From: Porphyromonadaceae bacterium
Lineage (GTDB): Bacteria; Bacteroidota; Bacteroidia; Bacteroidales; Paludibacteraceae
Assembly: GCA_012523295.1 (NCBI GenBank)
Contig: JAAYIT010000048.1
Span: 2,300-66,299, forward strand
Direction of reading: 5' to 3'
DNA length: 64,000 bases
Both the position numbers and the translations under genes were made by a program. This document shows, piece after piece, positions 1-64,000 of the stretch (position 1 is its first letter; every line of letters begins with the position of its first letter). Under the pieces are notes generated by a model that saw nothing but the letters and a program-made list of their open reading frames with translations, was not told where the DNA came from and ran no database searches.

Positions 1-139
1 TCCAGGCGGTATGTCTATGATTATAAATCTAAAATTACAGCACTTTCAAAGAGCTGATTTCAGATTTATTAAAAAGAAATGACTCTAAAACCGAACAAAA
101 TTCAGCTTAAATATGTTAAGTGATACGAATATAATAAAT

Positions 140-318
140 TTATGATTATCAGCATTCCGTCTTATATAAACTTGCGATATTGACAAAAATAGCGTCTCTA
201 ATGGGCTCAAGACGTTTGATGCGTTTTTTATCCACAACGGGTCAAACCGCTTGGAGCGGTTAGACTCAATATCAGATTTGAAATTTTGGATTTTAGGATA
301 CTTTGCGGATAGACATAA
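140..318 (-). repeat. Dispersed hairpin repeat, family B, copy 1 (inverted relative to 22742..22926)
   Basis: About 180 bp aligns by eye with the reverse complement of 22742..22926. The core hairpin is GGGTCAAACCGCTTGGAGCGGTTAGAC. Confidence 0.75.
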
Positions 319-388
319 TAAAATAAATTTTTATAATTAATTTAGATCGTAGTTTATTTTATTTCTCCTATTTTCAAACTGGGTAAAG

Positions 389-480
389 TCGCATGAAACA
401 GCCATTTGAAACAAATTTTCAGCGAAACCGTATGAATATGAGTGACGTATACAATAAGGCCTTAATTTAAAAAATAAAAA
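389..480 (+). repeat. Family A ~95-nt hairpin/mini-ORF module, diverged single copy
   Basis: Starts GCATGAAACAGCCATTT and ends CCTTAATTTAAAAAATAAAA. An in-frame 25-codon ORF runs 393..470 (MKQPFETNFQRNRMNMSDVYNKALI). Confidence 0.7.
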
Positions 481-764
481 GTCTTTGTGTGAACATATAG
501 AAAGACTCTAATAAGAAATAGATAAAGTTGATTAAATACAAAAAAGAAAATAGAATAGTCATCAAAAGCTGTTCTTTTAAAGCTTTCAAGCCCATTATAA
601 TGTAGAATGATTTCATTTTGTAAATATTAAAAGCAATATTATAACATTTGACTAAATTTTATTTGGCATTTAAATAACAATCATTTATATTTGCATACTA
701 GTATTTATAATTTGTTAAAAAAAATACGAGAACAAAAGAAGATTATAAACAAAATGTTAAATTT

Positions 765-3700
765 ATGAGAAAATTAAAACTTTTATTCGCTTGTTTTTTA
801 ATAGCAAGTGTTAGTTTGGTTAGCGCTCAAACAAAAACAGCTTCCGGAGTTGTGATATCTTCCGAGGACGGTTTGCCTGTAATTGGGGCGAGCGTAGTAG
901 TGAAAGGTACCACTCAAGGGACTGTTACAAATGCAGATGGTTGGTATTCGCTCACAGTGCCGGCTTCTGAAAATACATTAGTAGTTTCATTAGTTGGGAT
1001 GCAGAGCGTAGAGGTCGCGGCCTTGCCAAACCAAAGATTAGTAATGAATCCTGCTGTTTCAGAGCTGGATGAGGTATTAGTCGTAGCTTATGGAACTTCA
1101 ACCAAAGGAACTTTCACCGGGTCAGCTGCTGTGGTTGATTCTGAGAAAATTGAAATGAAACAAATTTCAAACATTTCAAACGCGCTGTCAGGAGCAGTTG
1201 CAGGAGTTCAAACTTTAAGCGCTAACGGACAACCCGGAACATCCGCTACTATCCGTATCCGCGGTGTCGGATCCATCAACGCCGGAATGAATCCGTTGTA
1301 TGTTGTTGACGGAATTCCTTTTGACGGAGATTTGTCTTCATTAAATCCCAATGACATTGAATCATTGACAGTACTAAAAGATGCTGCTTCCACCGCCTTG
1401 TATGGAGCACGCGGAGCCAATGGGATTATAATGGTTACAACAAAAAAGGGAGCTATCGGCAAGTCAGTTGTAAATGTTGAAGCAAGATACGGTATAAACT
1501 CTCGCGCTATTAGAAACTATGATGTTTTGACAAGCCCAAAAAACTATTTGGAAACAGCATATAAAGCCATTTACAACGCCGGGATTTATAACTTAGAATA
1601 CACGCCCTACCAAGCGAACAGATATGCGAATGAAAAAATCACTTCTGAAACTGAAGGAGGTTCGGGTTATACGATTTATACAGTACCCGATGGTCAATAC
1701 TTGATTGGAAATAATGGTTTCCTTAACCCAAATGCTACTTTAGGATATAGCGATGGAACTTATTTTTATACTCCGGACAACTGGATTAATGAAACATTCA
1801 TGAATAATCCGCGTCAAGAATATAACATTTCCATCTCGGGAGGTAATGAAAGAGGACACCATTTTATTTCAGTCGGATATTTGGATGATAAAGGAGTAAT
1901 TGCCGGATCAGGCTTTTCAAGAATTTCTACTCGTTTTAACGGTGACTATAAAATTAAAAATTGGCTGAAAGTGGGTGCGAATATGAGCTATAACTATTCA
2001 AACAGCCAATATCCGGGAGAGCAAGTTACAACAAACTCTTCGGGGAACGCGTTTTTTATCGCCAATTATATTGCTCCAATTTACCCAATCTTTGTGCGTG
2101 AAAGCGCAAATCAGCAAATAATGTTAAATCAAGGACGAAAAGTATTTGATTATGGTGATGGAGTAAGTACCAACTTCTCAAGATCATTTATGTCAATTGC
2201 CAACCCCGCCGGTGATTTGGTTTACAACAAGACCAACTACCTGATGGATATAATGAACAACAGCTGGTATGCGGAAATTTCTCCTATCACGGGTTTGACC
2301 CTTACGGCTCGTTACGGACTGAATGTGGACAATACAAGATATAATGACTTAGGAAATGCATACATGGGTCAAAGCGCTTCTTCTGGAGGTACCGCATATC
2401 AAGACCAAAGTAGAATTTTTGGATTCAATCAGCAGTATATTGCCAACTATCACTACGAAATCGACAGATTGAACCTACTTGATTTTACCCTTGGATACGA
2501 TGCTTATTCATATAGATCTGAACGCGTTTTCGCATCAGGTCAAAATCTTTATAACCCCGAAAGTTACTACGTAAGTAATGCCATTGACCAGCTAAGGGGA
2601 GGAGGTTCAAAATCACTTTATGCCACAAGAGGTATTATCAGTCGAGTTAACTTTTCGCACGATGAAAAATATTTTGGAAATATATCATATCGTCGTGATG
2701 CTTCTTCCCGATTCCACCCTGATAAAAGATGGGGTAACTTCTGGTCTGCAAGCGCGGCTTGGATGATGACCAAAGAGGAATTCCTAAGTTCAGTTGATTG
2801 GCTGAGCATGTTGAAATTCAAAGCATCATTTGGCCAGCAAGGTAACGATAATATAGGCAATTATTATGCCTATCTGGACCAATACCGCATGACTGGAGCA
2901 GAAGGCGTATTTGCTGACGGAGCGATTGTGTATAAAGGAAATCCGGATATAACTTGGGAAACTTCTACTTCTTATAACATCGGATTTGATTTCGGGCTGC
3001 TAAATAATACACTGACAGGTAGCTTGGAGTATTTTGGCAGAAAATCAGCGGACATGTTATACAATAAACCTACAGCAGGAAGTTTAGGATACACATCAAT
3101 ACCGATGAACGTTGGTTCGATGACAAACTCCGGTTTAGAATTGGATTTGAATTACAACGTATTCAATACTGTAGCGATTGATTGGAATGTGTTCGCGAAT
3201 GCAACCTTAATTAGCAATAAAATCAATAAGTTGCATCCCGACCTTCAAGGTAAACTGATTGATGGCAACAGAATTTACGAAGAGGGTTATTCTATGTACC
3301 GGATGTATCTTGTGGAGTATGCCGGAGTGAATCCTGAAACCGGAATGGCGGAATATTGGAGTGACGGAGAGTTTGGCGAACGCATCAAAACAGACGATTA
3401 CTCTGTAGCGGTAGACCATAAAATTGCAACCGACAATTTGCTTCCTAAAGTATATGGAGGTTTTGGAACTTCTATTGCCTCATATGGTTTTGATGCCGCT
3501 GTTCAGTTGTCCTATCAGCTTGGTGGAACAATTTATGACAGTGGGTATGCTAGATTGATGCATGGCGGAATCACAAGTTATGCTGGAACAAACTGGCACA
3601 AAGACATTTACAATGCATGGACTCCTGAGAATACGAATACTGATGTACCTCGTCTAAATGCGAATGACAAATATGCGAACTCAACTTCAACTCGATTTTT

Positions 3701-3932
3701 AATAAGTTCTAATTACCTGAGTTTGAATAATATCGTGTTTGGTTATACTGTTCCAATTCAAAAGTTAACCAATCTTGAGATCAGTAAATTAAGAGTTTAC
3801 ATAGTAGCTGATAACGTGGGAATTATTTCCGCGCGTAAAGGTTTAGACCCACGTCAAAGTTTTACGGCAGCAACAACCGCGCTATATACTCCGATTCGTT
3901 CAATATCCGGAGGTGTTAGTTTATCGTTTTAA
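765..3932 (+). CDS. SusC/RagA-family TonB-dependent outer-membrane receptor
   Basis: 1055-aa ORF with a signal peptide and an N-terminal carboxypeptidase-regulatory-like segment (GVVISSEDGLPVIGASVVVKGTTQGTVTNADGWYSL). Plug motifs are present (DEVLVVAYGT, IESLTVLKDAASTALYGARGANGIIMVTTKKG). The long barrel ends in F, and a SusD-like gene follows. Confidence 0.9.
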   Translation: MRKLKLLFACFLIASVSLVSAQTKTASGVVISSEDGLPVIGASVVVKGTTQGTVTNADGWYSLTVPASENTLVVSLVGMQSVEVAALPNQRLVMNPAVSELDEVLVVAYGTSTKGTFTGSAAVVDSEKIEMKQISNISNALSGAVAGVQTLSANGQPGTSATIRIRGVGSINAGMNPLYVVDGIPFDGDLSSLNPNDIESLTVLKDAASTALYGARGANGIIMVTTKKGAIGKSVVNVEARYGINSRAIRNYDVLTSPKNYLETAYKAIYNAGIYNLEYTPYQANRYANEKITSETEGGSGYTIYTVPDGQYLIGNNGFLNPNATLGYSDGTYFYTPDNWINETFMNNPRQEYNISISGGNERGHHFISVGYLDDKGVIAGSGFSRISTRFNGDYKIKNWLKVGANMSYNYSNSQYPGEQVTTNSSGNAFFIANYIAPIYPIFVRESANQQIMLNQGRKVFDYGDGVSTNFSRSFMSIANPAGDLVYNKTNYLMDIMNNSWYAEISPITGLTLTARYGLNVDNTRYNDLGNAYMGQSASSGGTAYQDQSRIFGFNQQYIANYHYEIDRLNLLDFTLGYDAYSYRSERVFASGQNLYNPESYYVSNAIDQLRGGGSKSLYATRGIISRVNFSHDEKYFGNISYRRDASSRFHPDKRWGNFWSASAAWMMTKEEFLSSVDWLSMLKFKASFGQQGNDNIGNYYAYLDQYRMTGAEGVFADGAIVYKGNPDITWETSTSYNIGFDFGLLNNTLTGSLEYFGRKSADMLYNKPTAGSLGYTSIPMNVGSMTNSGLELDLNYNVFNTVAIDWNVFANATLISNKINKLHPDLQGKLIDGNRIYEEGYSMYRMYLVEYAGVNPETGMAEYWSDGEFGERIKTDDYSVAVDHKIATDNLLPKVYGGFGTSIASYGFDAAVQLSYQLGGTIYDSGYARLMHGGITSYAGTNWHKDIYNAWTPENTNTDVPRLNANDKYANSTSTRFLISSNYLSLNNIVFGYTVPIQKLTNLEISKLRVYIVADNVGIISARKGLDPRQSFTAATTALYTPIRSISGGVSLSF

Positions 3933-3952
3933 TGATATAGAATAAAATAAGA

Positions 3953-4153
3953 CTATGAAACAGCCATTCAAGATAAGTTTTAAATGTAAGATAATGTCCC
4001 GATATCTATCGGTAGGCGTGTTCCATAAGTCCTTAATGTAAAAAATAAAATTATTCGTATGAAACAGCCATTAAAAGCAAATTTTCACCTAAACGTATGA
4101 AAATGAATGGCGTATTCCATACGACCTTAATGTAAAAAATAAAATTTTTTCGT
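3953..4153 (+). repeat. Family A module, two tandem units between the susC-like and susD-like genes
   Basis: Units lie at about 3953..4055 and 4056..4153. The second ends AATAAAATTTTTTCGT directly before the ATG at 4154. Confidence 0.85.
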
Positions 4154-5755
4154 ATGAAAATAAGAAATTTAATATTAACTACAACCATCCTCGGATTACT
4201 TTTTGTTAGTTGTAACGATTTGGATACTTACCCGGAAGGATCGATAGTAACTACTAATCAAAAAGAGGAGGTTTATGAGCTGAATCCGGCACAAACAGCA
4301 GCCGGTGTAAATGGAATTTTTGCTCAATTTAATCAGTTTATGCCTAACGAATCGGCATTAGGTGCTGAGCGTCACAATGACTTTGGTTATCCATCTATTA
4401 TGATGTTTACAGATGCCAATGGGATGGATATGATTACTGAAGATAATGGATATAACTGGGCAGGATTCAACCTGAATTTCTCTGACAGGATTTATACTTC
4501 AAATGAAACCCAGATTGTTTGGAATAATTTGTATGCGATCATATTTACGGCAAATAATGTAATCGGACCAATTGATCCTGAAACTGATATTGCTACAAAT
4601 CAATATTATTTAGGACAAGGGTTAGCGGCAAGAGCTTTTGCTTATTTTAATTTAGCACAACTCTTTCAATTTAATTATGTAGGAAATCAAGGCAAACCTT
4701 GTGTTCCTATAATTACAAATGAGAACTCGAATGAGGCAGCATTAAGTGGAGCACCCAGATCTACGGTTGAAGAAGTCTATACATTGATTCTGAATGATAT
4801 TAATAAAGCGATTGAATTGCTCGATGCAGCCGAAAGTGCAGGAGTAACGCGTAAAGACAAACGATATATCAGTTTGGCTGTAGCCTATGGACTCCGTGCC
4901 AGAATACATTTAACTATGCAAAAATGGCCCGAAGCGGCAGCAGATGCCACAAATGCAATTGAAAAGTCTGAAGCAAAACCGGCAACCATAAAAGATGTGA
5001 GCGGACCCTCTTTTTCAAGCGCGGCAGAAAAAAACTGGATGTGGGGTATTATTATTGCTGAGACAGACAGGGTAGTTACATCCACTATTGTAAACTGGAT
5101 TTCACACATGGGATCACTTAACTACGGTTATGCCAACTTTTCAAAAGGACGCCAAATCAATAAAGCATTATTTAACTCTATTCCCGAATCAGATGTTCGC
5201 AGAGGTTGGTGGTTAGATGAAGAGATGTATTCTAAGCATTTAAATAAAGAACAAAACGATTGGATGAACAAGTATTATTCCGGTTATACTCAAGTTAAAT
5301 TTGCACCCTATAAAAATGAAGTAGGCAGCACTACCAACGCGACTGATCTTCCTCTTATGCGTATTGAAGAAATGTACTTGATTAAAGCTGAAGCAGAAGC
5401 TATGAGCGGAGGCGCGGGTGCAGCTACTTTAGTAAGTTTTGTAAAAGAATTCAGAGATCCTGGATATGAATTTACGGCAACAAGTCCTCAGGCAGTTCAA
5501 GAAGAAGTCTTTCGCCAAAGAAGAATTGAATTGTGGGGTGAGGGGTTAAGCTGGTATGATATTATGAGGTTAAATAAACCTGTAGATAGACGTGGCGCAG
5601 GATTCCCTAATGCCCCCATGGTGTTTAACATACCGGCAGGAGATCCTATACTATTATGGAGAATACCCGAAGCTGAAATTCAAGCAAACCCTGCATTGAA
5701 TGAAGAAGACAATAATGAATCAGCGCCGGCACCAACTCCGGTTCCTGATTTATAA
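4154..5755 (+). CDS. SusD/RagB-family nutrient-binding outer-membrane lipoprotein
   Basis: 533 aa with a lipoprotein signal (LLFVSCND). It sits immediately downstream of the SusC-like gene and has typical SusD segments (LRARIHLTMQKW, RRIELWGEGLSWYDIMR). Confidence 0.9.
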   Translation: MKIRNLILTTTILGLLFVSCNDLDTYPEGSIVTTNQKEEVYELNPAQTAAGVNGIFAQFNQFMPNESALGAERHNDFGYPSIMMFTDANGMDMITEDNGYNWAGFNLNFSDRIYTSNETQIVWNNLYAIIFTANNVIGPIDPETDIATNQYYLGQGLAARAFAYFNLAQLFQFNYVGNQGKPCVPIITNENSNEAALSGAPRSTVEEVYTLILNDINKAIELLDAAESAGVTRKDKRYISLAVAYGLRARIHLTMQKWPEAAADATNAIEKSEAKPATIKDVSGPSFSSAAEKNWMWGIIIAETDRVVTSTIVNWISHMGSLNYGYANFSKGRQINKALFNSIPESDVRRGWWLDEEMYSKHLNKEQNDWMNKYYSGYTQVKFAPYKNEVGSTTNATDLPLMRIEEMYLIKAEAEAMSGGAGAATLVSFVKEFRDPGYEFTATSPQAVQEEVFRQRRIELWGEGLSWYDIMRLNKPVDRRGAGFPNAPMVFNIPAGDPILLWRIPEAEIQANPALNEEDNNESAPAPTPVPDL

Positions 5756-5777
5756 CTTAACATTTTAATTAGCAAAC

Positions 5778-6062
5778 GTTATGCAACAGTCATTAAAAGC
5801 AAATTTTCACCCTAACGGTATGAAGATGAATGGCATGTTCCATACGACCTTAATGTAAAGAATAAATTTTAATCGTATGAAACAGCCATTTAAGACAAAT
5901 CTTAAACCCAAGAGAATGGTTAATGGCGTGTTCCATACGACCTTAATGTAAAGAATAATATTTAATCGTATGAAACAGCCATTTAAGAACAGTCTTAAAC
6001 CTAAGGAAATGATTAATGGCGTGTTCCATACGTCCTTAATGTAAAGAATAAATTTTAATCGT
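5778..6062 (+). repeat. Family A module, three tandem units between the susD-like gene and the third PUL gene
   Basis: Units lie at about 5778..5873, 5874..5966 and 5967..6062. The last ends AATAAATTTTAATCGT directly before the ATG at 6063. Confidence 0.9.
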
Positions 6063-8042
6063 ATGAAAATAATAAATTTAATAAAAGTAGTTTTTCTTAT
6101 CGCTGTAGTTACGCTTGCTTCTTGCAAGGACTATGTGGATATTGAAAAAACAAGTCCTGAGATTCAGGCAGGGAATCAAGGAGTCTTTTTTCCTGAAAGT
6201 AATCAAAGTGCGTTTGAGCTGGAGCCAACCGAGCCTACTCAAATCCAATTGACTATTGCTCGTAGTGTGTCTGCCGGAGCAGTTGAAATTCCCATTACTG
6301 TAGATGTAAATGAAAATGATGTGTTTCAAGTTCCTGCTACAGTAAGTTTTGCGGATGGTGAAACCGAAAAAGAGATAACCATTAATTTCCCGACTGCCGG
6401 TGAAGGGGTTACTTACCCATTACGAATATCAGTTTATGGAGATCAATATGTAAATCCTTATTCTGATGGCGTACCATATGTTGAGGCTACTGTTACTCGT
6501 ATTAAGTGGGTACCTGTAGATGAACCAATGGTATATGTAGATGGTCCTTTTGTCAATGTGTGGCTTCAGGCGCCATATGCAATGTATGTTAATGCAGAAA
6601 AAGCTGAATTGGGAGATGTAGTTCGTTATAGATTTAAAAATATGTTTAAACCAAGAACAGCTCCTGCTGATGAAGATGGTATAAATAATGGGTTCGTGAA
6701 TCAGGATCCGGGTTTTCATGGCGATAAAGATTGGTACACCATTATTGAAATTGCAGATTCGGCAGGTATGGAAGGAGAGGTGTTTATGTTTGCCCGGGAA
6801 ACCGGAGTAGAATGGGGATCTTACGGTATGATTTCAATAGGTTCGATTTACAGAAACTTTCTCGATAGAAAGAAAGAAGATTTTCCATTAGGAACATTAA
6901 AAGATAGCGTAATTACATTTCCTCCGAAAAGTCTATATTTTAGAGATAAAGATGGTGTTATTCCTTCGAGTGCTCCTGCTTACATCTATATGAGTAAAGA
7001 ACATTTCATTGCCGCAAACAAGAAAATCACAGATTTTAATAAAGTTGAGTATGAAGATATTCTCGGAGCTGTAAGTGAATATCATTCTGCAGCGTATAGT
7101 GATAGCTGGAACGCGATAATTGCAAAAGCTATCGATATTGATTTAGAAAATGAAAAAAGTGACTATAAGAACTTGTATTATTTGTCAAATCTTTATGCTG
7201 ATGATAATGGTTTAGCATTCTACTATGCTGATGGCGGAAGAGTAAGAATCCCTGATAATCAGCCCATTGGCAAAAAGATATTTGGAAAAGACATCTATGT
7301 GTCTCAGAGTGATTCAATTGAATCTTCAGTGGAAGTGAATGACAAAGGGGTAACAGTTTATACACTTGGATTGTTGTTCCATTATGAGGATGGGACAGTA
7401 CTTGGCCACTTTGCCGAAAAATTCTTTTATTCTGAAGATCCGGTAGCGTATGATAAAGCTGATTTCATAGGGAAATTTAAAATGACCGGATTAAGTCAAT
7501 TGGGTGAAGATGACTTAGATAAAGAGGTAAATATAGCAGAAGGTGCTCACCCGGATACACTCATCATTACCGGCATTCCGTATGCTGAAGAAGTAAAAGC
7601 TGCTTTTGATGAAACTACAAGCACTATGTCCATTGCTTCTCAAGCATTAGCTGATATAGTAGCTAATGGCGAAACCTATGATATGAGTTTAATAAACACC
7701 GATGAAGATGGGATGAATAGTGAAGCCATTATGGAGTTTACTTTCAATATGGAAGGAAAACTTGTCATGTCCTCAACGAGCACCAGTGATGGATATGTGA
7801 TTCGCAGTGTTGCTGCCGGAGGCTTTGTGTCAGGATTTTATAATATAGTTTTCACAAAAGTTACTTCAACTCCAGCGCCTATTTCATCTAGAATAATGAG
7901 TAATACAAAAATAAAGTTACAATCTTCGAAACGTATTGTAAAGAAAACTCAAGTTAAAGCAGGAACACACAATTTTAAGATTCAAGGTAAAAAATCACCT
8001 GTGAACATGAAAAAGAATGTTTCTACAAACTTTATTTTTTAG
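6063..8042 (+). CDS. PUL-associated surface lipoprotein of unknown function
   Basis: 659 aa with a lipoprotein signal (VVTLASCKDY). It is the third gene of the susC/susD cluster; I recognise no catalytic motif. Confidence 0.6.
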   Translation: MKIINLIKVVFLIAVVTLASCKDYVDIEKTSPEIQAGNQGVFFPESNQSAFELEPTEPTQIQLTIARSVSAGAVEIPITVDVNENDVFQVPATVSFADGETEKEITINFPTAGEGVTYPLRISVYGDQYVNPYSDGVPYVEATVTRIKWVPVDEPMVYVDGPFVNVWLQAPYAMYVNAEKAELGDVVRYRFKNMFKPRTAPADEDGINNGFVNQDPGFHGDKDWYTIIEIADSAGMEGEVFMFARETGVEWGSYGMISIGSIYRNFLDRKKEDFPLGTLKDSVITFPPKSLYFRDKDGVIPSSAPAYIYMSKEHFIAANKKITDFNKVEYEDILGAVSEYHSAAYSDSWNAIIAKAIDIDLENEKSDYKNLYYLSNLYADDNGLAFYYADGGRVRIPDNQPIGKKIFGKDIYVSQSDSIESSVEVNDKGVTVYTLGLLFHYEDGTVLGHFAEKFFYSEDPVAYDKADFIGKFKMTGLSQLGEDDLDKEVNIAEGAHPDTLIITGIPYAEEVKAAFDETTSTMSIASQALADIVANGETYDMSLINTDEDGMNSEAIMEFTFNMEGKLVMSSTSTSDGYVIRSVAAGGFVSGFYNIVFTKVTSTPAPISSRIMSNTKIKLQSSKRIVKKTQVKAGTHNFKIQGKKSPVNMKKNVSTNFIF

Positions 8043-8075
8043 ATTAATTTGAAATTCGTTAGATATTAGCTTAAA

Positions 8076-8116
8076 AGCAGAATTGATGTTTATTAGTCAA
8101 TTCTGCTTTTTTTTAT
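8076..8116 (+). terminator. Rho-independent terminator of the PUL operon
   Basis: Stem AGCAGAATTGA / TCAATTCTGCT followed by a T-run, 34 nt after the stop codon. Confidence 0.75.
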
Positions 8117-8332
8117 TTTTCCCGGTAGGAGTTCCCTAAGTGCAATAAAATATCACTATTGACCGACCTTTGGCGGATATGCAGAGTAAACTTCTACGAA
8201 GTTAAAAAAAACGTCCCATAAGTTGTCTGAAAGCTATATGTAGCTGTTTGCCGACGGCATATGTTTCATGTCGCTGTTTTTGTCGGTCAGTGATGATATA
8301 TAAACATGATTATCTGTTTTTGTTCCTAAGCT

Positions 8333-8557
8333 TAAATAACGTAAGTTCGAAATAAGAATTTATTTATTTCATTGGTAAATAAGGTAATAAGCTATATGTC
8401 AATATGTATTTCAATACTATTAAGGTTTGTATAGAGAAAATAAGGAACCTTAATAAAAAATGACACAGAATAAATCTCAACCTTATTACCTTATTGCAAA
8501 TCAATCTCATAAATCTAAATATTGTTTTTTGGTTATATCGAACTCACGTTAAATAAT
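8333..8557. repeat. Family C palindromic MITE-like element, variant copy
   Basis: Terminal inverted repeats are AAATAACGTAAGTTCGAAAT / ATATCGAACTCACGTTAAAT. Inside are mirrored ATAAGGT / TTATTAAGGTT / AACCTTAATAA / AACCTTATTACCTTATT motifs. Confidence 0.7.
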
Positions 8558-8571
8558 GTTTTTCTTAGAAT

Positions 8572-8700
8572 GGGACTAACCGCTTCAAGACGGTTTGTCC
8601 CGTTGTCTAACGATGTAAATAGGCAACCATCCCGAATATCGGGATGGTTACGGTGTAACAATTCAAAATTGCAACAAATAGGAATGATTGCGGAAGATTA
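8572..8700 (+). repeat. Family B-prime double-hairpin repeat, copy 1
   Basis: Near-identical to 15801..15930. It contains GGGACTAACCGCTTCAAGACGGTTTGTCCC, then CAACCATCCCGAATATCGGGATGGTTACGG, and ends GATTGCGGAAGATTA. Confidence 0.8.
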
Positions 8701-9037
8701 ATTAAATAAAGAGTGTTTGTTAGAAAAATAAGATTATTAGAGACTATGTAAGATAGAATGTTATAGTGTTAATTGACAGCAATATTACGGTAGGTACGAA
8801 TCATTTAGCGACGCTGTCACTAAAAACAGCATAGATGAAACATTTCGATTCATCGGAAGTGACTAAATCTTTGTAGGGTAGTGTCCAATCTTTCAAAAGA
8901 GCCATAGGGAGGCTCAGTATTATCTTTTTATCGGACAATAGTGTTTATTAATCGAACTCAGGTTAACAAAACTATATGAGTCATGACTACTTCCATATCA
9001 ACATTGTTTCGGCAAAGAAAAACTTGTTTGATTTTAC

Positions 9038-9076
9038 AAAAAAAGACCTGACAGATTCTTGAAACCTGTCAGGTCT
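9038..9076 (-). terminator. Rho-independent terminator downstream of the tryptophanase-family gene
   Basis: Stem AGACCTGACAG / CTGTCAGGTCT with a T-run on the minus strand. Confidence 0.7.
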
Positions 9077-9145
9077 AATTGTTTTCAATATTTTAGAGAA
9101 TTCCATGCCTATCTCCATCGGGAGAGGAGCTGAAGCTTTTATTCC

Positions 9146-10594
9146 TTACAAACTATCACCAAAATCCTCTTTAAACTTCGCCATTAGTTTCTGCGGCCAA
9201 TCATTCACCGGCTCCAAACCACCCATAAAGAAACGAAGCACAGGCGGTTCGTAATTGAACTTCAATCCGCCGATCAGATTCTTGTTTTCATGAAGCCACT
9301 TCAACCTGTCGGCTACAAACATGATTTGCGATAATGTAAAAACACGACGAGGAACAGCCAAACGGAGTAGTTCCATGTCGGCGTAGGTTTCATTGCCGTA
9401 CTCATCGCGCTGATTGGAGATAGAGCCCCGCTCCATACCGCGAATGCCCGATATCAAAAACAGAGCGGCAGCCAATGAGCCTGCCGGATATTCTGTCTGC
9501 GGTATATGTGAGCAGAAATCCATCGCGTTTACGTGAGCGCCAAGCACACCCGCAGGTTTTACCACCGAAATCCCCGCTTTGTCCAAGTCATCGACTAAAT
9601 ACTTGATAAAACTTGGGCTTTGACTGATGACTGTCTCATCCAATGTCTCATATAACCCGACTGCCATGCTTTCAATTTCACGAACAGAAATACCTCCGTA
9701 GGTCAAAAACCCTTCAAATAGCGGTACAAAAGCTTCCAATTCTTTGTAAATTTCTTCGCTGTCTGTACAAATCCCGCCACCACGAGATGAACTTAATTTT
9801 CGGGCAGAGAAATAGACCAAATCGGCCATCCCGGTCATTACTTTTATCACTTCGCCGATATTGCTGTCCTTAAATTCTTCTTCTCGCTCAAGAACCAAGT
9901 AAGCATTCTCACCCAATAAACTCGCATCCAATACCAATCGAATGCCATATTTATCAGCAAGAGATCGAACATCGCGCAGGTTCTGAACGGAGAATGGTTG
10001 TCCGCCAATCAAGTTGGTAGAGGCTTCCATCCGGATATAAGGAATATTTTTGGCGCCATTCAGCTTGATGATTTCCTCTAATTTCTCAATGTTCATATTT
10101 CCTTTGAACGGATGGGAGGAATTCATTACATAGGCTTCATCGTAAAGTAATTCGGCAATTTTACCGCCATTCTCGGTGATATGTGCCATGGCGGTAGTAA
10201 AATGGTAGTTCATTGGGATTAGATTCCCTTTGCGGATGTATGCTTTGGAGATAATATTCTCGGCAGCCCGTCCCTGGTGAACGGGGAGCAGGTATTTTTT
10301 ACCCAAAACGTCTTGTACGGCTTTGTGTAAGCGAACAAAACTTTGCGATCCGGCGTAGGCATCGTCTGCATGCATCATCGAAGCCAGTTGCTCATCGCTC
10401 ATAGCGTTGGTGCCGCTATCAGTAAGCATATCTAAGAAAACGTCTTTTGTGCTTAAGCGGAATGTGTTGAAACCACCCTCGTAAAGCGCTTCTAATCGAC
10501 GTTCGATCGGAACTAAATGTAATTTCTGTACAATTCGCGTTTTGTGAAGTTCTAGCGGGATATTCTCTCCGGAATAGAATTTAATTTCTTGCAT
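9146..10594 (-). CDS. Beta-eliminating lyase of the tryptophanase / tyrosine phenol-lyase family (PLP-dependent)
   Basis: 482 aa. Family-typical segments are DMLTDSGTNAMSDEQLASMMHADDAYAGSQSF, HQGRAAENI, NYHFTT, a PLP-lysine region (YFSARK) and IPRRVFT. Sequence alone cannot separate indole-forming from phenol-forming specificity. Confidence 0.8.
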   Translation of the reverse strand: MQEIKFYSGENIPLELHKTRIVQKLHLVPIERRLEALYEGGFNTFRLSTKDVFLDMLTDSGTNAMSDEQLASMMHADDAYAGSQSFVRLHKAVQDVLGKKYLLPVHQGRAAENIISKAYIRKGNLIPMNYHFTTAMAHITENGGKIAELLYDEAYVMNSSHPFKGNMNIEKLEEIIKLNGAKNIPYIRMEASTNLIGGQPFSVQNLRDVRSLADKYGIRLVLDASLLGENAYLVLEREEEFKDSNIGEVIKVMTGMADLVYFSARKLSSSRGGGICTDSEEIYKELEAFVPLFEGFLTYGGISVREIESMAVGLYETLDETVISQSPSFIKYLVDDLDKAGISVVKPAGVLGAHVNAMDFCSHIPQTEYPAGSLAAALFLISGIRGMERGSISNQRDEYGNETYADMELLRLAVPRRVFTLSQIMFVADRLKWLHENKNLIGGLKFNYEPPVLRFFMGGLEPVNDWPQKLMAKFKEDFGDSL

Positions 10595-10645
10595 GATAGG
10601 TTAATTAATAATTAATTAAGAGTGAAAAAAAAGCTGAGTTATGCT

Positions 10646-10681
10646 TGACAATATTGAATATAAAATGAATAAATATTGTCA
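10646..10681. promoter_or_regulatory. Candidate operator palindrome upstream of the tryptophanase-family gene
   Basis: TGACAATATT-N16-AATATTGTCA lies 52-87 nt upstream of the ATG at 10594. Confidence 0.3.
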
Positions 10682-10823
10682 TATTGTTGTATTATCTTGC
10701 AAAGGTACAATTATTTAGTTGTTTTTTTGAGAAAAATTGTGTGAAATTGAGAAATTAGGGAAGTTTTGGGTATAAAAACAAACAATATTCAAATGAGAGA
10801 GAGGTTGAATAAATATAAATCAC

Positions 10824-11056
10824 GCGAATCAAGAGTTCAATACTTAACAACAAAATATTGTATATAGCTGAAAATAAGGTAATAAGGTGATTCAGCTCAG
10901 ACAATAAATGTTATTAAGGTTAATTTTTAGTCAGCTAAATGAGGCTTTTCTTGTCTAAAGCACATCTTTTATTGATTATTTCACAGAAAACTGTATTTCA
11001 GTATTTCTCTATAAGCTTAATAGCATTTTCGATTTTTTTATCAATCCTTGATTCGC
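10824..11056 (+). repeat. Family C palindromic MITE-like element
   Basis: Aligns along its length with the reverse complement of 30044..30308. Termini are GCGAATCAAGAG ... CCTTGATTCGC. Confidence 0.8.
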
Positions 11057-11088
11057 ATTAATCACAATTTTGTTTAGAGCCTAATTAA

Positions 11089-13545
11089 TCACAACGGATC
11101 TACATCCAAGCTTATTCTAACCGATTTATATCCTGCGGTGGTTAGAATATTATTCGAAATAGTTTGAATAATATTTTTTGCCTGATCGGGTGAGGCGTTA
11201 AGTTCTAATTTTAATAGAATGTTTTTAATGTACAAGTTTTGAATCCTCGAAACCATAGGAATATTGGGTCCGAGTACCCGCTCACCAAAGACTTTAAACA
11301 TGTTTTTTGCCATTTCAGCAGCCGCTTTGTCAAGCACTTTGAAATCTCTGTGTCGCAATGTGATTTTAATTAACCGATAGTACGGAGGATATCTAAACTG
11401 TTTTCTCTCATCGCGTTGCATGTTGTACATAGCCGTGTAATCGTTGTTCAAAACCTGCTCTATGATGGGGTGTTTTGGATTTGAAGTTTGTAAAATTACA
11501 GTGCCGCGCTTGTTTTTTCTTCCGGCACGACCGCTTACTTGCGCCATAAGATGAAATGCTCGCTCGTGTGCCCGAAAATCAGGAAAATGAAGCATGTTGT
11601 CCGCATTTAGAATCCCCACAAGACTTACTCGTTCAAAATCAAGTCCTTTTGTAACCATTTGAGTACCAATGAGAATGTCAATATCTCCCGATTCAAAGTC
11701 GCCAATGATTTTCTCGTATGATTTTTTACTTCGTGTTGTGTCTAAATCCATTCGTATAGCGCGTGCTTGTGGGAAAAACTCCACCACTTCCTGTTCTATT
11801 TGCTCTGTCCCAAAACCACGATTTACAAGATTCGGTGTGTTACAGGCCGGACATATTTCCGGAATTTTATCTGTATAACCACAATAATGACATGTCAGTT
11901 TGTTTAGATATTTGTGCACTGTCAAACTCACATCGCAGTTCACACATTTAGGAACATAAGCGCAACTTGTGCATTCCAAATAGGGAGCATACCCCCGTCG
12001 ATTTTGAAATAAAATAATTTGCTCGTGATTGGACAGTGCTTTTTCGATCTTTTCTTTCAGAATCGGAGTGAAATGTCCTTCCATTTGCTTTCGTTTATAC
12101 GCGTCTTTTGTGTCGGCGACAATGATTTCCGGCAACTCCATTTCTCGGAATCGGGTAGTCAATTCGACTAATCCGTATTTCCCTGTTTTTGCGTTGTAAT
12201 AGCTTTCAATGGCCGGAGTGGCTGTGCCGAGAAGTGTTTTCGCGCCATGCATGGACGCGAGTACTATCCCGGCGTTTCGAGCATGATAACGCGGAGACGG
12301 ATCAAACTGCTTGTAACTCGATTCGTGTTCTTCGTCTATGATTATGAGTCCTAATTGCCTGAAAGGTAGGAAGATAGATGAACGAACCCCGATAATCACC
12401 TCATATCCTTTGTTGTTCAGCAAGTTATCCCAAATTTCAACTCGCTCTGCATCTGAGAATTTTGAGTGGTAAATTCCTAATTTGTTCCCAAAAATTCGCT
12501 TCAAGCGGGAAGTTAACTGTGTGGTCAATGCAATTTCGGGCACTAAGTAAAGCACTTGTTTTTTGTCTTCTAATGCTTGTCGTATCAAGTGAACATATAT
12601 TTCAGTTTTTCCGCTTGAAGTGATTCCGTGAAGCAGTACAACCTGATTTTGTAAGAATTGACTTTTGATTTCATTCAGCCCTTTTTGTTGGAAGTCAGCC
12701 AAAGGATAAGGTTTTTCGGTCCTCAGTTCCGATAAATCCAAGCGTCCTACCTCTTTTTTGTAAAACTCTAAAACTCCTTTGTCAACTAAGCCTTTGAGAA
12801 CAGAATCAGTAGCGCCTGATTTTTCGAGCAACTCCTTTTTTGAGATCTCTATTGTCGTATTTCTCGATAGAATTTTCGAATAATCAAGGTATTTCATCAA
12901 CAATTCGAGCTGTTTTTTTGCGCGATTCATCGCTGCGAAAATTTCTTTTAACCGCTCTTCTGACGCGGCATTTTCAGTCAGCCTGACGAAAGTTTCTACT
13001 TTTGGTCGGTATTTCTCTGTCAGCTCTTCACTGATTTCAACTATCCCTTTTTCGAGTAGAATTTTCAAAATAGGCATAGTATTTCGCTGATCGACAATTT
13101 GATTTAACTCCTGTACTCGCTTTATTTTACCATCTGCCAGCGTATCGACTATTGAATATTCTTTTTCGCTCAATACTAATTCTTTATCAAAATCAGGATT
13201 TAGCCGCACCTGTGTTTCGCTCTCAATCTTGAGTCCCGATGGAACTGCCGCCTTAAAAACATCCCCAATATACGCTTGATAGTACGTACTTATCCATTCC
13301 CAAAACTTCAATTGCGGGAAACGAAGAATCGGCTTCTCATCCAAAAGATAAATTATTTCTTTCGCTTTGTAGTGCTTGGGCGGGTTGGAGTGAATCAGGC
13401 AGATAATTCCCGTGTACATCTTCTTTTTCCCAAAAGGAACAATCACACGCATCCCAATCTGGACAAGATTGCTCCATTCATCGGGAACTCCGTAAGTGAA
13501 CGTATTTCCAAGTGGCAAAGGCAATATGACATCAACAAATTTCAT
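11089..13545 (-). CDS. priA: Primosomal replication protein N-prime (PriA helicase)
   Basis: 818 aa with a Walker A (GITSSGKTE), a DEEH box (IIIDEEHESSYKQ) and a Cys-rich zinc-binding insert (CTSCAYVPKCVNCDVSLTVHKYLNKLTCHYCGY...CPAC). Confidence 0.92.
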   Translation of the reverse strand: MKFVDVILPLPLGNTFTYGVPDEWSNLVQIGMRVIVPFGKKKMYTGIICLIHSNPPKHYKAKEIIYLLDEKPILRFPQLKFWEWISTYYQAYIGDVFKAAVPSGLKIESETQVRLNPDFDKELVLSEKEYSIVDTLADGKIKRVQELNQIVDQRNTMPILKILLEKGIVEISEELTEKYRPKVETFVRLTENAASEERLKEIFAAMNRAKKQLELLMKYLDYSKILSRNTTIEISKKELLEKSGATDSVLKGLVDKGVLEFYKKEVGRLDLSELRTEKPYPLADFQQKGLNEIKSQFLQNQVVLLHGITSSGKTEIYVHLIRQALEDKKQVLYLVPEIALTTQLTSRLKRIFGNKLGIYHSKFSDAERVEIWDNLLNNKGYEVIIGVRSSIFLPFRQLGLIIIDEEHESSYKQFDPSPRYHARNAGIVLASMHGAKTLLGTATPAIESYYNAKTGKYGLVELTTRFREMELPEIIVADTKDAYKRKQMEGHFTPILKEKIEKALSNHEQIILFQNRRGYAPYLECTSCAYVPKCVNCDVSLTVHKYLNKLTCHYCGYTDKIPEICPACNTPNLVNRGFGTEQIEQEVVEFFPQARAIRMDLDTTRSKKSYEKIIGDFESGDIDILIGTQMVTKGLDFERVSLVGILNADNMLHFPDFRAHERAFHLMAQVSGRAGRKNKRGTVILQTSNPKHPIIEQVLNNDYTAMYNMQRDERKQFRYPPYYRLIKITLRHRDFKVLDKAAAEMAKNMFKVFGERVLGPNIPMVSRIQNLYIKNILLKLELNASPDQAKNIIQTISNNILTTAGYKSVRISLDVDPL

Positions 13546-14132
13546 TTTTTCAGTGGATTGGCAGGACAGCTGATTAAATGATCGTTTACCATGCCTGCTG
13601 CTTGCATAAAAGCATAACAGATGGTTGAACCAACAAACTTGAATCCTCTTTTCTGAAGCTCTTTGCTCATTGCATCGGATTCAGGAGACGTAGTAGGGAT
13701 TTCTGAACTACTTTTGAAGTTGTTTTGAATAGTTTTGTAGTTTGTGAATTGCCAAATGAACCGATCAAAACTGCCATAATCTTCACATATTTTTATGAAA
13801 GCTTGGGCATTTGTTATCGCCGAACGGATTTTAGCTTGATTTCGAATAATACCGCTGTCTTGCATCAATTCCTCAATTTTATTCTCATCATAATGAGCCA
13901 TCTTGTCTGCTTCGAAATTATCAAATGCTTTCCTGAAATTTTCTCTTTTGTGCAGAATTGTTCTCCAGCTTAAACCAGCTTGAAACGCATCAAGAACAAT
14001 GAATTCAAACAATTTCCTATCATCGTGTATCGGCACACCCCATTCATTGTCATGGTATTCTTTCATCAGCGAATCATTAGCATGCCATGAACATTCCAAA
14101 ATTTCATCTGTTTTGTTTGAGTTATCGGTCAT
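13542..14132 (-). CDS. tag: DNA-3-methyladenine glycosylase I
   Basis: Contains YHDNEWGVP and LDAFQAGLSW motifs. The start is trimmed to the ATG at 14132 (MTDNSNK...) because the upstream extension of the ORF has no family match. The stop overlaps the priA start by 4 nt. Confidence 0.85.
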   Translation of the reverse strand: MTDNSNKTDEILECSWHANDSLMKEYHDNEWGVPIHDDRKLFEFIVLDAFQAGLSWRTILHKRENFRKAFDNFEADKMAHYDENKIEELMQDSGIIRNQAKIRSAITNAQAFIKICEDYGSFDRFIWQFTNYKTIQNNFKSSSEIPTTSPESDAMSKELQKRGFKFVGSTICYAFMQAAGMVNDHLISCPANPLKK

Positions 14133-14257
14133 TAAATTGTAAATTTGAAAGACAAATATACAAATTTGAATTGGGAAAACGGGCGGATATAGTACCATTT
14201 TTTCCACACAATGAAAATGATATGCGCAATTTTCCAAATAAAACCTCACTTTAAATT

Positions 14258-14794
14258 ATGAATCCAATAGAAATTATAGAGAAATATTACGATAAAAAGA
14301 GTGAGCTTTACGAAATTCTCATAAAGCACAGTTCGCAAGTCAGGGATAAAGCGTTAGAAGTCGTTCAGAAACATAGCGAATTAGGAGCTGACAGTCAGTT
14401 TGTCGCGGAAGCCGCCATGCTTCATGATATTGGGATAATTTTTACAAACGCGCCTAAGATTTATTGTTTCGGAAAGCATAACTACATTGAGCACGGATAC
14501 TTAGGAAGTGAATTGCTTCAGCAAGAAGGGTTTTTAAAACATGCGTTGGTTTGTGAAAGGCACACAGGGGTAGGGTTGAGCTTGGATTGGATTGTCCGGA
14601 ATAAATTACCCGTGCCGCACAGAGATATGGTGCCGATATCTATTGAAGAACAAATAATCTGCTACGCCGATAAATTTTTCTCAAAAACGAATTTAAATGT
14701 GTGTTTGCCAATAGAGGTGATTGTTAAAAAATTAGAAAAGCATGAAAAGTCGAATAGTTCATTATTTTTAGAATGGCACAATCGTTTCCGATAA
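14258..14794 (+). CDS. HD-domain phosphohydrolase
   Basis: 178 aa with an HD motif (AAMLHDIG) and a second His cluster (CERHTGVG). Confidence 0.7.
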   Translation: MNPIEIIEKYYDKKSELYEILIKHSSQVRDKALEVVQKHSELGADSQFVAEAAMLHDIGIIFTNAPKIYCFGKHNYIEHGYLGSELLQQEGFLKHALVCERHTGVGLSLDWIVRNKLPVPHRDMVPISIEEQIICYADKFFSKTNLNVCLPIEVIVKKLEKHEKSNSSLFLEWHNRFR

Positions 14795-14897
14795 TTATTT
14801 AGCTGAAACAGAGCAACTTCAACTGCTAATAATATTTAAATTTAATTAATATTTAACGTTTGAAGCCAAAAAACATGTTTTATAACATATTTTTGTT

Positions 14898-14905
14898 TAA
14901 TTTTG
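14898..14905 (+). promoter_or_regulatory. Candidate Bacteroidota -7 promoter box (TAnnTTTG)
   Basis: TAATTTTG lies 43 nt upstream of the ATG at 14949. Confidence 0.3.
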
Positions 14906-14948
14906 TGGCGTATAAAACTTGAACAATTAATTTAAAAATCATAAAAAA

Positions 14949-15146
14949 ATGTTTACAGAAAAAATTGGAAACAATGCAGGTTTAATTTGGAACGCATTGT
15001 CAGACGGAGAATTAGAAGTAAAAGCTGTTAAAAAGGCGACAAAACTAACCGAAAAAGATCTTAATCTTGCATTAGGTTGGTTGGCTCGTGAAGGAAAAAT
15101 TTCTTTCAGACAAGTAGAAAAAGATTTATTTGTAGCTTTGGCATAA
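14949..15146 (+). CDS. Small winged-helix protein (DUF2582-like)
   Basis: 65 aa. The pattern IGNNAGLIWNAL...LNLALGWLAREGKI is typical of small wHTH proteins, and the gene has its own terminator. Confidence 0.55.
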   Translation: MFTEKIGNNAGLIWNALSDGELEVKAVKKATKLTEKDLNLALGWLAREGKISFRQVEKDLFVALA

Positions 15147-15170
15147 CAAATTTCAAGAAAGTATTATAAA

Positions 15171-15200
15171 AAAGCGATGAATTTTTCATCGCTTTTTTTG
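15171..15200 (+). terminator. Rho-independent terminator
   Basis: Stem AGCGATGA / TCATCGCT followed by TTTTTTT. Confidence 0.75.
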
Positions 15201-15323
15201 TTAAATAGGGTCAGCTGAAAAAGGGAACTTACCCCATCACAATTGATCTGTTGCTTTGAAGGCTGCCCTATCACGGAGCGAAGACTAACATTCGCGTCAT
15301 TTTACCTAAAATCGGACATTCCA

Positions 15324-15776
15324 TCAGCAAACGGGGATTTTATCTATTCTTCTCTGATGCCTCCCGCCTTCAAAATCAGTTGAAAAAAATACATCAATCA
15401 TTCTGAGAGCTTGTTCGATCGAAATAAATCGACCGGGAAGTGAAAGGATATTCGCATCATTGTGAAGTCGGACTAATTCGGCGATTTCTTCACTCCAGCA
15501 GAGTCCCGCACGAATTCCCTGATGCTTGTTCAAGACCATGCTGATACCATTTCCGGTTCCACATATGGAAATCCCGAAATCAAATTCACCATTCTCAATC
15601 GCCAAAGCCATCGGATGCGCGTAATCGGGATAATCGACACTTTCCGGTGAATGACTTCCAAAATCTTTCAACGCGAGCGGTGATTTAGATTTTAAGTATT
15701 CTACTATCGCGGTTTTCATTTCATATCCCGCGTGATCATTAGCAATGGCAATTCTTAGTTCGTTGATAGGTTTCAT
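15324..15776 (-). CDS. rpiB: Ribose-5-phosphate isomerase B
   Basis: Contains IAIANDHAGYEMK, ICGTGNGISMVLNKHQGIRA and GGRHQRR. The start is trimmed to the ATG at 15776, because the longer ORF reads into repeat B-prime. Confidence 0.85.
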   Translation of the reverse strand: MKPINELRIAIANDHAGYEMKTAIVEYLKSKSPLALKDFGSHSPESVDYPDYAHPMALAIENGEFDFGISICGTGNGISMVLNKHQGIRAGLCWSEEIAELVRLHNDANILSLPGRFISIEQALRMIDVFFSTDFEGGRHQRRIDKIPVC

Positions 15777-15800
15777 AGGATTATAATTTATTTTTAGATT

Positions 15801-15930
15801 GGGACAAACCGCTTCAAGTCGGTTTGTCCCGTTGTCTAACGACGTAAATATGCAACAATCCCGAATATCGGGATGGTTGCGGTGCAACAATTCAAAATTG
15901 CAACATATAGGAATGATTGCGGATAATCAT
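15801..15930 (+). repeat. Family B-prime double-hairpin repeat, copy 2, in the rpiB upstream region
   Basis: Contains GGGACAAACCGCTTCAAGTCGGTTTGTCCC, then CAACAATCCCGAATATCGGGATGGTTGCGG, and ends GATTGCGGATAATCA. Near-identical to 8572..8700. Confidence 0.8.
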
Positions 15931-15983
15931 ACAATCTCTAATATAATTAATGCCGCTTCCATTGGGAACAGAGATAATTTATT

Positions 15984-17135
15984 TTATGAAAAATTCTCCA
16001 CATCATCTTTGGTGATTTTCTGACCCCCTAAGATGATTAAACGTTCTACTACGTTTCTGAGTTCACGGATATTTCCGGGCCAGGTTCGCTCTTGGAGTGC
16101 TTTTATTGCTTTTGTGTCAAAAGTCTTCAATTGAATGCCCTGTTCAAGACAAATTTGCTCGGTAAAATGATCCATCAAGAGAGGAATGTCTTCTTTTCGT
16201 TCGTCGAGAGTAGGGACGTGGATGGGAATTACATTCAACCGGTGAAATAAGTCTTCACGGAAGTTTCCTTTTTCAATTTCTTCTTTCAGATTTTTATTCG
16301 TAGCCGCAAAAACCCGTACATTCACTTTGATAATTTTGTCGCTCCCAACGCGAGAAACCTCGTTTTCTTGCAAAGCACGAAGCACTTTTGTCTGTGCCGA
16401 AAGACTCATATCTCCAATTTCGTCTAAGAAAATTGTTCCTGTATCGGCTTGTTCAAATTTTCCGATTCGCTGCTTATGAGCAGAAGTAAACGAACCTTTT
16501 TCGTGCCCAAAGAGTTCGCTTTCAATTAATTCCGAAGGAATAGCTGCACAGTTAACCTCCACAAATGGTGCTTGCGAACGATTGCTGTTTTCATAAAGAA
16601 GTCGAGCCACGACCTCTTTTCCGGTTCCGTTGGCGCCGGTTATCAACACGCGAGCATCGGTTGGAGCTACTTTTTCAATCATCTCACGCACCTTTTCAAT
16701 GGCAGCCGATTTTCCGATCATCTGGTTTTTTGAAGCAACTTTCTTTTTTAGCGTTTTTGTTTCTGTCACTAACGTATTTTTGTCTAAAGCATTTCGAACA
16801 GTTACAAGCATCCGGTTCAAGTCAATCGGTTTTTCGATAAAGTCAAACGCGCCTTTTTTAATACACTCCACAGCTGTGCCGATATTACCATGTCCTGAAA
16901 TCATAACTATAGGAGCTTCTACGTCGCTTTCCTGGAGTTTTTCGAGGAATTCCATCCCATCCATTTCAGGCATTTTAATATCTGAAAAAATAAGGTCAAA
17001 CTCTTCGTTCAGAGCTGTATCCAAGCCCACACGACCATTTTCTGCCACCACTACTTTATGTTTTTCAAACTCCAAAATATCTTTCATCGTATTTCGGATA
17101 CTTCGTTCATCGTCTATAACTAATATTTTTGCCAT
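15984..17135 (-). CDS. Sigma-54-dependent response regulator (REC + AAA+), with no C-terminal HTH visible
   Basis: 383 aa. It has a receiver domain (ILVIDDE, phospho-acceptor context DLIFSDIKMPEMDG), a Walker A (GANGTGKE), a GAFTGA-variant loop (ESELFGHEKGSFTSA) and DEIGDM. The protein ends about 25 aa after the AAA+ lid. Confidence 0.85.
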   Translation of the reverse strand: MAKILVIDDERSIRNTMKDILEFEKHKVVVAENGRVGLDTALNEEFDLIFSDIKMPEMDGMEFLEKLQESDVEAPIVMISGHGNIGTAVECIKKGAFDFIEKPIDLNRMLVTVRNALDKNTLVTETKTLKKKVASKNQMIGKSAAIEKVREMIEKVAPTDARVLITGANGTGKEVVARLLYENSNRSQAPFVEVNCAAIPSELIESELFGHEKGSFTSAHKQRIGKFEQADTGTIFLDEIGDMSLSAQTKVLRALQENEVSRVGSDKIIKVNVRVFAATNKNLKEEIEKGNFREDLFHRLNVIPIHVPTLDERKEDIPLLMDHFTEQICLEQGIQLKTFDTKAIKALQERTWPGNIRELRNVVERLIILGGQKITKDDVENFS

Positions 17136-17281
17136 AATAAAAATGTCATTTTATTTTTCGAATATTGCTACGTAGTAAGCAAACATATAATAACCAACCA
17201 TTTAATTTTACGTTATGCGGGAAAAGCAAAATAGCGACACTTCCTTATTTTACTTTTTATTAAAAATATACGTAATTCGTA

Positions 17282-18601
17282 CTAAAGATCAAACCCGATA
17301 TCTTTCCTGAAATACCTTCCTTCAAACTGAATCCGTTCCGCGTTTTTATAAGAAACAGCCAAGGCTTCCTCTTTGTTCCTTCCAAAGCTGCTTACCGCGA
17401 TTACCCGTCCGCCGTTGGTCACTGTTTCTCCGTTTCTCTCTTTTGTGCCTGCATGAAAAACGATACTCTCGCTTACATTTTCTAATCCTGTTATAATTTT
17501 CCCTTTCTCATAATCTTCGGGATAGCCACCGGACACAAGCATAACAGTTGTAGCGAAACGGTCATCGAATTCCACAAGTTTTTCATTCAGATTTCCATCA
17601 GCTACTCCTTCAAGCAACTCCACCAAGTCTGATTTCAGACGGAGCATAACTACCTCTGTCTCCGGATCTCCCATTCTGGCGTTGTATTCTATTAAATAAG
17701 GCTCTCCATCAACTTTTATCAGGCCGAAAAAGATAAATCCTTTATATGTTATGCCTTCTTGTTGAAGTCCATCGATTGTAGGCTTGATAATCCGTTCTTC
17801 TACTTTTTGCATAAAGACCTCATCTGCAAAATTGACCGGCGAAACTGCTCCCATTCCTCCTGTGTTCAGCCCCGTGTCACCTTCACCAATCCGCTTGTAA
17901 TCTTTTGCTTCGGGTAATATTTTGTAGTTTTTTCCATCCGTAATTACAAAAACCGAGCATTCAATTCCCGTTAAAAACTCTTCAATCAAGACTGTATCAC
18001 CGGCTTTTCCAAATTTCCCGCCAAGCATGCTTTCTAATTCGCTCAAAGCTTGATTCAAATTATCAAGAATCAAAACCCCTTTTCCCGCGGCTAATCCGTC
18101 AGCTTTCAGCACGTAAGGCGGTTTCAAGCTTTTCAGAAAATCAGCTCCTTTGTCCATGTTCTCTTTTGAAACGCTTAAATACCTTGCGGTCGGGATGCGG
18201 TATTTTACCATAAATTTTTTGGAGAAATCTTTGCTTCCTTCCAACTGCGCGGCAATTTTATTAGGTCCCACTACAGGAATATGTTTCAGCGCATCATCAT
18301 GCTCGAAGAAGTCAACAATTCCTTTCACAAGCGGATCTTCCGGTCCTACTACCACCATGTCAATCACATTTTCCAAAGCTGCTTTTTTTACAGCTTCAAA
18401 ATCAGACACATTGATATCCAAATTTGTTCCCACAGCCGAAGTACCGGCATTTCCGGGAGCTATAAAAAGTTTCACTTTTTTCGGACTTTGGGCTATTTTC
18501 CACGCCAATGCGTGCTCACGACCTCCCGATCCGATAAGTAAGATAGAAATTCCCCTGTCCCCTGAAGAGGGAGTATTTTGAGTATTATTCATCATTTTCA
18601 A
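17282..18601 (-). CDS. purD: Phosphoribosylamine-glycine ligase
   Basis: 439 aa with [12 protein letters not shown], an ATP-grasp core ([13 protein letters not shown]), [10 protein letters not shown] and VTNGGRV. Confidence 0.92.
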
Positions 18602-18669
18602 AAAAAATAATTGCTATAAAATTCGCATATAAGACAGTTTCAAGCCTTTTTGGAAAGAGCTCAAAACTT

Positions 18670-19461
18670 TTACTTTACTTCTTTCATTTCTTCTGATAAG
18701 AAATGCTCCAATTGTTCCGGTTTCACATTTATCGTTAATTTGCCGGCAATTGCCCACGAAATAAGTCCGGTTTCTTCCGAAATAATAATTGCAATCGCAT
18801 CGGATTGTTCGGTTACGCCGAGCGCCGACCGATGCCGCAACCCCAATCTTTTCGGGATGGACTGATTGCTTGAAACGGGCAGGATACACGCTGCAGCCCG
18901 AAGTCGCCTGTTAGAAATTATCATAGCTCCATCATGAAGCGGACTGTTTTTGAAGAAGATATTTTCTATCAAACGTGATGAAATTTTCGAGTCAATCATT
19001 TCGCCTGATTGCGTGTAAAAATCGAGCATGTCATTTCGTGTAATGACGATTAGACCGCCGGTTGCGGACTTTGACATGTTGCGACATGCAAGAACGATTT
19101 GGATAATATCGTAGTCGGTTTCGGGCTCTTCCAAAGCTCTATTATTAAAATATCGTTTGAAGAAATTGAGAATTCCCCAATTTCTCCGGGAGCCTATTTT
19201 ATTAAAGAAACGCTTTATTTCTGTCTGAAAAAGAACAATTAACGCAAATGCGCCGACACTAATCACGCCATCAAAAATTCCTCCGAGCAGTTCCATTTTA
19301 AAGACTTGCGACACAAGGAACCAGACTATGACAAAAGTCATCACCCCTACGAAAACATTGGCAGCGCCGGAGCGTTTCAGCAATTTATAAGCGCCGAATA
19401 GCAGCATCGCCGTCAATACGATATCAATTATGTCTTTTATGCCGATATTAAATCCCATCAT
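18670..19461 (-). CDS. cdaA: Diadenylate cyclase, CdaA type (three N-terminal TM helices + DisA_N domain)
   Basis: 263 aa with N-terminal TM helices, DGAMII and RHRSALG motifs. The start overlaps the folP stop by 4 nt. Confidence 0.8.
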   Translation of the reverse strand: MMGFNIGIKDIIDIVLTAMLLFGAYKLLKRSGAANVFVGVMTFVIVWFLVSQVFKMELLGGIFDGVISVGAFALIVLFQTEIKRFFNKIGSRRNWGILNFFKRYFNNRALEEPETDYDIIQIVLACRNMSKSATGGLIVITRNDMLDFYTQSGEMIDSKISSRLIENIFFKNSPLHDGAMIISNRRLRAAACILPVSSNQSIPKRLGLRHRSALGVTEQSDAIAIIISEETGLISWAIAGKLTINVKPEQLEHFLSEEMKEVK

Positions 19462-20306
19462 AATTGTTGCTTGTAAAGTGAATACAATTTTATGGTTTCC
19501 ATTGCCGGTTTTACATCGTGCACACGCAGGATGTTTGCGCCATTTAGCAAGGCAAGCATATTAAGAGCAGTCGTTCCGTTGAGCGCTTCTTCCGGTGTGT
19601 TTTCTAAAAATTTGTAAATCATGGACTTGCGAGAAAGCCCCGCTAAAATTGGGAAGCCGATTTCTTTGAGATAGCTCATTTTAGCTAACAGCTCGTAGTT
19701 TTGTTCCATAGTCTTTGCAAACCCAAATCCCGGATCAATCACAATATCTTTCACTCCTAAATGAACCAATTGAGTGGTTCTTTGTTCGAAAAAACGGAGA
19801 ATATCCGACATCAAATTCTCATAATCTGTCATTGATTGCATGGTTTGCGGAGTGCCGCGCATATGCATTAGTATATATGGAACTTGCAAATCAGCTACTG
19901 TTTCAAACATGAAATCGTCTAATGTGCCTCCACTCACATCGTTAATAATATTAACTTCGTAGTTTTCGACTGCCCAACGAGCAACTTCCGAGCGGTATGT
20001 ATCCAAAGAAATGATTGCATGGGGGAAATGCTGTTTTATAGCGTTCAGCGGCTTTTTTAATCGTTCGATTTCGTCCGCCACAGAAATATGATTGGCAGAT
20101 GGACGTGTGGAATAAGCGCCTACATCGATGATAGACGCGCCTTCAATCAATGCGTTTTCAACCGATTTCAATACATCTTTTACAGAATGCAGCCTGCTTG
20201 CGCTATAAAATGAATCCGGTGTGATATTGACAATCGCCATCACAACAGGTGTCGAAATATCGAGTAGTTTACCGTTTATATTTAGTTGAAATGGTGTAAG
20301 ATCCAT
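19458..20306 (-). CDS. folP: Dihydropteroate synthase
   Basis: 282 aa with NITPDSFY, IIDVGAYSTRP and IDPGFGFAK motifs. Confidence 0.92.
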   Translation of the reverse strand: MDLTPFQLNINGKLLDISTPVVMAIVNITPDSFYSASRLHSVKDVLKSVENALIEGASIIDVGAYSTRPSANHISVADEIERLKKPLNAIKQHFPHAIISLDTYRSEVARWAVENYEVNIINDVSGGTLDDFMFETVADLQVPYILMHMRGTPQTMQSMTDYENLMSDILRFFEQRTTQLVHLGVKDIVIDPGFGFAKTMEQNYELLAKMSYLKEIGFPILAGLSRKSMIYKFLENTPEEALNGTTALNMLALLNGANILRVHDVKPAMETIKLYSLYKQQL

Positions 20307-20578
20307 TTGGTCAATGAAATATGTTTGAACTTTTGTCGTTATTAATATGAATTATCTACAAAAGTAAGAAAATAAACTATTCTAAGGGACTGTTTCGAAA
20401 AAAAATAGATGAAAATATACGTTTTTCAAAGAAAGTGAGTTAATTTAAAAGCTTGAAGTCAGAAGACCGAAGTATAGACAGAATAAAGTTTGAATTTTAG
20501 TTGTTGAAATCTCTTACCCATTTAATTCAGAAATTTTTATCATTTCTTATAAATGAATTTTGGCTTTTAGCATCTTAA

Positions 20579-20893
20579 ATCTAAATATCTTGTATCTAAA
20601 AATCTTGTATCTAAAAGTCTTGTATCCAAATATCTTATATCTAAAAATCTTGTATCTAAAAATCTTATATCTAAAAATCTTATATCTAAAAATCTTGTAT
20701 CTAAAAGTCTAATATCTAAAAATCTAATATCTAAAAGTCTTGTATCTAAAAATCTAATATCTAAATATCTTGTATCTAAAAATCTTATATCTAAAAGTCT
20801 AATATCTAAAAGTCTTATATCTAAAAGTCTAATATCTAAAAGTCTAATATCTAAAAGTCTTATATCTAAAAATCTTGTATCTAAATATCTCTT
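20579..20893. repeat. 15-bp minisatellite, 21 units, abutting the gldJ-like start codon
   Basis: The unit is ATCTAAA[AA/AG/TA]TCT[TG/TA/AA]T. There are 21 head-to-tail units with no spacers, ending 7 nt before the ATG at 20901. Confidence 0.95.
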
Positions 20894-20900
20894 AAAAAAT

Positions 20901-22493
20901 ATGAACAGAAGTAGTGTGATAAAATTAGCAAGTTTTATTTTTCTAATCATTTTTATTGCATCTTGCGCGCCAAGGAGACAAAATAACGATGCTCAGCCAC
21001 CGCCTCCGAAGGGTTCATCAGTTTCAACAGCTACCGGTTGGACATATCAGAATGAGAATTTCTCCGGTGGAACAGGTTATGCGTCAGCCGGATTTGCTGC
21101 ACAGGAAAATTACAAACCGCAAATTCCATCCGGAATGGTTGTTGTGGAAGGTGGTACTTTTACAATGGGTGAAAAAACTGATATGATTACTGCCCGGCGG
21201 GACAATTTGTCCCGCCGAGTTACGGTTGGTTCTTTTTATATGGATCAGTACGAAGTCAGTAACCTGATGTGGCGCGAGTACACGCACTGGATGGATGTGG
21301 TTTTCGGTGAAGTTGCACCAAGATTGGTTAATCAGGCGCAGCCGCACGTAAATAAAGCGAGCGATCCGTTGACTTACAATGAACCTTACTATGACCGTTA
21401 TTACACGCACCCGGCATTTAATCATTATCCGGTGGTAGGAGTTACGTGGGAGCAGGCAATGGATTATTGCCAATGGCGAACTGACAGATTGAACGAGCTG
21501 GTATTGGTAAAAGCAGGAGTTTTAGCTCCACCCGATTTTTCGTATGTTCAGCGTGTAGCTAATTTGGACTCAATTTCACAAAATTTCGTGTTTAATACGG
21601 AAAAATATCTACTACAACGCTCATACAACCCGCCAATGGGACCAAAACCGCTTCAAGGCGCTTTTGGAGAGCCTCGAAAAGCGCAAATGGGTGATGGATT
21701 GATGTTTCCTAACTTCAGACTGCCCACTGAAGCCGAGTGGGAATTTGCGGCGTATGGGCTAAAAGCAGATAAGAACGGACTTGTTGCTGAAGGCAGGTTG
21801 TATCCGTGGACGGGCAATCGACTCAGAGATAAGAGCAAAGGAAAAAATCAGGGACAAATGCAAGCAAATTTTGTCCGTGGGCGCGGCGATATGATGGGAA
21901 CTGCCGGTGACCTGAACGACAGATTTACCACAACAGCACCGGGTAATGCCTATCCGCCAAATGATTTTGGGCTTTATAACATGGCCGGAAATGTAAATGA
22001 GTGGGTGCTTGACGTGTACCGCTCTACATCGCATCAGGAAGTGGCTGATTATAACCCTTACAGAGGAAACCAAGGTTATACCTATTTGGCAGAATCTCAA
22101 ACCGAAAACGGTGGATATAACTTGAAAGTGGATTCACTCGGAAGGATAGCTCGCGTAGTGTTGCCGGAAGATGATATGCGTAGTTACAGGGATGGTACTA
22201 ATCAGATAGCAACCGATTTTCAGCTCTATACAGATCCGGAAGGAGTGTCTGCACTAAGAAACAGATCACAATTAGACCCAACCGACGTACTCGCTCCAAA
22301 GATTACAAACAAAACACGAGTGTATAAAGGCGGTTCTTGGAAAGACCGCGCCTATTGGATTAATCCGGCTACGCGTCGCTATCTCGACCAAGATAAATCT
22401 GCCAACGATATCGGTTTCCGATGCGCCATGACGATGCTCGGAAGTATCGACAACCAACCGGTTACCAAGAAAAAAACATCGAGGAAGAAGTAG
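20901..22493 (+). CDS. FGE-sulfatase/SUMF1-fold lipoprotein, GldJ-like
   Basis: 530 aa with a lipoprotein signal (IIFIASCAP) and SUMF1-family blocks (YPVVGVTWEQAMDYCQW, FRLPTEAEWEFAAYG, NDFGLYNMAGNVNEWV, YKGGSWKD, GFRCAM). It stands alone rather than in a porKLMN-type operon, which favours GldJ over GldK/PorK. Confidence 0.6.
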   Translation: MNRSSVIKLASFIFLIIFIASCAPRRQNNDAQPPPPKGSSVSTATGWTYQNENFSGGTGYASAGFAAQENYKPQIPSGMVVVEGGTFTMGEKTDMITARRDNLSRRVTVGSFYMDQYEVSNLMWREYTHWMDVVFGEVAPRLVNQAQPHVNKASDPLTYNEPYYDRYYTHPAFNHYPVVGVTWEQAMDYCQWRTDRLNELVLVKAGVLAPPDFSYVQRVANLDSISQNFVFNTEKYLLQRSYNPPMGPKPLQGAFGEPRKAQMGDGLMFPNFRLPTEAEWEFAAYGLKADKNGLVAEGRLYPWTGNRLRDKSKGKNQGQMQANFVRGRGDMMGTAGDLNDRFTTTAPGNAYPPNDFGLYNMAGNVNEWVLDVYRSTSHQEVADYNPYRGNQGYTYLAESQTENGGYNLKVDSLGRIARVVLPEDDMRSYRDGTNQIATDFQLYTDPEGVSALRNRSQLDPTDVLAPKITNKTRVYKGGSWKDRAYWINPATRRYLDQDKSANDIGFRCAMTMLGSIDNQPVTKKKTSRKK

Positions 22494-22575
22494 TGCTGAG
22501 TAAAAAGTAAAAGTTAAAAAGTAAAAAGTAATAGACTTAAATTCAGATAATTAGTATTTCCTAATGCCGACATTT

Positions 22576-22673
22576 CATACGGTTATATTTTATTTTTTAC
22601 ATTATGGACGTATGGAACACGCCATTAATCATATTCTTGGGTTTAAGACTTTTCTTAAATGGCTGTTTTATGC
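22576..22673 (-). repeat. Family A module, orphan copy with a mutated start (ATA)
   Basis: The reverse complement reads GCATAAAACAGCCATTTAAG...GGCGTGTTCCATACGTCCATAATGTAA. No gene follows it. Confidence 0.8.
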
Positions 22674-22741
22674 TTAATTTAACAGTAGTTAAATGGTTTA
22701 TTAGCTGATTTGTAAAATGGTTAATTGATAGTTTGCATATT

Positions 22742-22926
22742 CGATTATATGTCTATCCGTAATCTATCCAAAAATCCAAAATTTTAAAATCTGATATAGG
22801 GTCAAACCGCTTCAAGCGGTTTGACCCATTGTGGATAAAAAATGCATCAAACGTCTTGAAGCCGTTAGATGCTATGTTTGTCATTGTCGCAAAGTCATTA
22901 GAACGGAACGCGGATAATCAATTTCG
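22742..22926 (+). repeat. Dispersed hairpin repeat, family B, copy 2
   Basis: The core hairpin is GGGTCAAACCGCTTCAAGCGGTTTGACCC and the element ends GCGGATAATCA. It is the inverted match of 140..318. Confidence 0.8.
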
Positions 22927-23289
22927 ATTAGTAACACATGAACGAATTAGCAGATTTTTTCCCAAATGCTTGCAGTTTCTAAAAAAAATGATTTACTTTG
23001 GTATGACATTGTAAATAATTTGGGAAATGACTACTTCTACCTATTTACATACATATCCTTATTTCATACCGCGTCATCACGATAAGTATGGCAAGGTAGA
23101 TTGTGTAGTTCTCCCCCCACGTCAACATTTATTCACAATATTTTTTTATTTACGCCGCCGGACAATGCCGCCTCACGCGCCATGCCTTGCGGCGTTTGAG
23201 TTTATAAAGCGAGAAGCAGGACGCGGATATTTCTGTTTGAACCACCGATAGGGTGGCTCTAAGCGCCCCCATCGGTAAAACAACAACTT

Positions 23290-23329
23290 AATTCGCGACA
23301 ATTCGTCCTAATTCGTGCTAATTCGTAAT
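23290..23329 (+). repeat. Four 10-bp-phased AATTCG repeats
   Basis: AATTCGCGAC AATTCGTCCT AATTCGTGCT AATTCGTAAT. An inverted counterpart lies at 29770..29813. Confidence 0.85.
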
Positions 23330-23351
23330 TTTAAAAATAAATTCTAATCGT

Positions 23352-24731
23352 ATGAAAAAACTAATTGCATTTCTTATCCTCGCGCTGGTTGTACAAGGTA
23401 CGGCGCACGCGCAACTTGGCGGATTGCTCAACAAAGCCAAAGACGCCGTCAAAAAAGAAGCGACTAAGGTAACTGAGAAAAAAGCCACCGAAACAAAAGA
23501 AAAAGTCGAAAGCAAGGCAACCGAAACAGCTACTGCTGTAACTACTTCTACATCCAATGCCAATGCTACCGACATTGACCCCAACTTGGGCTTATCCATG
23601 AGCCAATTGCGGGAATCGTACAACAAACTGTCACACGAAGCGTATCTGACCATTTATAGAAACACGCCTTATTGTTTCTACGTAAACAGTTGGAAAGAAA
23701 CCGCCGAGTACTTTAACATGATGCGCTACCTCATTGTCAATATGATGGTATCGGGCAATGACTCCCCCACTCTTTTATTCAAAAAGTACGGCGATGCCTA
23801 CGCGTTGCCTGCTGAAATGATTATCAATGCCAATTTTGCGGTGTTCAAAGCATTTCCCAAAGAATCCTATCCCCTATTCTTGGAAGCGCGCACGCTGCTG
23901 CGCAACTGGGAAAACGGCAGGATAGCCTCAGATCACGAAAAAATAAACACCTTGGTGATGGAAACATCCGAAGACGGTACGGGATTCGGTTTTCGTTATT
24001 CTGAAAATAAAAAATACGGCAGAGGCGTGGACGACCCCTTTATGATAAGCGCTTATACGGGCGAGAAAAAGAGTGAGCGACTGCCTCGTTGGAAAGCCGA
24101 AGAAGCCCGTTTGCTAAAACTCTACCGGGAAAATGTGCCGTTTGAAAATGTAAAAAACACATTTATAAACACCTTGACGCAAACGGCACAATACAGCAAA
24201 GAGAAAAACTGGCTCTTCGGCGTGTACAACAGCTATCAGCTCGAAGTAGCCGCCGAAGATATGAAAAACCACCCGAAAAAAGTGGAAGACAATGATTACA
24301 CCCAGGCATTGGCGATGTACGAGAAATTAGCCGCCAACAATTACCCCAAGTGGGAAGCCCATCTTAAGAGTGAATGGATGAAAGAATTAGAAGACATCTA
24401 CAGCCAAATAGGTGACGGTAAAAGTGAAATCCCGAAAGCAGGCAAAAGCGATCCGAAATTAGAAGCCGAAATGATAGCCATTGCCAAAACCCTCTACGAG
24501 GACGGGCGCGTACCGGTAAAAGCCATTATCAAAGGCGCCGACTGGTCGTATGACCGCAATGCCTTCGGACAAATCATCAACCGGTACCACACCGGCTACA
24601 TCATTTTCAAAATGAAAGACGGCACACACCGCATGGTGGACATCGGCTTTAAGCAAATGTACAACGGCGGAAGCTACGGCAGGCTGCAACTACGCGGCGT
24701 CGGCACCTCGAATTTAGAAGTGGATTATTAG
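23352..24731 (+). CDS. Secreted protein of unknown function
   Basis: 459 aa with a signal peptide (LVVQGTAHAQ), then a K/E/T-rich low-complexity linker and a globular region. I recognise no family motif. Confidence 0.6.
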   Translation: MKKLIAFLILALVVQGTAHAQLGGLLNKAKDAVKKEATKVTEKKATETKEKVESKATETATAVTTSTSNANATDIDPNLGLSMSQLRESYNKLSHEAYLTIYRNTPYCFYVNSWKETAEYFNMMRYLIVNMMVSGNDSPTLLFKKYGDAYALPAEMIINANFAVFKAFPKESYPLFLEARTLLRNWENGRIASDHEKINTLVMETSEDGTGFGFRYSENKKYGRGVDDPFMISAYTGEKKSERLPRWKAEEARLLKLYRENVPFENVKNTFINTLTQTAQYSKEKNWLFGVYNSYQLEVAAEDMKNHPKKVEDNDYTQALAMYEKLAANNYPKWEAHLKSEWMKELEDIYSQIGDGKSEIPKAGKSDPKLEAEMIAIAKTLYEDGRVPVKAIIKGADWSYDRNAFGQIINRYHTGYIIFKMKDGTHRMVDIGFKQMYNGGSYGRLQLRGVGTSNLEVDY

Positions 24732-24834
24732 AGAGTAGAGATATAGCCCCGAAATAATCGGGAATTTCAACATGCCATGCCTATGTGCTATACCCGGTTT
24801 TAGTTTTTAGTGTGTAAGCTGTGCAGAGTGTTAG

Positions 24835-24870
24835 GTTGACAGACTCCCGATAGCTCGGGAGTCTGTCAAC
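24835..24870 (+). other. Perfect 16-bp-stem hairpin, 3' of the 459-aa gene
   Basis: GTTGACAGACTCCCGA-TAGC-TCGGGAGTCTGTCAAC, with no clean T-run after it. Confidence 0.8.
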
Positions 24871-25141
24871 AACTTTCTTTTGTGGCGACTTCACGATAGC
24901 TCGGGACTGTCGGCATACTGCCGCGCTGGCAAACTGTGGCTAACAGCCACATGTTGTGTAAGCAGCAAGAGAGTGCCGGTCAATATTTGAAAAAAACCAC
25001 AAACTTTGAACGCCGCTTTTCCCTTTCAAAAAAATAAATAAATCCGCTTTTCTCTCTTTTTTAAGAGAGAGGCAGGAGAGGGGGCAGGTGGTGAGGTAAT
25101 TAACGAATTAACTAAATTAACCAATTAATCAAAAATAAACC

Positions 25142-25678
25142 ATGGACATACAAATTCAACAATCTATTGAAACGAGGCGAGGAGCGCTTTATGACTACTA
25201 CGAGTTACCGTCAAAAGCCAAGCAAACAGCCGAGGAGGTCTTCTTGAAGATGGAGCAATTGGGCAGCGAGTGCAAAGATCAAGCAGACTTCGAAAAACGA
25301 TTGCTCGATTCACCCATCAATGCGGAATACAATAAACTGTTTGCCGATTTTACGCGCTATGTGAAAAGGCCGGAAGGTACGCCCACTAAAGGTGAATTCA
25401 TGCGAGATTATGCCTCGTCAACTGCCCGTTCAATGGTAGAACACCGAGCAAAAGTGGGACTGCGGGCAAGGATTTTCAGAATGATGCCCGAATCTATACA
25501 AAATTGGATGGTGCGCGGAGCGTACAACATACCCATACTCGGCGACATACTCTCTGCCCGCAATCAGGTAGATATGGCGCGAAGATTTACCGGAGGATTT
25601 AAGGATGAAGAAACGAATGACACAAATCCGGAAGAAAAAAACACGAAATTAAAGAAAGATAAATCAGAGAAGAAGTGA
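25142..25678 (+). CDS. Hypothetical protein with a lysine-rich tail
   Basis: 178-aa ORF with sustained coding-like composition and no signal peptide. I recognise no family motif. Confidence 0.5.
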   Translation: MDIQIQQSIETRRGALYDYYELPSKAKQTAEEVFLKMEQLGSECKDQADFEKRLLDSPINAEYNKLFADFTRYVKRPEGTPTKGEFMRDYASSTARSMVEHRAKVGLRARIFRMMPESIQNWMVRGAYNIPILGDILSARNQVDMARRFTGGFKDEETNDTNPEEKNTKLKKDKSEKK

Positions 25679-25873
25679 AGCAGTAGACAAGTAAACCAAA
25701 CAGTACAGACAAGACATGCTTTGTCTCACCAATCACCAATTACTAAATTCACCTCCCGATAGCTATCGGGACAACTAATTAACTAATCAACTAACTGCCC
25801 CATCAGCGCACGCTTTAAAAAGCTTCCACTTGCGGGGGAGGTTTGGTAGGGGCTAATTAACCACTTTAAAGTT

Positions 25874-28066
25874 ATGAACAAAAAATTTACAATTTTCTTT
25901 ATTGCCTGTACAGTATGGGCAATAACAAGCGCTGCCAGAGCGCAGACGGAAATTTATCCTATAGGTATAAACGGCTCCGCTGTAACGTCTTGGAACGCTG
26001 GCGATCTCACCTCTTGGCTCAACTCAATCCCAGACTCATATGCAACTGGGGATATAAGCTACGACCATGACACCAAAACACTCACATTTAAAAACGCCAC
26101 ATTGACTAATAGTGGTATGCACCCATGCATTTCTTCAAGTTTGGATGGTCTTGTTATAGAGTTAATCGGAAATAATCGCATAGAGCGTACCACTAATGAA
26201 TCTGCTCTGGCTATAATTTTTAATAGATATCGAAATGGCACCATAAAAGGAGCAAAAGGCTCAAAATTGACAGTAGCGGGTGGATATGGCATTCAACCTG
26301 ACCAATGTAATCTCACCGTTACAGGCGGATGTGAACTTGTAGTCAGCGCTAATTATTCTGCTATCTCTGGGGATCGATACTATACAAACGTTACTGTATC
26401 CGGTGGCAGCACGGTAAAAGCTACAGGTAGAGGAAGAGCCTCATTCGAGATGATAAACTCATTGGTGCTTGAAGACGGCGCCACCATTATACAGCCCGCC
26501 GGTGCAGCCTACGATTCCAATCTTAAAGGAGTGGCGCTAAATGGCAAATTGGTAAACTCGGAAGTGATAATTACCACACCACCTCCTACAACTTATGACC
26601 TCTATATAGCTGGTACCCAAGTAACCTCCGCTAATAAAGATAAAATTACCGGCACTGGTATTTCCGGCTTGGTTAAGTACAATAACAACACGAAAACACT
26701 TACACTTGACGGTGCGAAAATTAACAGCAGCGCTTATTGCATTGAATCAAAAATAGAAGGACTCTCGCTGAATATTATAGGAACGAATCTATTAACGGGA
26801 ACAGGCGGCTATTCTTGTATTAAACTTAACGCGGCTTCGGCAACCATTGCAGGCTCCTCTAATGCAAAATTGCAAATAAATAGCAAATCCATTGGTGTTT
26901 ATCAATATAACTGCAATCTGACCATTGCAGGTGGCTGCGAGGTAATTGCGAATAGTGCAAATTATGGAATTTGTGGTCAAAATGGCAATAACGAAGTGCT
27001 TACTGTATCTGGAGGAAGTACAATAAAAGCTACCGGTGCGAGTGCAGGCTCCATAAGAGACTTGAAATCATTGGTGCTTGAAGACGGCGCCACCATTGTA
27101 CAGCCTGCCGGAGCAAATTTCAGCCCTCAAGCAAAAGCGGTAGTAAATGCGAACAACGAGATTATAAAAACAGAAGTAGTGATATCCTCGCAAGCCGGCA
27201 CGAAGTACAATCTTTGGATTGCAGGTGCACAAGTAACCGCCGCCAATGCCTCCAATATCACCGCCGCTATCAATGATGCTACCGTAGCTTCCGGCTCCAT
27301 TAGTTACAAGCCCGATACCAAAACCCTCACACTGAAAGGTGCAAAAATAAAAAGCATCCAAGATTGCATTCTTTCCGAAATAGAAGGTCTAATTATAAAG
27401 CTGGAAGGAGATAATGTGCTAAACTCAACAGGAAATAATAGCTGTTTACTTCTTGTAGATGTTTCGACAACCATTAGCGGAGGTTCTACAGCTAAACTTC
27501 AAGCAACTTCTGCAGATCACGGTTGTATATTTTACCGTGTAGGTAATCTGACCATTACGGGAGGATGTGAGGTAGTCGCCAAAGGCGCTGCTTTTGGTAT
27601 TTGGGGATTTAGTACCGAAGCGCTTACCATATCCGGTGGCAGCACGGTAAAAGCCACAGGCACAAGTATGGGTTCAATTTTTGGCATGAAATCATTGGTA
27701 ATTAACAATGGTACTATACTACAGCCTGCGGGAGCGGTATTCGAAGCTACGAAAGGAGTGACGCTAAATGGTAATGTGGTAAAAACAGAAGTGATTATAA
27801 AAGGCGGTGGCACAGGCTTAGCGCTCAATACGGCTATAAAAACCGAAATCTACCCCAATCCGGCACGTGAGTTCTTTACTGTTACCTGCGCCGAGCCGAT
27901 GGAGCTTATAGAGCTAATAGCTCTGTCAGGACAAGTAGCACTCAGTCAAGCCACCTCAGGCACTACAACCCGTATTACAGTCAGCGAACTACCTCGCACG
28001 GCATACATAGTGAAAATATATACCCGGGCTGGTTTAGTAACCGAGAAACTGATAACCGTCCCATAA
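25874..28066 (+). CDS. T9SS cargo protein with three ~200-aa internal repeats
   Basis: 730 aa with a signal peptide. Three paralogous modules span roughly aa 27-235, 240-437 and 443-640. The C-terminal sorting-domain-like tail contains EIYPNPAREFFTV and AYIVKIYT. Confidence 0.7.
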   Translation: MNKKFTIFFIACTVWAITSAARAQTEIYPIGINGSAVTSWNAGDLTSWLNSIPDSYATGDISYDHDTKTLTFKNATLTNSGMHPCISSSLDGLVIELIGNNRIERTTNESALAIIFNRYRNGTIKGAKGSKLTVAGGYGIQPDQCNLTVTGGCELVVSANYSAISGDRYYTNVTVSGGSTVKATGRGRASFEMINSLVLEDGATIIQPAGAAYDSNLKGVALNGKLVNSEVIITTPPPTTYDLYIAGTQVTSANKDKITGTGISGLVKYNNNTKTLTLDGAKINSSAYCIESKIEGLSLNIIGTNLLTGTGGYSCIKLNAASATIAGSSNAKLQINSKSIGVYQYNCNLTIAGGCEVIANSANYGICGQNGNNEVLTVSGGSTIKATGASAGSIRDLKSLVLEDGATIVQPAGANFSPQAKAVVNANNEIIKTEVVISSQAGTKYNLWIAGAQVTAANASNITAAINDATVASGSISYKPDTKTLTLKGAKIKSIQDCILSEIEGLIIKLEGDNVLNSTGNNSCLLLVDVSTTISGGSTAKLQATSADHGCIFYRVGNLTITGGCEVVAKGAAFGIWGFSTEALTISGGSTVKATGTSMGSIFGMKSLVINNGTILQPAGAVFEATKGVTLNGNVVKTEVIIKGGGTGLALNTAIKTEIYPNPAREFFTVTCAEPMELIELIALSGQVALSQATSGTTTRITVSELPRTAYIVKIYTRAGLVTEKLITVP

Positions 28067-28145
28067 GCCTTTAGGTGCAATCACTTTGAACGTCAGACAT
28101 TCCTGCCCAACATTCTAATACAAACAAGAATGTTCGTTTCCCTAA

Positions 28146-28180
28146 AAAAGCGCTTGTTTTTCGACAAGTGCTTTTTTATT
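28146..28180 (+). terminator. Rho-independent terminator
   Basis: Stem AGCGCTTGT / ACAAGTGCT (one mismatch) followed by TTTTTT. Confidence 0.65.
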
Positions 28181-28214
28181 TGTCTCAATATTCCTTTTAA
28201 TGAATTAAAAATTG

Positions 28215-28222
28215 TAATTTTG
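28215..28222 (+). promoter_or_regulatory. Candidate -7 promoter box (TAnnTTTG) for asnS
   Basis: TAATTTTG lies about 140 nt upstream of the asnS ATG. Confidence 0.3.
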
Positions 28223-28363
28223 TAGTCCAATATTCAATACAAATGAGCTTTTGAGCTCAAAGAAAATATTAACGAGAAGACAAAAGAACAAAGATAGATG
28301 ACGTACGTCGCTTATGTAACACGTTTTTTATCTCTTATCTTTTATCTTTTATCTAACTAACCT

Positions 28364-29761
28364 ATGCAAAGAACAAAAATTGTTGACGCGCTGAAAAGTA
28401 CAGCGTTTGGAACCGATGTGAACATTAAAGGTTGGGTGCGTACCCGCCGTGGAAATAAAAACGTGAGTTTTGTCGCGCTGAATGATGGTTCTACTATTCA
28501 TAACATTCAGATAGTGATTGATTTAAGCAAGTTTGAAGAAGAATACCTGAAACCGATTACTACGGGCGCTTGCATCAGTGTAACGGGTAAATTGGTGGAG
28601 TCGCAAGGCAAAGGGCAAAACGTGGAAGTGCAGGCAGAAAACGTCCATATTTACGGCGGCGCCGATCCGGAAACATATCCGTTGCAGAAGAAAGGACATA
28701 CGCTCGAATTTTTGCGTGAGATCGCGCATCTTCGCCCCCGTACCAACACGTTTGGAGCCGTGTTCCGCATCCGTCACCACATGGCGATTGCCATTCATAA
28801 GTTTTTCCACGACCGTGGATTTTTCTATTTCCACACACCGATTATCACCGCTTCCGATGCGGAAGGAGCCGGGCAGATGTTTCAAGTAACTACGCTTGAC
28901 CTGAATAACGTGCCGAAAACTGAAAACGGTGAAGTGGATTTTTCGGAAGATTTTTTTGGACGTCACGCCAACCTGACCGTTTCCGGACAGCTTGAAGGCG
29001 AGCTGGCGGCGATGGCACTCGGCGCGATTTACACGTTCGGACCGACATTCCGCGCCGAAAACTCCAACACACCGCGTCACTTGTCCGAGTTTTGGATGAT
29101 TGAGCCGGAAGTGGCATTCTACGAAATTGAAGAAAATATGCAGTTGGCGCAGGAATTTATCCAGTACTGCGTGCAGTGGGCATTGGATAACTGCGAAGAT
29201 GACTTGAAATTTCTGAACGATATGTATGACAAAGAATTGATTGAACGACTGAAGTTTGTGGTCGAAAATGATTTCAAGCGTCTGACTTATACCGAAGGAA
29301 TTAAAATCTTGGAAGAGGCCGTAGCAAACGGTCATAAATTCGAATACCGTGTAGGTTGGGGAGTGGATCTGCAATCCGAACACGAGCGCTATTTGGTTGA
29401 AAAACATTTCAAAAAACCGGTTATCCTGACTGATTACCCGCAGGAAATCAAAGCTTTCTACATGAAGCTCAACGAAGACGGAAAAACCGTGCGTGCCATG
29501 GACGTGCTTTTCCCGAAAATCGGCGAAATTATCGGCGGTTCACAGCGTGAAGAAGACTACGAAAAACTAAAAACGCGTGCCGCTTCAATGGGCGTTCCCG
29601 TTAAGGATATCTGGTGGTATTTAGATACCCGCCGATTTGGCACCGCGCCTCACTCGGGCTTCGGACTCGGATTTGAGCGGCTGTTGCTTTTCGTTACCGG
29701 CATGGCTAATATTCGCGATGTGATACCGTTCCCGCGGACACCGCATAATGCTGAATTTTAA
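28364..29761 (+). CDS. asnS: Asparagine-tRNA ligase
   Basis: 465 aa. It has an N-terminal OB-fold anticodon-binding domain and class II motifs ([36 protein letters not shown]). Confidence 0.93.
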
Positions 29762-29769
29762 AAGGGCTG

Positions 29770-29813
29770 CGAATTGACGCGAATTAGGACGAATTACACG
29801 AATTACACGAATT
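29770..29813 (-). repeat. Five CGAATT repeats phased at 9-10 bp (inverted counterpart of 23290..23329)
   Basis: CGAATTGACG CGAATTAGGA CGAATTACA CGAATTACA CGAATT, starting 9 nt after the asnS stop. It shares the string AATTCGTCCTAATTCG with the 23.3-kb copy on the opposite strand. Confidence 0.8.
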
Positions 29814-30043
29814 TTATTTGCAACCAACGGCTTCAGTCCGTTTGTTGCGTAAAGCTGAGAATTGAAAAGAGGATAAACTTCCGGCAGTCATTTTTGGTAT
29901 AAAAAAGGGGAAAATCGGATAATTTTCGAATGGATTCGAAAAAAAAACCGGTTTATTTTCGATTTTGTTCGAAAATAATACTAATAAGTGTAAATGTGTT
30001 TCGTTGATGGGTAGCAATTTAGATGAATAAAATTATAAATAAT

Positions 30044-30308
30044 GCGAATCAAAGGTTGATAAAAAAATCGAAAAAGCTAATAAGGTTATAATTTGATAGT
30101 TGCGATAGTTATTAAGGTTAAAGAGACATACTGAAATAAGGTTTTTTGTGAAATAATTAATAAAAGAAGTGCTTTTGAAAAATAAAGCCTCATTTATCTG
30201 ACTGAAAATTAACCTTAATAACATTTATTGTCTGAGCTGAATTCACCTTATTGCCTTATTTTCAGTTAGATATAATTTTTTGTTGTTAAGTGTTGAACTC
30301 TCGATTCG
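30044..30308 (-). repeat. Family C palindromic MITE-like element
   Basis: The reverse complement aligns with 10824..11056. Termini are GCGAATCAAAGG ... GAACTCTCGATTCG, with mirrored TAAGGT motif blocks inside. Confidence 0.8.
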
Positions 30309-30702
30309 AATAAATAAATGAACTTTAGCGCCATAAGAAAAGAACTATAAATATCCTTTCAGGAGCGAGCGGTTCGAGCAGAGATGCAATTGTTGTACTT
30401 AATAATAACCAAAAAATAACGTGTCAAAATTGAAAAGAAAATAAAAACATGAAGAAGTTAAGAAATCATTAAGGAATCCATTAAGAAAAGAACTAAATGT
30501 CTCTTAACTCCTTAACTGTTTCTTAATGTTTTTTAAAAAACTATAACTACCGTAGGTAAGGATCTGTTTTCTATAGCGATTGATTCTTTGTCTTTTCAAT
30601 TTTACTTTGTAAAAAGATATTTTTTCAAAAAAACTACTTATTCTAAACTCATCAAAGTCCACCGTCATCAGACTTGGATTTAAGAGGCTTATTAATAAAC
30701 AT

Positions 30703-32550
30703 ATGGAAAATATTCAAGTAAAAGAATTGGACAATGTAGTTGTGCTGTTTGCAGGTGATTCCGGAGACGGGATGCAGCTTACAGGAACTTTATTCTCCAA
30801 TATCTCTGCCGTAATAGGCAATGAAATTTCAACCTTCCCGGATTATCCGTCCGAGATACGAGCTCCACAAGGCACGTTGGGCGGTGTTTCCGGATTTCAG
30901 GTTCATATCGGATCAAGCAAAGTTTATACACCCGGCGATGAGGTGGATATTTTTGTGGCAATGAATCCGGCTGCTCTTAAAGTAAATATTAAAAAGGTCA
31001 AAAAAGGGGGAGCCATTATTTTTGATGTGGATAGCTTTCAGAAAACTGACTTGACAAAAGCCAATTTTATAACAGACGATCCTTTTACGGAACTCGCTGT
31101 TTCTGATACCATCACGCTTATTCCTGCCCAGCTCACCACACTCACTCAGCAAAGCTTAGATGGTTTCGGTCTGGACGGAAAAGATGTATTGCGCAGTAAA
31201 AATATGTTCGCTCTCGGATTGGTTTGCTGGCTATTCAATCGGCCGATGGATAAAGCGGAACATTTTATTGAAAATAAATTCAAGAAAAAACCGACCGTTC
31301 AGCAAGCCAATATCAAAGTAATGAACGATGGATTCAACTACGGCAACAACCTTCATTTAACTATCCCTACATACACAATTGAACGTTCAGGAGATACAAA
31401 ACCAGGAAGATATACGAGTATTTCGGGGAACAAGGCGACTTCTTATGGACTGATCGCCGCCGCCGAAAAAGCCGGATTGCCATTGTTTTTGGGAAGCTAT
31501 CCGATTACTCCCGCTTCTGATATTATGGAGGATTTGGCGCTCCGACGTGATTTGGGAGTGAAAGTGATGCAATGTGAAGATGAAATAGCCGGAATTGCAA
31601 CCGCTATCGGAGCTTCATTTGCCGGAAACTTGGCCGCGACCAACACTTCAGGTCCCGGATTGGCTTTGAAATCTGAAGCCATTGGTTTAGCCGTGATGGC
31701 AGAACTACCTTTGGTGATAATCGATGTGATGCGAGGCGGTCCTTCTACCGGGATGCCTACCAAAACGGAACAAACCGATCTGCTGCAGGCGCTTCACGGA
31801 AGAAACGGCGAAAGTCCCGTAGTAGTCATTGCTCCAAGTACACCGGATGATTGTTTTCACTATACTTACATGGCTTCCAAAATCGCATTGGAATATATGA
31901 CTCCGGTCATCGTGCTTTCTGACGCGTTTATTGGTAATGGAACTTCACTCTGGAGGTTGCCGAAATTAGCCGATCTCCCCGAAATTAAACCAAACTACGT
32001 ACCCGCAGATTTCGAAAATTACAACGCGACTTCTCGAAATGAAGAGACAAAAGTACGCTATTGGTCGTTCCCCGGCACAGAAGGATTTGAATATCGTAAC
32101 GGGGGATTGGAGAAAGATTATTATAAAGGAAGTATTTCTACCGATCCGAAAAACCATCAAAAAATGGTTGATACCCGGGCGGCAAAAGTTCAAAATGTGC
32201 AACGCGATATCCCTGATTTAGAGATTTTTGGCGATGAAAACGCCGATTTGTTAGTTGTAGGTTGGGGAAGCACCAAAGGGCATTTGATGGGAACTGTTTC
32301 GAATATGCTCAAAAAAGGTAAAAAAGTAGCTATGACCCACTTTAACTATATTAATCCGTTGCCAAAAAACACAGCGGAAGTGTTGGGTAAATTTAAGAAT
32401 ATAGTAGTTTGCGAATTAAATTCAGGACAGTTTGCATCACACTTACGTGCGCAAATTCCCGGAGTAAATATTCTGCAATACAACAAAGTGCAAGGACAAC
32501 CATTTACGGTTACCGAATTAGAAGAACAGTTAAATAAATTTGAAAGTTGA
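30703..32550 (+). CDS. korA: 2-oxoglutarate/2-oxoacid:ferredoxin oxidoreductase, alpha subunit
   Basis: 615 aa. The N-terminal part resembles the gamma domain (GDSGDGMQLTG) and the rest the alpha domain (YPITPASDI, GPGLALK). The stop overlaps the beta-subunit start. Confidence 0.85.
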   Translation: MENIQVKELDNVVVLFAGDSGDGMQLTGTLFSNISAVIGNEISTFPDYPSEIRAPQGTLGGVSGFQVHIGSSKVYTPGDEVDIFVAMNPAALKVNIKKVKKGGAIIFDVDSFQKTDLTKANFITDDPFTELAVSDTITLIPAQLTTLTQQSLDGFGLDGKDVLRSKNMFALGLVCWLFNRPMDKAEHFIENKFKKKPTVQQANIKVMNDGFNYGNNLHLTIPTYTIERSGDTKPGRYTSISGNKATSYGLIAAAEKAGLPLFLGSYPITPASDIMEDLALRRDLGVKVMQCEDEIAGIATAIGASFAGNLAATNTSGPGLALKSEAIGLAVMAELPLVIIDVMRGGPSTGMPTKTEQTDLLQALHGRNGESPVVVIAPSTPDDCFHYTYMASKIALEYMTPVIVLSDAFIGNGTSLWRLPKLADLPEIKPNYVPADFENYNATSRNEETKVRYWSFPGTEGFEYRNGGLEKDYYKGSISTDPKNHQKMVDTRAAKVQNVQRDIPDLEIFGDENADLLVVGWGSTKGHLMGTVSNMLKKGKKVAMTHFNYINPLPKNTAEVLGKFKNIVVCELNSGQFASHLRAQIPGVNILQYNKVQGQPFTVTELEEQLNKFES

Positions 32551-33569
32551 ATATGGAAACCACAAAAATAGATTATACACCAAGAGATTTTAAGAGTGAT
32601 CAGCAGGTACGATGGTGTCCGGGCTGTGGAGATTATGCGCTTGTGAACAGTTTGCAAAAGGTGATGGCCGAATTGGGAGTTTCACCTCATGATACAGCCG
32701 TGATTTCCGGTATCGGATGCTCGTCACGACTACCCTATTATATTAGCAGCTATGGCTTTCATACCATTCACGGACGAGGTGCAGCGGTAGCTTCGGGCGT
32801 AAAAGTAGCTAATCCGGCTCTTACCGTTTGGCAAATAACCGGTGATGGCGACTGCTTAGCAATTGGCGGAAACCACTTTATACACAGTATCAGACGAAAT
32901 GTGGATATTAATATCCTGCTATTCAACAACCAAATATACGGATTGACAAAAGGGCAATATTCTCCTACCACACTGAAAGGCCGAATCACGAAATCATCTC
33001 CGTATGGAACAATTGAAGAGCCTTTCCGTCCGGCAGAACTCACCTTTGGAGCACGTGGTAATTTCTTCGGGAGATTGCTGGATGTAGATTTGAAAAACGC
33101 GCAGCAGGTGATGCTTGCCGCCGCGAAACACAAAGGCGCTTCTGTAATCGAATGCCTAGTGAACTGCGTGATTTTCAATCATGGCGCGCATGATGCACTT
33201 GGCGACAAAGCCACTCGACCGGATAAAACGATTTTTCTTGAGCACGGAAAACCGATGATTTTTGGAGTGAATAATGACAAAGGATTGATTCTTGAAAATG
33301 GACGATTAAAAGCGGTTAAGATAGGTGAAAACGGAGTTTCTGAAAATGATATTTTAATTCATGATGCTGAAACCCCAAATCCAACTTTGCATTGGGAGTT
33401 GGCAATGATGCAAGGTCCGGATATGCCGATAGCATTAGGAATTATCCGTGATGTTCCGGCCGAGACGTACAATGATGCAATGGATGCTCAAATTGCTGCC
33501 GTTAAAGCCAAATCAAAAATCAAATGTTTTGATGATTTGGTGGATAGCTTAGAACAGTGGGAGATATAG
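32547..33569 (+). CDS. korB: 2-oxoglutarate/2-oxoacid:ferredoxin oxidoreductase, beta (TPP-binding) subunit
   Basis: 340 aa with WCPGCGDY and GDGDCLAIGGNHFIH (TPP motif). It overlaps korA by 4 nt. Confidence 0.85.
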   Translation: MNMETTKIDYTPRDFKSDQQVRWCPGCGDYALVNSLQKVMAELGVSPHDTAVISGIGCSSRLPYYISSYGFHTIHGRGAAVASGVKVANPALTVWQITGDGDCLAIGGNHFIHSIRRNVDINILLFNNQIYGLTKGQYSPTTLKGRITKSSPYGTIEEPFRPAELTFGARGNFFGRLLDVDLKNAQQVMLAAAKHKGASVIECLVNCVIFNHGAHDALGDKATRPDKTIFLEHGKPMIFGVNNDKGLILENGRLKAVKIGENGVSENDILIHDAETPNPTLHWELAMMQGPDMPIALGIIRDVPAETYNDAMDAQIAAVKAKSKIKCFDDLVDSLEQWEI

Positions 33570-33632
33570 AGCCCCTCTCTAACTCTCCCCGGAGGGGAGA
33601 GAACGAGTTCAAGTCGAATTTTTAAAACGATC

Positions 33633-34388
33633 TTATGTTGTACGCCCCCAAATCTCCCCAGCGGGGAGGTTTGGTAGGGCTATCACTTCTTTAAAATAAT
33701 ACTCCTTCCTTTCTCCATTCTCCATAGTCAAAATTAACTTTCCGTCCGGTTCCACATTCTCTATTTTTGCAAGGAAATGTTCTTGAGTTTGTGCGTCGAT
33801 ATAGGGATGAAAACCGTCTTTCCGGTAGAGATTTTGGTGGTAATCGTGTTGGATTCTTTCAAAATCCATTTCGCGATAAAGCGTAAGAAGTTTGCTATAA
33901 ATGTCTGAAAGGATTTTTTCCCGATCCATTTCTTTGCCGGTAATTTGTTTTAATGAAACGGGGTTGGGCGCATTGCTCGTAAAAACTTCTTGATTGACAT
34001 TCAGTCCGATACCGATAATGCACTTGTCAATTTTATCCCGAAATAGCGAATTCTCAATCAATATACCGCAGATTTTTTTCTCTTTCCAGTATATATCGTT
34101 TGACCACTTGATGGTAATATCGTCGGTGTAGCTATCAAGGACTTTTTTTATTGCCAAACAAGTGAGTTGAGAAAGGATGAATTGTTCATTAATTTTAATG
34201 TTTTTGGGGTAAAGCAAAATGCTGAAAAGGAGATTTTTTCCGTTTTCGCTTTCCCATGAATTTCCCGGCTGTCCTTTTCCGGCAGTTTGAAAATCGGCGG
34301 AAACCAAATACCCTTCGGGAAGCTTTTCCTTTAAGGAAAGCTCTTTGAGGAGGGTGTTGGTGGAGATGGTAGATGGGATGTGGAGCAT
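33633..34388 (-). CDS. birA: Biotin-[acetyl-CoA-carboxylase] ligase (no HTH domain)
   Basis: 251 aa with QTAGKGQPGNSWES and KWSNDIY motifs. The last ~15 codons read through a G-rich repeat motif. Confidence 0.8.
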   Translation of the reverse strand: MLHIPSTISTNTLLKELSLKEKLPEGYLVSADFQTAGKGQPGNSWESENGKNLLFSILLYPKNIKINEQFILSQLTCLAIKKVLDSYTDDITIKWSNDIYWKEKKICGILIENSLFRDKIDKCIIGIGLNVNQEVFTSNAPNPVSLKQITGKEMDREKILSDIYSKLLTLYREMDFERIQHDYHQNLYRKDGFHPYIDAQTQEHFLAKIENVEPDGKLILTMENGERKEYYFKEVIALPNLPAGEIWGRTT

Positions 34389-34472
34389 AATTTATTAGTC
34401 ACTAAATCTTCGTCAACTGACGGAGTAATTTGGAGTGTTTTTTGATTTTTGTAAAAACTTATCTCTGTTTTT

Positions 34473-34600
34473 TGGCGACAAGAATGTCGCTATATCCGAA
34501 ACTTCTTCGGATTAACTACTTCAAGGGTTTTCAACCACTTGAAGAGTTAAAATACAACTTTCCAAATGGTCGGAGACCTTTGAAATAGTTGAGAACATAG
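34473..34600 (-). repeat. Family E intergenic repeat, copy 1
   Basis: The GGCGACAAGAATGTCGC hairpin plus the core 34518..34595 is the reverse-complement match of 47903..47975. Confidence 0.7.
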
Positions 34601-34638
34601 AAATAAAAAACCTAAAAAATCCTGCCTCTGTGGGGGAT

Positions 34639-36057
34639 TTAGTATTGGGCTCTTATTAAAAATTCTTCTATCTTTTTCCTTGTTTCTATAGTGCTTGTCG
34701 AGTTTGGATTATTCACAATCACCGCGAAAGCAAATCGGTTACCGTTCGTGTTGATGTAACCGGCATAAGCTCTCACACGGCTGATTGTACCACTTTTTGC
34801 TTGCACTCTCCCTTCGAGCGAAGTGCCTTTCAAGAAATTACGTATGGTGCCCGATTTACCTGCCACAGGCAGAGAAGCACGGAAGACCGAATTGTTCGAT
34901 GACTTATCCATATAGCTCAACAAACTTACGAAAAAATTGGCAGAAACCGCGTTTACGGTGGAAAGCCCCGAGCCGTCGTAGAGAAAAAGTTCGTCCACGG
35001 GCAAGCCTTTCGATTTCCAAAACGCATTAATCCGTTTCACCGCTTCGGGCGATGATGCCTGTATTCCCGACTGCAACGCCAAATGACGGAACAGATGTTC
35101 GGCAAAATGATTGTTGCTGTTCGAATTGATTTCTTGGATAATTTCGGTTAATTTTGGAGATAAATGGGTGTAAATCACGGTTCGTCTACCGGAAACGCCA
35201 GCTTCATCGGTAGCAATACCCGTAACTGAAATTCCACTCGATTTTAATTTCCAGGCTAAATCCCTTGCCAAAACTAATCCGGGACGCGGAATGTCGCCCT
35301 TAATCTTAAAACTTGGACGATTAGCAGGAATCTCTCCGTAAATGCTACGCTCGTTCACAAATGGCGCACCGTAGAAATAGGCGCTGTCAAAGCGGATGGT
35401 GGTGCTTCTCAGGTAGTTTTTGAATGTTAGTTCGGGAATGTTCGGTGTGATTTTCACGATTTCGGGCGTGGTGCCCACCGCACCCGATCTCAGCTCCATT
35501 TCAAAGGTGTTGTCTTTGTACGAAATGCCGTAAGCGCCCGCCCCAAAGTAATTTCCCATATCTTCCCAAAGCCATTTCGGATTTATGCCTTCCGTGTCGT
35601 ACACCGACGCGTTGGCAATGATATTACCGTTGATTTGTTTGATGCCTGCTTTGCGAACGGCTGAAATCCAATCATTTAGAAAATTAATGTTCCCCAATTT
35701 CGACGAACCGAGTGTCGGGTCGCCACTTCCGTAGATGATTAAATTGCCTTGTAAAACGCTGTCGGCTGAAATAATTCCCTCAATTTCCAACGTAGTTTTG
35801 AACCGATAGTCCGCTCCCAAAACTTCCAAAGCCGTTGCCGTGGTAATTAATTTTACGGTCGAAGCCGGCACGAACGAGTTACTCGCGTTATGGCTGTGTA
35901 GCGTTTTCCCGCTCTGTAAATCCTTGACCATAATGCTAATGTTTGCATTGCAGTGTAAGGAGTTGTTGGTTAAAGTGGCGATCGGGGATTGGGCTGAACC
36001 GAGCGAACAGACAAGAAAAATTATTGGAAAAGTAACGAGTTTTTTCATAAAGTTCAA
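34639..36057 (-). CDS. dacB: D-alanyl-D-alanine carboxypeptidase/endopeptidase (PBP4, peptidase S13)
   Basis: 472 aa with a signal peptide, SxxK (ASTVKL), SNN (NSNSNNHFAE) and KSG(T) (AKSGTI) motifs. Confidence 0.85.
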   Translation of the reverse strand: MNFMKKLVTFPIIFLVCSLGSAQSPIATLTNNSLHCNANISIMVKDLQSGKTLHSHNASNSFVPASTVKLITTATALEVLGADYRFKTTLEIEGIISADSVLQGNLIIYGSGDPTLGSSKLGNINFLNDWISAVRKAGIKQINGNIIANASVYDTEGINPKWLWEDMGNYFGAGAYGISYKDNTFEMELRSGAVGTTPEIVKITPNIPELTFKNYLRSTTIRFDSAYFYGAPFVNERSIYGEIPANRPSFKIKGDIPRPGLVLARDLAWKLKSSGISVTGIATDEAGVSGRRTVIYTHLSPKLTEIIQEINSNSNNHFAEHLFRHLALQSGIQASSPEAVKRINAFWKSKGLPVDELFLYDGSGLSTVNAVSANFFVSLLSYMDKSSNNSVFRASLPVAGKSGTIRNFLKGTSLEGRVQAKSGTISRVRAYAGYINTNGNRFAFAVIVNNPNSTSTIETRKKIEEFLIRAQY

Positions 36058-36096
36058 TAATTGATTTTTTAGTCTGACTTATAGACTTTATTATCC

Positions 36097-36231
36097 AATA
36101 TGATATAGAATTTGTCTAAAACTATTCATGGTAATTATATTTTGGAAAACTCTTATAGAGTTTGGCTTTATGTTTTATATTTTCCCCCAGATAAATCTGG
36201 GGGTTATTTATGGTTTTGTCCTACGGACATT
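36097..36231 (-). repeat. 135-bp duplicate of the RAYT 5' end plus its upstream hairpin module
   Basis: Near-identical to 36882..37016. It includes the first 11 RAYT codons (MNSFRQILYHI) and the hairpin CCCCCAGATAAATCTGGGGG at 36184..36203. Confidence 0.9.
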
Positions 36232-36375
36232 TTTTCCTGATTTTATAAATTCAAGATGCTTAATAGGAACAAAAACTTGTGCAATTCCGCTTTCTATCCC
36301 ATCTTTAATTTCTTTTTTTAGTGCTAAAATTTTATTTTTTTTCATTTTTTTTTTAACTAATTGCTGATAAGAAAT
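36208..36375 (-). pseudogene. Possible 5'-truncated ParD-like antitoxin remnant
   Basis: The translation ...QQLVKKKMKKNKILALKKEIKDGIESGIAQVFVPIKHLEFIKS resembles the C-terminal half of ParD-type antitoxins. There is no RHH half, and both ends run into repeat modules. Confidence 0.25.
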
Positions 36376-36389
36376 ACGCTGTAAGCGTT

Positions 36390-36465
36390 TCCATTGCATA
36401 ACCCCCGGATTTATCCGGGGGATTTGAGCAAGAATATGCCCAAAACTCTGTAAGAGTTTACCAAT
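36390..36465 (+). repeat. Inverted copy of the RAYT-flanking hairpin module
   Basis: The hairpin CCCCCGGATTTATCCGGGGG (36402..36421) and the flanking ...GCCCAAAACTCTGTAAGAGTTTACCA match the reverse complement of 36930..36990, with compensatory stem changes. Confidence 0.8.
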
Positions 36466-36467
36466 TA

Positions 36468-36914
36468 TCAAATTAAATATCGTTCATTCCATTCTATTCC
36501 ATTCTCGGTTAAAAGCTGTTTTAATTCATCAGCAAATGAAACTTTGCGATGGTGTTCTTTTTGATTTTTTATGTAATTGATTATTTTATTTTTGTCTTTT
36601 AGATTGTAAGTAATTGCACAATATCCTTCTGCCCATGATTTGAAATGCGGGAAAAGCCCGGAGTTTTTCATCCAAATATTAGAAGCTGTTTTTATCTCCT
36701 TGATGTAATCGGATAATGCAATCGTTGGGTGCAAATCTGATAAAATATGAATATGGTCATTAGTCCCATTAATTCTGTATAGAACACAATTTCTTTTATT
36801 AATTGTACCCCAAATGTATCTGTAAAGAGCCTCGTGATGCTCTTCTGTTAATGTTTGTTCTCTATTGTAAGTACCGAAAACAATATGATAGAGAATTTGT
36901 CTAAAACTATTCAT
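36468..36914 (-). mobile_element. IS200/IS605-family Y1 (HUH) transposase, RAYT-like
   Basis: 148 aa with YHIVFGTYNRE, an HUH motif (NDHIHIL) and downstream catalytic-Tyr-region candidates (YIKEIK ... AITYNL). It is flanked on both sides by inverted hairpin modules. Confidence 0.8.
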
Positions 36915-37016
36915 GGTAACTATATTTTGGAAAACTCCTACAGAGTTTGGTTTTATGTTTTGTGTTTTCCCCCAGATAAATCTGGGGGTTATTTTTGGTT
37001 TTGTCCTACGGACATT
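36882..37016 (-). repeat. RAYT 5' end plus upstream hairpin module (master copy of 36097..36231)
   Basis: The hairpin CCCCCAGATAAATCTGGGGG lies at 36969..36988. This segment is the 135-bp match of 36097..36231. Confidence 0.9.
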
Positions 37017-37033
37017 ATTGATAGCTATTTCAA

Positions 37034-38122
37034 TTAATCAGCTTCAAAAAACACCCCAAACCTTTTCTCAAAACTATCAGGCAAATTCCCCCAATACGCT
37101 TTTGGTTCGCGGCGGACGGGATAGTGCGAGCGTTGACGCTCAAAAGTTTCGGGCGATGATTTTAGTAAATTGCTTTCGGTTAGAATATCGTAAGTTGTTT
37201 TGAAAAAATCATTGAAGCTCAAATCCTTGAAATCGCCGTCCAATCCTTTCGGTAATTCGGACGGTTCCCAATCGTTCAATCCGAGCTTGAAAAATCGGCT
37301 GATCGAACGCACGCTTTGCTGTGTGGCATTGGCTTTGCCGTCGGCCGAATAGCCGGCTATATGTGGCGTGGCAAGCGCAACCATTCCTAACAGTTCCAAA
37401 TCGATATTCGGCTCATTTTCCCAACAATCCAGCACCACATCCGACACCAACCCCGCATTTATGGCATTTTTAAGCGCTTGATTGTCCACCACTTCGCCAC
37501 GAGAAGCATTGATAAGAATGGGTTTCCGTTTCAAAGATTGAAAGAATGCTTCGTCCGCCAAATGATACGTTTTATCAATGCCTTCAAAATGCAGGAACGG
37601 GTGAAACGCGATGATATCGGCTTGTACCGCCACATCATTCAGGGAAACGAATTCGGTGTTTCCTTCTGTGCGGGCGCGTGGCGGGTCGTTGATCAACACG
37701 TTCATTCCAAACGCTTTGCAAAGTTTCGCCACACGTGAGCCCACATTCCCTACGCCCACAATTCCGATGGTTTTCGAGCGTAAATCGAAACCGTTCTTTT
37801 CGGCTAAATAAATCAACGTCGAAGCCATGTATTGCGTTACGGAAAGCGCGTTGCAACCGGGAGCATTCGCCCATTTTATATCATTATTGTCACAATACTT
37901 CGTGTCAATATGATCGTAGCCGATGGTAGCAGTAGCGATGAACTTTACTTTAGAACCTGCGAGTAATTTCTCGTTGCACTTGGTGCGAGTGCGGATTATC
38001 AGGGCATCGGCATCATGCACTACTTCAGGTGTCATCTCCTTGTAAGTGAGATACTTTACTTCTGCTATATTGTCTAATGCTCCTTGAATATAAGGTATGT
38101 TTTTATCGATTATTATTTTCAT
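37034..38122 (-). CDS. pdxB: 4-phosphoerythronate dehydrogenase
   Basis: 362 aa, starting MKIIIDKNIPY. It has an NAD-binding motif (GIVGVGNVGSRV), a D-2-hydroxyacid dehydrogenase core (INASRGEVVD, TPHIAGYS) and a PdxB-type C-terminal dimerisation domain. Confidence 0.85.
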   Translation of the reverse strand: MKIIIDKNIPYIQGALDNIAEVKYLTYKEMTPEVVHDADALIIRTRTKCNEKLLAGSKVKFIATATIGYDHIDTKYCDNNDIKWANAPGCNALSVTQYMASTLIYLAEKNGFDLRSKTIGIVGVGNVGSRVAKLCKAFGMNVLINDPPRARTEGNTEFVSLNDVAVQADIIAFHPFLHFEGIDKTYHLADEAFFQSLKRKPILINASRGEVVDNQALKNAINAGLVSDVVLDCWENEPNIDLELLGMVALATPHIAGYSADGKANATQQSVRSISRFFKLGLNDWEPSELPKGLDGDFKDLSFNDFFKTTYDILTESNLLKSSPETFERQRSHYPVRREPKAYWGNLPDSFEKRFGVFFEAD

Positions 38123-38262
38123 ACGATTAAATATTATTCTTTACATTAAGGTCCTATGGAACACGCCATTAACCATTTTCTTGGGTTTAAGATTTATCTT
38201 AAATGGCTGTTTCATACATTTTATGTTTATTTTTCACATTAAGGGTTCCATACGTTTTATGT
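38120..38262 (-). repeat. Family A module (one full unit plus a partial unit) fused to the pdxB start codon
   Basis: The reverse complement reads GTATGAAACAGCCATTTAAGATAAATC...GGCGTGTTCCATAGGACCTTAATGTAAAGAATAATATTTAATCGT-ATG(pdxB). Confidence 0.85.
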
Positions 38263-38632
38263 TTTATTGATGGAAATCCGGACTTTTATCAGCTAATTAA
38301 GAAGTGAAAGGACTTTCATTTTGCAAATTTAAGGCAAAATTCTCCATTATTGCCCCTTTTTGACTATTTTTGCGAAATGATTCCGGAAGATTTCCTAATT
38401 TTGAGCAATATAAGGTGTTTTATAAGTTGCCGCCAAAAGATGGAAATTTGAAGTGCCTGTGCTTATATTTCTTTACATTTCGTAAAAATGCTCAGTAATT
38501 TGAGATGACTTTTTAGAAAAATATCAGAATTACTTGGGTTACCTGCAGCTATTTACTGCCGGATAAAATATTGGAAATGTACTCATTTTCAGCATCAAAA
38601 GTATTGGAGCGGTATATCATGAAGTAGATAGT

Positions 38633-38980
38633 ATGTCAAAAATCACATTAAATAATATGAAATTCCATGCTTATCACGGTTGTTTAGACTTTGAAAAGCG
38701 GGACGGAAATACATTTTTGGTTTCGGTAGAAATGGAGTTGGATACCCAATCAGCCGGCAAAACGGATAGATTAGAAGACACACTTAATTACCAAGAAGTG
38801 TATGACGTGGTGAAGCGTGAAATGGAAATACCATCGAATCTGATCGAACATGTAGCGCATAGGATTTATGATTCATTAGTTGTAAATTTCCCTGAGATAA
38901 AGTCGTTGAAGGTAAAACTTTCGAAGCTCAATCCGCCTCTTGGTGGTAAAGTGGATTGTGTTAGCATTGAAATTTCTTAG
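38633..38980 (+). CDS. folB: Dihydroneopterin aldolase
   Basis: 115 aa with FHAYHGCLDFEKRDGNTF and TLNYQEVY, both typical of FolB. Confidence 0.8.
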   Translation: MSKITLNNMKFHAYHGCLDFEKRDGNTFLVSVEMELDTQSAGKTDRLEDTLNYQEVYDVVKREMEIPSNLIEHVAHRIYDSLVVNFPEIKSLKVKLSKLNPPLGGKVDCVSIEIS

Positions 38981-39159
38981 TTCCAATAAAGGAATGAAAA
39001 ACGAAAGACCGGTGTTTATTTTTGTTTTCCAAAAATGATTTCTATTTTTGTTTATTTTAGAAAGTAATTTTCTCAAGTAGTACAAATAAAAAGCAACTGA
39101 TAAACCGCAAGTCTTAAAGCTTAGAGCGAATTGTTTCTAAGTTTTGACATTTAATATCT

Positions 39160-40176
39160 ATGTCCGGAATAAAAAAATACCATAACTATTTTTTCCTTGC
39201 CGGTGTGCTTATCCTGATATTTTTAGCATACAAATTGGGATTTGGTACAATTTACGACAATTTGAAAAAAACAGGTTGGTGGTTTGTTCCTATTTTCGGG
39301 ATTTGGATTATCGTCTATCTTTTCAATGCCTGGTCACTCAATATTATCATCACGGACAACACAGATGAATCAAAAAAAGTAAATATCTGGAAACTGTTGA
39401 AACTGACGATAAGTGCTTACGGCATAAATTATATTACCCCCTTAAGTATCGGAGGTGAGCCTTATAAAGTTCTCAATCTCAAAGATGATATCGGTACACA
39501 CAAAGCCACTTCTTCTGTGCTTCTGTATGTGATGATGCATTATGTGTCTCACTTTTTTTTCTGGCTAATTTCCATTCCGGTCTTTGTTTTTATAATGCCC
39601 GAAATTTCTCCGGCAATTCAGATTGTACTGTGGAGCGTTTTTATCGCTTGTGTTTTGCTGATTTTATGGGGGTATTCCGTTTTCAAAAAAGGCATTATTA
39701 ATAATGCGCTGAAAGTCTGCTCTAACATACCTTTCTTAGGGAGAAAAATAAATATTTACCGAGAAAAAAATAAGCATCATTTTGATGAAATGGACAGGCT
39801 GATTGCTGATTTATACATCAATCGCAAAAGAGATTTTTTCTCTTCACTTTTCGTAGAGCTTATTTCCCGATATATTTCCTGTTTTGAGGTTTATTTTATG
39901 GCAGTTCCGCTCGGGTTTGATCTCACGTTTATTCAGTCATATTTGATTGTTTCTATCGCCACTTTAGTTGCCAATATCTTCTTTTTCGCCCCCATGCAAA
40001 TGGGAACACGTGAAGGCGGATTTGTATTGGCAGCCACAACCCTCGCTATTCCTGCCGGAGCAGGAGTTTATATTGGCCTGTGCACACGGATTAGAGAATT
40101 ATTCTGGATCTTTATTGGTGTGGCGCTTACAAAAATCTCATTTCAGTTCAAAAAATCTGCCGGTACACAATATTAA
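39160..40176 (+). CDS. Polytopic membrane protein, UPF0104 / lysyl-PG-synthase-TM-like (flippase-like)
   Basis: 338 aa with about 8 predicted TM helices and a GGEPYKV-type motif (LSIGGEPYKVL). Confidence 0.6.
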   Translation: MSGIKKYHNYFFLAGVLILIFLAYKLGFGTIYDNLKKTGWWFVPIFGIWIIVYLFNAWSLNIIITDNTDESKKVNIWKLLKLTISAYGINYITPLSIGGEPYKVLNLKDDIGTHKATSSVLLYVMMHYVSHFFFWLISIPVFVFIMPEISPAIQIVLWSVFIACVLLILWGYSVFKKGIINNALKVCSNIPFLGRKINIYREKNKHHFDEMDRLIADLYINRKRDFFSSLFVELISRYISCFEVYFMAVPLGFDLTFIQSYLIVSIATLVANIFFFAPMQMGTREGGFVLAATTLAIPAGAGVYIGLCTRIRELFWIFIGVALTKISFQFKKSAGTQY

Positions 40177-40256
40177 ATTTAAACTTTTTTCACTCAAATC
40201 AGTCTTAAATTTAACCCGATTCCCTTTAATTTACTCGAAAACAGAACAAAAAATCA

Positions 40257-40769
40257 ATGCAGCTTGAACAAGACAAAACCAAGTCTTTTTCTGAAATAGT
40301 ACAAACATTTCAGGAGCGGCTATATTGGCATATACGGCAAATGGTGTTGGTACATGATGATGCGAATGACATCCTGCAAAATACTTTTTTAAAGGCTTGG
40401 AATGGATTGGATAAATTTCGGGGCGATTCTCAACTTTCAACTTGGTTGTATCGGATTGCTACCAACGAAACACTCACCTTCTTAGCTCAAAAGAGGATGA
40501 GAAATGTATTCTCGATTGATGAAACGGAAGATTTACTATTCAATAATCTTCAGGCTGACAGTTTTTTTGATGGTGATGAAGCCCAACTGAAATTACAAAA
40601 AGCGATTCTCACACTGCCGGAAAAGCAAAGACTGGTTTTTAATATGCGTTTTTACGAAGAAATGCCATACGATCAGATGAGCGAGATTCTTGGAACTTCG
40701 GTTGGTGCATTGAAAGCTTCTTATCATCATGCTGCGAAAAAAGTTGAAGAATTCCTGAAAAAAGAATGA
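40257..40769 (+). CDS. ECF-type RNA polymerase sigma-70 factor
   Basis: 170 aa with region 2 (DANDILQNTFLKAW, FRGDSQLSTWLYRIATN) and region 4 (LPEKQRLVFNMRFYEEMPYDQMSEILGTSVGALKASYHHAAKKV). Confidence 0.88.
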   Translation: MQLEQDKTKSFSEIVQTFQERLYWHIRQMVLVHDDANDILQNTFLKAWNGLDKFRGDSQLSTWLYRIATNETLTFLAQKRMRNVFSIDETEDLLFNNLQADSFFDGDEAQLKLQKAILTLPEKQRLVFNMRFYEEMPYDQMSEILGTSVGALKASYHHAAKKVEEFLKKE

Positions 40770-40922
40770 GTAGAGAGCTAAAAAACCGGCTACAGGATGC
40801 CCGATAACACGAGACAAGGAAAATTTGATTAAAAAGGATATCAAGGACAATAAAAACTTTTAACAATTTACCTGCTTTACCAAATTTAAACCTTTGAATT
40901 ATTATTAAGTCTAAATACAAAA

Positions 40923-41240
40923 ATGGAAGAAAACAAATACATAGAGATGCAAAAAATAGGGAATAGACGTCCATTCTCTGTTCCTGAAAATTACTTTGAA
41001 GATTTTACAGCTCAAATGGTAAGTTTGACTGTTGAATCATCTGCTCCAAAGCGCTCATTAGTAAGGCCATGGATGTATGGCGCTGTTGCTTCCCTGATTG
41101 GGGTTGTTATGCTCGGACAAGTATTCTTGTCGAATAATAAAAAACAAGAATTGGCTTCCGAAACCTATGATACTTATATTTTATCTCAGGTAAATGAGAA
41201 TTCGATAATCGATTATTATTTAGCATCTGAAACTGATTAA
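40923..41240 (+). CDS. Single-pass membrane protein, candidate anti-sigma factor
   Basis: 105 aa with one TM helix (WMYGAVASLIGVVMLGQVFL), placed directly after the ECF sigma gene. Confidence 0.4.
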   Translation: MEENKYIEMQKIGNRRPFSVPENYFEDFTAQMVSLTVESSAPKRSLVRPWMYGAVASLIGVVMLGQVFLSNNKKQELASETYDTYILSQVNENSIIDYYLASETD

Positions 41241-41249
41241 TTTAAGATA

Positions 41250-41711
41250 ATGAAAAAACTTACGCTACTTGCCTGGTTATTTACATTTGTATTGGTATCA
41301 GCACATGCACAAGACCAGAATCGGCATAGAAATTTTGACATTAATAAATTTCATGAAAGAAAATGGGAATTTATGATGTCTGAAGTCAAACTTTCTCCGG
41401 CAGAAATGAGTTTGGTGAAACCGGTATTTTTAAATTACGAGAAAAATGGTTGGGAACTTCACAGACAAACCCGTGACTTGTTCAGAAAAACCAGAAATGG
41501 CACTATGACTGAGAAAGATTACAGCGAACTGAATGACAAAATGATAAATATGGAGATAAAACGATCACAATATCTTCGAGAATACCATATGAAACTTCGA
41601 AAACTTTTGAAGCCTGAAACTCTATTTAAGTATTACAGAGCCGAAAAAAGCTTCGAAAGGCAACTTTTAACTAAAAGACCTCAGGGTGAACCATCAAGAG
41701 GAAATAAGTAA
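41250..41711 (+). CDS. Secreted helical protein (Spy/CpxP-like periplasmic protein candidate)
   Basis: 153 aa with a signal peptide (VSAHAQ). It is charged and helical, and is the third gene of the ECF module. Confidence 0.4.
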   Translation: MKKLTLLAWLFTFVLVSAHAQDQNRHRNFDINKFHERKWEFMMSEVKLSPAEMSLVKPVFLNYEKNGWELHRQTRDLFRKTRNGTMTEKDYSELNDKMINMEIKRSQYLREYHMKLRKLLKPETLFKYYRAEKSFERQLLTKRPQGEPSRGNK

Positions 41712-41872
41712 TAGTTTTTTTTTCATAAGTTAATGATTAATTAGAGTTGGAAATGGCGTGAACGAGAGTTTACGCCATTTTATTTTTCAGGTGAATGGCA
41801 GTTGGGATGAATTCGATTGATTTGTGTTGTAAAAAAACAAAAATAATACTATCTTTGCAGTCCGAATAAAAC

Positions 41873-41943
41873 GGTACCTTGGCCGAGTGGTTAGGCACCG
41901 GTCTGCAAAACCGTCTACAGCGGTTCGAATCCGCTAGGTACCT
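41873..41943 (+). tRNA. tRNA-Cys (GCA)
   Basis: A 71-nt cloverleaf with acceptor GGTACCT/AGGTACC, anticodon loop CTGCAAA and T-arm AGCGG-TTCGAAT-CCGCT. CCA is not encoded. Confidence 0.9.
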
Positions 41944-41950
41944 CAAAAAT

Positions 41951-41988
41951 AAAAACCTTTTGTGAGTCAATCACAAGAGGTTTTTTAT
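41951..41988 (+). terminator. Rho-independent terminator after tRNA-Cys
   Basis: Stem AACCTTTTGTGA / TCACAAGAGGTT followed by a T-run. Confidence 0.75.
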
Positions 41989-42058
41989 TTCTGCAAACGT
42001 TTTATATTACATTTAGAGTACTTAACTTATTTTTCTATTGTTTGGAGCAGGTATTTGT

Positions 42059-42066
42059 TATTTTTG
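42059..42066 (+). promoter_or_regulatory. Candidate -7 promoter box (TAnnTTTG) for malQ
   Basis: TATTTTTG lies 22 nt upstream of the ATG at 42088. Confidence 0.35.
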
Positions 42067-42087
42067 CAAATATAATATAACAAGCCT

Positions 42088-44763
42088 ATGTTAGCAAAAT
42101 TCAATCTCAACTATAAAGCCTACTGGGGACAGACTGTTTTTCTACATATTTACGACGAAAATGAGAATTTCGAAGAGTATGAAATGGTGTGTGTCAACGA
42201 GTCAGAATGGAAAGTCGAAATTAAAATTCAAGCCGAGAAAAAATCAATTACCTACCGATATTGCCTCAAGGAAGAGAATGAAATATGCCGAAATGAATTT
42301 AATGGCACAAGAAAATTTGAAATTCCCTCAAATATTGAAAAAATCAATTTTCGGGATTATTGGAGAATGCCAAATGGCGATAGTCCTTTTGATACGATTG
42401 CTTTTACAGATGTTTTCTTCAAAAGAAAAAGAACAAACCGGAAGAAACCCGATAATCAAAATGAGAATTTTATCCTTCAGCTTCGTTGCTCACAAATGGA
42501 GCCCGATCGTCATTTCGCGATTATAGGCAACCAGGACGTACTCGGCAACTGGGATGTGACTAAAAAAGTTCGATTAGATGAAAGTAATTTTCCTGTTTGG
42601 TCTATTTCATTAAATGCTGATGAATTAAAATTTCCATTGGAATATAAATTTCTGATCGTAGATACTAAAACCGATGAGGTGCTGGCGTGGGGTGGTGGAC
42701 CGAACAGAAAAGTAGAAGAAGTAGATTCCTCGGAACTTACAATTGTGACAGATGAGAATTTTATCCGTACAATTCCTTCCTGGAAAACAGCCGGCGTGGC
42801 TATACCGGTGTTTTCCCTGCGAAGTGAAGAAAGTTTTGGTACGGGTGATTTTATGGATCTAAAAAAAATGGTTGATTGGGCAAAGCTGACCGGACAAAGT
42901 TTTATCCAGATTTTGCCGATTAATGACACTATTCTCAACCATTCCAACTACGATTCATATCCATATAATGCAGTTTCTGTCTATGCCCTGCACCCGATTT
43001 ATTTGCGATTGGAAAAAATGGGCATTCCTGTCGGCAAGAGAGATTTAGCCTATTTTCAGAAAAAGAAAAAAGAGTTGAATGAGAATGACTTTTCTGATTA
43101 TCAAAATGTATTAAATGAGAAATGGAAGTATTTTAAACTCCTGTTTGATCAGGATGGAGAATCGGTTTTTCAGTCAAAAAAATATAGAACATTTTTCAAA
43201 AACAACCAAGAATGGCTTGTCCCTTATGGCGTGTTTTCGTATTTGAGGGATAAAAATGGGACGCCTGAATTTAGTAAATGGGCTGAACATCAGGTTTATG
43301 ACAAAGAGAAAATAGATGCGCTTGCTGACCCGGAATCACCTCTTTACAATGAAATTTCATTCTATTACTTCTTGCAGTATCATCTTCACAACCAGTTGGT
43401 AGAGGTGCGGGATTATGCTCACAGCAAAGGTGTGGCACTGAAAAGCGATGTGCCAATCGGCGTTAGTCCTCGCAGTGTGGATGCATGGGTGGAACCGCAA
43501 CTTTTCAACACAACAATGCAAGCGGGAGCACCGCCTGACGACTTTTCTGTAACGGGTCAAAACTGGGGCTTCCCCACATATAACTGGGAGGAAATGGAAA
43601 AAGATGATTATCAGTGGTGGAAAAAACGTTTTCGGAAATTTGTGGAATATTTTGACGCGTACCGGATTGACCACATACTCGGATTTTTCCGCATTTGGGA
43701 GATCCCCGGAGATGCAGTTTGGGCTTTGACAGGAAGCTTTAATCCTGCCTTGCCATTTAGTGTGCAAGATTTACAAGCACGAGGGCTTTGGTGGGATGAA
43801 AACCGACTGCTGAAACCTTACTTAAAAGAACATGTAATTCGAGCCATTTTCGGGAAATATGCCGACGATGTGATGCGGGAATATTTGATAATGGACGGTT
43901 GGCAAAACTTCAAATTTAAGCCCGAATTTGATACGCAGAAGAAAATTGAAGTGCATTTTGCGTCATTGGGATATAATTACACCGAGAAAGAGCTGAAAAT
44001 CCGCGATGGGCTTTACGCGCTCCATTGTGAAGTGCTTTTTGTGCGGGACAAACGAAATTCTCAGCTTTTTCACCCTCGAATTTCGATGCACTCATCACAT
44101 ACTTTTCGTGATTTAGATGATAATTCTCGGAGGATTTTAGATAAAATTTACATTGAATATTTCTATCACCGGCACAATGAATTCTGGAAAGAACAGGCAT
44201 TGAAAAAACTTCCCGCTATTATTTCTGCGACAAATATGCTCGTATGCGGAGAGGACTTGGGGATGGTGCCTGATAGTGTGCCGGAAGTGATGCAGAAGTT
44301 AGAATTGCTGAGTCTTGAAATACAGCGAATGCCGAAAAAGCCGAGCGCCGAATTTGCCATGCCGGAAGACGCTCCGTATTTGTCGGTTTGCACCACGTCC
44401 ACGCACGATATGAACCCAATCCGAGCTTGGTGGGAAGAGGATAAAGCTTTGACACAACGATTTTACAATCGTGCATTGGGACTTCAAGGACCTGCGCCGG
44501 AAACGCTGACGCCACTTTTAGCTGAGAAAATCATTGATCAACATTTGCAATCGGACGCCATGCTGGTAATTTTGCCTTGGCAGGATTGGATGGCGATAGA
44601 TAAAAAATTGCAACTCAAAAATCCTCACGCAGAACGAATTAACGTGCCCGCCGACCCGCGGAATTTCTGGTGCTACCGTATGCACTTGACGTTGGAACAG
44701 CTTCTTTCGGAAAAGAAATTCAATGCCAAAGTGAAGCGGATGATAAAGGAGAGTGGACGTTGA
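42088..44763 (+). CDS. malQ: 4-alpha-glucanotransferase (GH77) with N-terminal starch-binding (CBM20-like) modules
   Basis: 891 aa with two N-terminal beta-sandwich-like modules, followed by GH77 blocks (GVAIPVFSLRSEESFGTGDF, YRIDHILGFFRIWEIP, VCGEDLGMVP, TSTHDM). Confidence 0.88.
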   Translation: MLAKFNLNYKAYWGQTVFLHIYDENENFEEYEMVCVNESEWKVEIKIQAEKKSITYRYCLKEENEICRNEFNGTRKFEIPSNIEKINFRDYWRMPNGDSPFDTIAFTDVFFKRKRTNRKKPDNQNENFILQLRCSQMEPDRHFAIIGNQDVLGNWDVTKKVRLDESNFPVWSISLNADELKFPLEYKFLIVDTKTDEVLAWGGGPNRKVEEVDSSELTIVTDENFIRTIPSWKTAGVAIPVFSLRSEESFGTGDFMDLKKMVDWAKLTGQSFIQILPINDTILNHSNYDSYPYNAVSVYALHPIYLRLEKMGIPVGKRDLAYFQKKKKELNENDFSDYQNVLNEKWKYFKLLFDQDGESVFQSKKYRTFFKNNQEWLVPYGVFSYLRDKNGTPEFSKWAEHQVYDKEKIDALADPESPLYNEISFYYFLQYHLHNQLVEVRDYAHSKGVALKSDVPIGVSPRSVDAWVEPQLFNTTMQAGAPPDDFSVTGQNWGFPTYNWEEMEKDDYQWWKKRFRKFVEYFDAYRIDHILGFFRIWEIPGDAVWALTGSFNPALPFSVQDLQARGLWWDENRLLKPYLKEHVIRAIFGKYADDVMREYLIMDGWQNFKFKPEFDTQKKIEVHFASLGYNYTEKELKIRDGLYALHCEVLFVRDKRNSQLFHPRISMHSSHTFRDLDDNSRRILDKIYIEYFYHRHNEFWKEQALKKLPAIISATNMLVCGEDLGMVPDSVPEVMQKLELLSLEIQRMPKKPSAEFAMPEDAPYLSVCTTSTHDMNPIRAWWEEDKALTQRFYNRALGLQGPAPETLTPLLAEKIIDQHLQSDAMLVILPWQDWMAIDKKLQLKNPHAERINVPADPRNFWCYRMHLTLEQLLSEKKFNAKVKRMIKESGR

Positions 44764-44919
44764 TTTCAGGTTTCGGGTTCTGTGTTTCGCGTTTCGGGTT
44801 GTTTTTTTTGTTTTCATTCTGTGAAATATACAGAATTTGCGGAGTATTTTTTATTGTCATCTCGACTTTTCTTAAAACAGTAGAAAACATAGAATAATTT
44901 ATACTTAGTAGTATTCAAA

Positions 44920-45065
44920 AAATAAAGGAATAAGGTTGATAATTAGTCTTATTCGAAGTTATTAAGGTTAAAATTGAAGATAAGGTTTTAAACCTTATTC
45001 TAAATAGTTAGAGCCTTAATAACACTGACGCAAACAAAGATATTCAACTTTATTACCTTGTTTTC
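44920..45065. repeat. Family C palindromic element, short variant
   Basis: Mirrored blocks GGAATAAGGTTG / GTTATTAAGGTT / AGATAAGGTTTTAAACCTTATTC / GCCTTAATAAC / CTTTATTACC. Confidence 0.7.
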
Positions 45066-45312
45066 AAAAACACTAAAGTTTGAGACTTTCTTTTCTCTAT
45101 CTTTCTTTTTCTCTTATTTTATTGTTATCGAATTTTGATAAAATGTCCTAATTTGGTTGAAAAGTGTACTACAGTTTGCTATGTTTTTTACAGGTCAAGG
45201 CGACTTCTTTATAATCATAATTTGTGACCTTGAAAAAAAGTGGAATTAACACTTCAATCTGTAAAATCAAATATCTCTCTATTTAATCCTTTCAAACACC
45301 CCTTGTTTTTCT

Positions 45313-45320
45313 TACCTTTG
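45313..45320 (+). promoter_or_regulatory. Candidate -7 promoter box (TAnnTTTG) for the purM-like gene
   Basis: TACCTTTG lies 35 nt upstream of the ATG at 45355. Confidence 0.35.
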
Positions 45321-45354
45321 CAAAAATAACAACCGGCAATTTCTTTTTAAAATT

Positions 45355-46563
45355 ATGTCAGCAAATCAAGAAAATTCGAAAGTCACCCAAACTGGAGATT
45401 TAGAAGGCAGATACGACCTGCGGGGTGTTTCCGCTTCTAAAGAAGATGTTCACAACGCCATTAAAAACATTGATAAAGGACTTTATCCAAAGGCTTTTTG
45501 CAAAATTATTCCTGATTTTTTGGGGAATGATCCCGAATATTGCAATATCATGCATGCCGATGGGGCAGGAACGAAATCGTCACTGGCTTATGTCTATTGG
45601 CGTGAAACGGGCGATTTGTCCGTATGGAAAGGAATTGCGCAGGATGCACTGATCATGAATGTTGATGATTTAATTTGCGTAGGTGCAACGGATAATATCT
45701 TACTTTCTTCAACGATTGGAAGAAACAAAAACCGAATCCCGGGTGAAGTGATTTCGGCGATTATCAACGGTACGAGCGAATTAGTAGCCGAACTACGTGA
45801 AATGGGTGTGAATATCTACGAAACAGGCGGCGAAACGGCTGATGTGGGCGATTTAGTTAGGACAATCATTGTGGATAGTACGGTTACTTGCCGGATGAAA
45901 CGAGCGGATGTGATTGACAATGCCAATATCCGGGCGGGTGATGTGATTGTTGGTCTTTCGTCGAGCGGACAAGCGACTTATGAAAAAGAATACAACGGCG
46001 GAATGGGTAGCAATGGTCTTACTTCTGCGCGTCATGATGTTTTCGCGAGTTACTTGGCCGAAAAATATCCTGAAAGTTATAACCCGGAAATACCGCGAGA
46101 TTTAGCCTATTCAGGTGGGAAAAAACTGACTGACAAAATTGAAAACTTGGGTATTGATGCCGGGAAATTGGTGCTTTCACCAACGAGAACGTATGCTCCG
46201 GTAGTCAAAAAAATGCTCGAAACGCTTCGTCCACACATTCACGGTATGGTGCATTGCAGTGGCGGAGCACAAACAAAAATTCTGCACTTTATCGACAACT
46301 TGAAAGTGGTGAAAAACAACCTGTTCCCCATTCCTCCACTTTTCCGACTTATCCACGAACAATCCGGCACCGACTGGAAAGAAATGTACAAGGTTTTCAA
46401 TATGGGACACCGTTTGGAAGTTTACCTGCCAAAAGAATATGCCCAAGAAGTTATCGATATCTCCAAATCATTCGGTATTGATGCGCAAATTGTGGGTTAT
46501 TGCGAAGCTTCTGACAAGAAAGAATTAGTGATTGAAAGTGAGTTTGGACGGTTTCTTTATTGA
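45355..46563 (+). CDS. AIR-synthase-family protein (probable phosphoribosylformylglycinamidine cyclo-ligase)
   Basis: 402 aa with PurM-like N- and C-domains (MHADGAGTKS, NVDDLICVGA, GGETADVG, GLSSSGQ...GMGSNGLTSARHDV). Confidence 0.6.
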   Translation: MSANQENSKVTQTGDLEGRYDLRGVSASKEDVHNAIKNIDKGLYPKAFCKIIPDFLGNDPEYCNIMHADGAGTKSSLAYVYWRETGDLSVWKGIAQDALIMNVDDLICVGATDNILLSSTIGRNKNRIPGEVISAIINGTSELVAELREMGVNIYETGGETADVGDLVRTIIVDSTVTCRMKRADVIDNANIRAGDVIVGLSSSGQATYEKEYNGGMGSNGLTSARHDVFASYLAEKYPESYNPEIPRDLAYSGGKKLTDKIENLGIDAGKLVLSPTRTYAPVVKKMLETLRPHIHGMVHCSGGAQTKILHFIDNLKVVKNNLFPIPPLFRLIHEQSGTDWKEMYKVFNMGHRLEVYLPKEYAQEVIDISKSFGIDAQIVGYCEASDKKELVIESEFGRFLY

Positions 46564-46635
46564 TTTTAGAGTTACGAAGTACGATTTACGATTGGATAAT
46601 TAAGCGATCGTAAATCTAAAATCGTAAATTGTAAA

Positions 46636-47280
46636 TTATTCAAATACAGTACTATAGCTATTCAAAAGTAGCCTTTTCGCATACTCCGTTGCTTCTTCCA
46701 ATCCATCTTTCCCTGAATATCCGTTGATTATCATCAGCAGATTGGTGGTGTCGAGGGAGATTTTGGTGCGCTCTTCATCACTTGTAGGTGTTCCGATACC
46801 GCCGATATTGTCTCGATACACGGGTAAGCCTTCAATATTCAGTAATCCGCGACCAATCGCTTCGAACTTTTCGCCCGCTTTTCCCACTCCCAAAATCAAA
46901 TCACCATCAATTAAATCCGCATCAAATCCGCCGATGGAATAGCCTGTTTTCATTGATACGAGATTAATCAAATCCACAATTGTGTCAATTTGATAAAGCG
47001 GAATGCCCCTTACAATCCGTCTGAGCAACGCTTCTGCCGATGGTCGGTAGCGGTTTGGGTCTTTTCCGAGTTTTTTGTAGGTGTTGCGAGTCTCAAGAAT
47101 GTTTGGAAGCTTATTTATTTGATTTAGTTTTGTTTCAGAAGTAAATTTCTCAGAAAATGCGGTGATTTCCTGCCAGAGTTCTTCGTTGTAAGGTGTATTT
47201 TTCACCTCACATTGAATGGCAGAAAAGGCAAAAACGGGACAAATATTGTAAATTTCAGGGCTGACAGAGATATTGATCAT
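46636..47280 (-). CDS. B3/B4 tRNA-binding-domain protein (PheT-related)
   Basis: 214 aa with KDPNRYRPSAEALLRR and IDTIVDLINLVSMKTGYSIGGFD, both typical of stand-alone B3/B4 proteins. Confidence 0.7.
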   Translation of the reverse strand: MINISVSPEIYNICPVFAFSAIQCEVKNTPYNEELWQEITAFSEKFTSETKLNQINKLPNILETRNTYKKLGKDPNRYRPSAEALLRRIVRGIPLYQIDTIVDLINLVSMKTGYSIGGFDADLIDGDLILGVGKAGEKFEAIGRGLLNIEGLPVYRDNIGGIGTPTSDEERTKISLDTTNLLMIINGYSGKDGLEEATEYAKRLLLNSYSTVFE

Positions 47281-47840
47281 GACTTAGGATTTTCTTGGTT
47301 TATCGGTCGGGTAGATTGGCAATCGAAAAATGGATTTTTCGACGAACAACTTATCGGAATGGCATAAATATTCGAACATCCGGGCATCCAACCAAGTTCT
47401 TGCGCTACGCGCCCCGCCGAAAACATCACCCGACTGTCTACGCGCCAATCCGAAGCGGTAGCGCACGCCGAACCAATCGCTATGCCTACATCGACAGAAT
47501 TAAGCGAGCAAGGAACTTCGTCGTATTTCAATTTTTCGTCGCACGTCGGAAATCCGCAATAGCCACAATTTAAGCCATGAGTTTTAGTTTTGGTGCCAAT
47601 CAAAAGAATGGCTTCGGCTTGCAGGATGTTTTCTGCATCGCGCAAAATAAATTTTAAGCCTGTTTTTTCGCCGTAACTGAGCATTTCTGCTGAAAGCTCA
47701 GCAATGTGTTCGTCCGTTACGGTGATAATTTCTATCAAGTCCAAGCCTTTCCCTTTTGGCGCGGTACGGGCGGAAGTTACCATCGCATCGGCGACTTGGA
47801 GTAAACGTGATTGGCGGTTGGTACGTTCGTTGAGTAGCAT
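47277..47840 (-). CDS. DUF2148-like ferredoxin-domain protein
   Basis: 187 aa with a Cys cluster (GLNCGYCGFPTC). It overlaps the downstream B3/B4 gene by 4 nt. Confidence 0.6.
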   Translation of the reverse strand: MLLNERTNRQSRLLQVADAMVTSARTAPKGKGLDLIEIITVTDEHIAELSAEMLSYGEKTGLKFILRDAENILQAEAILLIGTKTKTHGLNCGYCGFPTCDEKLKYDEVPCSLNSVDVGIAIGSACATASDWRVDSRVMFSAGRVAQELGWMPGCSNIYAIPISCSSKNPFFDCQSTRPINQENPKS

Positions 47841-47902
47841 AATAAAAAGCCCCTTAATCCCGCAGGATATAGCTGTTAAATTCTAATTTTTAATTCGCTT
47901 TT

Positions 47903-48143
47903 ACAACTATTCCAACGGTCTGCGACCAGTTGGAAAGTTGATCTTTCAACTTTTGAAGTGGTTAGAAACCCTTCAAATAGTTGAAATAAAGAAGAACATA
48001 ACAGCCCCTGAGAAGGAATTATATCGGGGCTGATAAAGTTTTACTAAGTTATTTACGAAAATATTGGATTTCAAAATTACGTAATTTTCAACGAACACAC
48101 AACTCCTCGGAAATCTCTTGGGTGTGGCGACATTCCTGTCGCC
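47903..48143 (+). repeat. Family E intergenic repeat, copy 2
   Basis: The core 47903..47975 matches the reverse complement of 34518..34595. The hairpin GGCGACATTCCTGTCGCC lies at 48126..48143, nested in the long stem GGGTGTGGCG...CGCCACACCC. Confidence 0.7.
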
Positions 48144-48184
48144 AAAATGGCGGTAAGAATACCGCCACACCCGAAGCGTATCCG

Positions 48185-48223
48185 AAAAAAATAACAGGCA
48201 CGATAGCGCTCTACCGTGCCTGT
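48185..48223 (-). terminator. Rho-independent terminator of the B12 operon
   Basis: Stem ACAGGCACG / CGTGCCTGT with a T-run on the minus strand, about 50 nt after the stop at 48272. Confidence 0.7.
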
Positions 48224-48271
48224 CAACTTGACATATATTTAATTAACCAAAAATGGTTCGTGAGGATGAAG

Positions 48272-48997
48272 TTATTTTTTAACTTCTTGCGTAAACTCTA
48301 CATTGTCAATACATACATATTTGGGTGTGTTGAGTCCCCACTCACCCTTATCCGATGAATCGAAAGTGAAACGTACCTTATCTACTTCGCCTAATTTGCT
48401 GACATCCACTTTTTCCCACTTGTCGGAAATAAATGATTTACCGTTCCGAAAATCAGCAAGGTAATAATCAACTTTTCCGGTTTCGGTGCTACCAGAAAAA
48501 CCGGTAATCGTTACCTTAAACCAATCGCCTGCTTCAAATTTCTTGGAATAATCACTTCCGTTTTTAATGATATAATACGCTGTAGTAGTGTTTGTTAACT
48601 GTATGTTCTTAATCTTGTATGCGCCATAAACATTAGCAACAGAATGAACGTATGCCGTATCATACACTACCCCAAATTTTTTGGAGTTTAACGCACCGCT
48701 TCCCGCAATTACGTTGTACTGATTCATGCCGTCATATCCCTCCGCTTTGGTGTCTGTGTGCGAAGAGCAGGCAATTCCGCCATTCCAAAATGCGCTTCCG
48801 TTCATTTGAAATTTAATTCCTTTTGACTCGAATGTCTCGGTGGTGATTCCGTCTTCATTTAATGTTACATCTTCAAAATCAATGATTGTGGTAGTAATTT
48901 TGAGATCGGGTCCACCAATGGTGGTGTCGTCTTTTTTGCAAGAAGTAAATGTAACGGCAAGTAACAGTATTACGTAAAATAAATTTATTTTTTTCAT
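48272..48997 (-). CDS. DUF4465-like surface lipoprotein (candidate corrinoid-binding accessory protein)
   Basis: 241 aa with a lipoprotein signal (VTFTSCKKD) and the pattern FWNGGIACSSHTD...NQYNVIAGSG...KYVCIDNVEF. It is the last gene of the riboswitch-controlled operon. Confidence 0.55.
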   Translation of the reverse strand: MKKINLFYVILLLAVTFTSCKKDDTTIGGPDLKITTTIIDFEDVTLNEDGITTETFESKGIKFQMNGSAFWNGGIACSSHTDTKAEGYDGMNQYNVIAGSGALNSKKFGVVYDTAYVHSVANVYGAYKIKNIQLTNTTTAYYIIKNGSDYSKKFEAGDWFKVTITGFSGSTETGKVDYYLADFRNGKSFISDKWEKVDVSKLGEVDKVRFTFDSSDKGEWGLNTPKYVCIDNVEFTQEVKK

Positions 48998-49012
48998 TGT
49001 TTTGTAAATTTT

Positions 49013-52000
49013 TTATTGTTTGATAAATTTCATTGTTTTATTATTTATTTTCGCCACGTACACACCGTTTGTCCAGCTACTTACGTTTATTTGCGTACCG
49101 GCTGTGTAGTTGGTGTTTTCATACACTTTTACGCCCGCGGCGGAATAAATGGACAAATAGCCGTCTGCACTTACGCTAACGACATGAGTAGCGGGATTGG
49201 GCGAAACAAGAATAATTGATTGTTTATTATCGGTCAATCCCGTAGGTTTTGACACAACTAAACTTACCTTACTTGACTCAACGGAGGAAACTTCGTTCTT
49301 CACAATACAGTGATATTCACCGCTATCGCTTTCTTGCGCGTTTGGTATAGAGAGTGAACTTTCGGTTGCACCATCAATCGGTTCTGACGCAGTAGGCGCT
49401 TGTTGAGCAATTCCCGAAGGCGCTGTGGCAGATTTATACCACTGATAAGTTAGATTATCTCCTTCTGCAACAACTGAAAGCGTAACATCATCTCCAACGG
49501 TTGCAGATCCTGCTACGGGTTGAGTGGTAATTACCGCTTTGGCAAGAACAGTCAGCGTTACTTTTTCAGAAGCCATTACGCCTGCGTCATTCGTTACCAC
49601 ACAATGGTATGTACCGTTTTTGTCTTTTAGTAGTTGTTCAAACAAAATAGAGTAAGTTGCACTTGTTGCCCCGCTGATTGGCTCATCGTCTTTGTACCAT
49701 TGGTATCGTAGATTACCACCACGAGCGGTAATCGAGAATGAAGCGAATGCATTTTCAGCTTTTACCAATGAAACGGGCTGTTCGGTAATTTCCGGTACAA
49801 TTAACCGTGCTGTAAACAACACTTTTTCGGAAACAACTTCACCTGCCGAGTTTTTAACAACGCAATGAAACTGAGCGCCATTATCTTCTAATTTAGTAAC
49901 AATGGAATACATGGACGAAGTGGCATTATTAATTAGCGCATCATCTCTATACCATTGATAAGCCAAGTCGCCACCGATTGCTTCCACGGTGAATGTTGCT
50001 ATTTCCCCGACTACTACGTCTTGTGCCGTAGGTTGAGTAGTTATTTCCGGTACAGCAATAACGTTGACGTTAAGCGTAGTAGAAACCAATTTGCCGTTTG
50101 AATTGGCTTTTAATGTCAATTTTGTGGTGCCAAGTGTTCCTTTTGATTTTAGCGTTAAGGAATCGCCTGAGATTTTCACATCCACTAAGTCGGGATTGTC
50201 CACACTAAAAGATTTGACAATTGCTTTATCAAAATTGTCTTTATCGGTAATTTTATCTCCCAAGTAGATTGCCGTGTCATTTTTGAAAGAAATTTTTCCT
50301 AATTGCGTATTGTCGATAACGGGACCATAATTATCGGGGAAAACAGGCATAGCGGGGAACCAATAATGTTTTTCCATTTCATATTCTCTCAAAACTTCGC
50401 CATCTACGGCATTAATCTGTATGACCTTATAAGATTGGTCGCCAAAGCCTTTAAACATGGAAGCATAAATGTGGTCTGTTTCAGGGCTAATTCGAAAACC
50501 TGCTCCGTACAACCCCCAATCGTCAGTGGATTCATAAACGACTACAGGCTCGGCTGACGGATCGTCTAAATCCAATTTATATATTTTTTTTGAAGGCATC
50601 CAACCGCCGTTATTTTTCCAATAAAGCGTATTGGTCTGCTTGGAAGCGCAGAATCCGTCCGCTGTCCACGCGTACCACGAATTGGGGATTGAAGCTTCAT
50701 TAGGGAGTATTCTATTTTCAGTTTCCAATGTATAAGGATTTATTTTAACCAATGTCTTGCCGGAGTTAGCCGTTTCGTCGGTACTTGCCCACACATTGCC
50801 GTCTTTACTCATAACGATAGAGCCGTACTTTCCGTTAATGGTGGTTTCCAAGGTGTTGGTAAGCGCGTTGATAACCAAAATGCCTTTGTTTTGCAGAACG
50901 GCAAAAACCCGGTTGCCTACGCGTAGCATGGTTCCCACTTGTCCGTTATACGGACCGCCTTCGCCCGAAGTGCCTTCAATTTTATTTCCAACGGTTAAAT
51001 TATTTATATCAAAAAGATAAATACCGCCCGATGTACCAATATAGCCCGTATTTTCATCTACGCCAAGGAAGGAACGACCGTCAGCGCCACCGATAGTTGG
51101 AAATTCGGCTTTTACTTTCATCGTAACAGCATCCGCCACAGCCAACCTGCTACCTTGAATGGAAGCGCCCCCGTCTTTGTCCTGCTTGGAAACAATGTAC
51201 ATTTTCCCCCCGTAAATAGTTCCAAATGGTGCAGTAGCGCCCAATTCATGCCCCGAATTTTCTTTTTGGAATACTCGGTAGGTCCAATCTCCGTCGTTGG
51301 ACAGGAAGTTGACCGTACTATTGTTGTGTCCGAACCAATCTTCGTTTACAAAGAATGTTCCTTGCGAGTAGTTGGGTGTTGCGGTGGAAGCTATAAACTT
51401 GCTGTTTATGCTCTCATCGCTAATCCAACTAAAGTCCGGATTAGCTACCCAAAGGTCCCAACAGCCATCGGTAAGCGTCCGGCTTGTAGCTCCGACATGT
51501 GAACCGTTGAATTCAGAAGTAAAATCGGCTCTGATCATATACGTCAAAAATCCGTTGTTCCATCCGCCAAACCAATAATCGTCGGCATCAAGCAGTTCCC
51601 AACCGTCAAAGTTATAATTACCCGAAGGAGATAGTATTCCATCTTCAGGGTAGAGGTTAACGCCGGATTTAGTTAAACCGACATTACCGTTGAAATCTCG
51701 GTCATAGCCCAATCCACCTACAGCAACTCCATATTGCGTACTGCCCATCAACAAAACGTACAGCCGGGCATCTTGTTTCGCGATGGCACGAAGCATCTGC
51801 TCCCCCGTGCCTTCAGCTTCATTTTCCCAACGGTACCCCCAAACCATCACGGGCGCATCGGTTCCGTCTGCGTTTTTCCACTGAATGCCCATGGCTGCCT
51901 GCTTTGAACCACTCCCAACCCAAAAAGCAATGCTGTCCATGTTGAAAGTTTTGTTGGAAGCGGTAACCGCGCCCGGCGCTTTTTTAATCTTCGTTCCGGC

Positions 52001-52132
52001 TTTCTGAACCGTTTGTAACTTGGTTAATTCTTTGGCGCTGAAAGGGTGTCCTTGTTTTGTCTGCGCCGTTGCGGTGTGTATTCCGAAAAATATTGAAATA
52101 CAAACTAATGAATACGTAAATAGTTTTTTCAT
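49013..52132 (-). CDS. Large T9SS cargo protein: N-terminal domain, BtuG-like propeller region, three Ig (I-set-like) repeats and a CTD
   Basis: 1039 aa with a signal peptide. The segment FFVNEDWFGHNNSTVNFL...GGKMYIVS is paralogous to the N-terminus of the 408-aa propeller protein. Three ~90-aa repeats each contain QWY[RK]. The tail (VSPNPATHVVSV...GVYVAKI) looks like a T9SS sorting domain. Confidence 0.7.
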   Translation of the reverse strand: MKKLFTYSLVCISIFFGIHTATAQTKQGHPFSAKELTKLQTVQKAGTKIKKAPGAVTASNKTFNMDSIAFWVGSGSKQAAMGIQWKNADGTDAPVMVWGYRWENEAEGTGEQMLRAIAKQDARLYVLLMGSTQYGVAVGGLGYDRDFNGNVGLTKSGVNLYPEDGILSPSGNYNFDGWELLDADDYWFGGWNNGFLTYMIRADFTSEFNGSHVGATSRTLTDGCWDLWVANPDFSWISDESINSKFIASTATPNYSQGTFFVNEDWFGHNNSTVNFLSNDGDWTYRVFQKENSGHELGATAPFGTIYGGKMYIVSKQDKDGGASIQGSRLAVADAVTMKVKAEFPTIGGADGRSFLGVDENTGYIGTSGGIYLFDINNLTVGNKIEGTSGEGGPYNGQVGTMLRVGNRVFAVLQNKGILVINALTNTLETTINGKYGSIVMSKDGNVWASTDETANSGKTLVKINPYTLETENRILPNEASIPNSWYAWTADGFCASKQTNTLYWKNNGGWMPSKKIYKLDLDDPSAEPVVVYESTDDWGLYGAGFRISPETDHIYASMFKGFGDQSYKVIQINAVDGEVLREYEMEKHYWFPAMPVFPDNYGPVIDNTQLGKISFKNDTAIYLGDKITDKDNFDKAIVKSFSVDNPDLVDVKISGDSLTLKSKGTLGTTKLTLKANSNGKLVSTTLNVNVIAVPEITTQPTAQDVVVGEIATFTVEAIGGDLAYQWYRDDALINNATSSMYSIVTKLEDNGAQFHCVVKNSAGEVVSEKVLFTARLIVPEITEQPVSLVKAENAFASFSITARGGNLRYQWYKDDEPISGATSATYSILFEQLLKDKNGTYHCVVTNDAGVMASEKVTLTVLAKAVITTQPVAGSATVGDDVTLSVVAEGDNLTYQWYKSATAPSGIAQQAPTASEPIDGATESSLSIPNAQESDSGEYHCIVKNEVSSVESSKVSLVVSKPTGLTDNKQSIILVSPNPATHVVSVSADGYLSIYSAAGVKVYENTNYTAGTQINVSSWTNGVYVAKINNKTMKFIKQ

Positions 52133-52324
52133 TTGTTAAAAAAGCCCCCTATCTCCCGCAGGGAGAATTTAGAGCATTGAATTATGTTTGTAAAATTGTT
52201 GATAATAAATTTAATCATTCCCTACCCGAACTACTTTCCCGAATTCCGACAGATCGGAACGAGATAGGCGGGGACAAGCGGTATGTCATTTTTTTGTTTA
52301 TGGGTGTTTCAATAAGATTGTTTC

Positions 52325-53506
52325 TTATTTTATGAATTTTCTCGTTATTATCTCGTTCCCTATTTTTATTTTTGCTATATAAACGCCTGCAGGAATGTGT
52401 TGTAAATCAACAAACTGCGTGTTGTGGCTCGTTGCTATAGTCTTTCCGTGCATGTCCAAAATGGTGATTTCTTTAATCTCACCGGCGCTTCTGACCGTTA
52501 ATCTGCCTTGCGAAACAAGTAACAGCGCTTGAGTGGCTGTGGGGTTTTTCACGCTCGAAACCACAGCATCGGGGTGCAGGTCGGTAACGCCCATCACTTC
52601 GGTGGAAGTTTCGCCGAGCCAACCGCAGTATTGGTTTACCGCGGTATAGATTTTCACAAAATCAATGGCTGGCAAATGCACAGGATTACCATCGGCATCT
52701 ACCGCCCACTCGATATTCATATTTGACATTTCATCGGTGTTCGGCGCATTGTCGGCATACCCCCAAGGATAAGCATATTGAACATAATAACTGCCGTTGC
52801 CACTTTCGTCTATGTAATTATTCGCGAGTTTTGTGCCGTTAAACGTCAGTTCGCTGTCCGAAATCCACTGCGGATAATACGGCTGATTGTGAAACGTATT
52901 TCGATACAAATGCCCGCTCCCGTGCCCATTTGTGGTCCATCGAATGTAAGTAGTGTCATTCAAGAATGTATAATTGTTGTCCGGATCTTTTACTTTGTTT
53001 TCATCGGGTTTATAGTAGGTGATTTGATAATTTTTAATGGTTTCGGGTTTGCTGTATTCGCTTCCGGCAAGTTCGTACCAAGGATCGTCGGGCAGTCCGT
53101 TTTTATTCACATCTACCGAAACCATTACAATGCCCGGCTCGCAACTTCCACCACGCCTGGGTGCATCAGGATTGGGATTTGTATTAGCCCAAAAGGCGTT
53201 GCCAAGTACTTTGAAGTCTGCCAGACCGGCTACATTGACAATCGGGTGATCGAAACCCACGACAACATATCCGCCGTATCCGCCTAACGAAATCATCACC
53301 TTATTGTCGTCTGCGAGATTTGCTTGTGCTTTGGCTCTCATTGTTTCGGGTGTGTCGCCTGCTTCGTATGGCGGTAATTCATTGATATACTGCCCGGGCG
53401 CAGGTCGATACTCGAACACACGCTTAATATAAGGTGAGTTTTGAGCGTTGATCCCAAAAATGATTACGCTGAATATCAGTAAAAAAGTGTATTTCCGTGC
53501 CTTCAT
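52325..53506 (-). CDS. T9SS cargo protein of unknown function
   Basis: 393 aa with a signal peptide. The conserved-looking core is ISLGGYGGYVVVGFDHPI ... CEPGIVMVSVDVNKNGLPDDPWYELAGSEY, and the CTD-like tail contains AGVYIAKIKIGNEIITRKFIK. Confidence 0.6.
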   Translation of the reverse strand: MKARKYTFLLIFSVIIFGINAQNSPYIKRVFEYRPAPGQYINELPPYEAGDTPETMRAKAQANLADDNKVMISLGGYGGYVVVGFDHPIVNVAGLADFKVLGNAFWANTNPNPDAPRRGGSCEPGIVMVSVDVNKNGLPDDPWYELAGSEYSKPETIKNYQITYYKPDENKVKDPDNNYTFLNDTTYIRWTTNGHGSGHLYRNTFHNQPYYPQWISDSELTFNGTKLANNYIDESGNGSYYVQYAYPWGYADNAPNTDEMSNMNIEWAVDADGNPVHLPAIDFVKIYTAVNQYCGWLGETSTEVMGVTDLHPDAVVSSVKNPTATQALLLVSQGRLTVRSAGEIKEITILDMHGKTIATSHNTQFVDLQHIPAGVYIAKIKIGNEIITRKFIK

Positions 53507-53510
53507 AATA

Positions 53511-54737
53511 TTAGTTTTTATAAATTATTTTATTCGTTTGAACCGTATCTGTCGGTATTGTATCTTGTTTTTCTATCGGCAACAGTGCAAAATGTGCCGG
53601 AATGTCGCCCGTGCGGACACTCCATTTCTTTTTTCCGTCTTTGTCAAAACAATAAAGCAAACCCGGCGAAACGTAGTTGCCGGCATCAGTTACGTAAATG
53701 TCTTTTGTTTTAGGCTCAACCAAAATTCCATACGGGATTTTGATCAACTTATCGGTGCCGTCGGATATAAAATTCCGACTTTCAATTTTTCGGGTCAATG
53801 TATTTACAATGGCGTAGGTTATTTCGTTTGTGTTAGTGATATGGCTCCATTCCACGCTGTACACATAGAGCGAGTCACCGCTCAAATACATATTGCTTAC
53901 ACCAGTAGGAATGGTATCGGTAACGCGTTGTTGCTTGCGGTCAATGAAGTACAAGCGCGACGGGTGTCCCTTGTAGTCACCGCGCGAACCCACCCAAAGG
54001 TTACCGCGTTGGTCGGCTCGAATGCGGTGGAGATTGTAATCTACATCAATGCGTTTTTCTTCTTTGAATGTATTCAAATCAATGACAGACACCGTTCGTT
54101 CATAGTTTTTCAAATTACCGGCACCCATGTATCCACCGGAATTGGTTACATAAATCTTCCCGTTCACAATTGCCAACTCATCGGGCTGAAAACCAACTAT
54201 GCACCTGTCAACTTCTTGCAGGGTAGCGGTATCTATTTTTGCCACAAAACCCTTTTGGGTGTAATTCGGATTAACTTCCACCGGACCGGCATAGGACGTT
54301 ACGTAGGCATACTTCCCCAAAAACCGAATGTATCGGCAGTTGGGTATATCTATCTGCCCGATACGCTTGGCAGTACGGGCTTCCATCACTTCTATCTTGT
54401 TGGAGCAATTAATCACGGCATAGAGTTTATTCCCGTATATTTGTAAGTCGTTTCCCACGTCGCCAAGCTCTTTGGGCACCATCGGATTTACTTCGGCATA
54501 AATATTTCGCTTGTAATTTCCGGTGCTGAAATCCATATAGTCAAGCGTGGACTTGTTACTGCCCATATTGCCTTCGTTGAGCAGGTAAAAGCCGACGGCA
54601 TCGGTTACTTCGCGCGGATAACCAAGCTCAATCGTTTCCGAAAGGTGCATTTCCACATCGCCCCGACAGCCGATTACACTTACAGCAACGATAATAGTCG
54701 TAAAGAAATAGAATCGTATTTTTTTAGGAAACATCAT
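53511..54737 (-). CDS. Beta-propeller surface lipoprotein, BtuG-like (YncE/DUF5074-like)
   Basis: 408 aa with a lipoprotein signal (VSVIGCRGD) and repeated blade-like segments (LYAVINCSNKIEV, AYVTSYAG, IYVTNSGG, LWVGSRGD, LYVYS, IYVTDAGN). Its start overlaps the btuB stop by 4 nt. Confidence 0.6.
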   Translation of the reverse strand: MMFPKKIRFYFFTTIIVAVSVIGCRGDVEMHLSETIELGYPREVTDAVGFYLLNEGNMGSNKSTLDYMDFSTGNYKRNIYAEVNPMVPKELGDVGNDLQIYGNKLYAVINCSNKIEVMEARTAKRIGQIDIPNCRYIRFLGKYAYVTSYAGPVEVNPNYTQKGFVAKIDTATLQEVDRCIVGFQPDELAIVNGKIYVTNSGGYMGAGNLKNYERTVSVIDLNTFKEEKRIDVDYNLHRIRADQRGNLWVGSRGDYKGHPSRLYFIDRKQQRVTDTIPTGVSNMYLSGDSLYVYSVEWSHITNTNEITYAIVNTLTRKIESRNFISDGTDKLIKIPYGILVEPKTKDIYVTDAGNYVSPGLLYCFDKDGKKKWSVRTGDIPAHFALLPIEKQDTIPTDTVQTNKIIYKN

Positions 54738-56788
54738 ACTTCGAAAGATAAAATTAGTTTGTAATTACGCTTGGGCATGGGATAGTTAAGTACTACTTCG
54801 TAATCTTGGCTGAAAATATTATTTATTTCAAGCGAGATTTTTGCACGGTTGCTTTTTATTTTGAAGTTTTTCACAATGTTCATATCGTGCGTGTACCACG
54901 GTTGTTCGTAGTTTTCGGGAATGTTGGCTGAATTGTGATAACGTTCGCCCACATAGATAAAGCTGTAATTCAACGTCAACGTTTTGTACTGAAAACTCGC
55001 AATAGCCGACCCGTTGTGCCACGGAATATACGGGATTTGACCGCCCCACGTCATAGCCTGCAACTCGGGACTTGCGTCGGGCGTAAAATCCTGCGCTTGT
55101 TGGTACGTATAAGTCAGCTTGACATTAGCGATCAGATTTTCAGCCGGTTGCAAGGAAGCTGACGTTGAGATATCCATTCCACGTATTTCAACGTATCCCA
55201 AATTCATCATCATCCACCGATACATTCCGCTTCCTTTGGGCACGGCAATGATTTTATTGGTTACTTGATTAAAGTACCCGTCCGCTTGAATTTGCCATTG
55301 ACGAAATATACTGTTTTTCAGTGCTTTGGTGTACTGAAAGCCGACATCATATTGGTGCGTGAATTCAGGTTTCAGGTTAACATTTCCAATATCGGTGTAG
55401 TAAAGGTCGTTGAATGTCGGCATTCGGAAAATATTTTTGTAGAATGCGTGCACGTTGAAGTCGGCAGTTCGGAACGGCTTGTAGGAAACGAAAAAAGCGG
55501 GAGTAAATTCCTGTTTGTCAGGCGCTGATTGTGCGTTGCCGGTTACTGCCGTGTTTCCGATTTTTATTTTTTCATTTACAAAAGTGCCCAAGACGCTTCC
55601 TTGCATTTTTACTTTTCCCAAATCAAGCGCCGAAGCTACCGCTATGAGTGCCGTCAGACGGTTAGGAAAAACAAAACCGGCAAGATTAGACGTAAGTGTA
55701 TTCCACTGTAAATCAGCGGAAAGAGATACGTCCCAATTTTTCAAGACAGCGTATTTGTTGGCTAATGAAAGGTAGATTTCCTGCTGATTGAAGGTGTTGT
55801 CAAGGTACATCAGCGTGGTGTCGGGATTGAGATAACGCATGTAATCGTTGGCGTACTTGGCGTTTACCTGCGTTTCCAATTTAGGGAAAATTGTTTTTTG
55901 CCATGAAGCCTGCGTGAAAAAGTTCCTATCCCATTGTCGTTGTGAGCGTTTCCACACGTTATTTACAATGGCTCCGGGAATTCCACGCTCGGAGTTATAA
56001 AAATAGGTTTTTACGTTCCACTTGCCATCTTCCATTGTGCCGTACAGTCCGCTTTCGAGACGCAGTGCGTGTATGTCGCCATTGGCACGCACGGCGGTAG
56101 TGTCATACACCGTTTTGTGCGTGGACGGGTGCACTCGTTTGTAGCGGTACTTGTATTTTCCGGACGAGTAAATATATTCCGAATTGAATGTAAAAGCTGT
56201 GTTAGCCTTTATTTTCTGTTCCCAAAGCAGAGACGGGTTAACTAAATGAAATGACCCGGTTTTGAAATTAAATTTCAGGTTGATGTTTTTGTCTTTCTCG
56301 AAACGGGGTGAGCGGGAGCGCAGATAAATCGTTCCTGCCGACCCGAAGTCTTTGGCAGGTTGAAATATCTCACTTTTCTGTCCGTTGTAAAGCGATATTT
56401 CTTCAATGTTTTCAAGCGAAAATTTACCCAAATCTATCTGTCCGTTCTGCGCATTGCCAAGTTGAATGCCATCGTAAAACACCCCCATGTGGTTGGTGCC
56501 CATACTTCTGATATTCACTGTTTTCAGACCGCCGATACCGCCGTAGTCTTTAATCTGCACACCAGCGAAATACCGAATGGCGTCAGCCACCGAAAAACTG
56601 TTGAGACTTTCGAGTTCCTTTCCGGAGAGTTTCTGCGCGGGGATAACTTCTTTGTAGGATTTTGCCGTTACCACCACTTCACGCAGTTGGCGTACGCTGT
56701 CATTTTCAGACTGCGCTTGCAGAGCCAAACCACATAAAATCAGCAGTAAAACAACGGTCAGAAGCCTTTTATCAAAGAATAAATCCAT
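54734..56788 (-). CDS. btuB: TonB-dependent outer-membrane transporter, probable cobalamin receptor
   Basis: 684 aa with a signal peptide, a TonB-box region (LREVVVTA), plug motifs (VADAIRYFAGVQIKDYGGIGGLKTVNIRSMGTNHMGVFYDG) and a barrel ending in V. It lies directly downstream of a cobalamin riboswitch. Confidence 0.78.
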   Translation of the reverse strand: MDLFFDKRLLTVVLLLILCGLALQAQSENDSVRQLREVVVTAKSYKEVIPAQKLSGKELESLNSFSVADAIRYFAGVQIKDYGGIGGLKTVNIRSMGTNHMGVFYDGIQLGNAQNGQIDLGKFSLENIEEISLYNGQKSEIFQPAKDFGSAGTIYLRSRSPRFEKDKNINLKFNFKTGSFHLVNPSLLWEQKIKANTAFTFNSEYIYSSGKYKYRYKRVHPSTHKTVYDTTAVRANGDIHALRLESGLYGTMEDGKWNVKTYFYNSERGIPGAIVNNVWKRSQRQWDRNFFTQASWQKTIFPKLETQVNAKYANDYMRYLNPDTTLMYLDNTFNQQEIYLSLANKYAVLKNWDVSLSADLQWNTLTSNLAGFVFPNRLTALIAVASALDLGKVKMQGSVLGTFVNEKIKIGNTAVTGNAQSAPDKQEFTPAFFVSYKPFRTADFNVHAFYKNIFRMPTFNDLYYTDIGNVNLKPEFTHQYDVGFQYTKALKNSIFRQWQIQADGYFNQVTNKIIAVPKGSGMYRWMMMNLGYVEIRGMDISTSASLQPAENLIANVKLTYTYQQAQDFTPDASPELQAMTWGGQIPYIPWHNGSAIASFQYKTLTLNYSFIYVGERYHNSANIPENYEQPWYTHDMNIVKNFKIKSNRAKISLEINNIFSQDYEVVLNYPMPKRNYKLILSFEV

Positions 56789-56904
56789 TTTTTCCCGAAT
56801 GAATTTTCAGGCAAAAAGATTAAAAACAGAAAAGCACAAAAGGTGGAAAATAAAAATTAGTTGTGCGTTCTATTTTTAAGCTTTAATTCCCGAAAGCGTT
56901 AAAT

Positions 56905-57175
56905 AATGTATGATTTTGGCAGGTCTTCTGACTTAAACCTATCATCTGCAACCCTTCCCAACCCAGCCTCCAAAATCCCGCAAGTGGGACTATTATGCCT
57001 CTATGAAGAGATGGAGTGCTTAAGTCAGTGGTTTTTGGTGTTTTTTTTGCAGACGTTCCCAATTCCCCTTCTTTGCGGGGTTAGGGAGGCTATTACAGCT
57101 ACGGGTATAGTTCAGGATTTTCACCTGATTCCCTTTTCATCGCGCATTCCGAAGTGAGTGGAATGAGCGACACCA
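56905..57175 (-). promoter_or_regulatory. Cobalamin (B12) riboswitch
   Basis: The minus strand reads GAAAAGGGAATCAGGTGAAAATCCTGAACTATACCCGTAGCTGTAAT (conserved core) and, downstream, GGTTTAAGTCAGAAGACCTGCC (B12-box-like). It ends about 125 nt upstream of the btuB ATG. Confidence 0.8.
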
Positions 57176-57313
57176 AATTATCACGATGCAAAGGTAGTCT
57201 ATTTTTTGTTGGATAAGAAATTTTGAAGAGGAATATTATGTTAAAAGCCTAATTTGGCGAGAGGAGGATTATTGAATTGGACAATGTCTCAATACGGATT
57301 TCCATGAAGTATT

Positions 57314-57649
57314 TTAATCTAATAAATGCCCAATAACGTGGTTGTTGCTGATGTAGGTTACCAAATAGATCAACTCATTATCAACATTTTGATAGGTTGA
57401 GAAAAATACGTACCAAGTTGTGTGTTTATTCTTAACAAAAGTAGCATAGAACAATTTCTTACCATATCTTTCAAAGTATTGTGGGGCGATATGTTTTAAT
57501 TTGTAAGGAAGCGATGTTTCAATATCCTTAAAAAGTTCTTCAACGTATTTCTCGGCTGTTTCCAAAAAGCCAAAATACTCTTTATCATGTAGAATTTCAG
57601 ACAATTCGTACAGATACGAACGAACCCGCGGACTGACTAACACTTTCAT
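57314..57649 (-). CDS. Putative toxin partner (RelE/ParE-superfamily-like)
   Basis: 111 aa, overlapping the upstream antitoxin gene by 4 nt. Its C-terminal pattern TWYVFFSTYQNVDNELIYLVTYISNNH resembles ParE/RelE-fold toxins. Confidence 0.45.
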   Translation of the reverse strand: MKVLVSPRVRSYLYELSEILHDKEYFGFLETAEKYVEELFKDIETSLPYKLKHIAPQYFERYGKKLFYATFVKNKHTTWYVFFSTYQNVDNELIYLVTYISNNHVIGHLLD

Positions 57650-57906
57650 TTCTTTCTTTTTTGGAAAATATCTTTCAAGTCACTTTTAACACCTACAAGC
57701 AATTCGTCAAAAGTAATCGCATTGGCGAGTTCTTCATCGGGTTCAAGAATGTAATCTTGCGGAATAACCGTGTCCATTTCCGTAATCGGAGTAACCCGAT
57801 ACGCCTTGTTTTTTCCCCGCTGGATAAGGATTTCAGCGCCTTCATCGATTTTGTCGAGGTAGGTTTTTTGGTTGGCCCTGAATTCAGCTGATGAAACTAT
57901 TAACAT
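57646..57906 (-). CDS. Phd/YefM-family antitoxin
   Basis: 86 aa. The N-terminus VSSAEFRANQKTYLDKIDEGAEILIQRGKNKAYRVTPI fits the Phd/YefM fold pattern. Confidence 0.6.
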   Translation of the reverse strand: MLIVSSAEFRANQKTYLDKIDEGAEILIQRGKNKAYRVTPITEMDTVIPQDYILEPDEELANAITFDELLVGVKSDLKDIFQKRKK

Positions 57907-58119
57907 GATTTTGTGATTTTAATGTACATATTCTGTACAAATATAGTGCATAAATTCAGAAATGATGCTTCAATTAACATAAAAATTCAAAAAGGAGTTA
58001 TTCTACTTTTCACAACCGAAAGCGTAGCTCGATAATTTTAAGTAGAAATAAAAATGATTTTAATAGTTGAAAAAATGTTTGAGAACACGTAATATTTCCC
58101 CCTTTAGGAGGTTAGGGGG

Positions 58120-58839
58120 CTATTCCCTTTTTTCTTTTGTTGCCGTCTGCAACGGCAAAGTAAGCATTTCCGGATTTGTGATTGTCCACCGATTGGCAGC
58201 AACCATTTCTGTAAGTACGGTACGCATTTGTTCGGCTGCAATGGATTTTAATCCACTTTGCAAAGCAGCATTTTCAACCTGTTTTTTCCCTTGAATTTGG
58301 ATTTTTTCAAGGTCTTCCCGGTTGATAAAATTGAACAGGTCTTCTTCAAAATAGTAATATTTGAAATCGGGCTCAAGGGAAAGTATTTCCGGTTCGGGGA
58401 ATGAAACGATTTTCATTTGCTTGTTTTCTTCATCTAGTTCCCACTTACATTTTTCAAAATCATATCCAATTAAAACTTTGGCTTTTACAATGACTAATGC
58501 TTTTTTTGTAGATGGGATAAATTTGAGAAGTTTCTTGGTTTGCTCATAATTGTATATTTCTTGAAACTGCCCTTCAGCACATACGATTTTGAATACTTTT
58601 CGCATACTTTCAACAACTGTATGTGAACTTTCCGCAACTATTTCAGACTGTTTCTTTGATAATAATTTTACAATCAGAAATACAATTAAACCACCTAAAA
58701 TCAGTCCGAGAATCATCATTCCCATCGTATTCGCAGAGCCGTAAGCTGTGGGCTTAAAGAAAACAGAATAGAGGTAAGCGAGTAAAAATAAACCCAATGC
58801 GACTATTGCGATATATCCTAATTTTTTGAAGCTCTTCAT
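58120..58839 (-). CDS. DUF4230-like membrane-anchored protein
   Basis: 239 aa with two N-terminal TM helices followed by a soluble domain (VLIGYDFEKCKWELDEENKQMKIVSFPEPEILS). Confidence 0.55.
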   Translation of the reverse strand: MKSFKKLGYIAIVALGLFLLAYLYSVFFKPTAYGSANTMGMMILGLILGGLIVFLIVKLLSKKQSEIVAESSHTVVESMRKVFKIVCAEGQFQEIYNYEQTKKLLKFIPSTKKALVIVKAKVLIGYDFEKCKWELDEENKQMKIVSFPEPEILSLEPDFKYYYFEEDLFNFINREDLEKIQIQGKKQVENAALQSGLKSIAAEQMRTVLTEMVAANRWTITNPEMLTLPLQTATKEKRE

Positions 58840-59094
58840 TTGTTAAAACGTTTTTATTTTGAACAAATTTAATGAAATAATTTGAAAAAAATGATAATAA
58901 GCTGAATTTATGTGCTTTCGTGATTCTCAATAATAGTGCCATAAAAGAAGTATTGAAAGAAATGTCAAGCATAAAAAGGAAATTTTCGTATCTTTGTGAG
59001 TTAAAATAATTTTAGCTTAATTACACAGATAAAGTACAGATTTGATTGTGAAATGATTGATAATCTTATGTCTGGCTATCTGTCATTCTGAAAT

Positions 59095-59853
59095 ATGGCT
59101 GGTTTTACTAAATGGATAACAGGTGGATTGGGTTTCGTGTTGGGTGGTCCCATCGGCGGACTGATTGGATTTGCTGTCGGCTCGCTGATTGATGGTGCAA
59201 GCGACATGGTCATAATGCGCGATTTCCAGGGACAGCAGCAAGGCAGAAGTCCATACGCTAAAACAGCTGAAGGTGATTTCAAAATGTCACTTTTGGTGCT
59301 GATTGCATGCGTGATGAAAGCAGACGGTGCTCCCAAAAAGAAGGAGCTGAATGTTGTGAAACGTTTTTTATTGGCAAATTTCGGAGAAGAAGGCGCTTTG
59401 GAAGCCTTGCAAATTCTTAAGAATCTGCTGAAGCAAAATATCGATGATGTGCAAGTAGCCCGACAAATTAATCAGTATATGAATTATGCCGGGAAGCTGG
59501 AGTTAATTCATCTTTTGTTTGACATTGCCTATGCGGACGGTGCCGAAAATCCTTATGAATTGCAGGTTATTCAGCGAATTTCGTGGAATTTAGGTGTCAG
59601 CACCTTGGATTTCAATGCTATGAAAGCGCCTTACACCCGTACGAAAGACGTAAATTGGGCATACACCGCACTCGAAATCAAACCCAACGCCACGGATGCC
59701 GAAATCAAGAAAGCTTACCGGGAAATGGCGAAGAAATACCACCCCGACACCGTTGCTAATCTCGGCGAGGACGTGAAAAAGAAAGCGACGGAAAAGTTCC
59801 GAGCCGTAAATGAGGCGTATGAGGAACTGAAGAGGATGAGAGGATTTAAATGA
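59095..59853 (+). CDS. DjlA-like co-chaperone (TerB-like domain + C-terminal J domain)
   Basis: 252 aa with a glycine-rich N-terminal membrane segment, a TerB-like region ([13 protein letters not shown]...ELQVI) and a J domain with HPD ([12 protein letters not shown]). Confidence 0.72.
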
Positions 59854-60062
59854 TAACTGCCCCCTAACCCCCTATAGGGGGGAATGATGAGAGCAAACAA
59901 CAAATTAACGATACCGATGTATTTACTGTGTTTCAATCCAATACACTAATTTGCTTGACATTTAGTATCTTGATATAAAGACTTAGGAAATCCTAACTAA
60001 TTAATTTAACACTAAATCGCCCCGCAAAAATCCCCCCTTTAGGGGGTTAGGGGGCTACTATC

Positions 60063-61538
60063 ATGTTTATATACAACACATTAAGTAGAAAAAAGGAATT
60101 ATTCATTCCACTTCACGCACCGCACGTGGGCATGTACGTGTGCGGACCGACCGTTTATGGTGATCCGCATTTGGGACACGCGCGTCCGGCAATTACATTT
60201 GATGTCTTGTTTCGATATTTGCGGCATTTGGGTTATAAGGTGCGTTATGTTCGTAACATAACTGATGTGGGACACCTTGAAAACGATGCCGATGAAGGAG
60301 AAGACAAAATCGGGAAAAAAGCACGTTTGGAAGAATTGGAACCGATGGAAATCGTTCAGTATTATACACTTCGCTACCACAAAGCGATGGAGATGCTTAA
60401 CGTCCTTCCGCCAAGTATCGAGCCGAAAGCTTCGGGACATATTTTGGAACAAATCGAATTTGTACAAAAAATTTTGGACGCCGGATTTGCCTACGAGAGC
60501 GAGGGTTCCGTATATTTTGACGTGGAAAAATATAACCAATCTTACTCCATTGAGGGAGGCAAGGGGGCTTATGGCAAACTCTCGGGACGGAATATCGACG
60601 AACTGCTCGAAACCACGCGCACGCTCGACGGACAGAGCGAAAAACGCCGTTCGGTGGATTTCGCGCTGTGGAAAAAAGCGTCGCCCGAACACATTATGCG
60701 TTGGAGCGCGCCGTGGAGCGTCGGGTTTCCCGGTTGGCACTTGGAATGCTCGGCGATGGGTACGAAATATCTCGGCGAAGAGTTTGACATTCACGGCGGA
60801 GGCATGGATTTGATGTTTCCGCACCACGAATGCGAAATCGCGCAAAACCAAGCCGGATTGGGCAAAAGCAGTGTCCGCTATTGGATGCACAACAACATGA
60901 TTACCATTGGCGGGCAGAAAATGGGAAAATCGCTCGGAAATTTCATTACGCTCGAAGAGTTTTTTACCGGAAATCACCCGTTGCTCACCAAACCGTTCAG
61001 CCCAATGACCATTCGCTTTTTTATTTTGCAAGCGCACTACAGGAGTACGGTTGATTTCAGTAGTGAAGCGTTGGAAGCTTCGGAAAAAGGATTGCAAAGA
61101 CTAATGGAAGGTTATCTGCGATTACAAAATTTGACTGCAAGTGAAAAATCAAGCGTTGAAATTGGGAATTTGCGCCAAAAGTGCGAAGACGCCATGAACG
61201 ACGACTTGAATACACCGATTGTTATTTCGCATTTGTTTGACAGTCTGAAAGTTATCAATTCTGTAAACGACGGAAAAGCGACACTTTCGCAAGCTGATTT
61301 GGATGAATTAAAATCCGTTTTCAGCCTGTTTTTGGAAGATATTTTAGGTTTACAAACTGAAAGTTCGGCTTCCGAAGGCTTGGAAGCGTATCAGAAAGCC
61401 GTTGATTTACTGCTTAATATCCGTCTTGAAGCCAAGAAAAATAAGGATTGGGCAACGTCCGACAAAATTCGCAACGAACTGACCGCGCTCGGTTTTGAAA
61501 TAAAAGATACTAAAGAGGGATTTGAGTGGAAACTTTAA
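60063..61538 (+). CDS. cysS: Cysteine-tRNA ligase
   Basis: 491 aa with HIGH (PHLGHARP), KMSKS (KMGKSLGN) and zinc-site residues (CGPT, HLEC, HHECE). Confidence 0.93.
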
Positions 61539-61564
61539 TGTGTTAATGTGAATAATATGCCAAT

Positions 61565-62413
61565 ATGCCAGTGAATGCCAACAGCGAAATAATTCTTTAT
61601 CAATCAGATAATTCCATTCAACTTGAAGTGCGGATGGAAGAGGAAACGGTATGGTTGAACAGACAGCAGTTAGCAATGCTGTTTAATCGTGATGTCAAAA
61701 CTATTGGAAAGCACATTAACAATGCAATTAAAGAAGAATTACAAGATCTTCCAACTGTCGCAAATTTTGCGACAGTTCAATTAGAGGGTAGCAGGATAGT
61801 TGAAAGACAAATTGAATACTACAACTTAGACGTAATTTTATCTGTCGGATACCGTGTTAAATCAAAAGAAGGTGTTAAATTCCGCATTTGGGCAAACCGT
61901 ATCCTAAAAGATTATCTGTTAAAAGGTTATGCCGTAAACAATAGGATAGAAAATCTCGAACACCGGGTTAAAGCCACCGAAGACAAGATTGAGTTTTTTG
62001 TAAAAACAGCACTTCCACCTGTGCAGGGAATTTTTTTCGACGGACAGATCTTTGATGCGCATAAGTTTGTGTCTGATGTAGTAAAATCGGCAAAGAAATC
62101 TATTATATTGATAGATAATTATGTGGATGAAAGTGTATTACATTTGCTTTCAAAACGTAAATCGAGCGTCAGTTGCAAAATTTTTACGAATAAAATCACC
62201 AATCAGTTTCAATTGGATTTGCAAAAATTCAATGCACAGTATGAACCCATTGAGGTAGCGCAATTCTCAAAATCTCACGACCGTTTTCTAATCATTGACA
62301 ATCAAGAAGTGTATCACATTGGCGCCTCACTCAAAGATTTAGGCAAAAAATGGTTTGCTTTTTCAAAAATAAAAATCAATGCCGAGCAAATTTTAGCGGC
62401 ATTATCAACGTAA
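61565..62413 (+). CDS. RhuM-N/ORF6N-like DNA-binding domain fused to a PLD-like (HxR variant) domain, copy 1
   Basis: 282 aa. The N-terminus (IILYQSDNSIQLEVRMEEETVWLNRQQLAMLFNRDVKTIGKHI...YYNLDVILSVGYRVKSKEGVKFRIWA) matches the RhuM-family pattern. The C-terminus carries SHDRFLIIDNQEVYHIGASLKDLG, which resembles a single HKD motif. Confidence 0.7.
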   Translation: MPVNANSEIILYQSDNSIQLEVRMEEETVWLNRQQLAMLFNRDVKTIGKHINNAIKEELQDLPTVANFATVQLEGSRIVERQIEYYNLDVILSVGYRVKSKEGVKFRIWANRILKDYLLKGYAVNNRIENLEHRVKATEDKIEFFVKTALPPVQGIFFDGQIFDAHKFVSDVVKSAKKSIILIDNYVDESVLHLLSKRKSSVSCKIFTNKITNQFQLDLQKFNAQYEPIEVAQFSKSHDRFLIIDNQEVYHIGASLKDLGKKWFAFSKIKINAEQILAALST

Positions 62414-62448
62414 TCACAGAAATCAACTTAAAGATCACAGTTCAGACA

Positions 62449-63291
62449 ATGAACACCAACAGCGAAATAATTCTTTATCAATCAGATAATTCCATTCAAC
62501 TTGAAGTGCGGATGGAAGAGGAAACGGTATGGTTGAACAGACAACAGTTAGCAATGCTGTTTAATCGTGATGTCAAAACTATTGGAAAGCACATTAACAA
62601 TGCAATTAAAGAAGAATTACAAGATCTTCCAACTGTCGCAAATTTTGCGACAGTTCAATTAGAGGGCAACAGGATAGTTGAAAGGCAGATTGAATACTAC
62701 AACTTAGACGTAATTTTATCTGTCGGATACCGTGTTAAATCAAAAGAAGGTGTTAAATTCCGCATTTGGGCTAACCGTGTCCTAAAAGATTATCTGTTAA
62801 AAGGTTATGCCGTAAACAATCGAATAGAAAATCTCGAACACCGGGTTAAAGCCACGGAAGATAAGATTGAATTTTTTGTAAAAACAGCACTTCCACCTGT
62901 GCAGGGAATTTTTTTCGACGGACAGATCTTTGATGCGCATAAGTTTGTGTCTGATATAGTGAAATCGGCAAAGAAATCTATTATATTGATAGACAATTAT
63001 GTGGATGAAAGTGTATTACATTTGCTTTCAAAACGTAAATCAAGCGTCAGTTGCAAAATTTTTACGCATAAAATCACCAATCAATTTCAATTGGATCTGC
63101 AAAAATTCAATGCACAATATGAATCCATTGAGGTAGCGCAATTCTCAAAATCTCACGACCGTTTTCTAATCATTGATAACCAGGAAGTGTATCACATTGG
63201 AGCTTCGCTCAAAGATTTAGGCAAAAAATGGTTTGCTTTTTCAAAAATAAAAATCAATGCCGAACAAATTTTAACGGCATTATCAACGTAA
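62449..63291 (+). CDS. RhuM-N/ORF6N-like + PLD-like protein, copy 2 (tandem duplicate)
   Basis: 280 aa from the ATG at 62449, differing from copy 1 at about 6 internal residues. The duplication period is 884 bp and includes the 3' flank TAATCACAGAAATCAA. Confidence 0.7.
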   Translation: MNTNSEIILYQSDNSIQLEVRMEEETVWLNRQQLAMLFNRDVKTIGKHINNAIKEELQDLPTVANFATVQLEGNRIVERQIEYYNLDVILSVGYRVKSKEGVKFRIWANRVLKDYLLKGYAVNNRIENLEHRVKATEDKIEFFVKTALPPVQGIFFDGQIFDAHKFVSDIVKSAKKSIILIDNYVDESVLHLLSKRKSSVSCKIFTHKITNQFQLDLQKFNAQYESIEVAQFSKSHDRFLIIDNQEVYHIGASLKDLGKKWFAFSKIKINAEQILTALST

Positions 63292-63334
63292 TCACAGAAA
63301 TCAATTTAAAATCATAGTTTAGACATTTTATATT

Positions 63335-63715
63335 ATGGAAACAACAAGACAACAAAAAATAGCACGATTGCTGCAAAAAGAATTAGGAGATATTTTTTTA
63401 CAATATGCGCGCAATATTAAAGGGACATTAATTACTGTAACGGGTGTTACGATTAGTCCCGATTTGAGTATCGCCCGAGTGAGATTAAGCATTTTTCCGA
63501 ACGATAAAGTAGAACCGATTTTGAAGCAAGTAGATAATGAAACAAAATCATTTCGGTATGAGCTTGGAAGACGCGTCAGACACCAATTGAGAATAATTCC
63601 GGAACTGTTTTTTTACAATGATGACAGCTTGGATTATTTGGAGAATATTGATAAACTGCTTAAAAAATCCGAAACTCCGGAAGGGGAGAACGATGTGACA
63701 GGTGGAGAAAAATGA
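63335..63715 (+). CDS. rbfA: Ribosome-binding factor A
   Basis: 126 aa with RQQKIARLLQKELGDIF, ITVTGVTISPDLSIARV and RIIPELFFYNDDS, all typical of RbfA. Confidence 0.85.
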   Translation: METTRQQKIARLLQKELGDIFLQYARNIKGTLITVTGVTISPDLSIARVRLSIFPNDKVEPILKQVDNETKSFRYELGRRVRHQLRIIPELFFYNDDSLDYLENIDKLLKKSETPEGENDVTGGEK

Positions 63716-63759
63716 CTGACTGTAGTGAACAGTTCGAATAATATTTAAATCCTGAGAAC

Positions 63760-64000
63760 ATGCCAAACCACAAATTTGCAATTTGGGTAGCAAAACGGTA
63801 TCTTTTTTCTAAGAAATCGCATAACGCTATCAATATCATTTCAGCCATTTCGGCTATAGGAGTGTGTGTTGGTACCGTTGCGCTGATTTGTGTGTTATCT
63901 GTTTTCAATGGATTTGAAGGACTGATTCAAGGGATGTTCTCGGCGTTTGATCCCGATTTAAAGATTTCTCCGGTAGTAGGAAAGACATTTGATGCGAATA
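63760..64000 (+). CDS. LolC/E- or FtsX-family ABC transporter permease, 5' part (runs off the window)
   Basis: An open frame from the ATG at 63760: MPNHKFAIWVAKRYLFSKKSHNAINIISAISAIGVCVGTVALICVLSVFNGFEGLI, the typical N-terminus of lipoprotein-releasing permeases. Confidence 0.7.
   Translation, partial: MPNHKFAIWVAKRYLFSKKSHNAINIISAISAIGVCVGTVALICVLSVFNGFEGLIQGMFSAFDPDLKISPVVGKTFDAN

Follow-up and report, generated by a model that had tools for sequence, protein, structure and literature searches.

A small repeat of Bacteroidales that probably inserts directly before ATGAAA start codons

We describe family A, a repeat widespread in Bacteroidales, which fills both gaps of a susC/susD/lipoprotein operon and which is probably a small (~93 nt) non-autonomous Bacteroidales element that integrates directly before ATGA(A)(A), in practice before ATGAAA start codons, in the orientation of the gene behind. 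Family A looks like selfish DNA, and not like a built-in regulator of the operon. A first-pass annotation of the window, by which we mean the whole 64,000-nt stretch that was analysed (contig JAAYIT010000048.1 of a Porphyromonadaceae bacterium), had suggested among other readings a mobile module that targets start-codon contexts, and it is this reading that is favoured by three pairs of filled and empty sites, a dispersed family that breaks assemblies, strict orientation, mosaic arrays and polar decay.

Results

Repeat units occupy both gaps of the operon

The susC-susD gap of the window measures 221 bp and the susD-gene 3 gap 307 bp, and they are occupied by five family A units of 93-104 nt, two in the first and three in the second, every one of which ends flush with the following ATGAAA. 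This arrangement of tandem hairpin units had been described in the first-pass annotation, and it was confirmed by measuring from ATG to ATG, by nhmmer and by Tandem Repeats Finder, which reported an array at 5825-6068 with a period of 93 nt, 2.6 copies and 90% matches. Eight copies had been counted in the window and an nhmmer profile search found exactly eight; two conserved family A motifs have seven matches each in the window, with chance expectations of 0.00 and 0.21. The unit opening that had been taken as common to all is exact in three of the five operon units (CGTATGAAACAGCCATT) and fails in unit 1, which reads ACTATGAAACAGCCATT, and in unit 3, which reads GTTATGCAACAGTCATT. The features of the operon are listed here with unit boundaries given from ATG to ATG, the real starts being at 4154 (susD) and 6063 (gene 3).

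765..3932, + strand: susC-like TonB-dependent transporter gene (Pfam CarbopepD_reg_2, Plug, TonB_dep_Rec_b-barrel)
3933..3954, + strand: retained ancestral susC-susD spacer, TGATATAGAATAAAATAAGACT, which aligns with the full 20-22-nt orthologue spacer TTGTATAAAATAGGATAAGATT
3955..4058 (nhmmer 3950-4067), + strand: unit 1, 104 nt, with the decoy ATGAAAC first and an additional inner hairpin, CCGATATCTATCGG
4059..4153 (nhmmer 4055-4161), + strand: unit 2, 95 nt, subtype 'b' (from sequence and nhmmer)
4154..5755, + strand: susD-like gene (Pfam SusD-like_3 / SusD_RagB)
5756..5780, + strand: retained ancestral susD-gene 3 spacer, CTTAACATTTTAATTAGCAAACGTT, which aligns with the complete spacer TGTTACATTTTAAATATCAAGACGTT of locus L045
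5781..5876 (nhmmer 5776-5885), + strand: unit 3, 96 nt, subtype 'b' (from sequence and nhmmer)
5877..5969 (nhmmer 5878-5977), + strand: unit 4, 93 nt, subtype a1 (from sequence, motif and fold)
5970..6062 (nhmmer 5972-6070), + strand: unit 5, 93 nt, subtype a2, its end flush with the gene 3 start
6063..8042, + strand: gene 3, a 659-aa predicted lipoprotein (…LASCKD) without a Pfam family

The small ORF of unit 2 is frameshifted, and the end of this unit, ...TTTTCGT, adjoins the susD ATG. Unit 3 is the most decayed of its array (ATGCAAC, AGTCATT). The parts of unit 4 are a left arm (5874-5890), a right arm (5922-5939) and a tail (5940-5969), the last with an AUG-UAA at 5946-5951 and a conserved CGT at 5967-5969.

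The other family A features of the window lie outside the operon.

393..485 (nhmmer 386-494), + strand: decayed copy, ~280 nt upstream of susC (nhmmer E=8.7e-6)
22579..22671 (nhmmer 22674-22571), - strand: solo copy, intergenic, with no gene behind (from nhmmer)
37034..38122, - strand: pdxB, the gene behind the following copy
38123..38215 (nhmmer 38219-38115), - strand: solo copy flush with the pdxB start codon (from nhmmer)
38216..38254, - strand: what is left of an older unit, without its hairpin, CGTATGGAAC + CCTTAATGTGAAAAATAAACATAAAATGT, adjoining the pdxB solo copy on its upstream side

No ATG follows the tail of the decayed copy, and its fold is not better than that of shuffled sequences (z=+0.22). 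The decoy start of the copy at 22579..22671 is mutated to ATA, and what follows its tail, ATGAAATGTCGGCATTAG, is a 5-codon ORF. GC skew over the 64 kb follows gene orientation, with no origin or terminus visible.

The units are absent from orthologous loci

In orthologous operons (SusD identity 74-79%) the susC-susD gap is 20-22 bp, which agrees with the earlier statement of a usual spacing of tens of bp, and 21-26 bp separate susD from gene 3. The first 22 nt of the susC-susD gap and the first 25 nt of the susD-gene 3 gap in the window align with these ancestral spacers, and the order at each site is ancestral spacer, ATGAAA, units, and then ATGAAA with the gene. The susD start, ATGAAAATAAGAAAT, is native sequence, orthologue starts reading ATGAAAATAAAATAT. 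At L045, the closest relative (79% SusD identity), the susD-gene 3 site is empty and the spacer leads directly into ATGAAAATT; the L045 contig breaks directly before susD, inside an apparent unit tail. The third pair is at pdxB, where the sites of two orthologues (L092 and L094) are empty and begin with ATGAAAATAAT, the same as the gene start in the window. The flanks of the arrays are collinear with the orthologues. Judged from these alignments, the family A units are insertions relative to orthologous loci, with three filled/empty site pairs.

Family A is dispersed and adjoins gene starts

Our census comprised 108 arrays, of which 87 were single, 20 double and one triple, with 130 copies in all, from Paludibacter-, Proteiniphilum- and Dysgonomonadaceae-type genomes and one metagenome; since the loci were fetched by exact-motif search, it is biased towards intact copies. 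The motif is carried by 44 loci in ~17 species-level genomes, many of them at contig ends, and in one metagenome 69 copies lie within 353 kb. It can be seen that all copies are co-directed with the downstream gene and that the ATG after the tail opens an ORF of at least 50 aa in 81 of the 108 arrays (at least 75%), several others being cut by contig ends; the loci fetched thus show a start-codon bias, for which a genome-wide census had been proposed. Of the 857 ATGAAA hexamers that these loci contain, only ~72 begin a long ORF. The genes behind family A are functionally unrelated (rpmH, rpmJ, fabD, lpxB, pdxB, a murG-like gene and many lipoprotein genes), and 42 of 93 arrays are at operon-internal junctions, with an upstream same-strand ORF ending within 120 nt. 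Some copies are without a gene behind, namely that at 22.6 kb in the window and those at L003, L038 and L041.

The 3' side of every copy adjoins ATGA(A)(A) in one orientation, a fixed short target, and such insertion at a fixed hexamer in a fixed orientation points to a site-specific mobilisation mechanism. The same hexamer, ATGAAA, is always found on both sides of a unit, but it is imperfect in at least eight copies (left ATGAAAC with right ATGAAT, ATGAGA or ATGAAG) and is therefore probably not a simple target-site duplication; going by these sequences, an ATGAAAC end that belongs to the element itself, with insertion before ATGA, fits better. Different subtypes precede rpmH in two Proteiniphilum species (L017 and L035), family A stands before the same gene in two Flavobacterium genomes (L009 and L014), and 45-nt tails are identical between Proteiniphilum species. 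A plasmid collection (blastn, distant mode) and viral contigs gave no family A match, and the literature searched, of limited coverage, contained no prior description in Bacteroidetes.

Arrays are mosaics that decay away from the gene

Adjacent units were 79.7% identical and random pairs 80.0% (p=0.90), and the gene-distal unit was the lower-scoring, more decayed one in 19 of 22 adjacent pairs (p=0.0009). The five operon units fall into four subtypes, of which 'b' is found in both gaps and at other loci. Because of the mixed subtypes, the lack of extra likeness between neighbours and the polar decay, which puts the oldest unit farthest from the gene, we favour repeated independent insertion at the gene start codon over local duplication, and on this sequence comparison the two- and three-unit arrays of the operon are most likely successive independent insertions at the susD and gene 3 start codons. 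Polar decay could, however, also mean stronger selection on the gene-proximal unit.

A hairpin is predicted to bury the decoy AUG

The inverted repeat is as the first-pass annotation described it, with one mismatch (A.C) and one bulge (a G), and it folds; the z-scores against shuffles of the seven good copies were -3.8 to -0.95. Burial of the unit ATG in the stem had also been predicted, and thermodynamic folding supports it: in partition-function folds of both whole gaps the probability of being unpaired was 0.00-0.04 for the unit AUGs and 0.65 and 0.62 for the real AUGs. The hairpin is thus predicted to bury the decoy AUG while the real AUG stays mostly open. It is AT-rich, ~64 nt long, with an ATGAAAC foot, and forms in ~23 of 26 representatives; a second stem is lineage-specific (AGCCATT/AATGGC(G)T, GCATGC/GCATGC, GCATTT/AAATGT, TCAC/GTGA or CCT/AGG). 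The proposed structure pairs in 91.5% of cells, compared with 26-37% in slid controls. Covariation, another check that had been proposed, did not rise above that of shuffled controls among the 45 copies of the window-type subfamily, since these stems show hardly any variation; compensatory differences across lineages are qualitative only. RNAalifold chose a CCAUACG/CGUAUG pairing that spans the real start, and single folds switch between the decoy and the real AUG. The right arm, AATGGCGTGTTCCATACG, which is complementary to the decoy, and the terminal CGT are both near-invariant.

The tail is 30 nt long and A-rich (CCTTAATGTAAA...AATCGT) and runs up to the ATG of the gene itself. Of 117 tails, 89 contained stops in all three frames, as against 69 of 398 ordinary upstream regions. 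The base at -3 is C in 108 of the 117 tails whereas the favoured base at this position in Bacteroidetes is A (PMC6847099), and for this reason the CGT appears to be conserved for a role other than translation efficiency.

No terminator-like site was present in the units on the operon strand, and an Rfam search over the region, at the gathering threshold and at E<=10, left the units without a match. Sigma-70-type sites numbered 6 where 9.0 were expected, by a consensus that does not apply to Bacteroidetes, and TTTG...TAnnTTTG had no conserved occurrence in the unit by eye. Copies inside operons would have no need of a promoter.

An ORF from the unit ATG to a common TAA is kept in 53 of the 89 units examined. 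In window-type units it crosses the hairpin and stops at a TAA that lies 18 nt short of the next AUG, with lengths of 24, 25, 28 and 29 codons; in most Proteiniphilum-type and other lineages it is broken or cut to MKRA*, while hairpin, tail and start-codon position are retained. By inspection, variable sites fall in loop positions of the RNA or DNA and not preferentially in third codon positions.

No mobilising enzyme was linked to family A

There was no transposase or recombinase linked to family A in the loci examined, the diverse downstream genes including no transposase, and no longer parent element with the same ends was present in ~750 kb of fetched loci, where the right-arm motif otherwise occurs only by chance, within genes. 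The window has a single Y1_Tnp gene.

36468-36914: Y1/HUH transposase gene, IS200-like, with the subclass 1.2 signature YIKNQKEHH

Although this gene is only 1.1 kb from the pdxB copy, we rejected it as the mobiliser, as its flanks (CCCCCAGAT..ATCTGGGGG) are unrelated GC-rich palindromes; it is without relatives in other family A loci. The family A motifs were also absent from the REP tables for Bacteroidetes RAYT subclass 2.6 (PMC6006769).

Discussion

How a start-codon-targeting repeat might work

In the mechanism that we propose, the left end of the repeat, ATGAAAC, would copy the target and so form a decoy start codon, the right arm of the long imperfect hairpin would pair with this decoy, and the tail, which would usually stop all three frames, would end on the ATG of the gene. 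We infer that insertions are tolerated at gene starts through self-insulation: the hairpin would keep the decoy AUG out of sight, ribosomes arriving from upstream would meet stops in the tail, and the unstructured A-rich leader would re-present the real AUG, while insertions at the far commoner internal ATGAAA sites may be purged by selection. A recombinase or transposase acting in trans might recognise the invariant right arm together with the conserved ACG...CGT pair, both of which may be able to pair with either copy of the target. Any effects on the ratios of SusC, SusD and lipoprotein would then be side effects. Against a mobile repeat stand the lack of a linked transposase or recombinase and of classical terminal inverted repeats. 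The near-invariant right arm and CGT, the identical 45-nt tails and the sharing between the two Flavobacterium genomes could equally mean a host function, and the start-codon bias could stem from benefit and not from purging.

A bolder form of this proposal, possible though doubtful, is that family A homes to start codons and recognises its target through base pairing between nucleic acids, the right arm …GTTCCATACG serving as an 'anti-start' guide. The partner of this arm would be either the ATGAAAC end of the element or, when the terminal CGT takes part, the target ATGAAA junction, and both junctions would thereby be shown in equivalent alternative hairpins, which would be more stable on the bottom strand, where G.T takes the place of A.C. 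These hairpins might be the substrate of a recombinase that is specific to single strands (HUH/Y1-like) or otherwise depends on a guide, and if new copies could enter at no ATGAAA but the unpaired, gene-proximal one, the polarity of the arrays would be explained. Such an element would combine guide-based targeting with a built-in translational insulator, in which the decoy AUG is masked, stops lie in all three frames and a new leader follows, a combination for which we know of no precedent among described bacterial repeats.

Alternative explanations

Family A could instead be a cis-regulatory RNA module of the host, its hairpins being selected parts of the mRNA that tune the output of susC, susD and gene 3, perhaps as processing or stabiliser sites or as translational insulators or couplers, and that spread because they are useful. 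The units lie inside a co-oriented operon and would for that reason be transcribed with it, a right arm that is nearly invariant, like the CGT, can pair with either the decoy or the real AUG, and 42 of 93 arrays are at operon-internal junctions. The window-type ORF is moreover kept across length variants, and its TAA 18 nt before the next AUG would allow termination-reinitiation coupling. Initiation in Bacteroidetes is also known to be tuned by mRNA structure near the start (PMC6847099). We nevertheless consider such a module unlikely. Orthologous operons work without any unit; a terminator-like site, an Rfam family and subfamily covariation above shuffles are all absent; and the suggestion in the first-pass annotation of an operon-specific device that sets stoichiometry accordingly found no support, family A standing also before unrelated genes. 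The downstream genes have no common functional theme, some copies have no gene behind, the run-through ORF is not kept in other lineages (MKRA* and others), and decayed units pile up upstream as would be expected of junk, unlike a tuned device. The units may still have a secondary effect on operon expression.

It is very unlikely that the arrays are local minisatellites, in which one founder was multiplied in place by slippage or unequal crossing-over, as in MIRU-type VNTRs, with no transposition. A head-to-tail array with a regular 93-nt period and a copy number of 1 to 3 among loci would suit this explanation; however, neighbours are no more alike than units of different loci (0.797 vs 0.800, p=0.90), for which reason we rejected local duplication as the origin of the arrays, four subtypes are found among only five operon units, with 'b' in both gaps and elsewhere, and family A is present at more than 100 unlinked sites.

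That the units are tandem genes for micro-proteins of ~24 aa (MKQPFKxxLKPKxMxNGVFHTTLM) is scarcely credible, even with the ORF reaching the common TAA in 53 of 89 units and its length variants of 24, 25, 28 and 29 codons all in frame. In most Proteiniphilum-type and other lineages only a broken ORF or MKRA* is left, and as the ORF is not kept outside the window-type lineage we rejected a conserved peptide. Conservation of the C-terminus simply reflects that of the right arm and tail, folding predicts a buried start codon, and variation by inspection is in loop positions with no third-codon-position preference. Finally, family A breaks many MAG contigs, but the chance that the arrays are collapsed or chimeric repeats is negligible: in an independent assembly (L052), made from the metagenome of an anaerobic digester, the whole of window positions 3652-6240 (2,589 bp) recurs with 100% identity. 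Both arrays lie in this stretch and are therefore not an assembly artefact of this contig, and the flanks are collinear with orthologues.

Comparison with known repeats

The closest analogues of family A are Neisseria REP2, Borrelia IR-A and the mycobacterial MIRUs. Neisseria REP2 (CREN) and the IR-A of Borrelia plasmids are dispersed repeats of ~100-150 bp with internal stem-loops and no terminal inverted repeats, and they lie immediately 5' of ORFs, taking in the ribosome-binding region and the ATG (PMC3184786). Family A likewise adjoins ORF starts, with ORFs of at least 50 aa beginning at the ATG that closes at least 81 of the 108 arrays. It differs in that REP2 and IR-A carry a promoter and a Shine-Dalgarno sequence, whereas family A has no recognisable promoter motif, sits inside operons, belongs to a different phylum, one not using SD sequences, and has no sequence similarity to them; it also forms head-to-tail arrays, with the start hexamer duplicated and the decoy hidden in a hairpin. 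MIRUs are 40-100 bp long, intergenic in polycistronic operons, co-oriented with the genes, often tandem and provided with small ORFs; their ends coincide with codons of the flanking genes, and empty and filled sites suggest insertion (PMC3184786). Family A is similarly tandem, co-oriented and in operon gaps (both gaps of susC/susD/gene 3), but MIRU ORFs overlap the flanking stop and start whereas the family A ORF starts 22-25 nt after the stop and ends 18 nt before the ATG, MIRU arrays vary by local copy number whereas those of family A are mosaics of unrelated subtypes, and a long hairpin and a fixed hexamer target set family A apart.

IS200/IS605 elements insert beside a fixed short sequence in one orientation, with an internal guide that pairs with the cleavage sites, and Bacteroidetes carry Y1 subclasses with atypical hairpin partners (PMC6006769). 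REP/REPIN-RAYT and IS200/IS605-derived elements have neither classical TIRs nor TSDs, and family A resembles them in being hairpin-based, non-coding, high-copy and without classical TIRs. REP/REPIN sequences are, however, short GC-rich palindromes with a GTAG/CGTC foot, while family A is a single long AT-rich hairpin with a 30-nt tail and has no such foot, no inverted doublets and, in the window, no RAYT gene flanked by it. Elements of the IS200/IS605 type (PATE) insert beside a fixed sequence of 4-5 nt in one orientation and leave no duplication; family A likewise always adjoins one short sequence and points one way, and its left 'duplicate' acts as part of the element. That type has distinct subterminal hairpins at both ends, which a TnpA (Y1) recognises, whereas family A has one hairpin, and no cognate TnpA was found. 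A link of family A to an HUH enzyme is speculation.

Classical MITEs (Correia/NEMIS, ERIC, RUP and the P. gingivalis MITEs) have terminal inverted repeats and short TSDs and insert in either orientation at AT-dinucleotide or loose targets. Family A is like them small, non-autonomous and intergenic, with an RNA hairpin and presence/absence differences, MITEs being co-transcribed with their neighbours. It is unlike them in its strict orientation, in adjoining one hexamer that is the start codon, and in an inverted repeat that links the left end to a subterminal arm and leaves the last 30 nt without a pairing partner. Rickettsia palindromic elements are selfish palindromes whose insertion into expressed sequence is made tolerable, but these insert in frame in coding regions and are translated within the host protein, whereas family A lies outside the ORF and would block read-through. 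Integron attC sites are imperfect hairpins with an extrahelical base and RYYYAAC/GTTRRRY cores; the family A arms mismatch these cores and the copies precede core genes, and we rejected this identity.

Significance

Family A affects annotation through false small ORFs, miscalled N-termini and MAG contigs that break at it, and it bears on how 'unusual' PUL intergenic regions are read. Bacteroidetes lack Shine-Dalgarno pairing and normally deplete extra AUGs near starts. The repeat bears on start-codon selection in such a phylum, and offers a natural experiment in which a decoy AUG, an AUG-UAA start-stop and C at -3 have been placed before more than 100 genes; as a compact, portable 'insulating leader' it is also a candidate genetic part. 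If our interpretation is correct, a selfish repeat would now provide the translation-initiation region, in place of the native one, of many Bacteroidales genes, including housekeeping genes (rpmH, rpmJ, fabD, lpxB and pdxB) and those at internal junctions of PUL operons.

Tandem hairpin units fill both gaps of the susC/susD/gene 3 operon

The operon genes and family-A copies in the window are as follows.

765-3932, plus strand: susC-like gene (Plug and TonB barrel domains)
4154-5755, plus strand: susD-like gene (SusD Pfam domains)
6063-8042, plus strand: lipoprotein gene (gene 3), 659 aa
3955-4058 and 4059-4153, plus strand: family-A units of the first gap, ATG to ATG
5781-5876, 5877-5969 and 5970-6062, plus strand: family-A units of the second gap, ATG to ATG
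280 nt upstream of susC: decayed family-A copy
22.6 kb and 38.2 kb, minus strand: family-A copies

The first-pass annotation had described tandem hairpin units filling both gaps of this operon (221 bp between susC and susD, 307 bp between susD and gene 3), and this description was confirmed. Tandem Repeats Finder detected a 93-nt period at 5825-6068, two conserved unit motifs each had seven matches in the window against 0.00 and 0.21 expected, and a profile made from the copies found exactly eight of them, namely the five units of the two gaps, the decayed copy ahead of susC and the two minus-strand copies. The arrays are not an assembly artefact, as 2,589 bp spanning both are identical in an independent assembly of an anaerobic-digester metagenome.

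Each unit opens with ATGAAAC and the left arm AGCCATT; about 32 nt of variable apical sequence separate this arm from an almost invariant right arm, AATGGCGTGTTCCATACG, and a 30-nt A-rich tail, ACCTTAATGTAAAGAATAAATTTTAATCGT, closes the unit. Directly after the tail comes the next ATGAAA, from another unit or from the gene. Folding reproduced the arm pairing proposed earlier, with one A.C mismatch and one bulged G, and in 45 aligned copies the proposed structure paired 91.5% of cells, against 26-37% with slid partners. The covariation to which the earlier annotation had looked for support of the stem did not exceed shuffled controls within the window-type subfamily (45 copies; 55 of 500 shuffles reached the observed level), because the stems barely vary; the subfamily data are compatible with the hairpin fold, though covariation does not prove it. 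The outer stem ATGAAAC/GTTCCAT does not change between lineages, and the second stem differs while staying complementary (AGCCATT/AATGGC(G)T, GCATGC/GCATGC, GCATTT/AAATGT, TCAC/GTGA, CCT/AGG), which speaks qualitatively for maintenance of the hairpin itself. Of 26 representatives, 21 folded more stably on the bottom strand, since G.U replaces A.C.

Comparison of filled and empty sites

SusD homologues with 74-79% identity were placed on their contigs and the gaps measured. The orthologous operons have only 20-22 bp between susC and susD and 21-26 bp between susD and gene 3. The first 22 nt after susC in the window, TGATATAGAATAAAATAAGACT, align with the whole orthologous spacer TTGTATAAAATAGGATAAGATT, and are followed by ATGAAA, two units and then ATGAAAATAAGAAAT, where the orthologues read ATGAAAATAAAATAT. 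After susD, the first 25 nt likewise align with the spacer of L045, the closest relative, over its whole length; in L045 gene 3 begins ATGAAAATT directly after the spacer, the second site being empty. The L045 contig opens 21 nt ahead of susD, and its first bases, …AAATTTTAATCGT, resemble the tail of a unit. At pdxB, orthologues (76-78%) read …GAA followed by ATGAAAATAATAATCGAT with nothing inserted; in the window, and in a 98% variant that comes from the same digester project, this site holds a unit and a hairpin-less remnant. The element lies exactly between spacer-plus-ATGAAA and the gene's own ATGAAA. Judged by the three filled/empty pairs (susC-susD, susD-gene 3 and pdxB), the gene starts are native and the ancestral spacers survive upstream. 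These alignments show that the family-A units are insertions relative to the orthologous loci.

The flanking ATGAAA is no clean target duplication: at least eight copies keep ATGAAAC on the left but have ATGAAT, ATGAGA or ATGAAG on the side of the gene. More likely, the element brings its own ATGAAAC end and joins before ATGA…, which resembles site-specific or single-strand 'no-duplication' insertion.

Formation of the arrays

Neighbouring units are 79.7% identical, compared with 80.0% between loci (p=0.90), and the gene-distal unit is the poorer match to the family profile in 19 of 22 adjacent pairs (p=0.0009). The five operon units represent four subtypes, with subtype 'b' in both gaps and at other loci, and rpmH carries different unit subtypes in two Proteiniphilum species. 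We therefore rejected slippage and unequal crossing-over, since adjacent units are no more alike than inter-locus pairs and subtypes are mixed; together with the distal decay, these sequence comparisons argue for one independent insertion after another at the start codon of the gene, each of which would push older copies upstream. An alternative reading of the polarity is stronger selection on the gene-proximal copy.

Hairpin-less 'solo tails' were seen directly upstream of intact units (window 38216-38254, minus strand; 2636-2677 of L069, a locus from outside the window), with the left arm or ACG joined straight to CCTTAATG…CGT. Such remnants suggest that older units lost their palindromic part cleanly.

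A dispersed family at start codons

An exact 19-base motif (right arm plus tail) was searched in species-representative genomes, giving 44 loci, mostly in Proteiniphilum, other Dysgonomonadaceae and Paludibacter(aceae) MAGs, with single matches in Petrimonas, Massilibacteroides and Azobacteroides, plus two Flavobacterium genomes. Many matches lie at contig ends, as expected because repeats break assemblies. The window-type motif was found at 38 metagenome loci, all from one project and without synteny to the window (69 copies in 353 kb). All sources together gave 130 copies in 108 arrays (87 single, 20 double and one triple, the last being the second gap of the window).

The start-codon bias anticipated for copies outside the operon was borne out: the tail's ATG opens an ORF of at least 50 aa in at least 81 of the 108 arrays, and a same-strand ORF ends within 120 nt upstream in 42 of 93, placing these inside operons. 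Downstream genes include rpmH, rpmJ, fabD and lpxB, carB-, murG-, fabG- and accC-like genes, SusC/SusD homologues and many lipoproteins; no transposase was among them. Only about 72 of 857 ATGAAA hexamers in the family-A loci start long ORFs, so the hexamer alone falls well short of explaining the association with start codons. This bias reflects either extended target recognition or, more simply, the loss of harmful insertions elsewhere.

In a different class, Flavobacterium sp. HSC-61S13 (L009) and Flavobacteriaceae UBA1682 (L014) carry a family-A-like unit (ATGAAATC[G/A]CC … GTGATTCCATATGTCCTTAATGTAAAAT…ATG; arms with compensatory changes) before one shared outer-membrane-type gene, MKKNLLSIAFLMGAGAMYAQ…; it may be an old conserved leader or a product of horizontal transfer. 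The gene from 1311 onward at locus L027 begins ATGAAACGAGCATC…, identical to a family-A left arm, and the call for a pdxB relative at L096 (1501-2703) runs 40 aa too far into the upstream region, in which no family-A unit was identified. Start-site calls near these elements should be treated with caution.

Predicted effect on the gene start

Partition-function folding of the two gaps leaves the decoy AUGs at the left ends of the units paired (P unpaired 0.00-0.04) and the real start codons at 4154 and 6063 open for the most part (0.65 and 0.62). Of 117 tails, 89 have a stop in each of the three frames no more than 33 nt from the start, compared with 69 of 398 ordinary upstream regions, and an AUG-UAA start-stop is conserved within tails. 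Position -3 is C in 108 of 117 tails, and A is commonest in controls. Work in Flavobacterium johnsoniae has shown that Bacteroidetes initiation proceeds without Shine-Dalgarno pairing and is tuned by mRNA structure, with A at -3 favoured and extra AUGs near starts depleted (PMC6847099). With its extra AUGs and its C at -3, the element therefore breaks local rules while masking or neutralising those AUGs. As an explanation of the conserved CGT, complementarity to the ACG that follows the right arm is preferable to an effect on translation efficiency. No terminator-like site was found in the units, and so read-through of the operon is expected.

A general leader module selected by the host is a possible but less favoured reading; it would fit the invariant right arm, the tails identical across species, the pairing that toggles between decoy and real AUG, and the run-through ORF of window-type copies, which stops 18 nt before the next AUG; however, decayed copies pile up upstream and some copies have no gene. 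A regulator specific to this operon, including the stoichiometry-setting device proposed in the first-pass annotation, is unlikely because orthologous operons lack units and the unit is generic; of the two readings offered there, it is the mobile element aimed at start-codon contexts that is supported. A micro-protein family is also unlikely, as in other lineages the 24-aa ORF is cut down to MKRA* or another short ORF, the remaining architecture being kept.

Candidate mobilisation systems

36468-36914, minus strand: Y1/HUH transposase-like gene, 148 aa (PF01797, E=2.8e-22)
36095-36235, 36397-36426 and 36969-36988: flanks of the Y1/HUH gene

The roughly 750 kb of locus DNA searched contained no longer element sharing family-A ends, and family A had no plasmid or viral matches. 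The Y1/HUH gene is inserted between pdxB and a PBP4-like gene; in orthologues the latter lies 50-370 bp after pdxB with no called gene between. Its protein motifs DHIH and YIKNQKEHH match subclass 1.2 (Quentin et al. 2018), a little-studied group restricted to Cyanobacteria and Bacteroidetes with no known hairpin partners and reported to lack IS-like ends (PMC6006769). We rejected this gene as the family-A mobiliser, since the hairpins on its flanks, CCCCCAGAT..ATCTGGGGG, bear no relation to family A and are confined to that single locus. The GC-rich palindromes that flank it read CCCCCAGATnnATCTGGGGG and CCCCCGGATnnATCCGGGGG, and downstream is a partial duplicate of the left end and the 5' part of the gene.

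Family A bears a resemblance, and a resemblance only, to guide-based single-strand systems in its single orientation, the fixed short sequence that it abuts, an internal arm complementary to both junctions and the stabler bottom-strand fold. Several defining features of IS200/IS605 and REP/RAYT are absent from it.

Other repeats and features

8553-8694 and 15783-15923, plus strand: repeat family B, about 142 nt
L080 9653-9798, L055 13254-13409, L087 5198-5336 and L060 8629-8764 (metagenome loci): repeat family B
20572-20890: 15-nt tandem repeat ATCTTATATCTAAAA, about 21 copies, 88% matches
41873-41943, plus strand: ordinary tRNA
56901-57192, minus strand: cobalamin riboswitch (RF00174, 76.9 bits), upstream of a minus-strand gene cluster

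Family B copies are 84-92% identical, contain two hairpins, GGGACTAACCGCTTCAAGACGGTTTGTCCC and AACCATCCCGAATATCGGGATGGTT, and are preceded by sequence like the Bacteroidetes -33/-7 promoter (TTTG … TAGATTG). At three of the four metagenome loci family B precedes a family-A array by 23-64 nt, both having the same orientation (B, A, gene). It had no Rfam match at E<1, and could be a small RNA, a leader or a further mobile module. Another hairpin element of about 80 nt (ACTAAAGTTAGAC…) is nested in the right arm of Proteiniphilum-type family-A units at Proteiniphilum/Dysgonomonadaceae loci L002, L012, L018, L025, L030, L032 and L043, always at AGTTC, which is repeated on both flanks; it is a second site-specific small element with family A as its landing site. 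The 15-nt tandem repeat lies just upstream of, and overlaps, the start of an FGE-sulfatase-domain gene (20901-22493).

Relationship to known elements

The nearest described elements are Neisseria REP2 and Borrelia IR-A, which lie immediately upstream of genes and cover the ribosome-binding region and ATG, and mycobacterial MIRUs, which are oriented, often tandem, located in operon intergenic regions, contain small ORFs and touch the flanking genes with their ends (PMC3184786). Family A is set apart from these by a decoy start masked by a hairpin, a tail with stops in all three frames, a fixed ATGA(A)(A) junction, mosaic polar arrays and its occurrence in another phylum. No earlier description of it was found in the literature searched. 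We class family A with the small non-autonomous intergenic repeats that reach the start codon, and its proposed self-insulating design would let an insertion at that codon be tolerated.

Follow-up and report, generated by a model that had tools for sequence, protein, structure and literature searches.

A cobalamin riboswitch-associated btuB locus of a Bacteroidales bacterium encodes predicted B12-binding proteins with type IX secretion tags

Organization of the locus

The 64-kb window (the whole stretch of DNA analyzed, 64,000 nt) contains a cobalamin riboswitch followed by five co-oriented genes, all on the minus strand, in the order B-G-H-K-J of the Btu families to which they belong (Table 1).

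Table 1. Features of the btuB locus and of other regions of the window related to type IX secretion (T9SS); CTD, C-terminal domain.
Feature	Position	Strand	Evidence
Putative Bacteroidetes-type -7 promoter box, TAcCTTTG	57189..57196	-	Pattern match and sequence read
Cobalamin riboswitch aptamer	56901..57192	-	RF00174, full-length model match
Gene 1, BtuB, TonB-dependent outer-membrane corrinoid transporter, 684 aa	54734..56788	-	Domains and BtuB1 match
Gene 2, BtuG surface lipoprotein, 408 aa	53511..54737	-	Propeller matches, lipobox Cys24
Gene 3, predicted BtuH-type B12-binding protein with T9SS CTD, 393 aa	52325..53506	-	H-domain and CTD matches
Gene 3, SPI signal peptide	residues 1-21	-	By inspection (...FGINA, then QN)
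Gene 3, H-domain	residues 24-311, 53437..52574	-	8BLW_B and 7BIZ matches
Gene 3, type A CTD	residues about 334-393, 52507..52328	-	TIGR04183, PF18962
Intergenic gap between genes 3 and 4, 192 nt	52133..52324	-	Gene coordinates
Gene 4, predicted multi-domain T9SS cargo, 1039 aa	49013..52132	-	Domain matches
Gene 4, SPI signal peptide	residues 1-23	-	By inspection
Gene 4, N-module (g4N)	residues about 51-256, 51982..51365	-	AF2 model
Gene 4, BtuK1-like DUF5074 propeller	residues 257-599, 51364..50336	-	DUF5074 399 bits, 9S6C match
Gene 4, beta-sandwich linker	between propeller and Ig domains	-	
Gene 4, three I-set Ig domains	residues about 693-965, 50056..49238	-	Domain matches
Gene 4, type A CTD	residues 976-1039, 49207..49016	-	PF18962, TIGR04183
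Gene 5, BtuJ, DUF4465 beta-jellyroll surface lipoprotein, 241 aa	48272..48997	-	PF14717 157 bits
Intrinsic terminator closing the operon	48192..48225	-	15-bp stem, 7 GC pairs, 4-nt loop, T7 run
GldJ-like lipoprotein, T9SS/gliding-associated	20901..22493	+	TIGR03524 317 bits, E 3e-94, below equivalog cut-off 458
Unrelated third T9SS type A CTD protein	25874..28066	+	PF18962 38.3 bits, TIGR04183 33.6 bits, extreme C-terminus

The covariance model RF00174 matched the leader along its whole length (positions 1-189 of 189) with 76.9 bits (gathering score 31.5; E 3e-17), and the core and the B12 box were readable in the sequence, which bears out the clear riboswitch described in the initial annotation. 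The region delimited there ends at position 57175; the aptamer reaches 17 nt further. A 58-nt insertion is located within a peripheral loop of the aptamer, and about 110 nt of expression platform separate it from the btuB start codon; folding of the leader in this part gave a long hairpin with imperfect pairing and, after it, a U-rich tract. The putative -7 box, corresponding to the Bacteroidetes consensus TAnnTTTG, lies at the 5' edge of the riboswitch leader.

The genes had been described as tightly spaced as well as co-oriented; the orientation holds, whereas the spacing is interrupted between genes 3 and 4 by a gap with a short GC hairpin and a U-run just upstream of gene 4 (52165..52145, minus strand). 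No Rfam family matched this gap, even at E values up to 10, pattern search found no TAnnTTTG box on its minus strand, and it contained no trace of the DUF6580 gene that occupies this spot in relatives. Termination or attenuation at the hairpin and U-run is possible, so genes 4 and 5 may not share the riboswitch, and because tight spacing fails at this junction we regard riboswitch control of genes 4 and 5, and their co-transcription with the preceding genes, as presumptive. The operon closes with a strong terminator, and the ORFs scanned in the window (at least 150 aa) included no gene of the btuFCD type, both in agreement with what had been read from the sequence.

Transporter and surface lipoproteins

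Signal-peptide types and lipoboxes of the five genes were judged by eye from the sequence. The product of gene 1 presented an SPI-type signal peptide together with the plug (PF07715) and TonB-dependent barrel (PF00593) domains of Pfam, and matched BtuB1 of Bacteroides thetaiotaomicron (8BLW_A) over its full length (E 1.7e-139), as anticipated for a BtuB-like TonB-dependent transporter; it scored far below the cut-off of E. coli-type equivalog models, as expected for a BtuB of the Bacteroidota type. Gene 2, whose start overlaps the btuB stop by 4 nt, displayed a DUF5074 match of 63 bits and aligned with the G-domain of BtuG1 (8BLW_B residues 47-361; E 7e-37), with 8PTF/8PTD (E 1e-37), and with the structures of BtuG2 and BtuG3 (E 1e-16 to 1e-20); its lipobox, VIGC, ends in Cys24 and is followed by acidic residues at +3 and +5. 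From these matches gene 2 is BtuG, the seven-bladed beta-propeller predicted to form the lid of BtuB, and the BtuB-BtuG pairing proposed earlier for this propeller lipoprotein was upheld.

HMM searches for the families named in the initial annotation located DUF5074 in genes 2 and 4 and DUF4465 in gene 5. The latter gene had been considered a DUF4465-like lipoprotein of the BtuH class; the domain and the lipobox (FTSC with Cys20, then KKDD as export signal) were corroborated, but DUF4465 corresponds to the BtuJ family. The product was similar to the solved B12-bound DUF4465 proteins 9HMU, 9FCT (BtuJ1), and 9QPM (E 5e-21 to 9e-18) and presented the HI-loop Tyr motif as NTPKY at residues 223-227 (consensus NTPAY). 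By sequence, gene 5 is thus BtuJ, a predicted B12 binder.

Genes 3 and 4: predicted B12 binders with T9SS tags

Gene 3 had been regarded as an unknown protein with a T9SS C-terminal domain. The CTD was confirmed at the extreme C-terminus (...PAGVYIAKI...RKFIK), with 39 bits for TIGR04183 (cut-off 23) and 32.2 bits for PF18962, Por_Secre_tail (cut-off 27); the rest of the protein is not unknown, since it matched the H-domain of BtuG1 (8BLW_B residues 393-660; E 3e-80) and BtuH2 (7BIZ; E 1e-48), whose globular B12-binding domain comprises residues about 318-591. The residues of BtuH2 in contact with B12 (PMC8941943) were mapped by hand from the pairwise alignment, and seven out of eight were identical in gene 3 (Q333 to Q39, N399 to N103, F401 to F105, H476 to H206, Y510 to Y240, W577 to W296, and L578 to L297), the remaining one being a conservative change from Trp to Tyr (W511 to Y241). 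Gene 3 would therefore be expected to bind corrinoids. In contrast with the BtuH proteins described, which are SPII surface lipoproteins, it carries no lipobox Cys and combines an SPI signal with the T9SS CTD; it is a compact protein with a single binding domain and no stalk.

The product of gene 4 also ends in a type A CTD at the extreme C-terminus (33.9 bits for PF18962, cut-off 27; 32.4 bits for TIGR04183, cut-off 23), and the earlier assignment as a T9SS protein was maintained. Its propeller, previously considered a second BtuG-like region, turned out to be of the seven-bladed BtuK type, with a match to BtuK1 in complex with CNCbl (9S6C; E 6e-24). BtuK2, a BtuK propeller without B12 binding in which loop 22-32 is truncated, was not among the matches of the gene 4 propeller. 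Gene 4 keeps this B12-binding loop of BtuK1, with the motif E-x-W-x-x-H, as well as five of the eight BtuK1 contacts (E23, W25, H28, T60, and K76); E77 is replaced by Q and positions 62 and 102 differ. Neither an N-terminal PKD domain nor a lipobox was present; instead, the propeller is preceded by g4N and followed by three C-terminal Ig domains, similar to phage and adhesin Ig domains, and the CTD. Corrinoid binding by gene 4 appears plausible from the propeller match.

It could be argued that genes 1 to 3 alone make up the riboswitch-controlled B12 unit, genes 4 and 5 being separate and the 1039-aa protein acting mainly as an adhesin or on another ligand, like BtuK2. The gap with its hairpin and U-run, the Ig repeats, the three contacts that are not conserved, and the precedent of a BtuK propeller able to lack B12 binding are in line with such a split. 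We consider it unlikely, however: the gap has no coding-strand Bacteroidetes -7 box, the propeller matches BtuK1 and not BtuK2 and retains the loop truncated in the latter, and gene 5 is a genuine BtuJ. Moreover, gene-4 homologs occupy the same position after btuH in two relatives (L081 and L085) and occur in many btuB loci, in some of them behind their own riboswitch. A single capture locus formed by the five genes is the reading followed below.

The N-terminal module was modeled by AF2 with a pLDDT of 91. Its top fold matches were cobalamin carriers (the beta-domain of transcobalamin, intrinsic factor, and haptocorrin) and 3U7Z, all of them below significance (best Foldseek E 0.09, probability 0.87, TM about 0.35 on the query). 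No direct sequence match to PF14478 or any other Pfam family, nor to PDB, was obtained for g4N. Some members of its family, which comprises about 1,400 clusters, carry hybrid units in which the C-half scored as DUF4430 (PF14478) with up to 57.6 bits, the order along the chain being preserved; profile-profile comparison by hhalign on the C-halves gave modest support (P 9e-4). This evidence, weak but consistent, indicates that g4N may be a divergent transcobalamin-beta/DUF4430-like domain.

Distribution across Bacteroidota

The canonical CTD was present in 104 of the 120 best gene-3 homologs. TIGR04183 confirmed 14 of 16 canonical-tail homologs tested; this model misses the short tails of the Prevotella/Muribaculaceae type. 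In 80 genomic loci, BtuH appeared in two mutually exclusive forms, either with SPI signal and CTD or with lipobox and N-terminal extension but no tail. Nearly all of these loci displayed btuB-btuG-btuH followed by BtuK, BtuJ, or g4N genes. At least one strictly CTD-tagged binder was found in 42 of the 80, a frequency biased upward because CTD-type BtuH sequences made up the alignment used to collect the loci; PF18962 was confirmed on 21 of 26 BtuJ/BtuK neighbours (Pfam). A riboswitch preceded btuB in nearly every locus having upstream sequence, and RF00174 confirmed the eight aptamers predicted by nhmmer that were checked, with aptamers in seven of the eight loci tested. In two loci (L017 and L067) an RF00174-confirmed aptamer was located directly before a CTD-type btuH. 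The same operon, with an identical gene 3, was found on 12 public contigs. Judged from these sequences, T9SS-tagged B12-binder architectures are common across Bacteroidales and related orders and had previously received no interpretation.

Type IX secretion of the accessory proteins

From their sequences, two of the four accessory proteins of the btuB operon, those of genes 3 and 4, are T9SS type A CTD proteins and not lipoproteins. The CTDs might instead be vestigial or structural beta-sandwiches, the proteins being periplasmic or reaching the surface by another route in a host without a working T9SS. PorK, PorL, PorM, PorN, and SprA core genes are not visible within the 64-kb window, and its GldJ-like gene (second-best match GldK/PorK, 227 bits) stays below the equivalog cut-off. 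Such an explanation is nevertheless very improbable, given that three independent CTD proteins and a gene of the GldJ family coincide in one window, that the CTD is conserved among homologs, and that CTD and lipobox exclude each other over the 80 loci, as expected if each of them is a route to the cell surface. Export of the gene 3 and gene 4 products by the T9SS, followed by attachment or release, is accordingly the course that their tags would predict.

In searchable papers, Btu accessory proteins are all SPII lipoproteins, T9SS is never mentioned for them, and no link between T9SS and B12 capture was found. T9SS cargo is described there as proteases, glycanases, adhesins, motility proteins, and a nuclease, with no vitamin or cofactor binder; an expression table for Chryseobacterium counts one DUF5074 protein among secretory proteins of the T9SS, without interpretation. 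B12 capture through T9SS had been put forward as a potentially new mode: it is unreported in searchable papers, but it is not peculiar to this window, being widespread among the homologs.

Proposed mechanism

In this Bacteroidales bacterium from an anaerobic digester, the locus probably forms a self-contained system for capturing corrinoids and importing them across the outer membrane, with T9SS-exported binders. At low intracellular cobamide the riboswitch would permit expression; BtuB would insert into the outer membrane, capped by the BtuG lipoprotein, and BtuJ would be lipidated and then flipped onto the surface. The products of genes 3 and 4 would cross the inner membrane via Sec and be exported by the T9SS through their type A CTDs, which would be removed, leaving the proteins attached to the surface or released. 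Outside the cell they would bind corrinoids, the linker and the three Ig domains of gene 4 perhaps holding its binding modules away from the surface, and would hand them over to BtuG/BtuB for TonB-dependent import.

Both surface attachment and release are usual for type A CTD cargo, which many Bacteroidota other than Porphyromonas secrete in free form. It is possible, though we favor it less, that the CTD proteins are not fixed to the surface and, once in the medium, act as soluble corrinoid scavengers ("corrinophores") before coming back to the cell. The compact, stalkless gene 3 would suit this role, and vesicles already allow known Bacteroides systems to capture at a distance from the cell (review PMC13616437). 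On the other hand, the linker and Ig domains before the gene 4 CTD resemble the stalk of a tethered protein, and a diffusing high-affinity binder would help competitors unless a dedicated receptor existed, none being evident.

Comparison with known systems and significance

Operon 1 of B. thetaiotaomicron (BT1486-BT1491) consists of btuK1, btuK2, btuH1, btuB1, btuG1/GH, and btuJ1. The locus described here shares with it the five protein families, the cobalamin riboswitch, and most of the ligand contacts; it differs in gene order and in encoding the G and H domains, fused in BtuG1, separately: gene 2 matches one half of BtuG1 and gene 3 the other. The accessory proteins of B. thetaiotaomicron are all SPII lipoproteins, whereas BtuH and BtuK here present SPI signals and T9SS CTDs; the BtuK homolog, in addition, has g4N and Ig domains in place of the N-terminal PKD. 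By its composition the locus is a variant of the known Btu system, with a predicted function. Genes 3 and 4 resemble T9SS type A cargo such as gingipains in combining a Sec signal peptide with a C-terminal Por_Secre_tail above cut-offs, but as predicted vitamin binders they would represent a kind of cargo not found in searchable papers. The g4N module may be related to the transcobalamin/intrinsic factor/haptocorrin beta-domain and DUF4430, judging by its top folds, hybrid relatives, and B12-uptake context, although it is about twice the size of a beta-domain and none of the fold matches reaches significance.

The current model of cobamide uptake in Bacteroidota, a "lipoprotein-assisted relay", is drawn from B. 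thetaiotaomicron. This species is not known to have a T9SS. The sequences suggest that in T9SS-proficient lineages, among them abundant groups of the gut and of digesters, the same binding domains reach the exterior by another export and anchoring pathway, sometimes beside lipoprotein forms. T9SS would thereby become tied to micronutrient competition, and a B12-limited phenotype would be predicted in T9SS mutants.

A broader proposal, which we put forward tentatively, is that many T9SS-bearing Bacteroidota have a second, T9SS-dependent tier of cobamide scavenging, in which BtuH-, BtuK-, and BtuJ-type cargo would in part be set free as corrinophores, either soluble or with long stalks. In the present operon g4N would then add a fifth kind of binding module, not described before and related, on the bacterial side, to the transcobalamin beta-domain. 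Were this the case, the T9SS would help to determine fitness where bacteria of gut and digester communities compete for vitamin B12, and a transcobalamin-like g4N would link bacterial and animal B12 carriers evolutionarily. The groups named for this scavenging tier are Paludibacteraceae, Tannerellaceae, Dysgonomonadaceae, Muribaculaceae, Prevotellaceae, and Marinilabiliales.

Organization and regulation of the operon

The five co-oriented genes, the cobalamin riboswitch and the terminator listed in the initial annotation were all present on the minus strand, with open reading frames (ORFs) of 684, 408, 393, 1039 and 241 aa (genes 1 to 5) 3' of the riboswitch. The riboswitch was borne out by a match to the complete cobalamin model of Rfam (RF00174; 76.9 bits and E 3e-17, against a gathering score of 31.5), and the core and B12 box quoted earlier could both be read directly in the sequence. 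Genes 1 and 2 overlap by 4 nt, and 4 nt separate genes 2 and 3, 15 nt genes 4 and 5, and 192 nt genes 3 and 4; the tight spacing described for the whole operon holds for genes 1 to 3 and genes 4 and 5 but not for the gene 3-4 junction. A short GC hairpin with a U-run lies directly before gene 4, inside this gap. No -7 box was found on the coding strand of the gap by pattern search, its RNA folding was unremarkable (z -1.5), and the idea that it contains another riboswitch, or any RNA of a known family, was discarded, as Rfam gave no match at E up to 10. A sigma-70 promoter scan was uninformative, with counts equal to the shuffled expectation. Regulation by the riboswitch would extend to genes 4 and 5 across this hairpin-bearing gap.

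The operon is flanked by unrelated housekeeping genes and, directly upstream of the riboswitch promoter, by a probable type II toxin-antitoxin pair. The initial annotation saw no inner-membrane btuCDF genes in the operon, and a scan of ORFs of 150 aa or more in the window gave no btuFCD-type gene either. Coordinates of the features are collected in the table.

Features located in the window, with positions in window coordinates
Feature	Position	Strand	Description
SusC/SusD-like transporter pair	765-5755	+	
659-aa ORF	6063-8042		3' of the SusC/SusD-like pair; no Pfam or NCBIfam match
GldJ-like lipoprotein gene	20901-22493	+	profile match
ORF	23352-24731	+	no family match
ORF	25142-25678	+	no family match
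730-aa CTD protein	25874-28066	+	T9SS CTD; no assigned function
Terminator	48225-48192	-	15-bp stem and T-run
Ig repeats of gene 4	49238-50056	-	three I-set repeats, motif YQWYKD...GATS.TY
N-terminal module of gene 4	51365-51982	-	residues ~51-256; no annotation
btuG-btuH junction	53506-53511		4-nt spacer
Cobalamin aptamer	57192-56901	-	RF00174
Bacteroidetes-type -7 box	57196-57189	-	TAcCTTTG; abuts aptamer 5' end; pattern match
Toxin-antitoxin pair (probable)	57314-57906	-	Phd/YefM-type antitoxin ORF (86 aa) overlapping a 111-aa ORF without family match
RhuM-like ORF	61565-62413	+	matches only first ~70 model positions
RhuM-like ORF	62350-63291	+	matches only first ~70 model positions; overlaps preceding ORF

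Gene identities and conservation of ligand contacts

The BtuB-like assignment of gene 1 was upheld: it matched BtuB1 of B. thetaiotaomicron over the full length (8BLW_A, E 1.7e-139). The assignment of gene 2 as its BtuG-type lipoprotein partner was upheld as well (lipobox Cys24; BtuG1 G-domain, E 7e-37, and other BtuG structures). Gene 3, previously taken as unknown, carries a BtuH-type domain: two structures matched residues 24-311, BtuH2 with its B12-binding domain (7BIZ, E 1e-48) and BtuG1 with its H-domain (8BLW_B residues 393-660, E 3e-80). The B12 contacts listed for BtuH2 (Q333, N399, F401, H476, Y510, W511, W577, and L578; PMC8941943) were mapped onto the alignment of both proteins. 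Identical residues occurred in gene 3 at Q333 (Q39), N399 (N103), F401 (F105), H476 (H206), Y510 (Y240), W577 (W296), and L578 (L297), and W511 aligned with Y241; across homologs these positions were mostly invariant or nearly so.

The propeller of gene 4 (DUF5074, 399 bits) had been read as a second BtuG-like region and is instead BtuK1-like, its sole solved relative by sequence being BtuK1 with cyanocobalamin (9S6C, E 6e-24); BtuK2 was not matched in the same comparison. BtuK2 does not bind B12, and the E23-x-W25-x-x-H28 loop sets BtuK1 apart from it (PMC13616437). This loop is kept in gene 4 as NEDWFGH, together with contacts T60 and K76, whereas it departs from BtuK1 at three more of the listed contacts. 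As first proposed, gene 5 is a DUF4465 lipoprotein (157 bits), with matches to B12-bound BtuJ1 and other DUF4465 structures and an HI-loop motif NTPKY (NTPAY in the family); its placement in the BtuH class did not stand, since DUF4465 corresponds to BtuJ. Relabelled gene by gene from solved structures and literature of 2022-2026, the operon comprises the families of operon 1 of B. thetaiotaomicron, arranged as B-G-H-K-J.

BtuG1 of B. thetaiotaomicron is a fusion, whereas in the window the products of two separate adjacent genes, 2 and 3, match the two halves of 8BLW_B. Two homologous proteins (P0005 and P0006, 663-670 aa) resemble fused BtuG-BtuH forms. The separate genes here, as against fused BtuG1, P0005 and P0006, suggest that gene fusion or fission went along with the change of anchor.

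Sorting signals and host secretion system

Genes 3 and 4 display SPI-type signal peptides by inspection and, at the extreme C-terminus, a type A C-terminal domain (CTD) of the type IX secretion system (T9SS), with scores above the curated cut-offs of both Pfam and NCBIfam; the T9SS tags noticed earlier were thus confirmed by both libraries. No T9SS core machinery was found in the 64-kb window. A T9SS-proficient host is supported by a third CTD protein, unrelated to the operon, and by a gene for a GldJ-like lipoprotein, whose match (E 3e-94) falls short of the equivalog cut-off.

Distribution of CTD-tagged binders

Gene 3 had 6,518 homologs among the scored candidates of a large protein collection. 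The canonical CTD was present in 104 of its 120 best homologs with a home-made HMM, and TIGR04183 confirmed 14 of the 16 tested homologs with a canonical tail. For gene 4, the best 120 homologs included 25 with a canonical CTD and 75 with a short Prevotella-style tail, only one presenting a lipobox-like N-terminus. The 50-60 aa tails of Muribaculaceae and Prevotellaceae homologs were not accepted as recognised CTDs, TIGR04183 giving no detection at E <=0.01; they are CTD-like by motif only. Twelve public contigs, including one from an anaerobic-digester metagenome, encode a protein identical to gene 3 in the same gene order. BtuH with a CTD is no rarity.

A set of 80 related loci (L handles below), from named species of Bacteroidales and Marinilabiliales, was retrieved with an alignment of CTD-type BtuH sequences. 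Nearly all of them presented btuB-btuG-btuH followed by genes containing BtuK, BtuJ or the N-terminal module of gene 4. BtuH appeared in two mutually exclusive forms. The CTD-type has a tail of 50-90 aa, and its domain begins at about residue 22, behind an SPI signal; the lipobox-type has an extra N-terminal segment of ~90 aa and no tail. At least one strictly CTD-tagged binder was found in 42 of the 80 loci (BtuH in 25, BtuK in 21, BtuJ in 15, and the gene 4 module in 5), in a sample biased to relatives of the CTD-type query and with counts that are conservative within it because variant tails were missed. Pfam confirmed PF18962 on 21 of 26 BtuJ/BtuK neighbours. Aptamers preceded btuB in essentially every locus having upstream sequence, and Rfam confirmed all eight nhmmer-predicted aptamers of a tested subset. 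In L017 and L067, an Rfam-confirmed riboswitch lies directly before CTD-type btuH, which is followed by a CTD-tagged DUF4465 gene.

Second cobalamin aptamers occurred ahead of downstream accessory genes in several of these loci (L024 11245-11408, L030 11240-11404, L058 10966-11107, L063 8308-8449, L061 12930-13098, and L038 12876-13087); no such aptamer occurs at the corresponding place in the window, the gene 3-4 gap. In the nearest relatives a DUF6580 gene (L081 4460-5032 and L085 11238-11819) stands between btuH and btuK, both CTD-tagged. Its multi-pass membrane product of ~190 aa could be a candidate inner-membrane corrinoid transporter. The window lacks this gene, and the gene 3-4 gap was rejected as its remnant, with no tblastn signal.

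Large CTD-tagged proteins with DUF4465 (BtuJ) domains were found in L015 (4401-6926), L001 (1573-4728), and L005 (11210-14221), one of these genes encoding a BtuH-BtuJ fusion with a CTD-like tail; thus, all three accessory binder classes exist in T9SS-tagged form. In L053, a contig of Bacteroides nordii JCM 12987, lipoprotein BtuG and BtuH lie beside two canonical-CTD proteins, a BtuK and a 1,421-aa BtuH-containing protein (10764-12677 and 12697-16962). No T9SS is known from the best-studied species of Bacteroides.

Proposed delivery route and relation to the described Btu system

All described Btu accessory proteins of B. thetaiotaomicron are SPII lipoproteins, and a 2026 review terms the system a lipoprotein-assisted relay (PMC13616437). 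The locus would deliver these binding domains by another route. Neither "T9SS" nor "type IX" occurs in the text of the core Btu papers, and the full-text literature searched, mostly outside subscription journals, yielded only incidental co-occurrence of T9SS with B12, corrinoids or cobamides, in line with the initial annotation, which knew of no T9SS corrinoid scavenger. An expression table for Chryseobacterium lists a DUF5074 protein as one of the type A T9SS secretory proteins, and DUF5074, YncE and cell-surface proteins are reported as a cluster from Elizabethkingia vesicles; neither entry is interpreted there. The T9SS-tagged arrangement is widespread in nature and, within the literature searched, undescribed.

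The domain identities, tags, contact residues, synteny and distribution observed are best explained by the following route. Under cobamide limitation the riboswitch would permit expression, BtuB and BtuG would form the import complex and BtuJ would be a surface lipoprotein, while the BtuH- and BtuK-type binders would be exported by the T9SS and then either fixed to the surface or released, where they may capture corrinoids and hand them inward.

N-terminal module of gene 4 and other features

The N-terminal module of gene 4 gave no Pfam match at E up to 10 and no PDB match with a 24-sequence profile. Its family (1,429 cluster representatives) usually stands directly after the signal peptide and is sometimes repeated; where it lies in btuB loci, it either forms a lipoprotein by itself or is joined to a CTD. 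BtuL was ruled out as its identity, being a receptor L-domain repeat protein. The top fold matches of the confident AlphaFold (AF2) model (pLDDT 91) were without exception cobalamin carriers, none of them reaching significance (best E 0.09): intrinsic factor, haptocorrin, 3U7Z, and the transcobalamin beta-domain, both cobalamin-bound and cobalamin-free. In two members of the family, units combine the module as N-half with a C-half that Pfam scores as DUF4430, the order along the sequence being preserved; such a hybrid unit had no match in the PDB. Profile-profile comparison of the C-halves only gave P 9e-4 vs. 0.08 for the reversed control. Fold matches, hybrid units and profile comparison together tip the balance slightly towards a transcobalamin-beta/DUF4430-like origin.

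The Ig repeats of gene 4 were closest to Ig-like domains of phage tail or decoration proteins (9NCF_S, E 3e-37; 9C2D_S, E 3e-29). Elsewhere in the window, the two consecutive RhuM-like ORFs may represent a tandem duplication or a disrupted gene.
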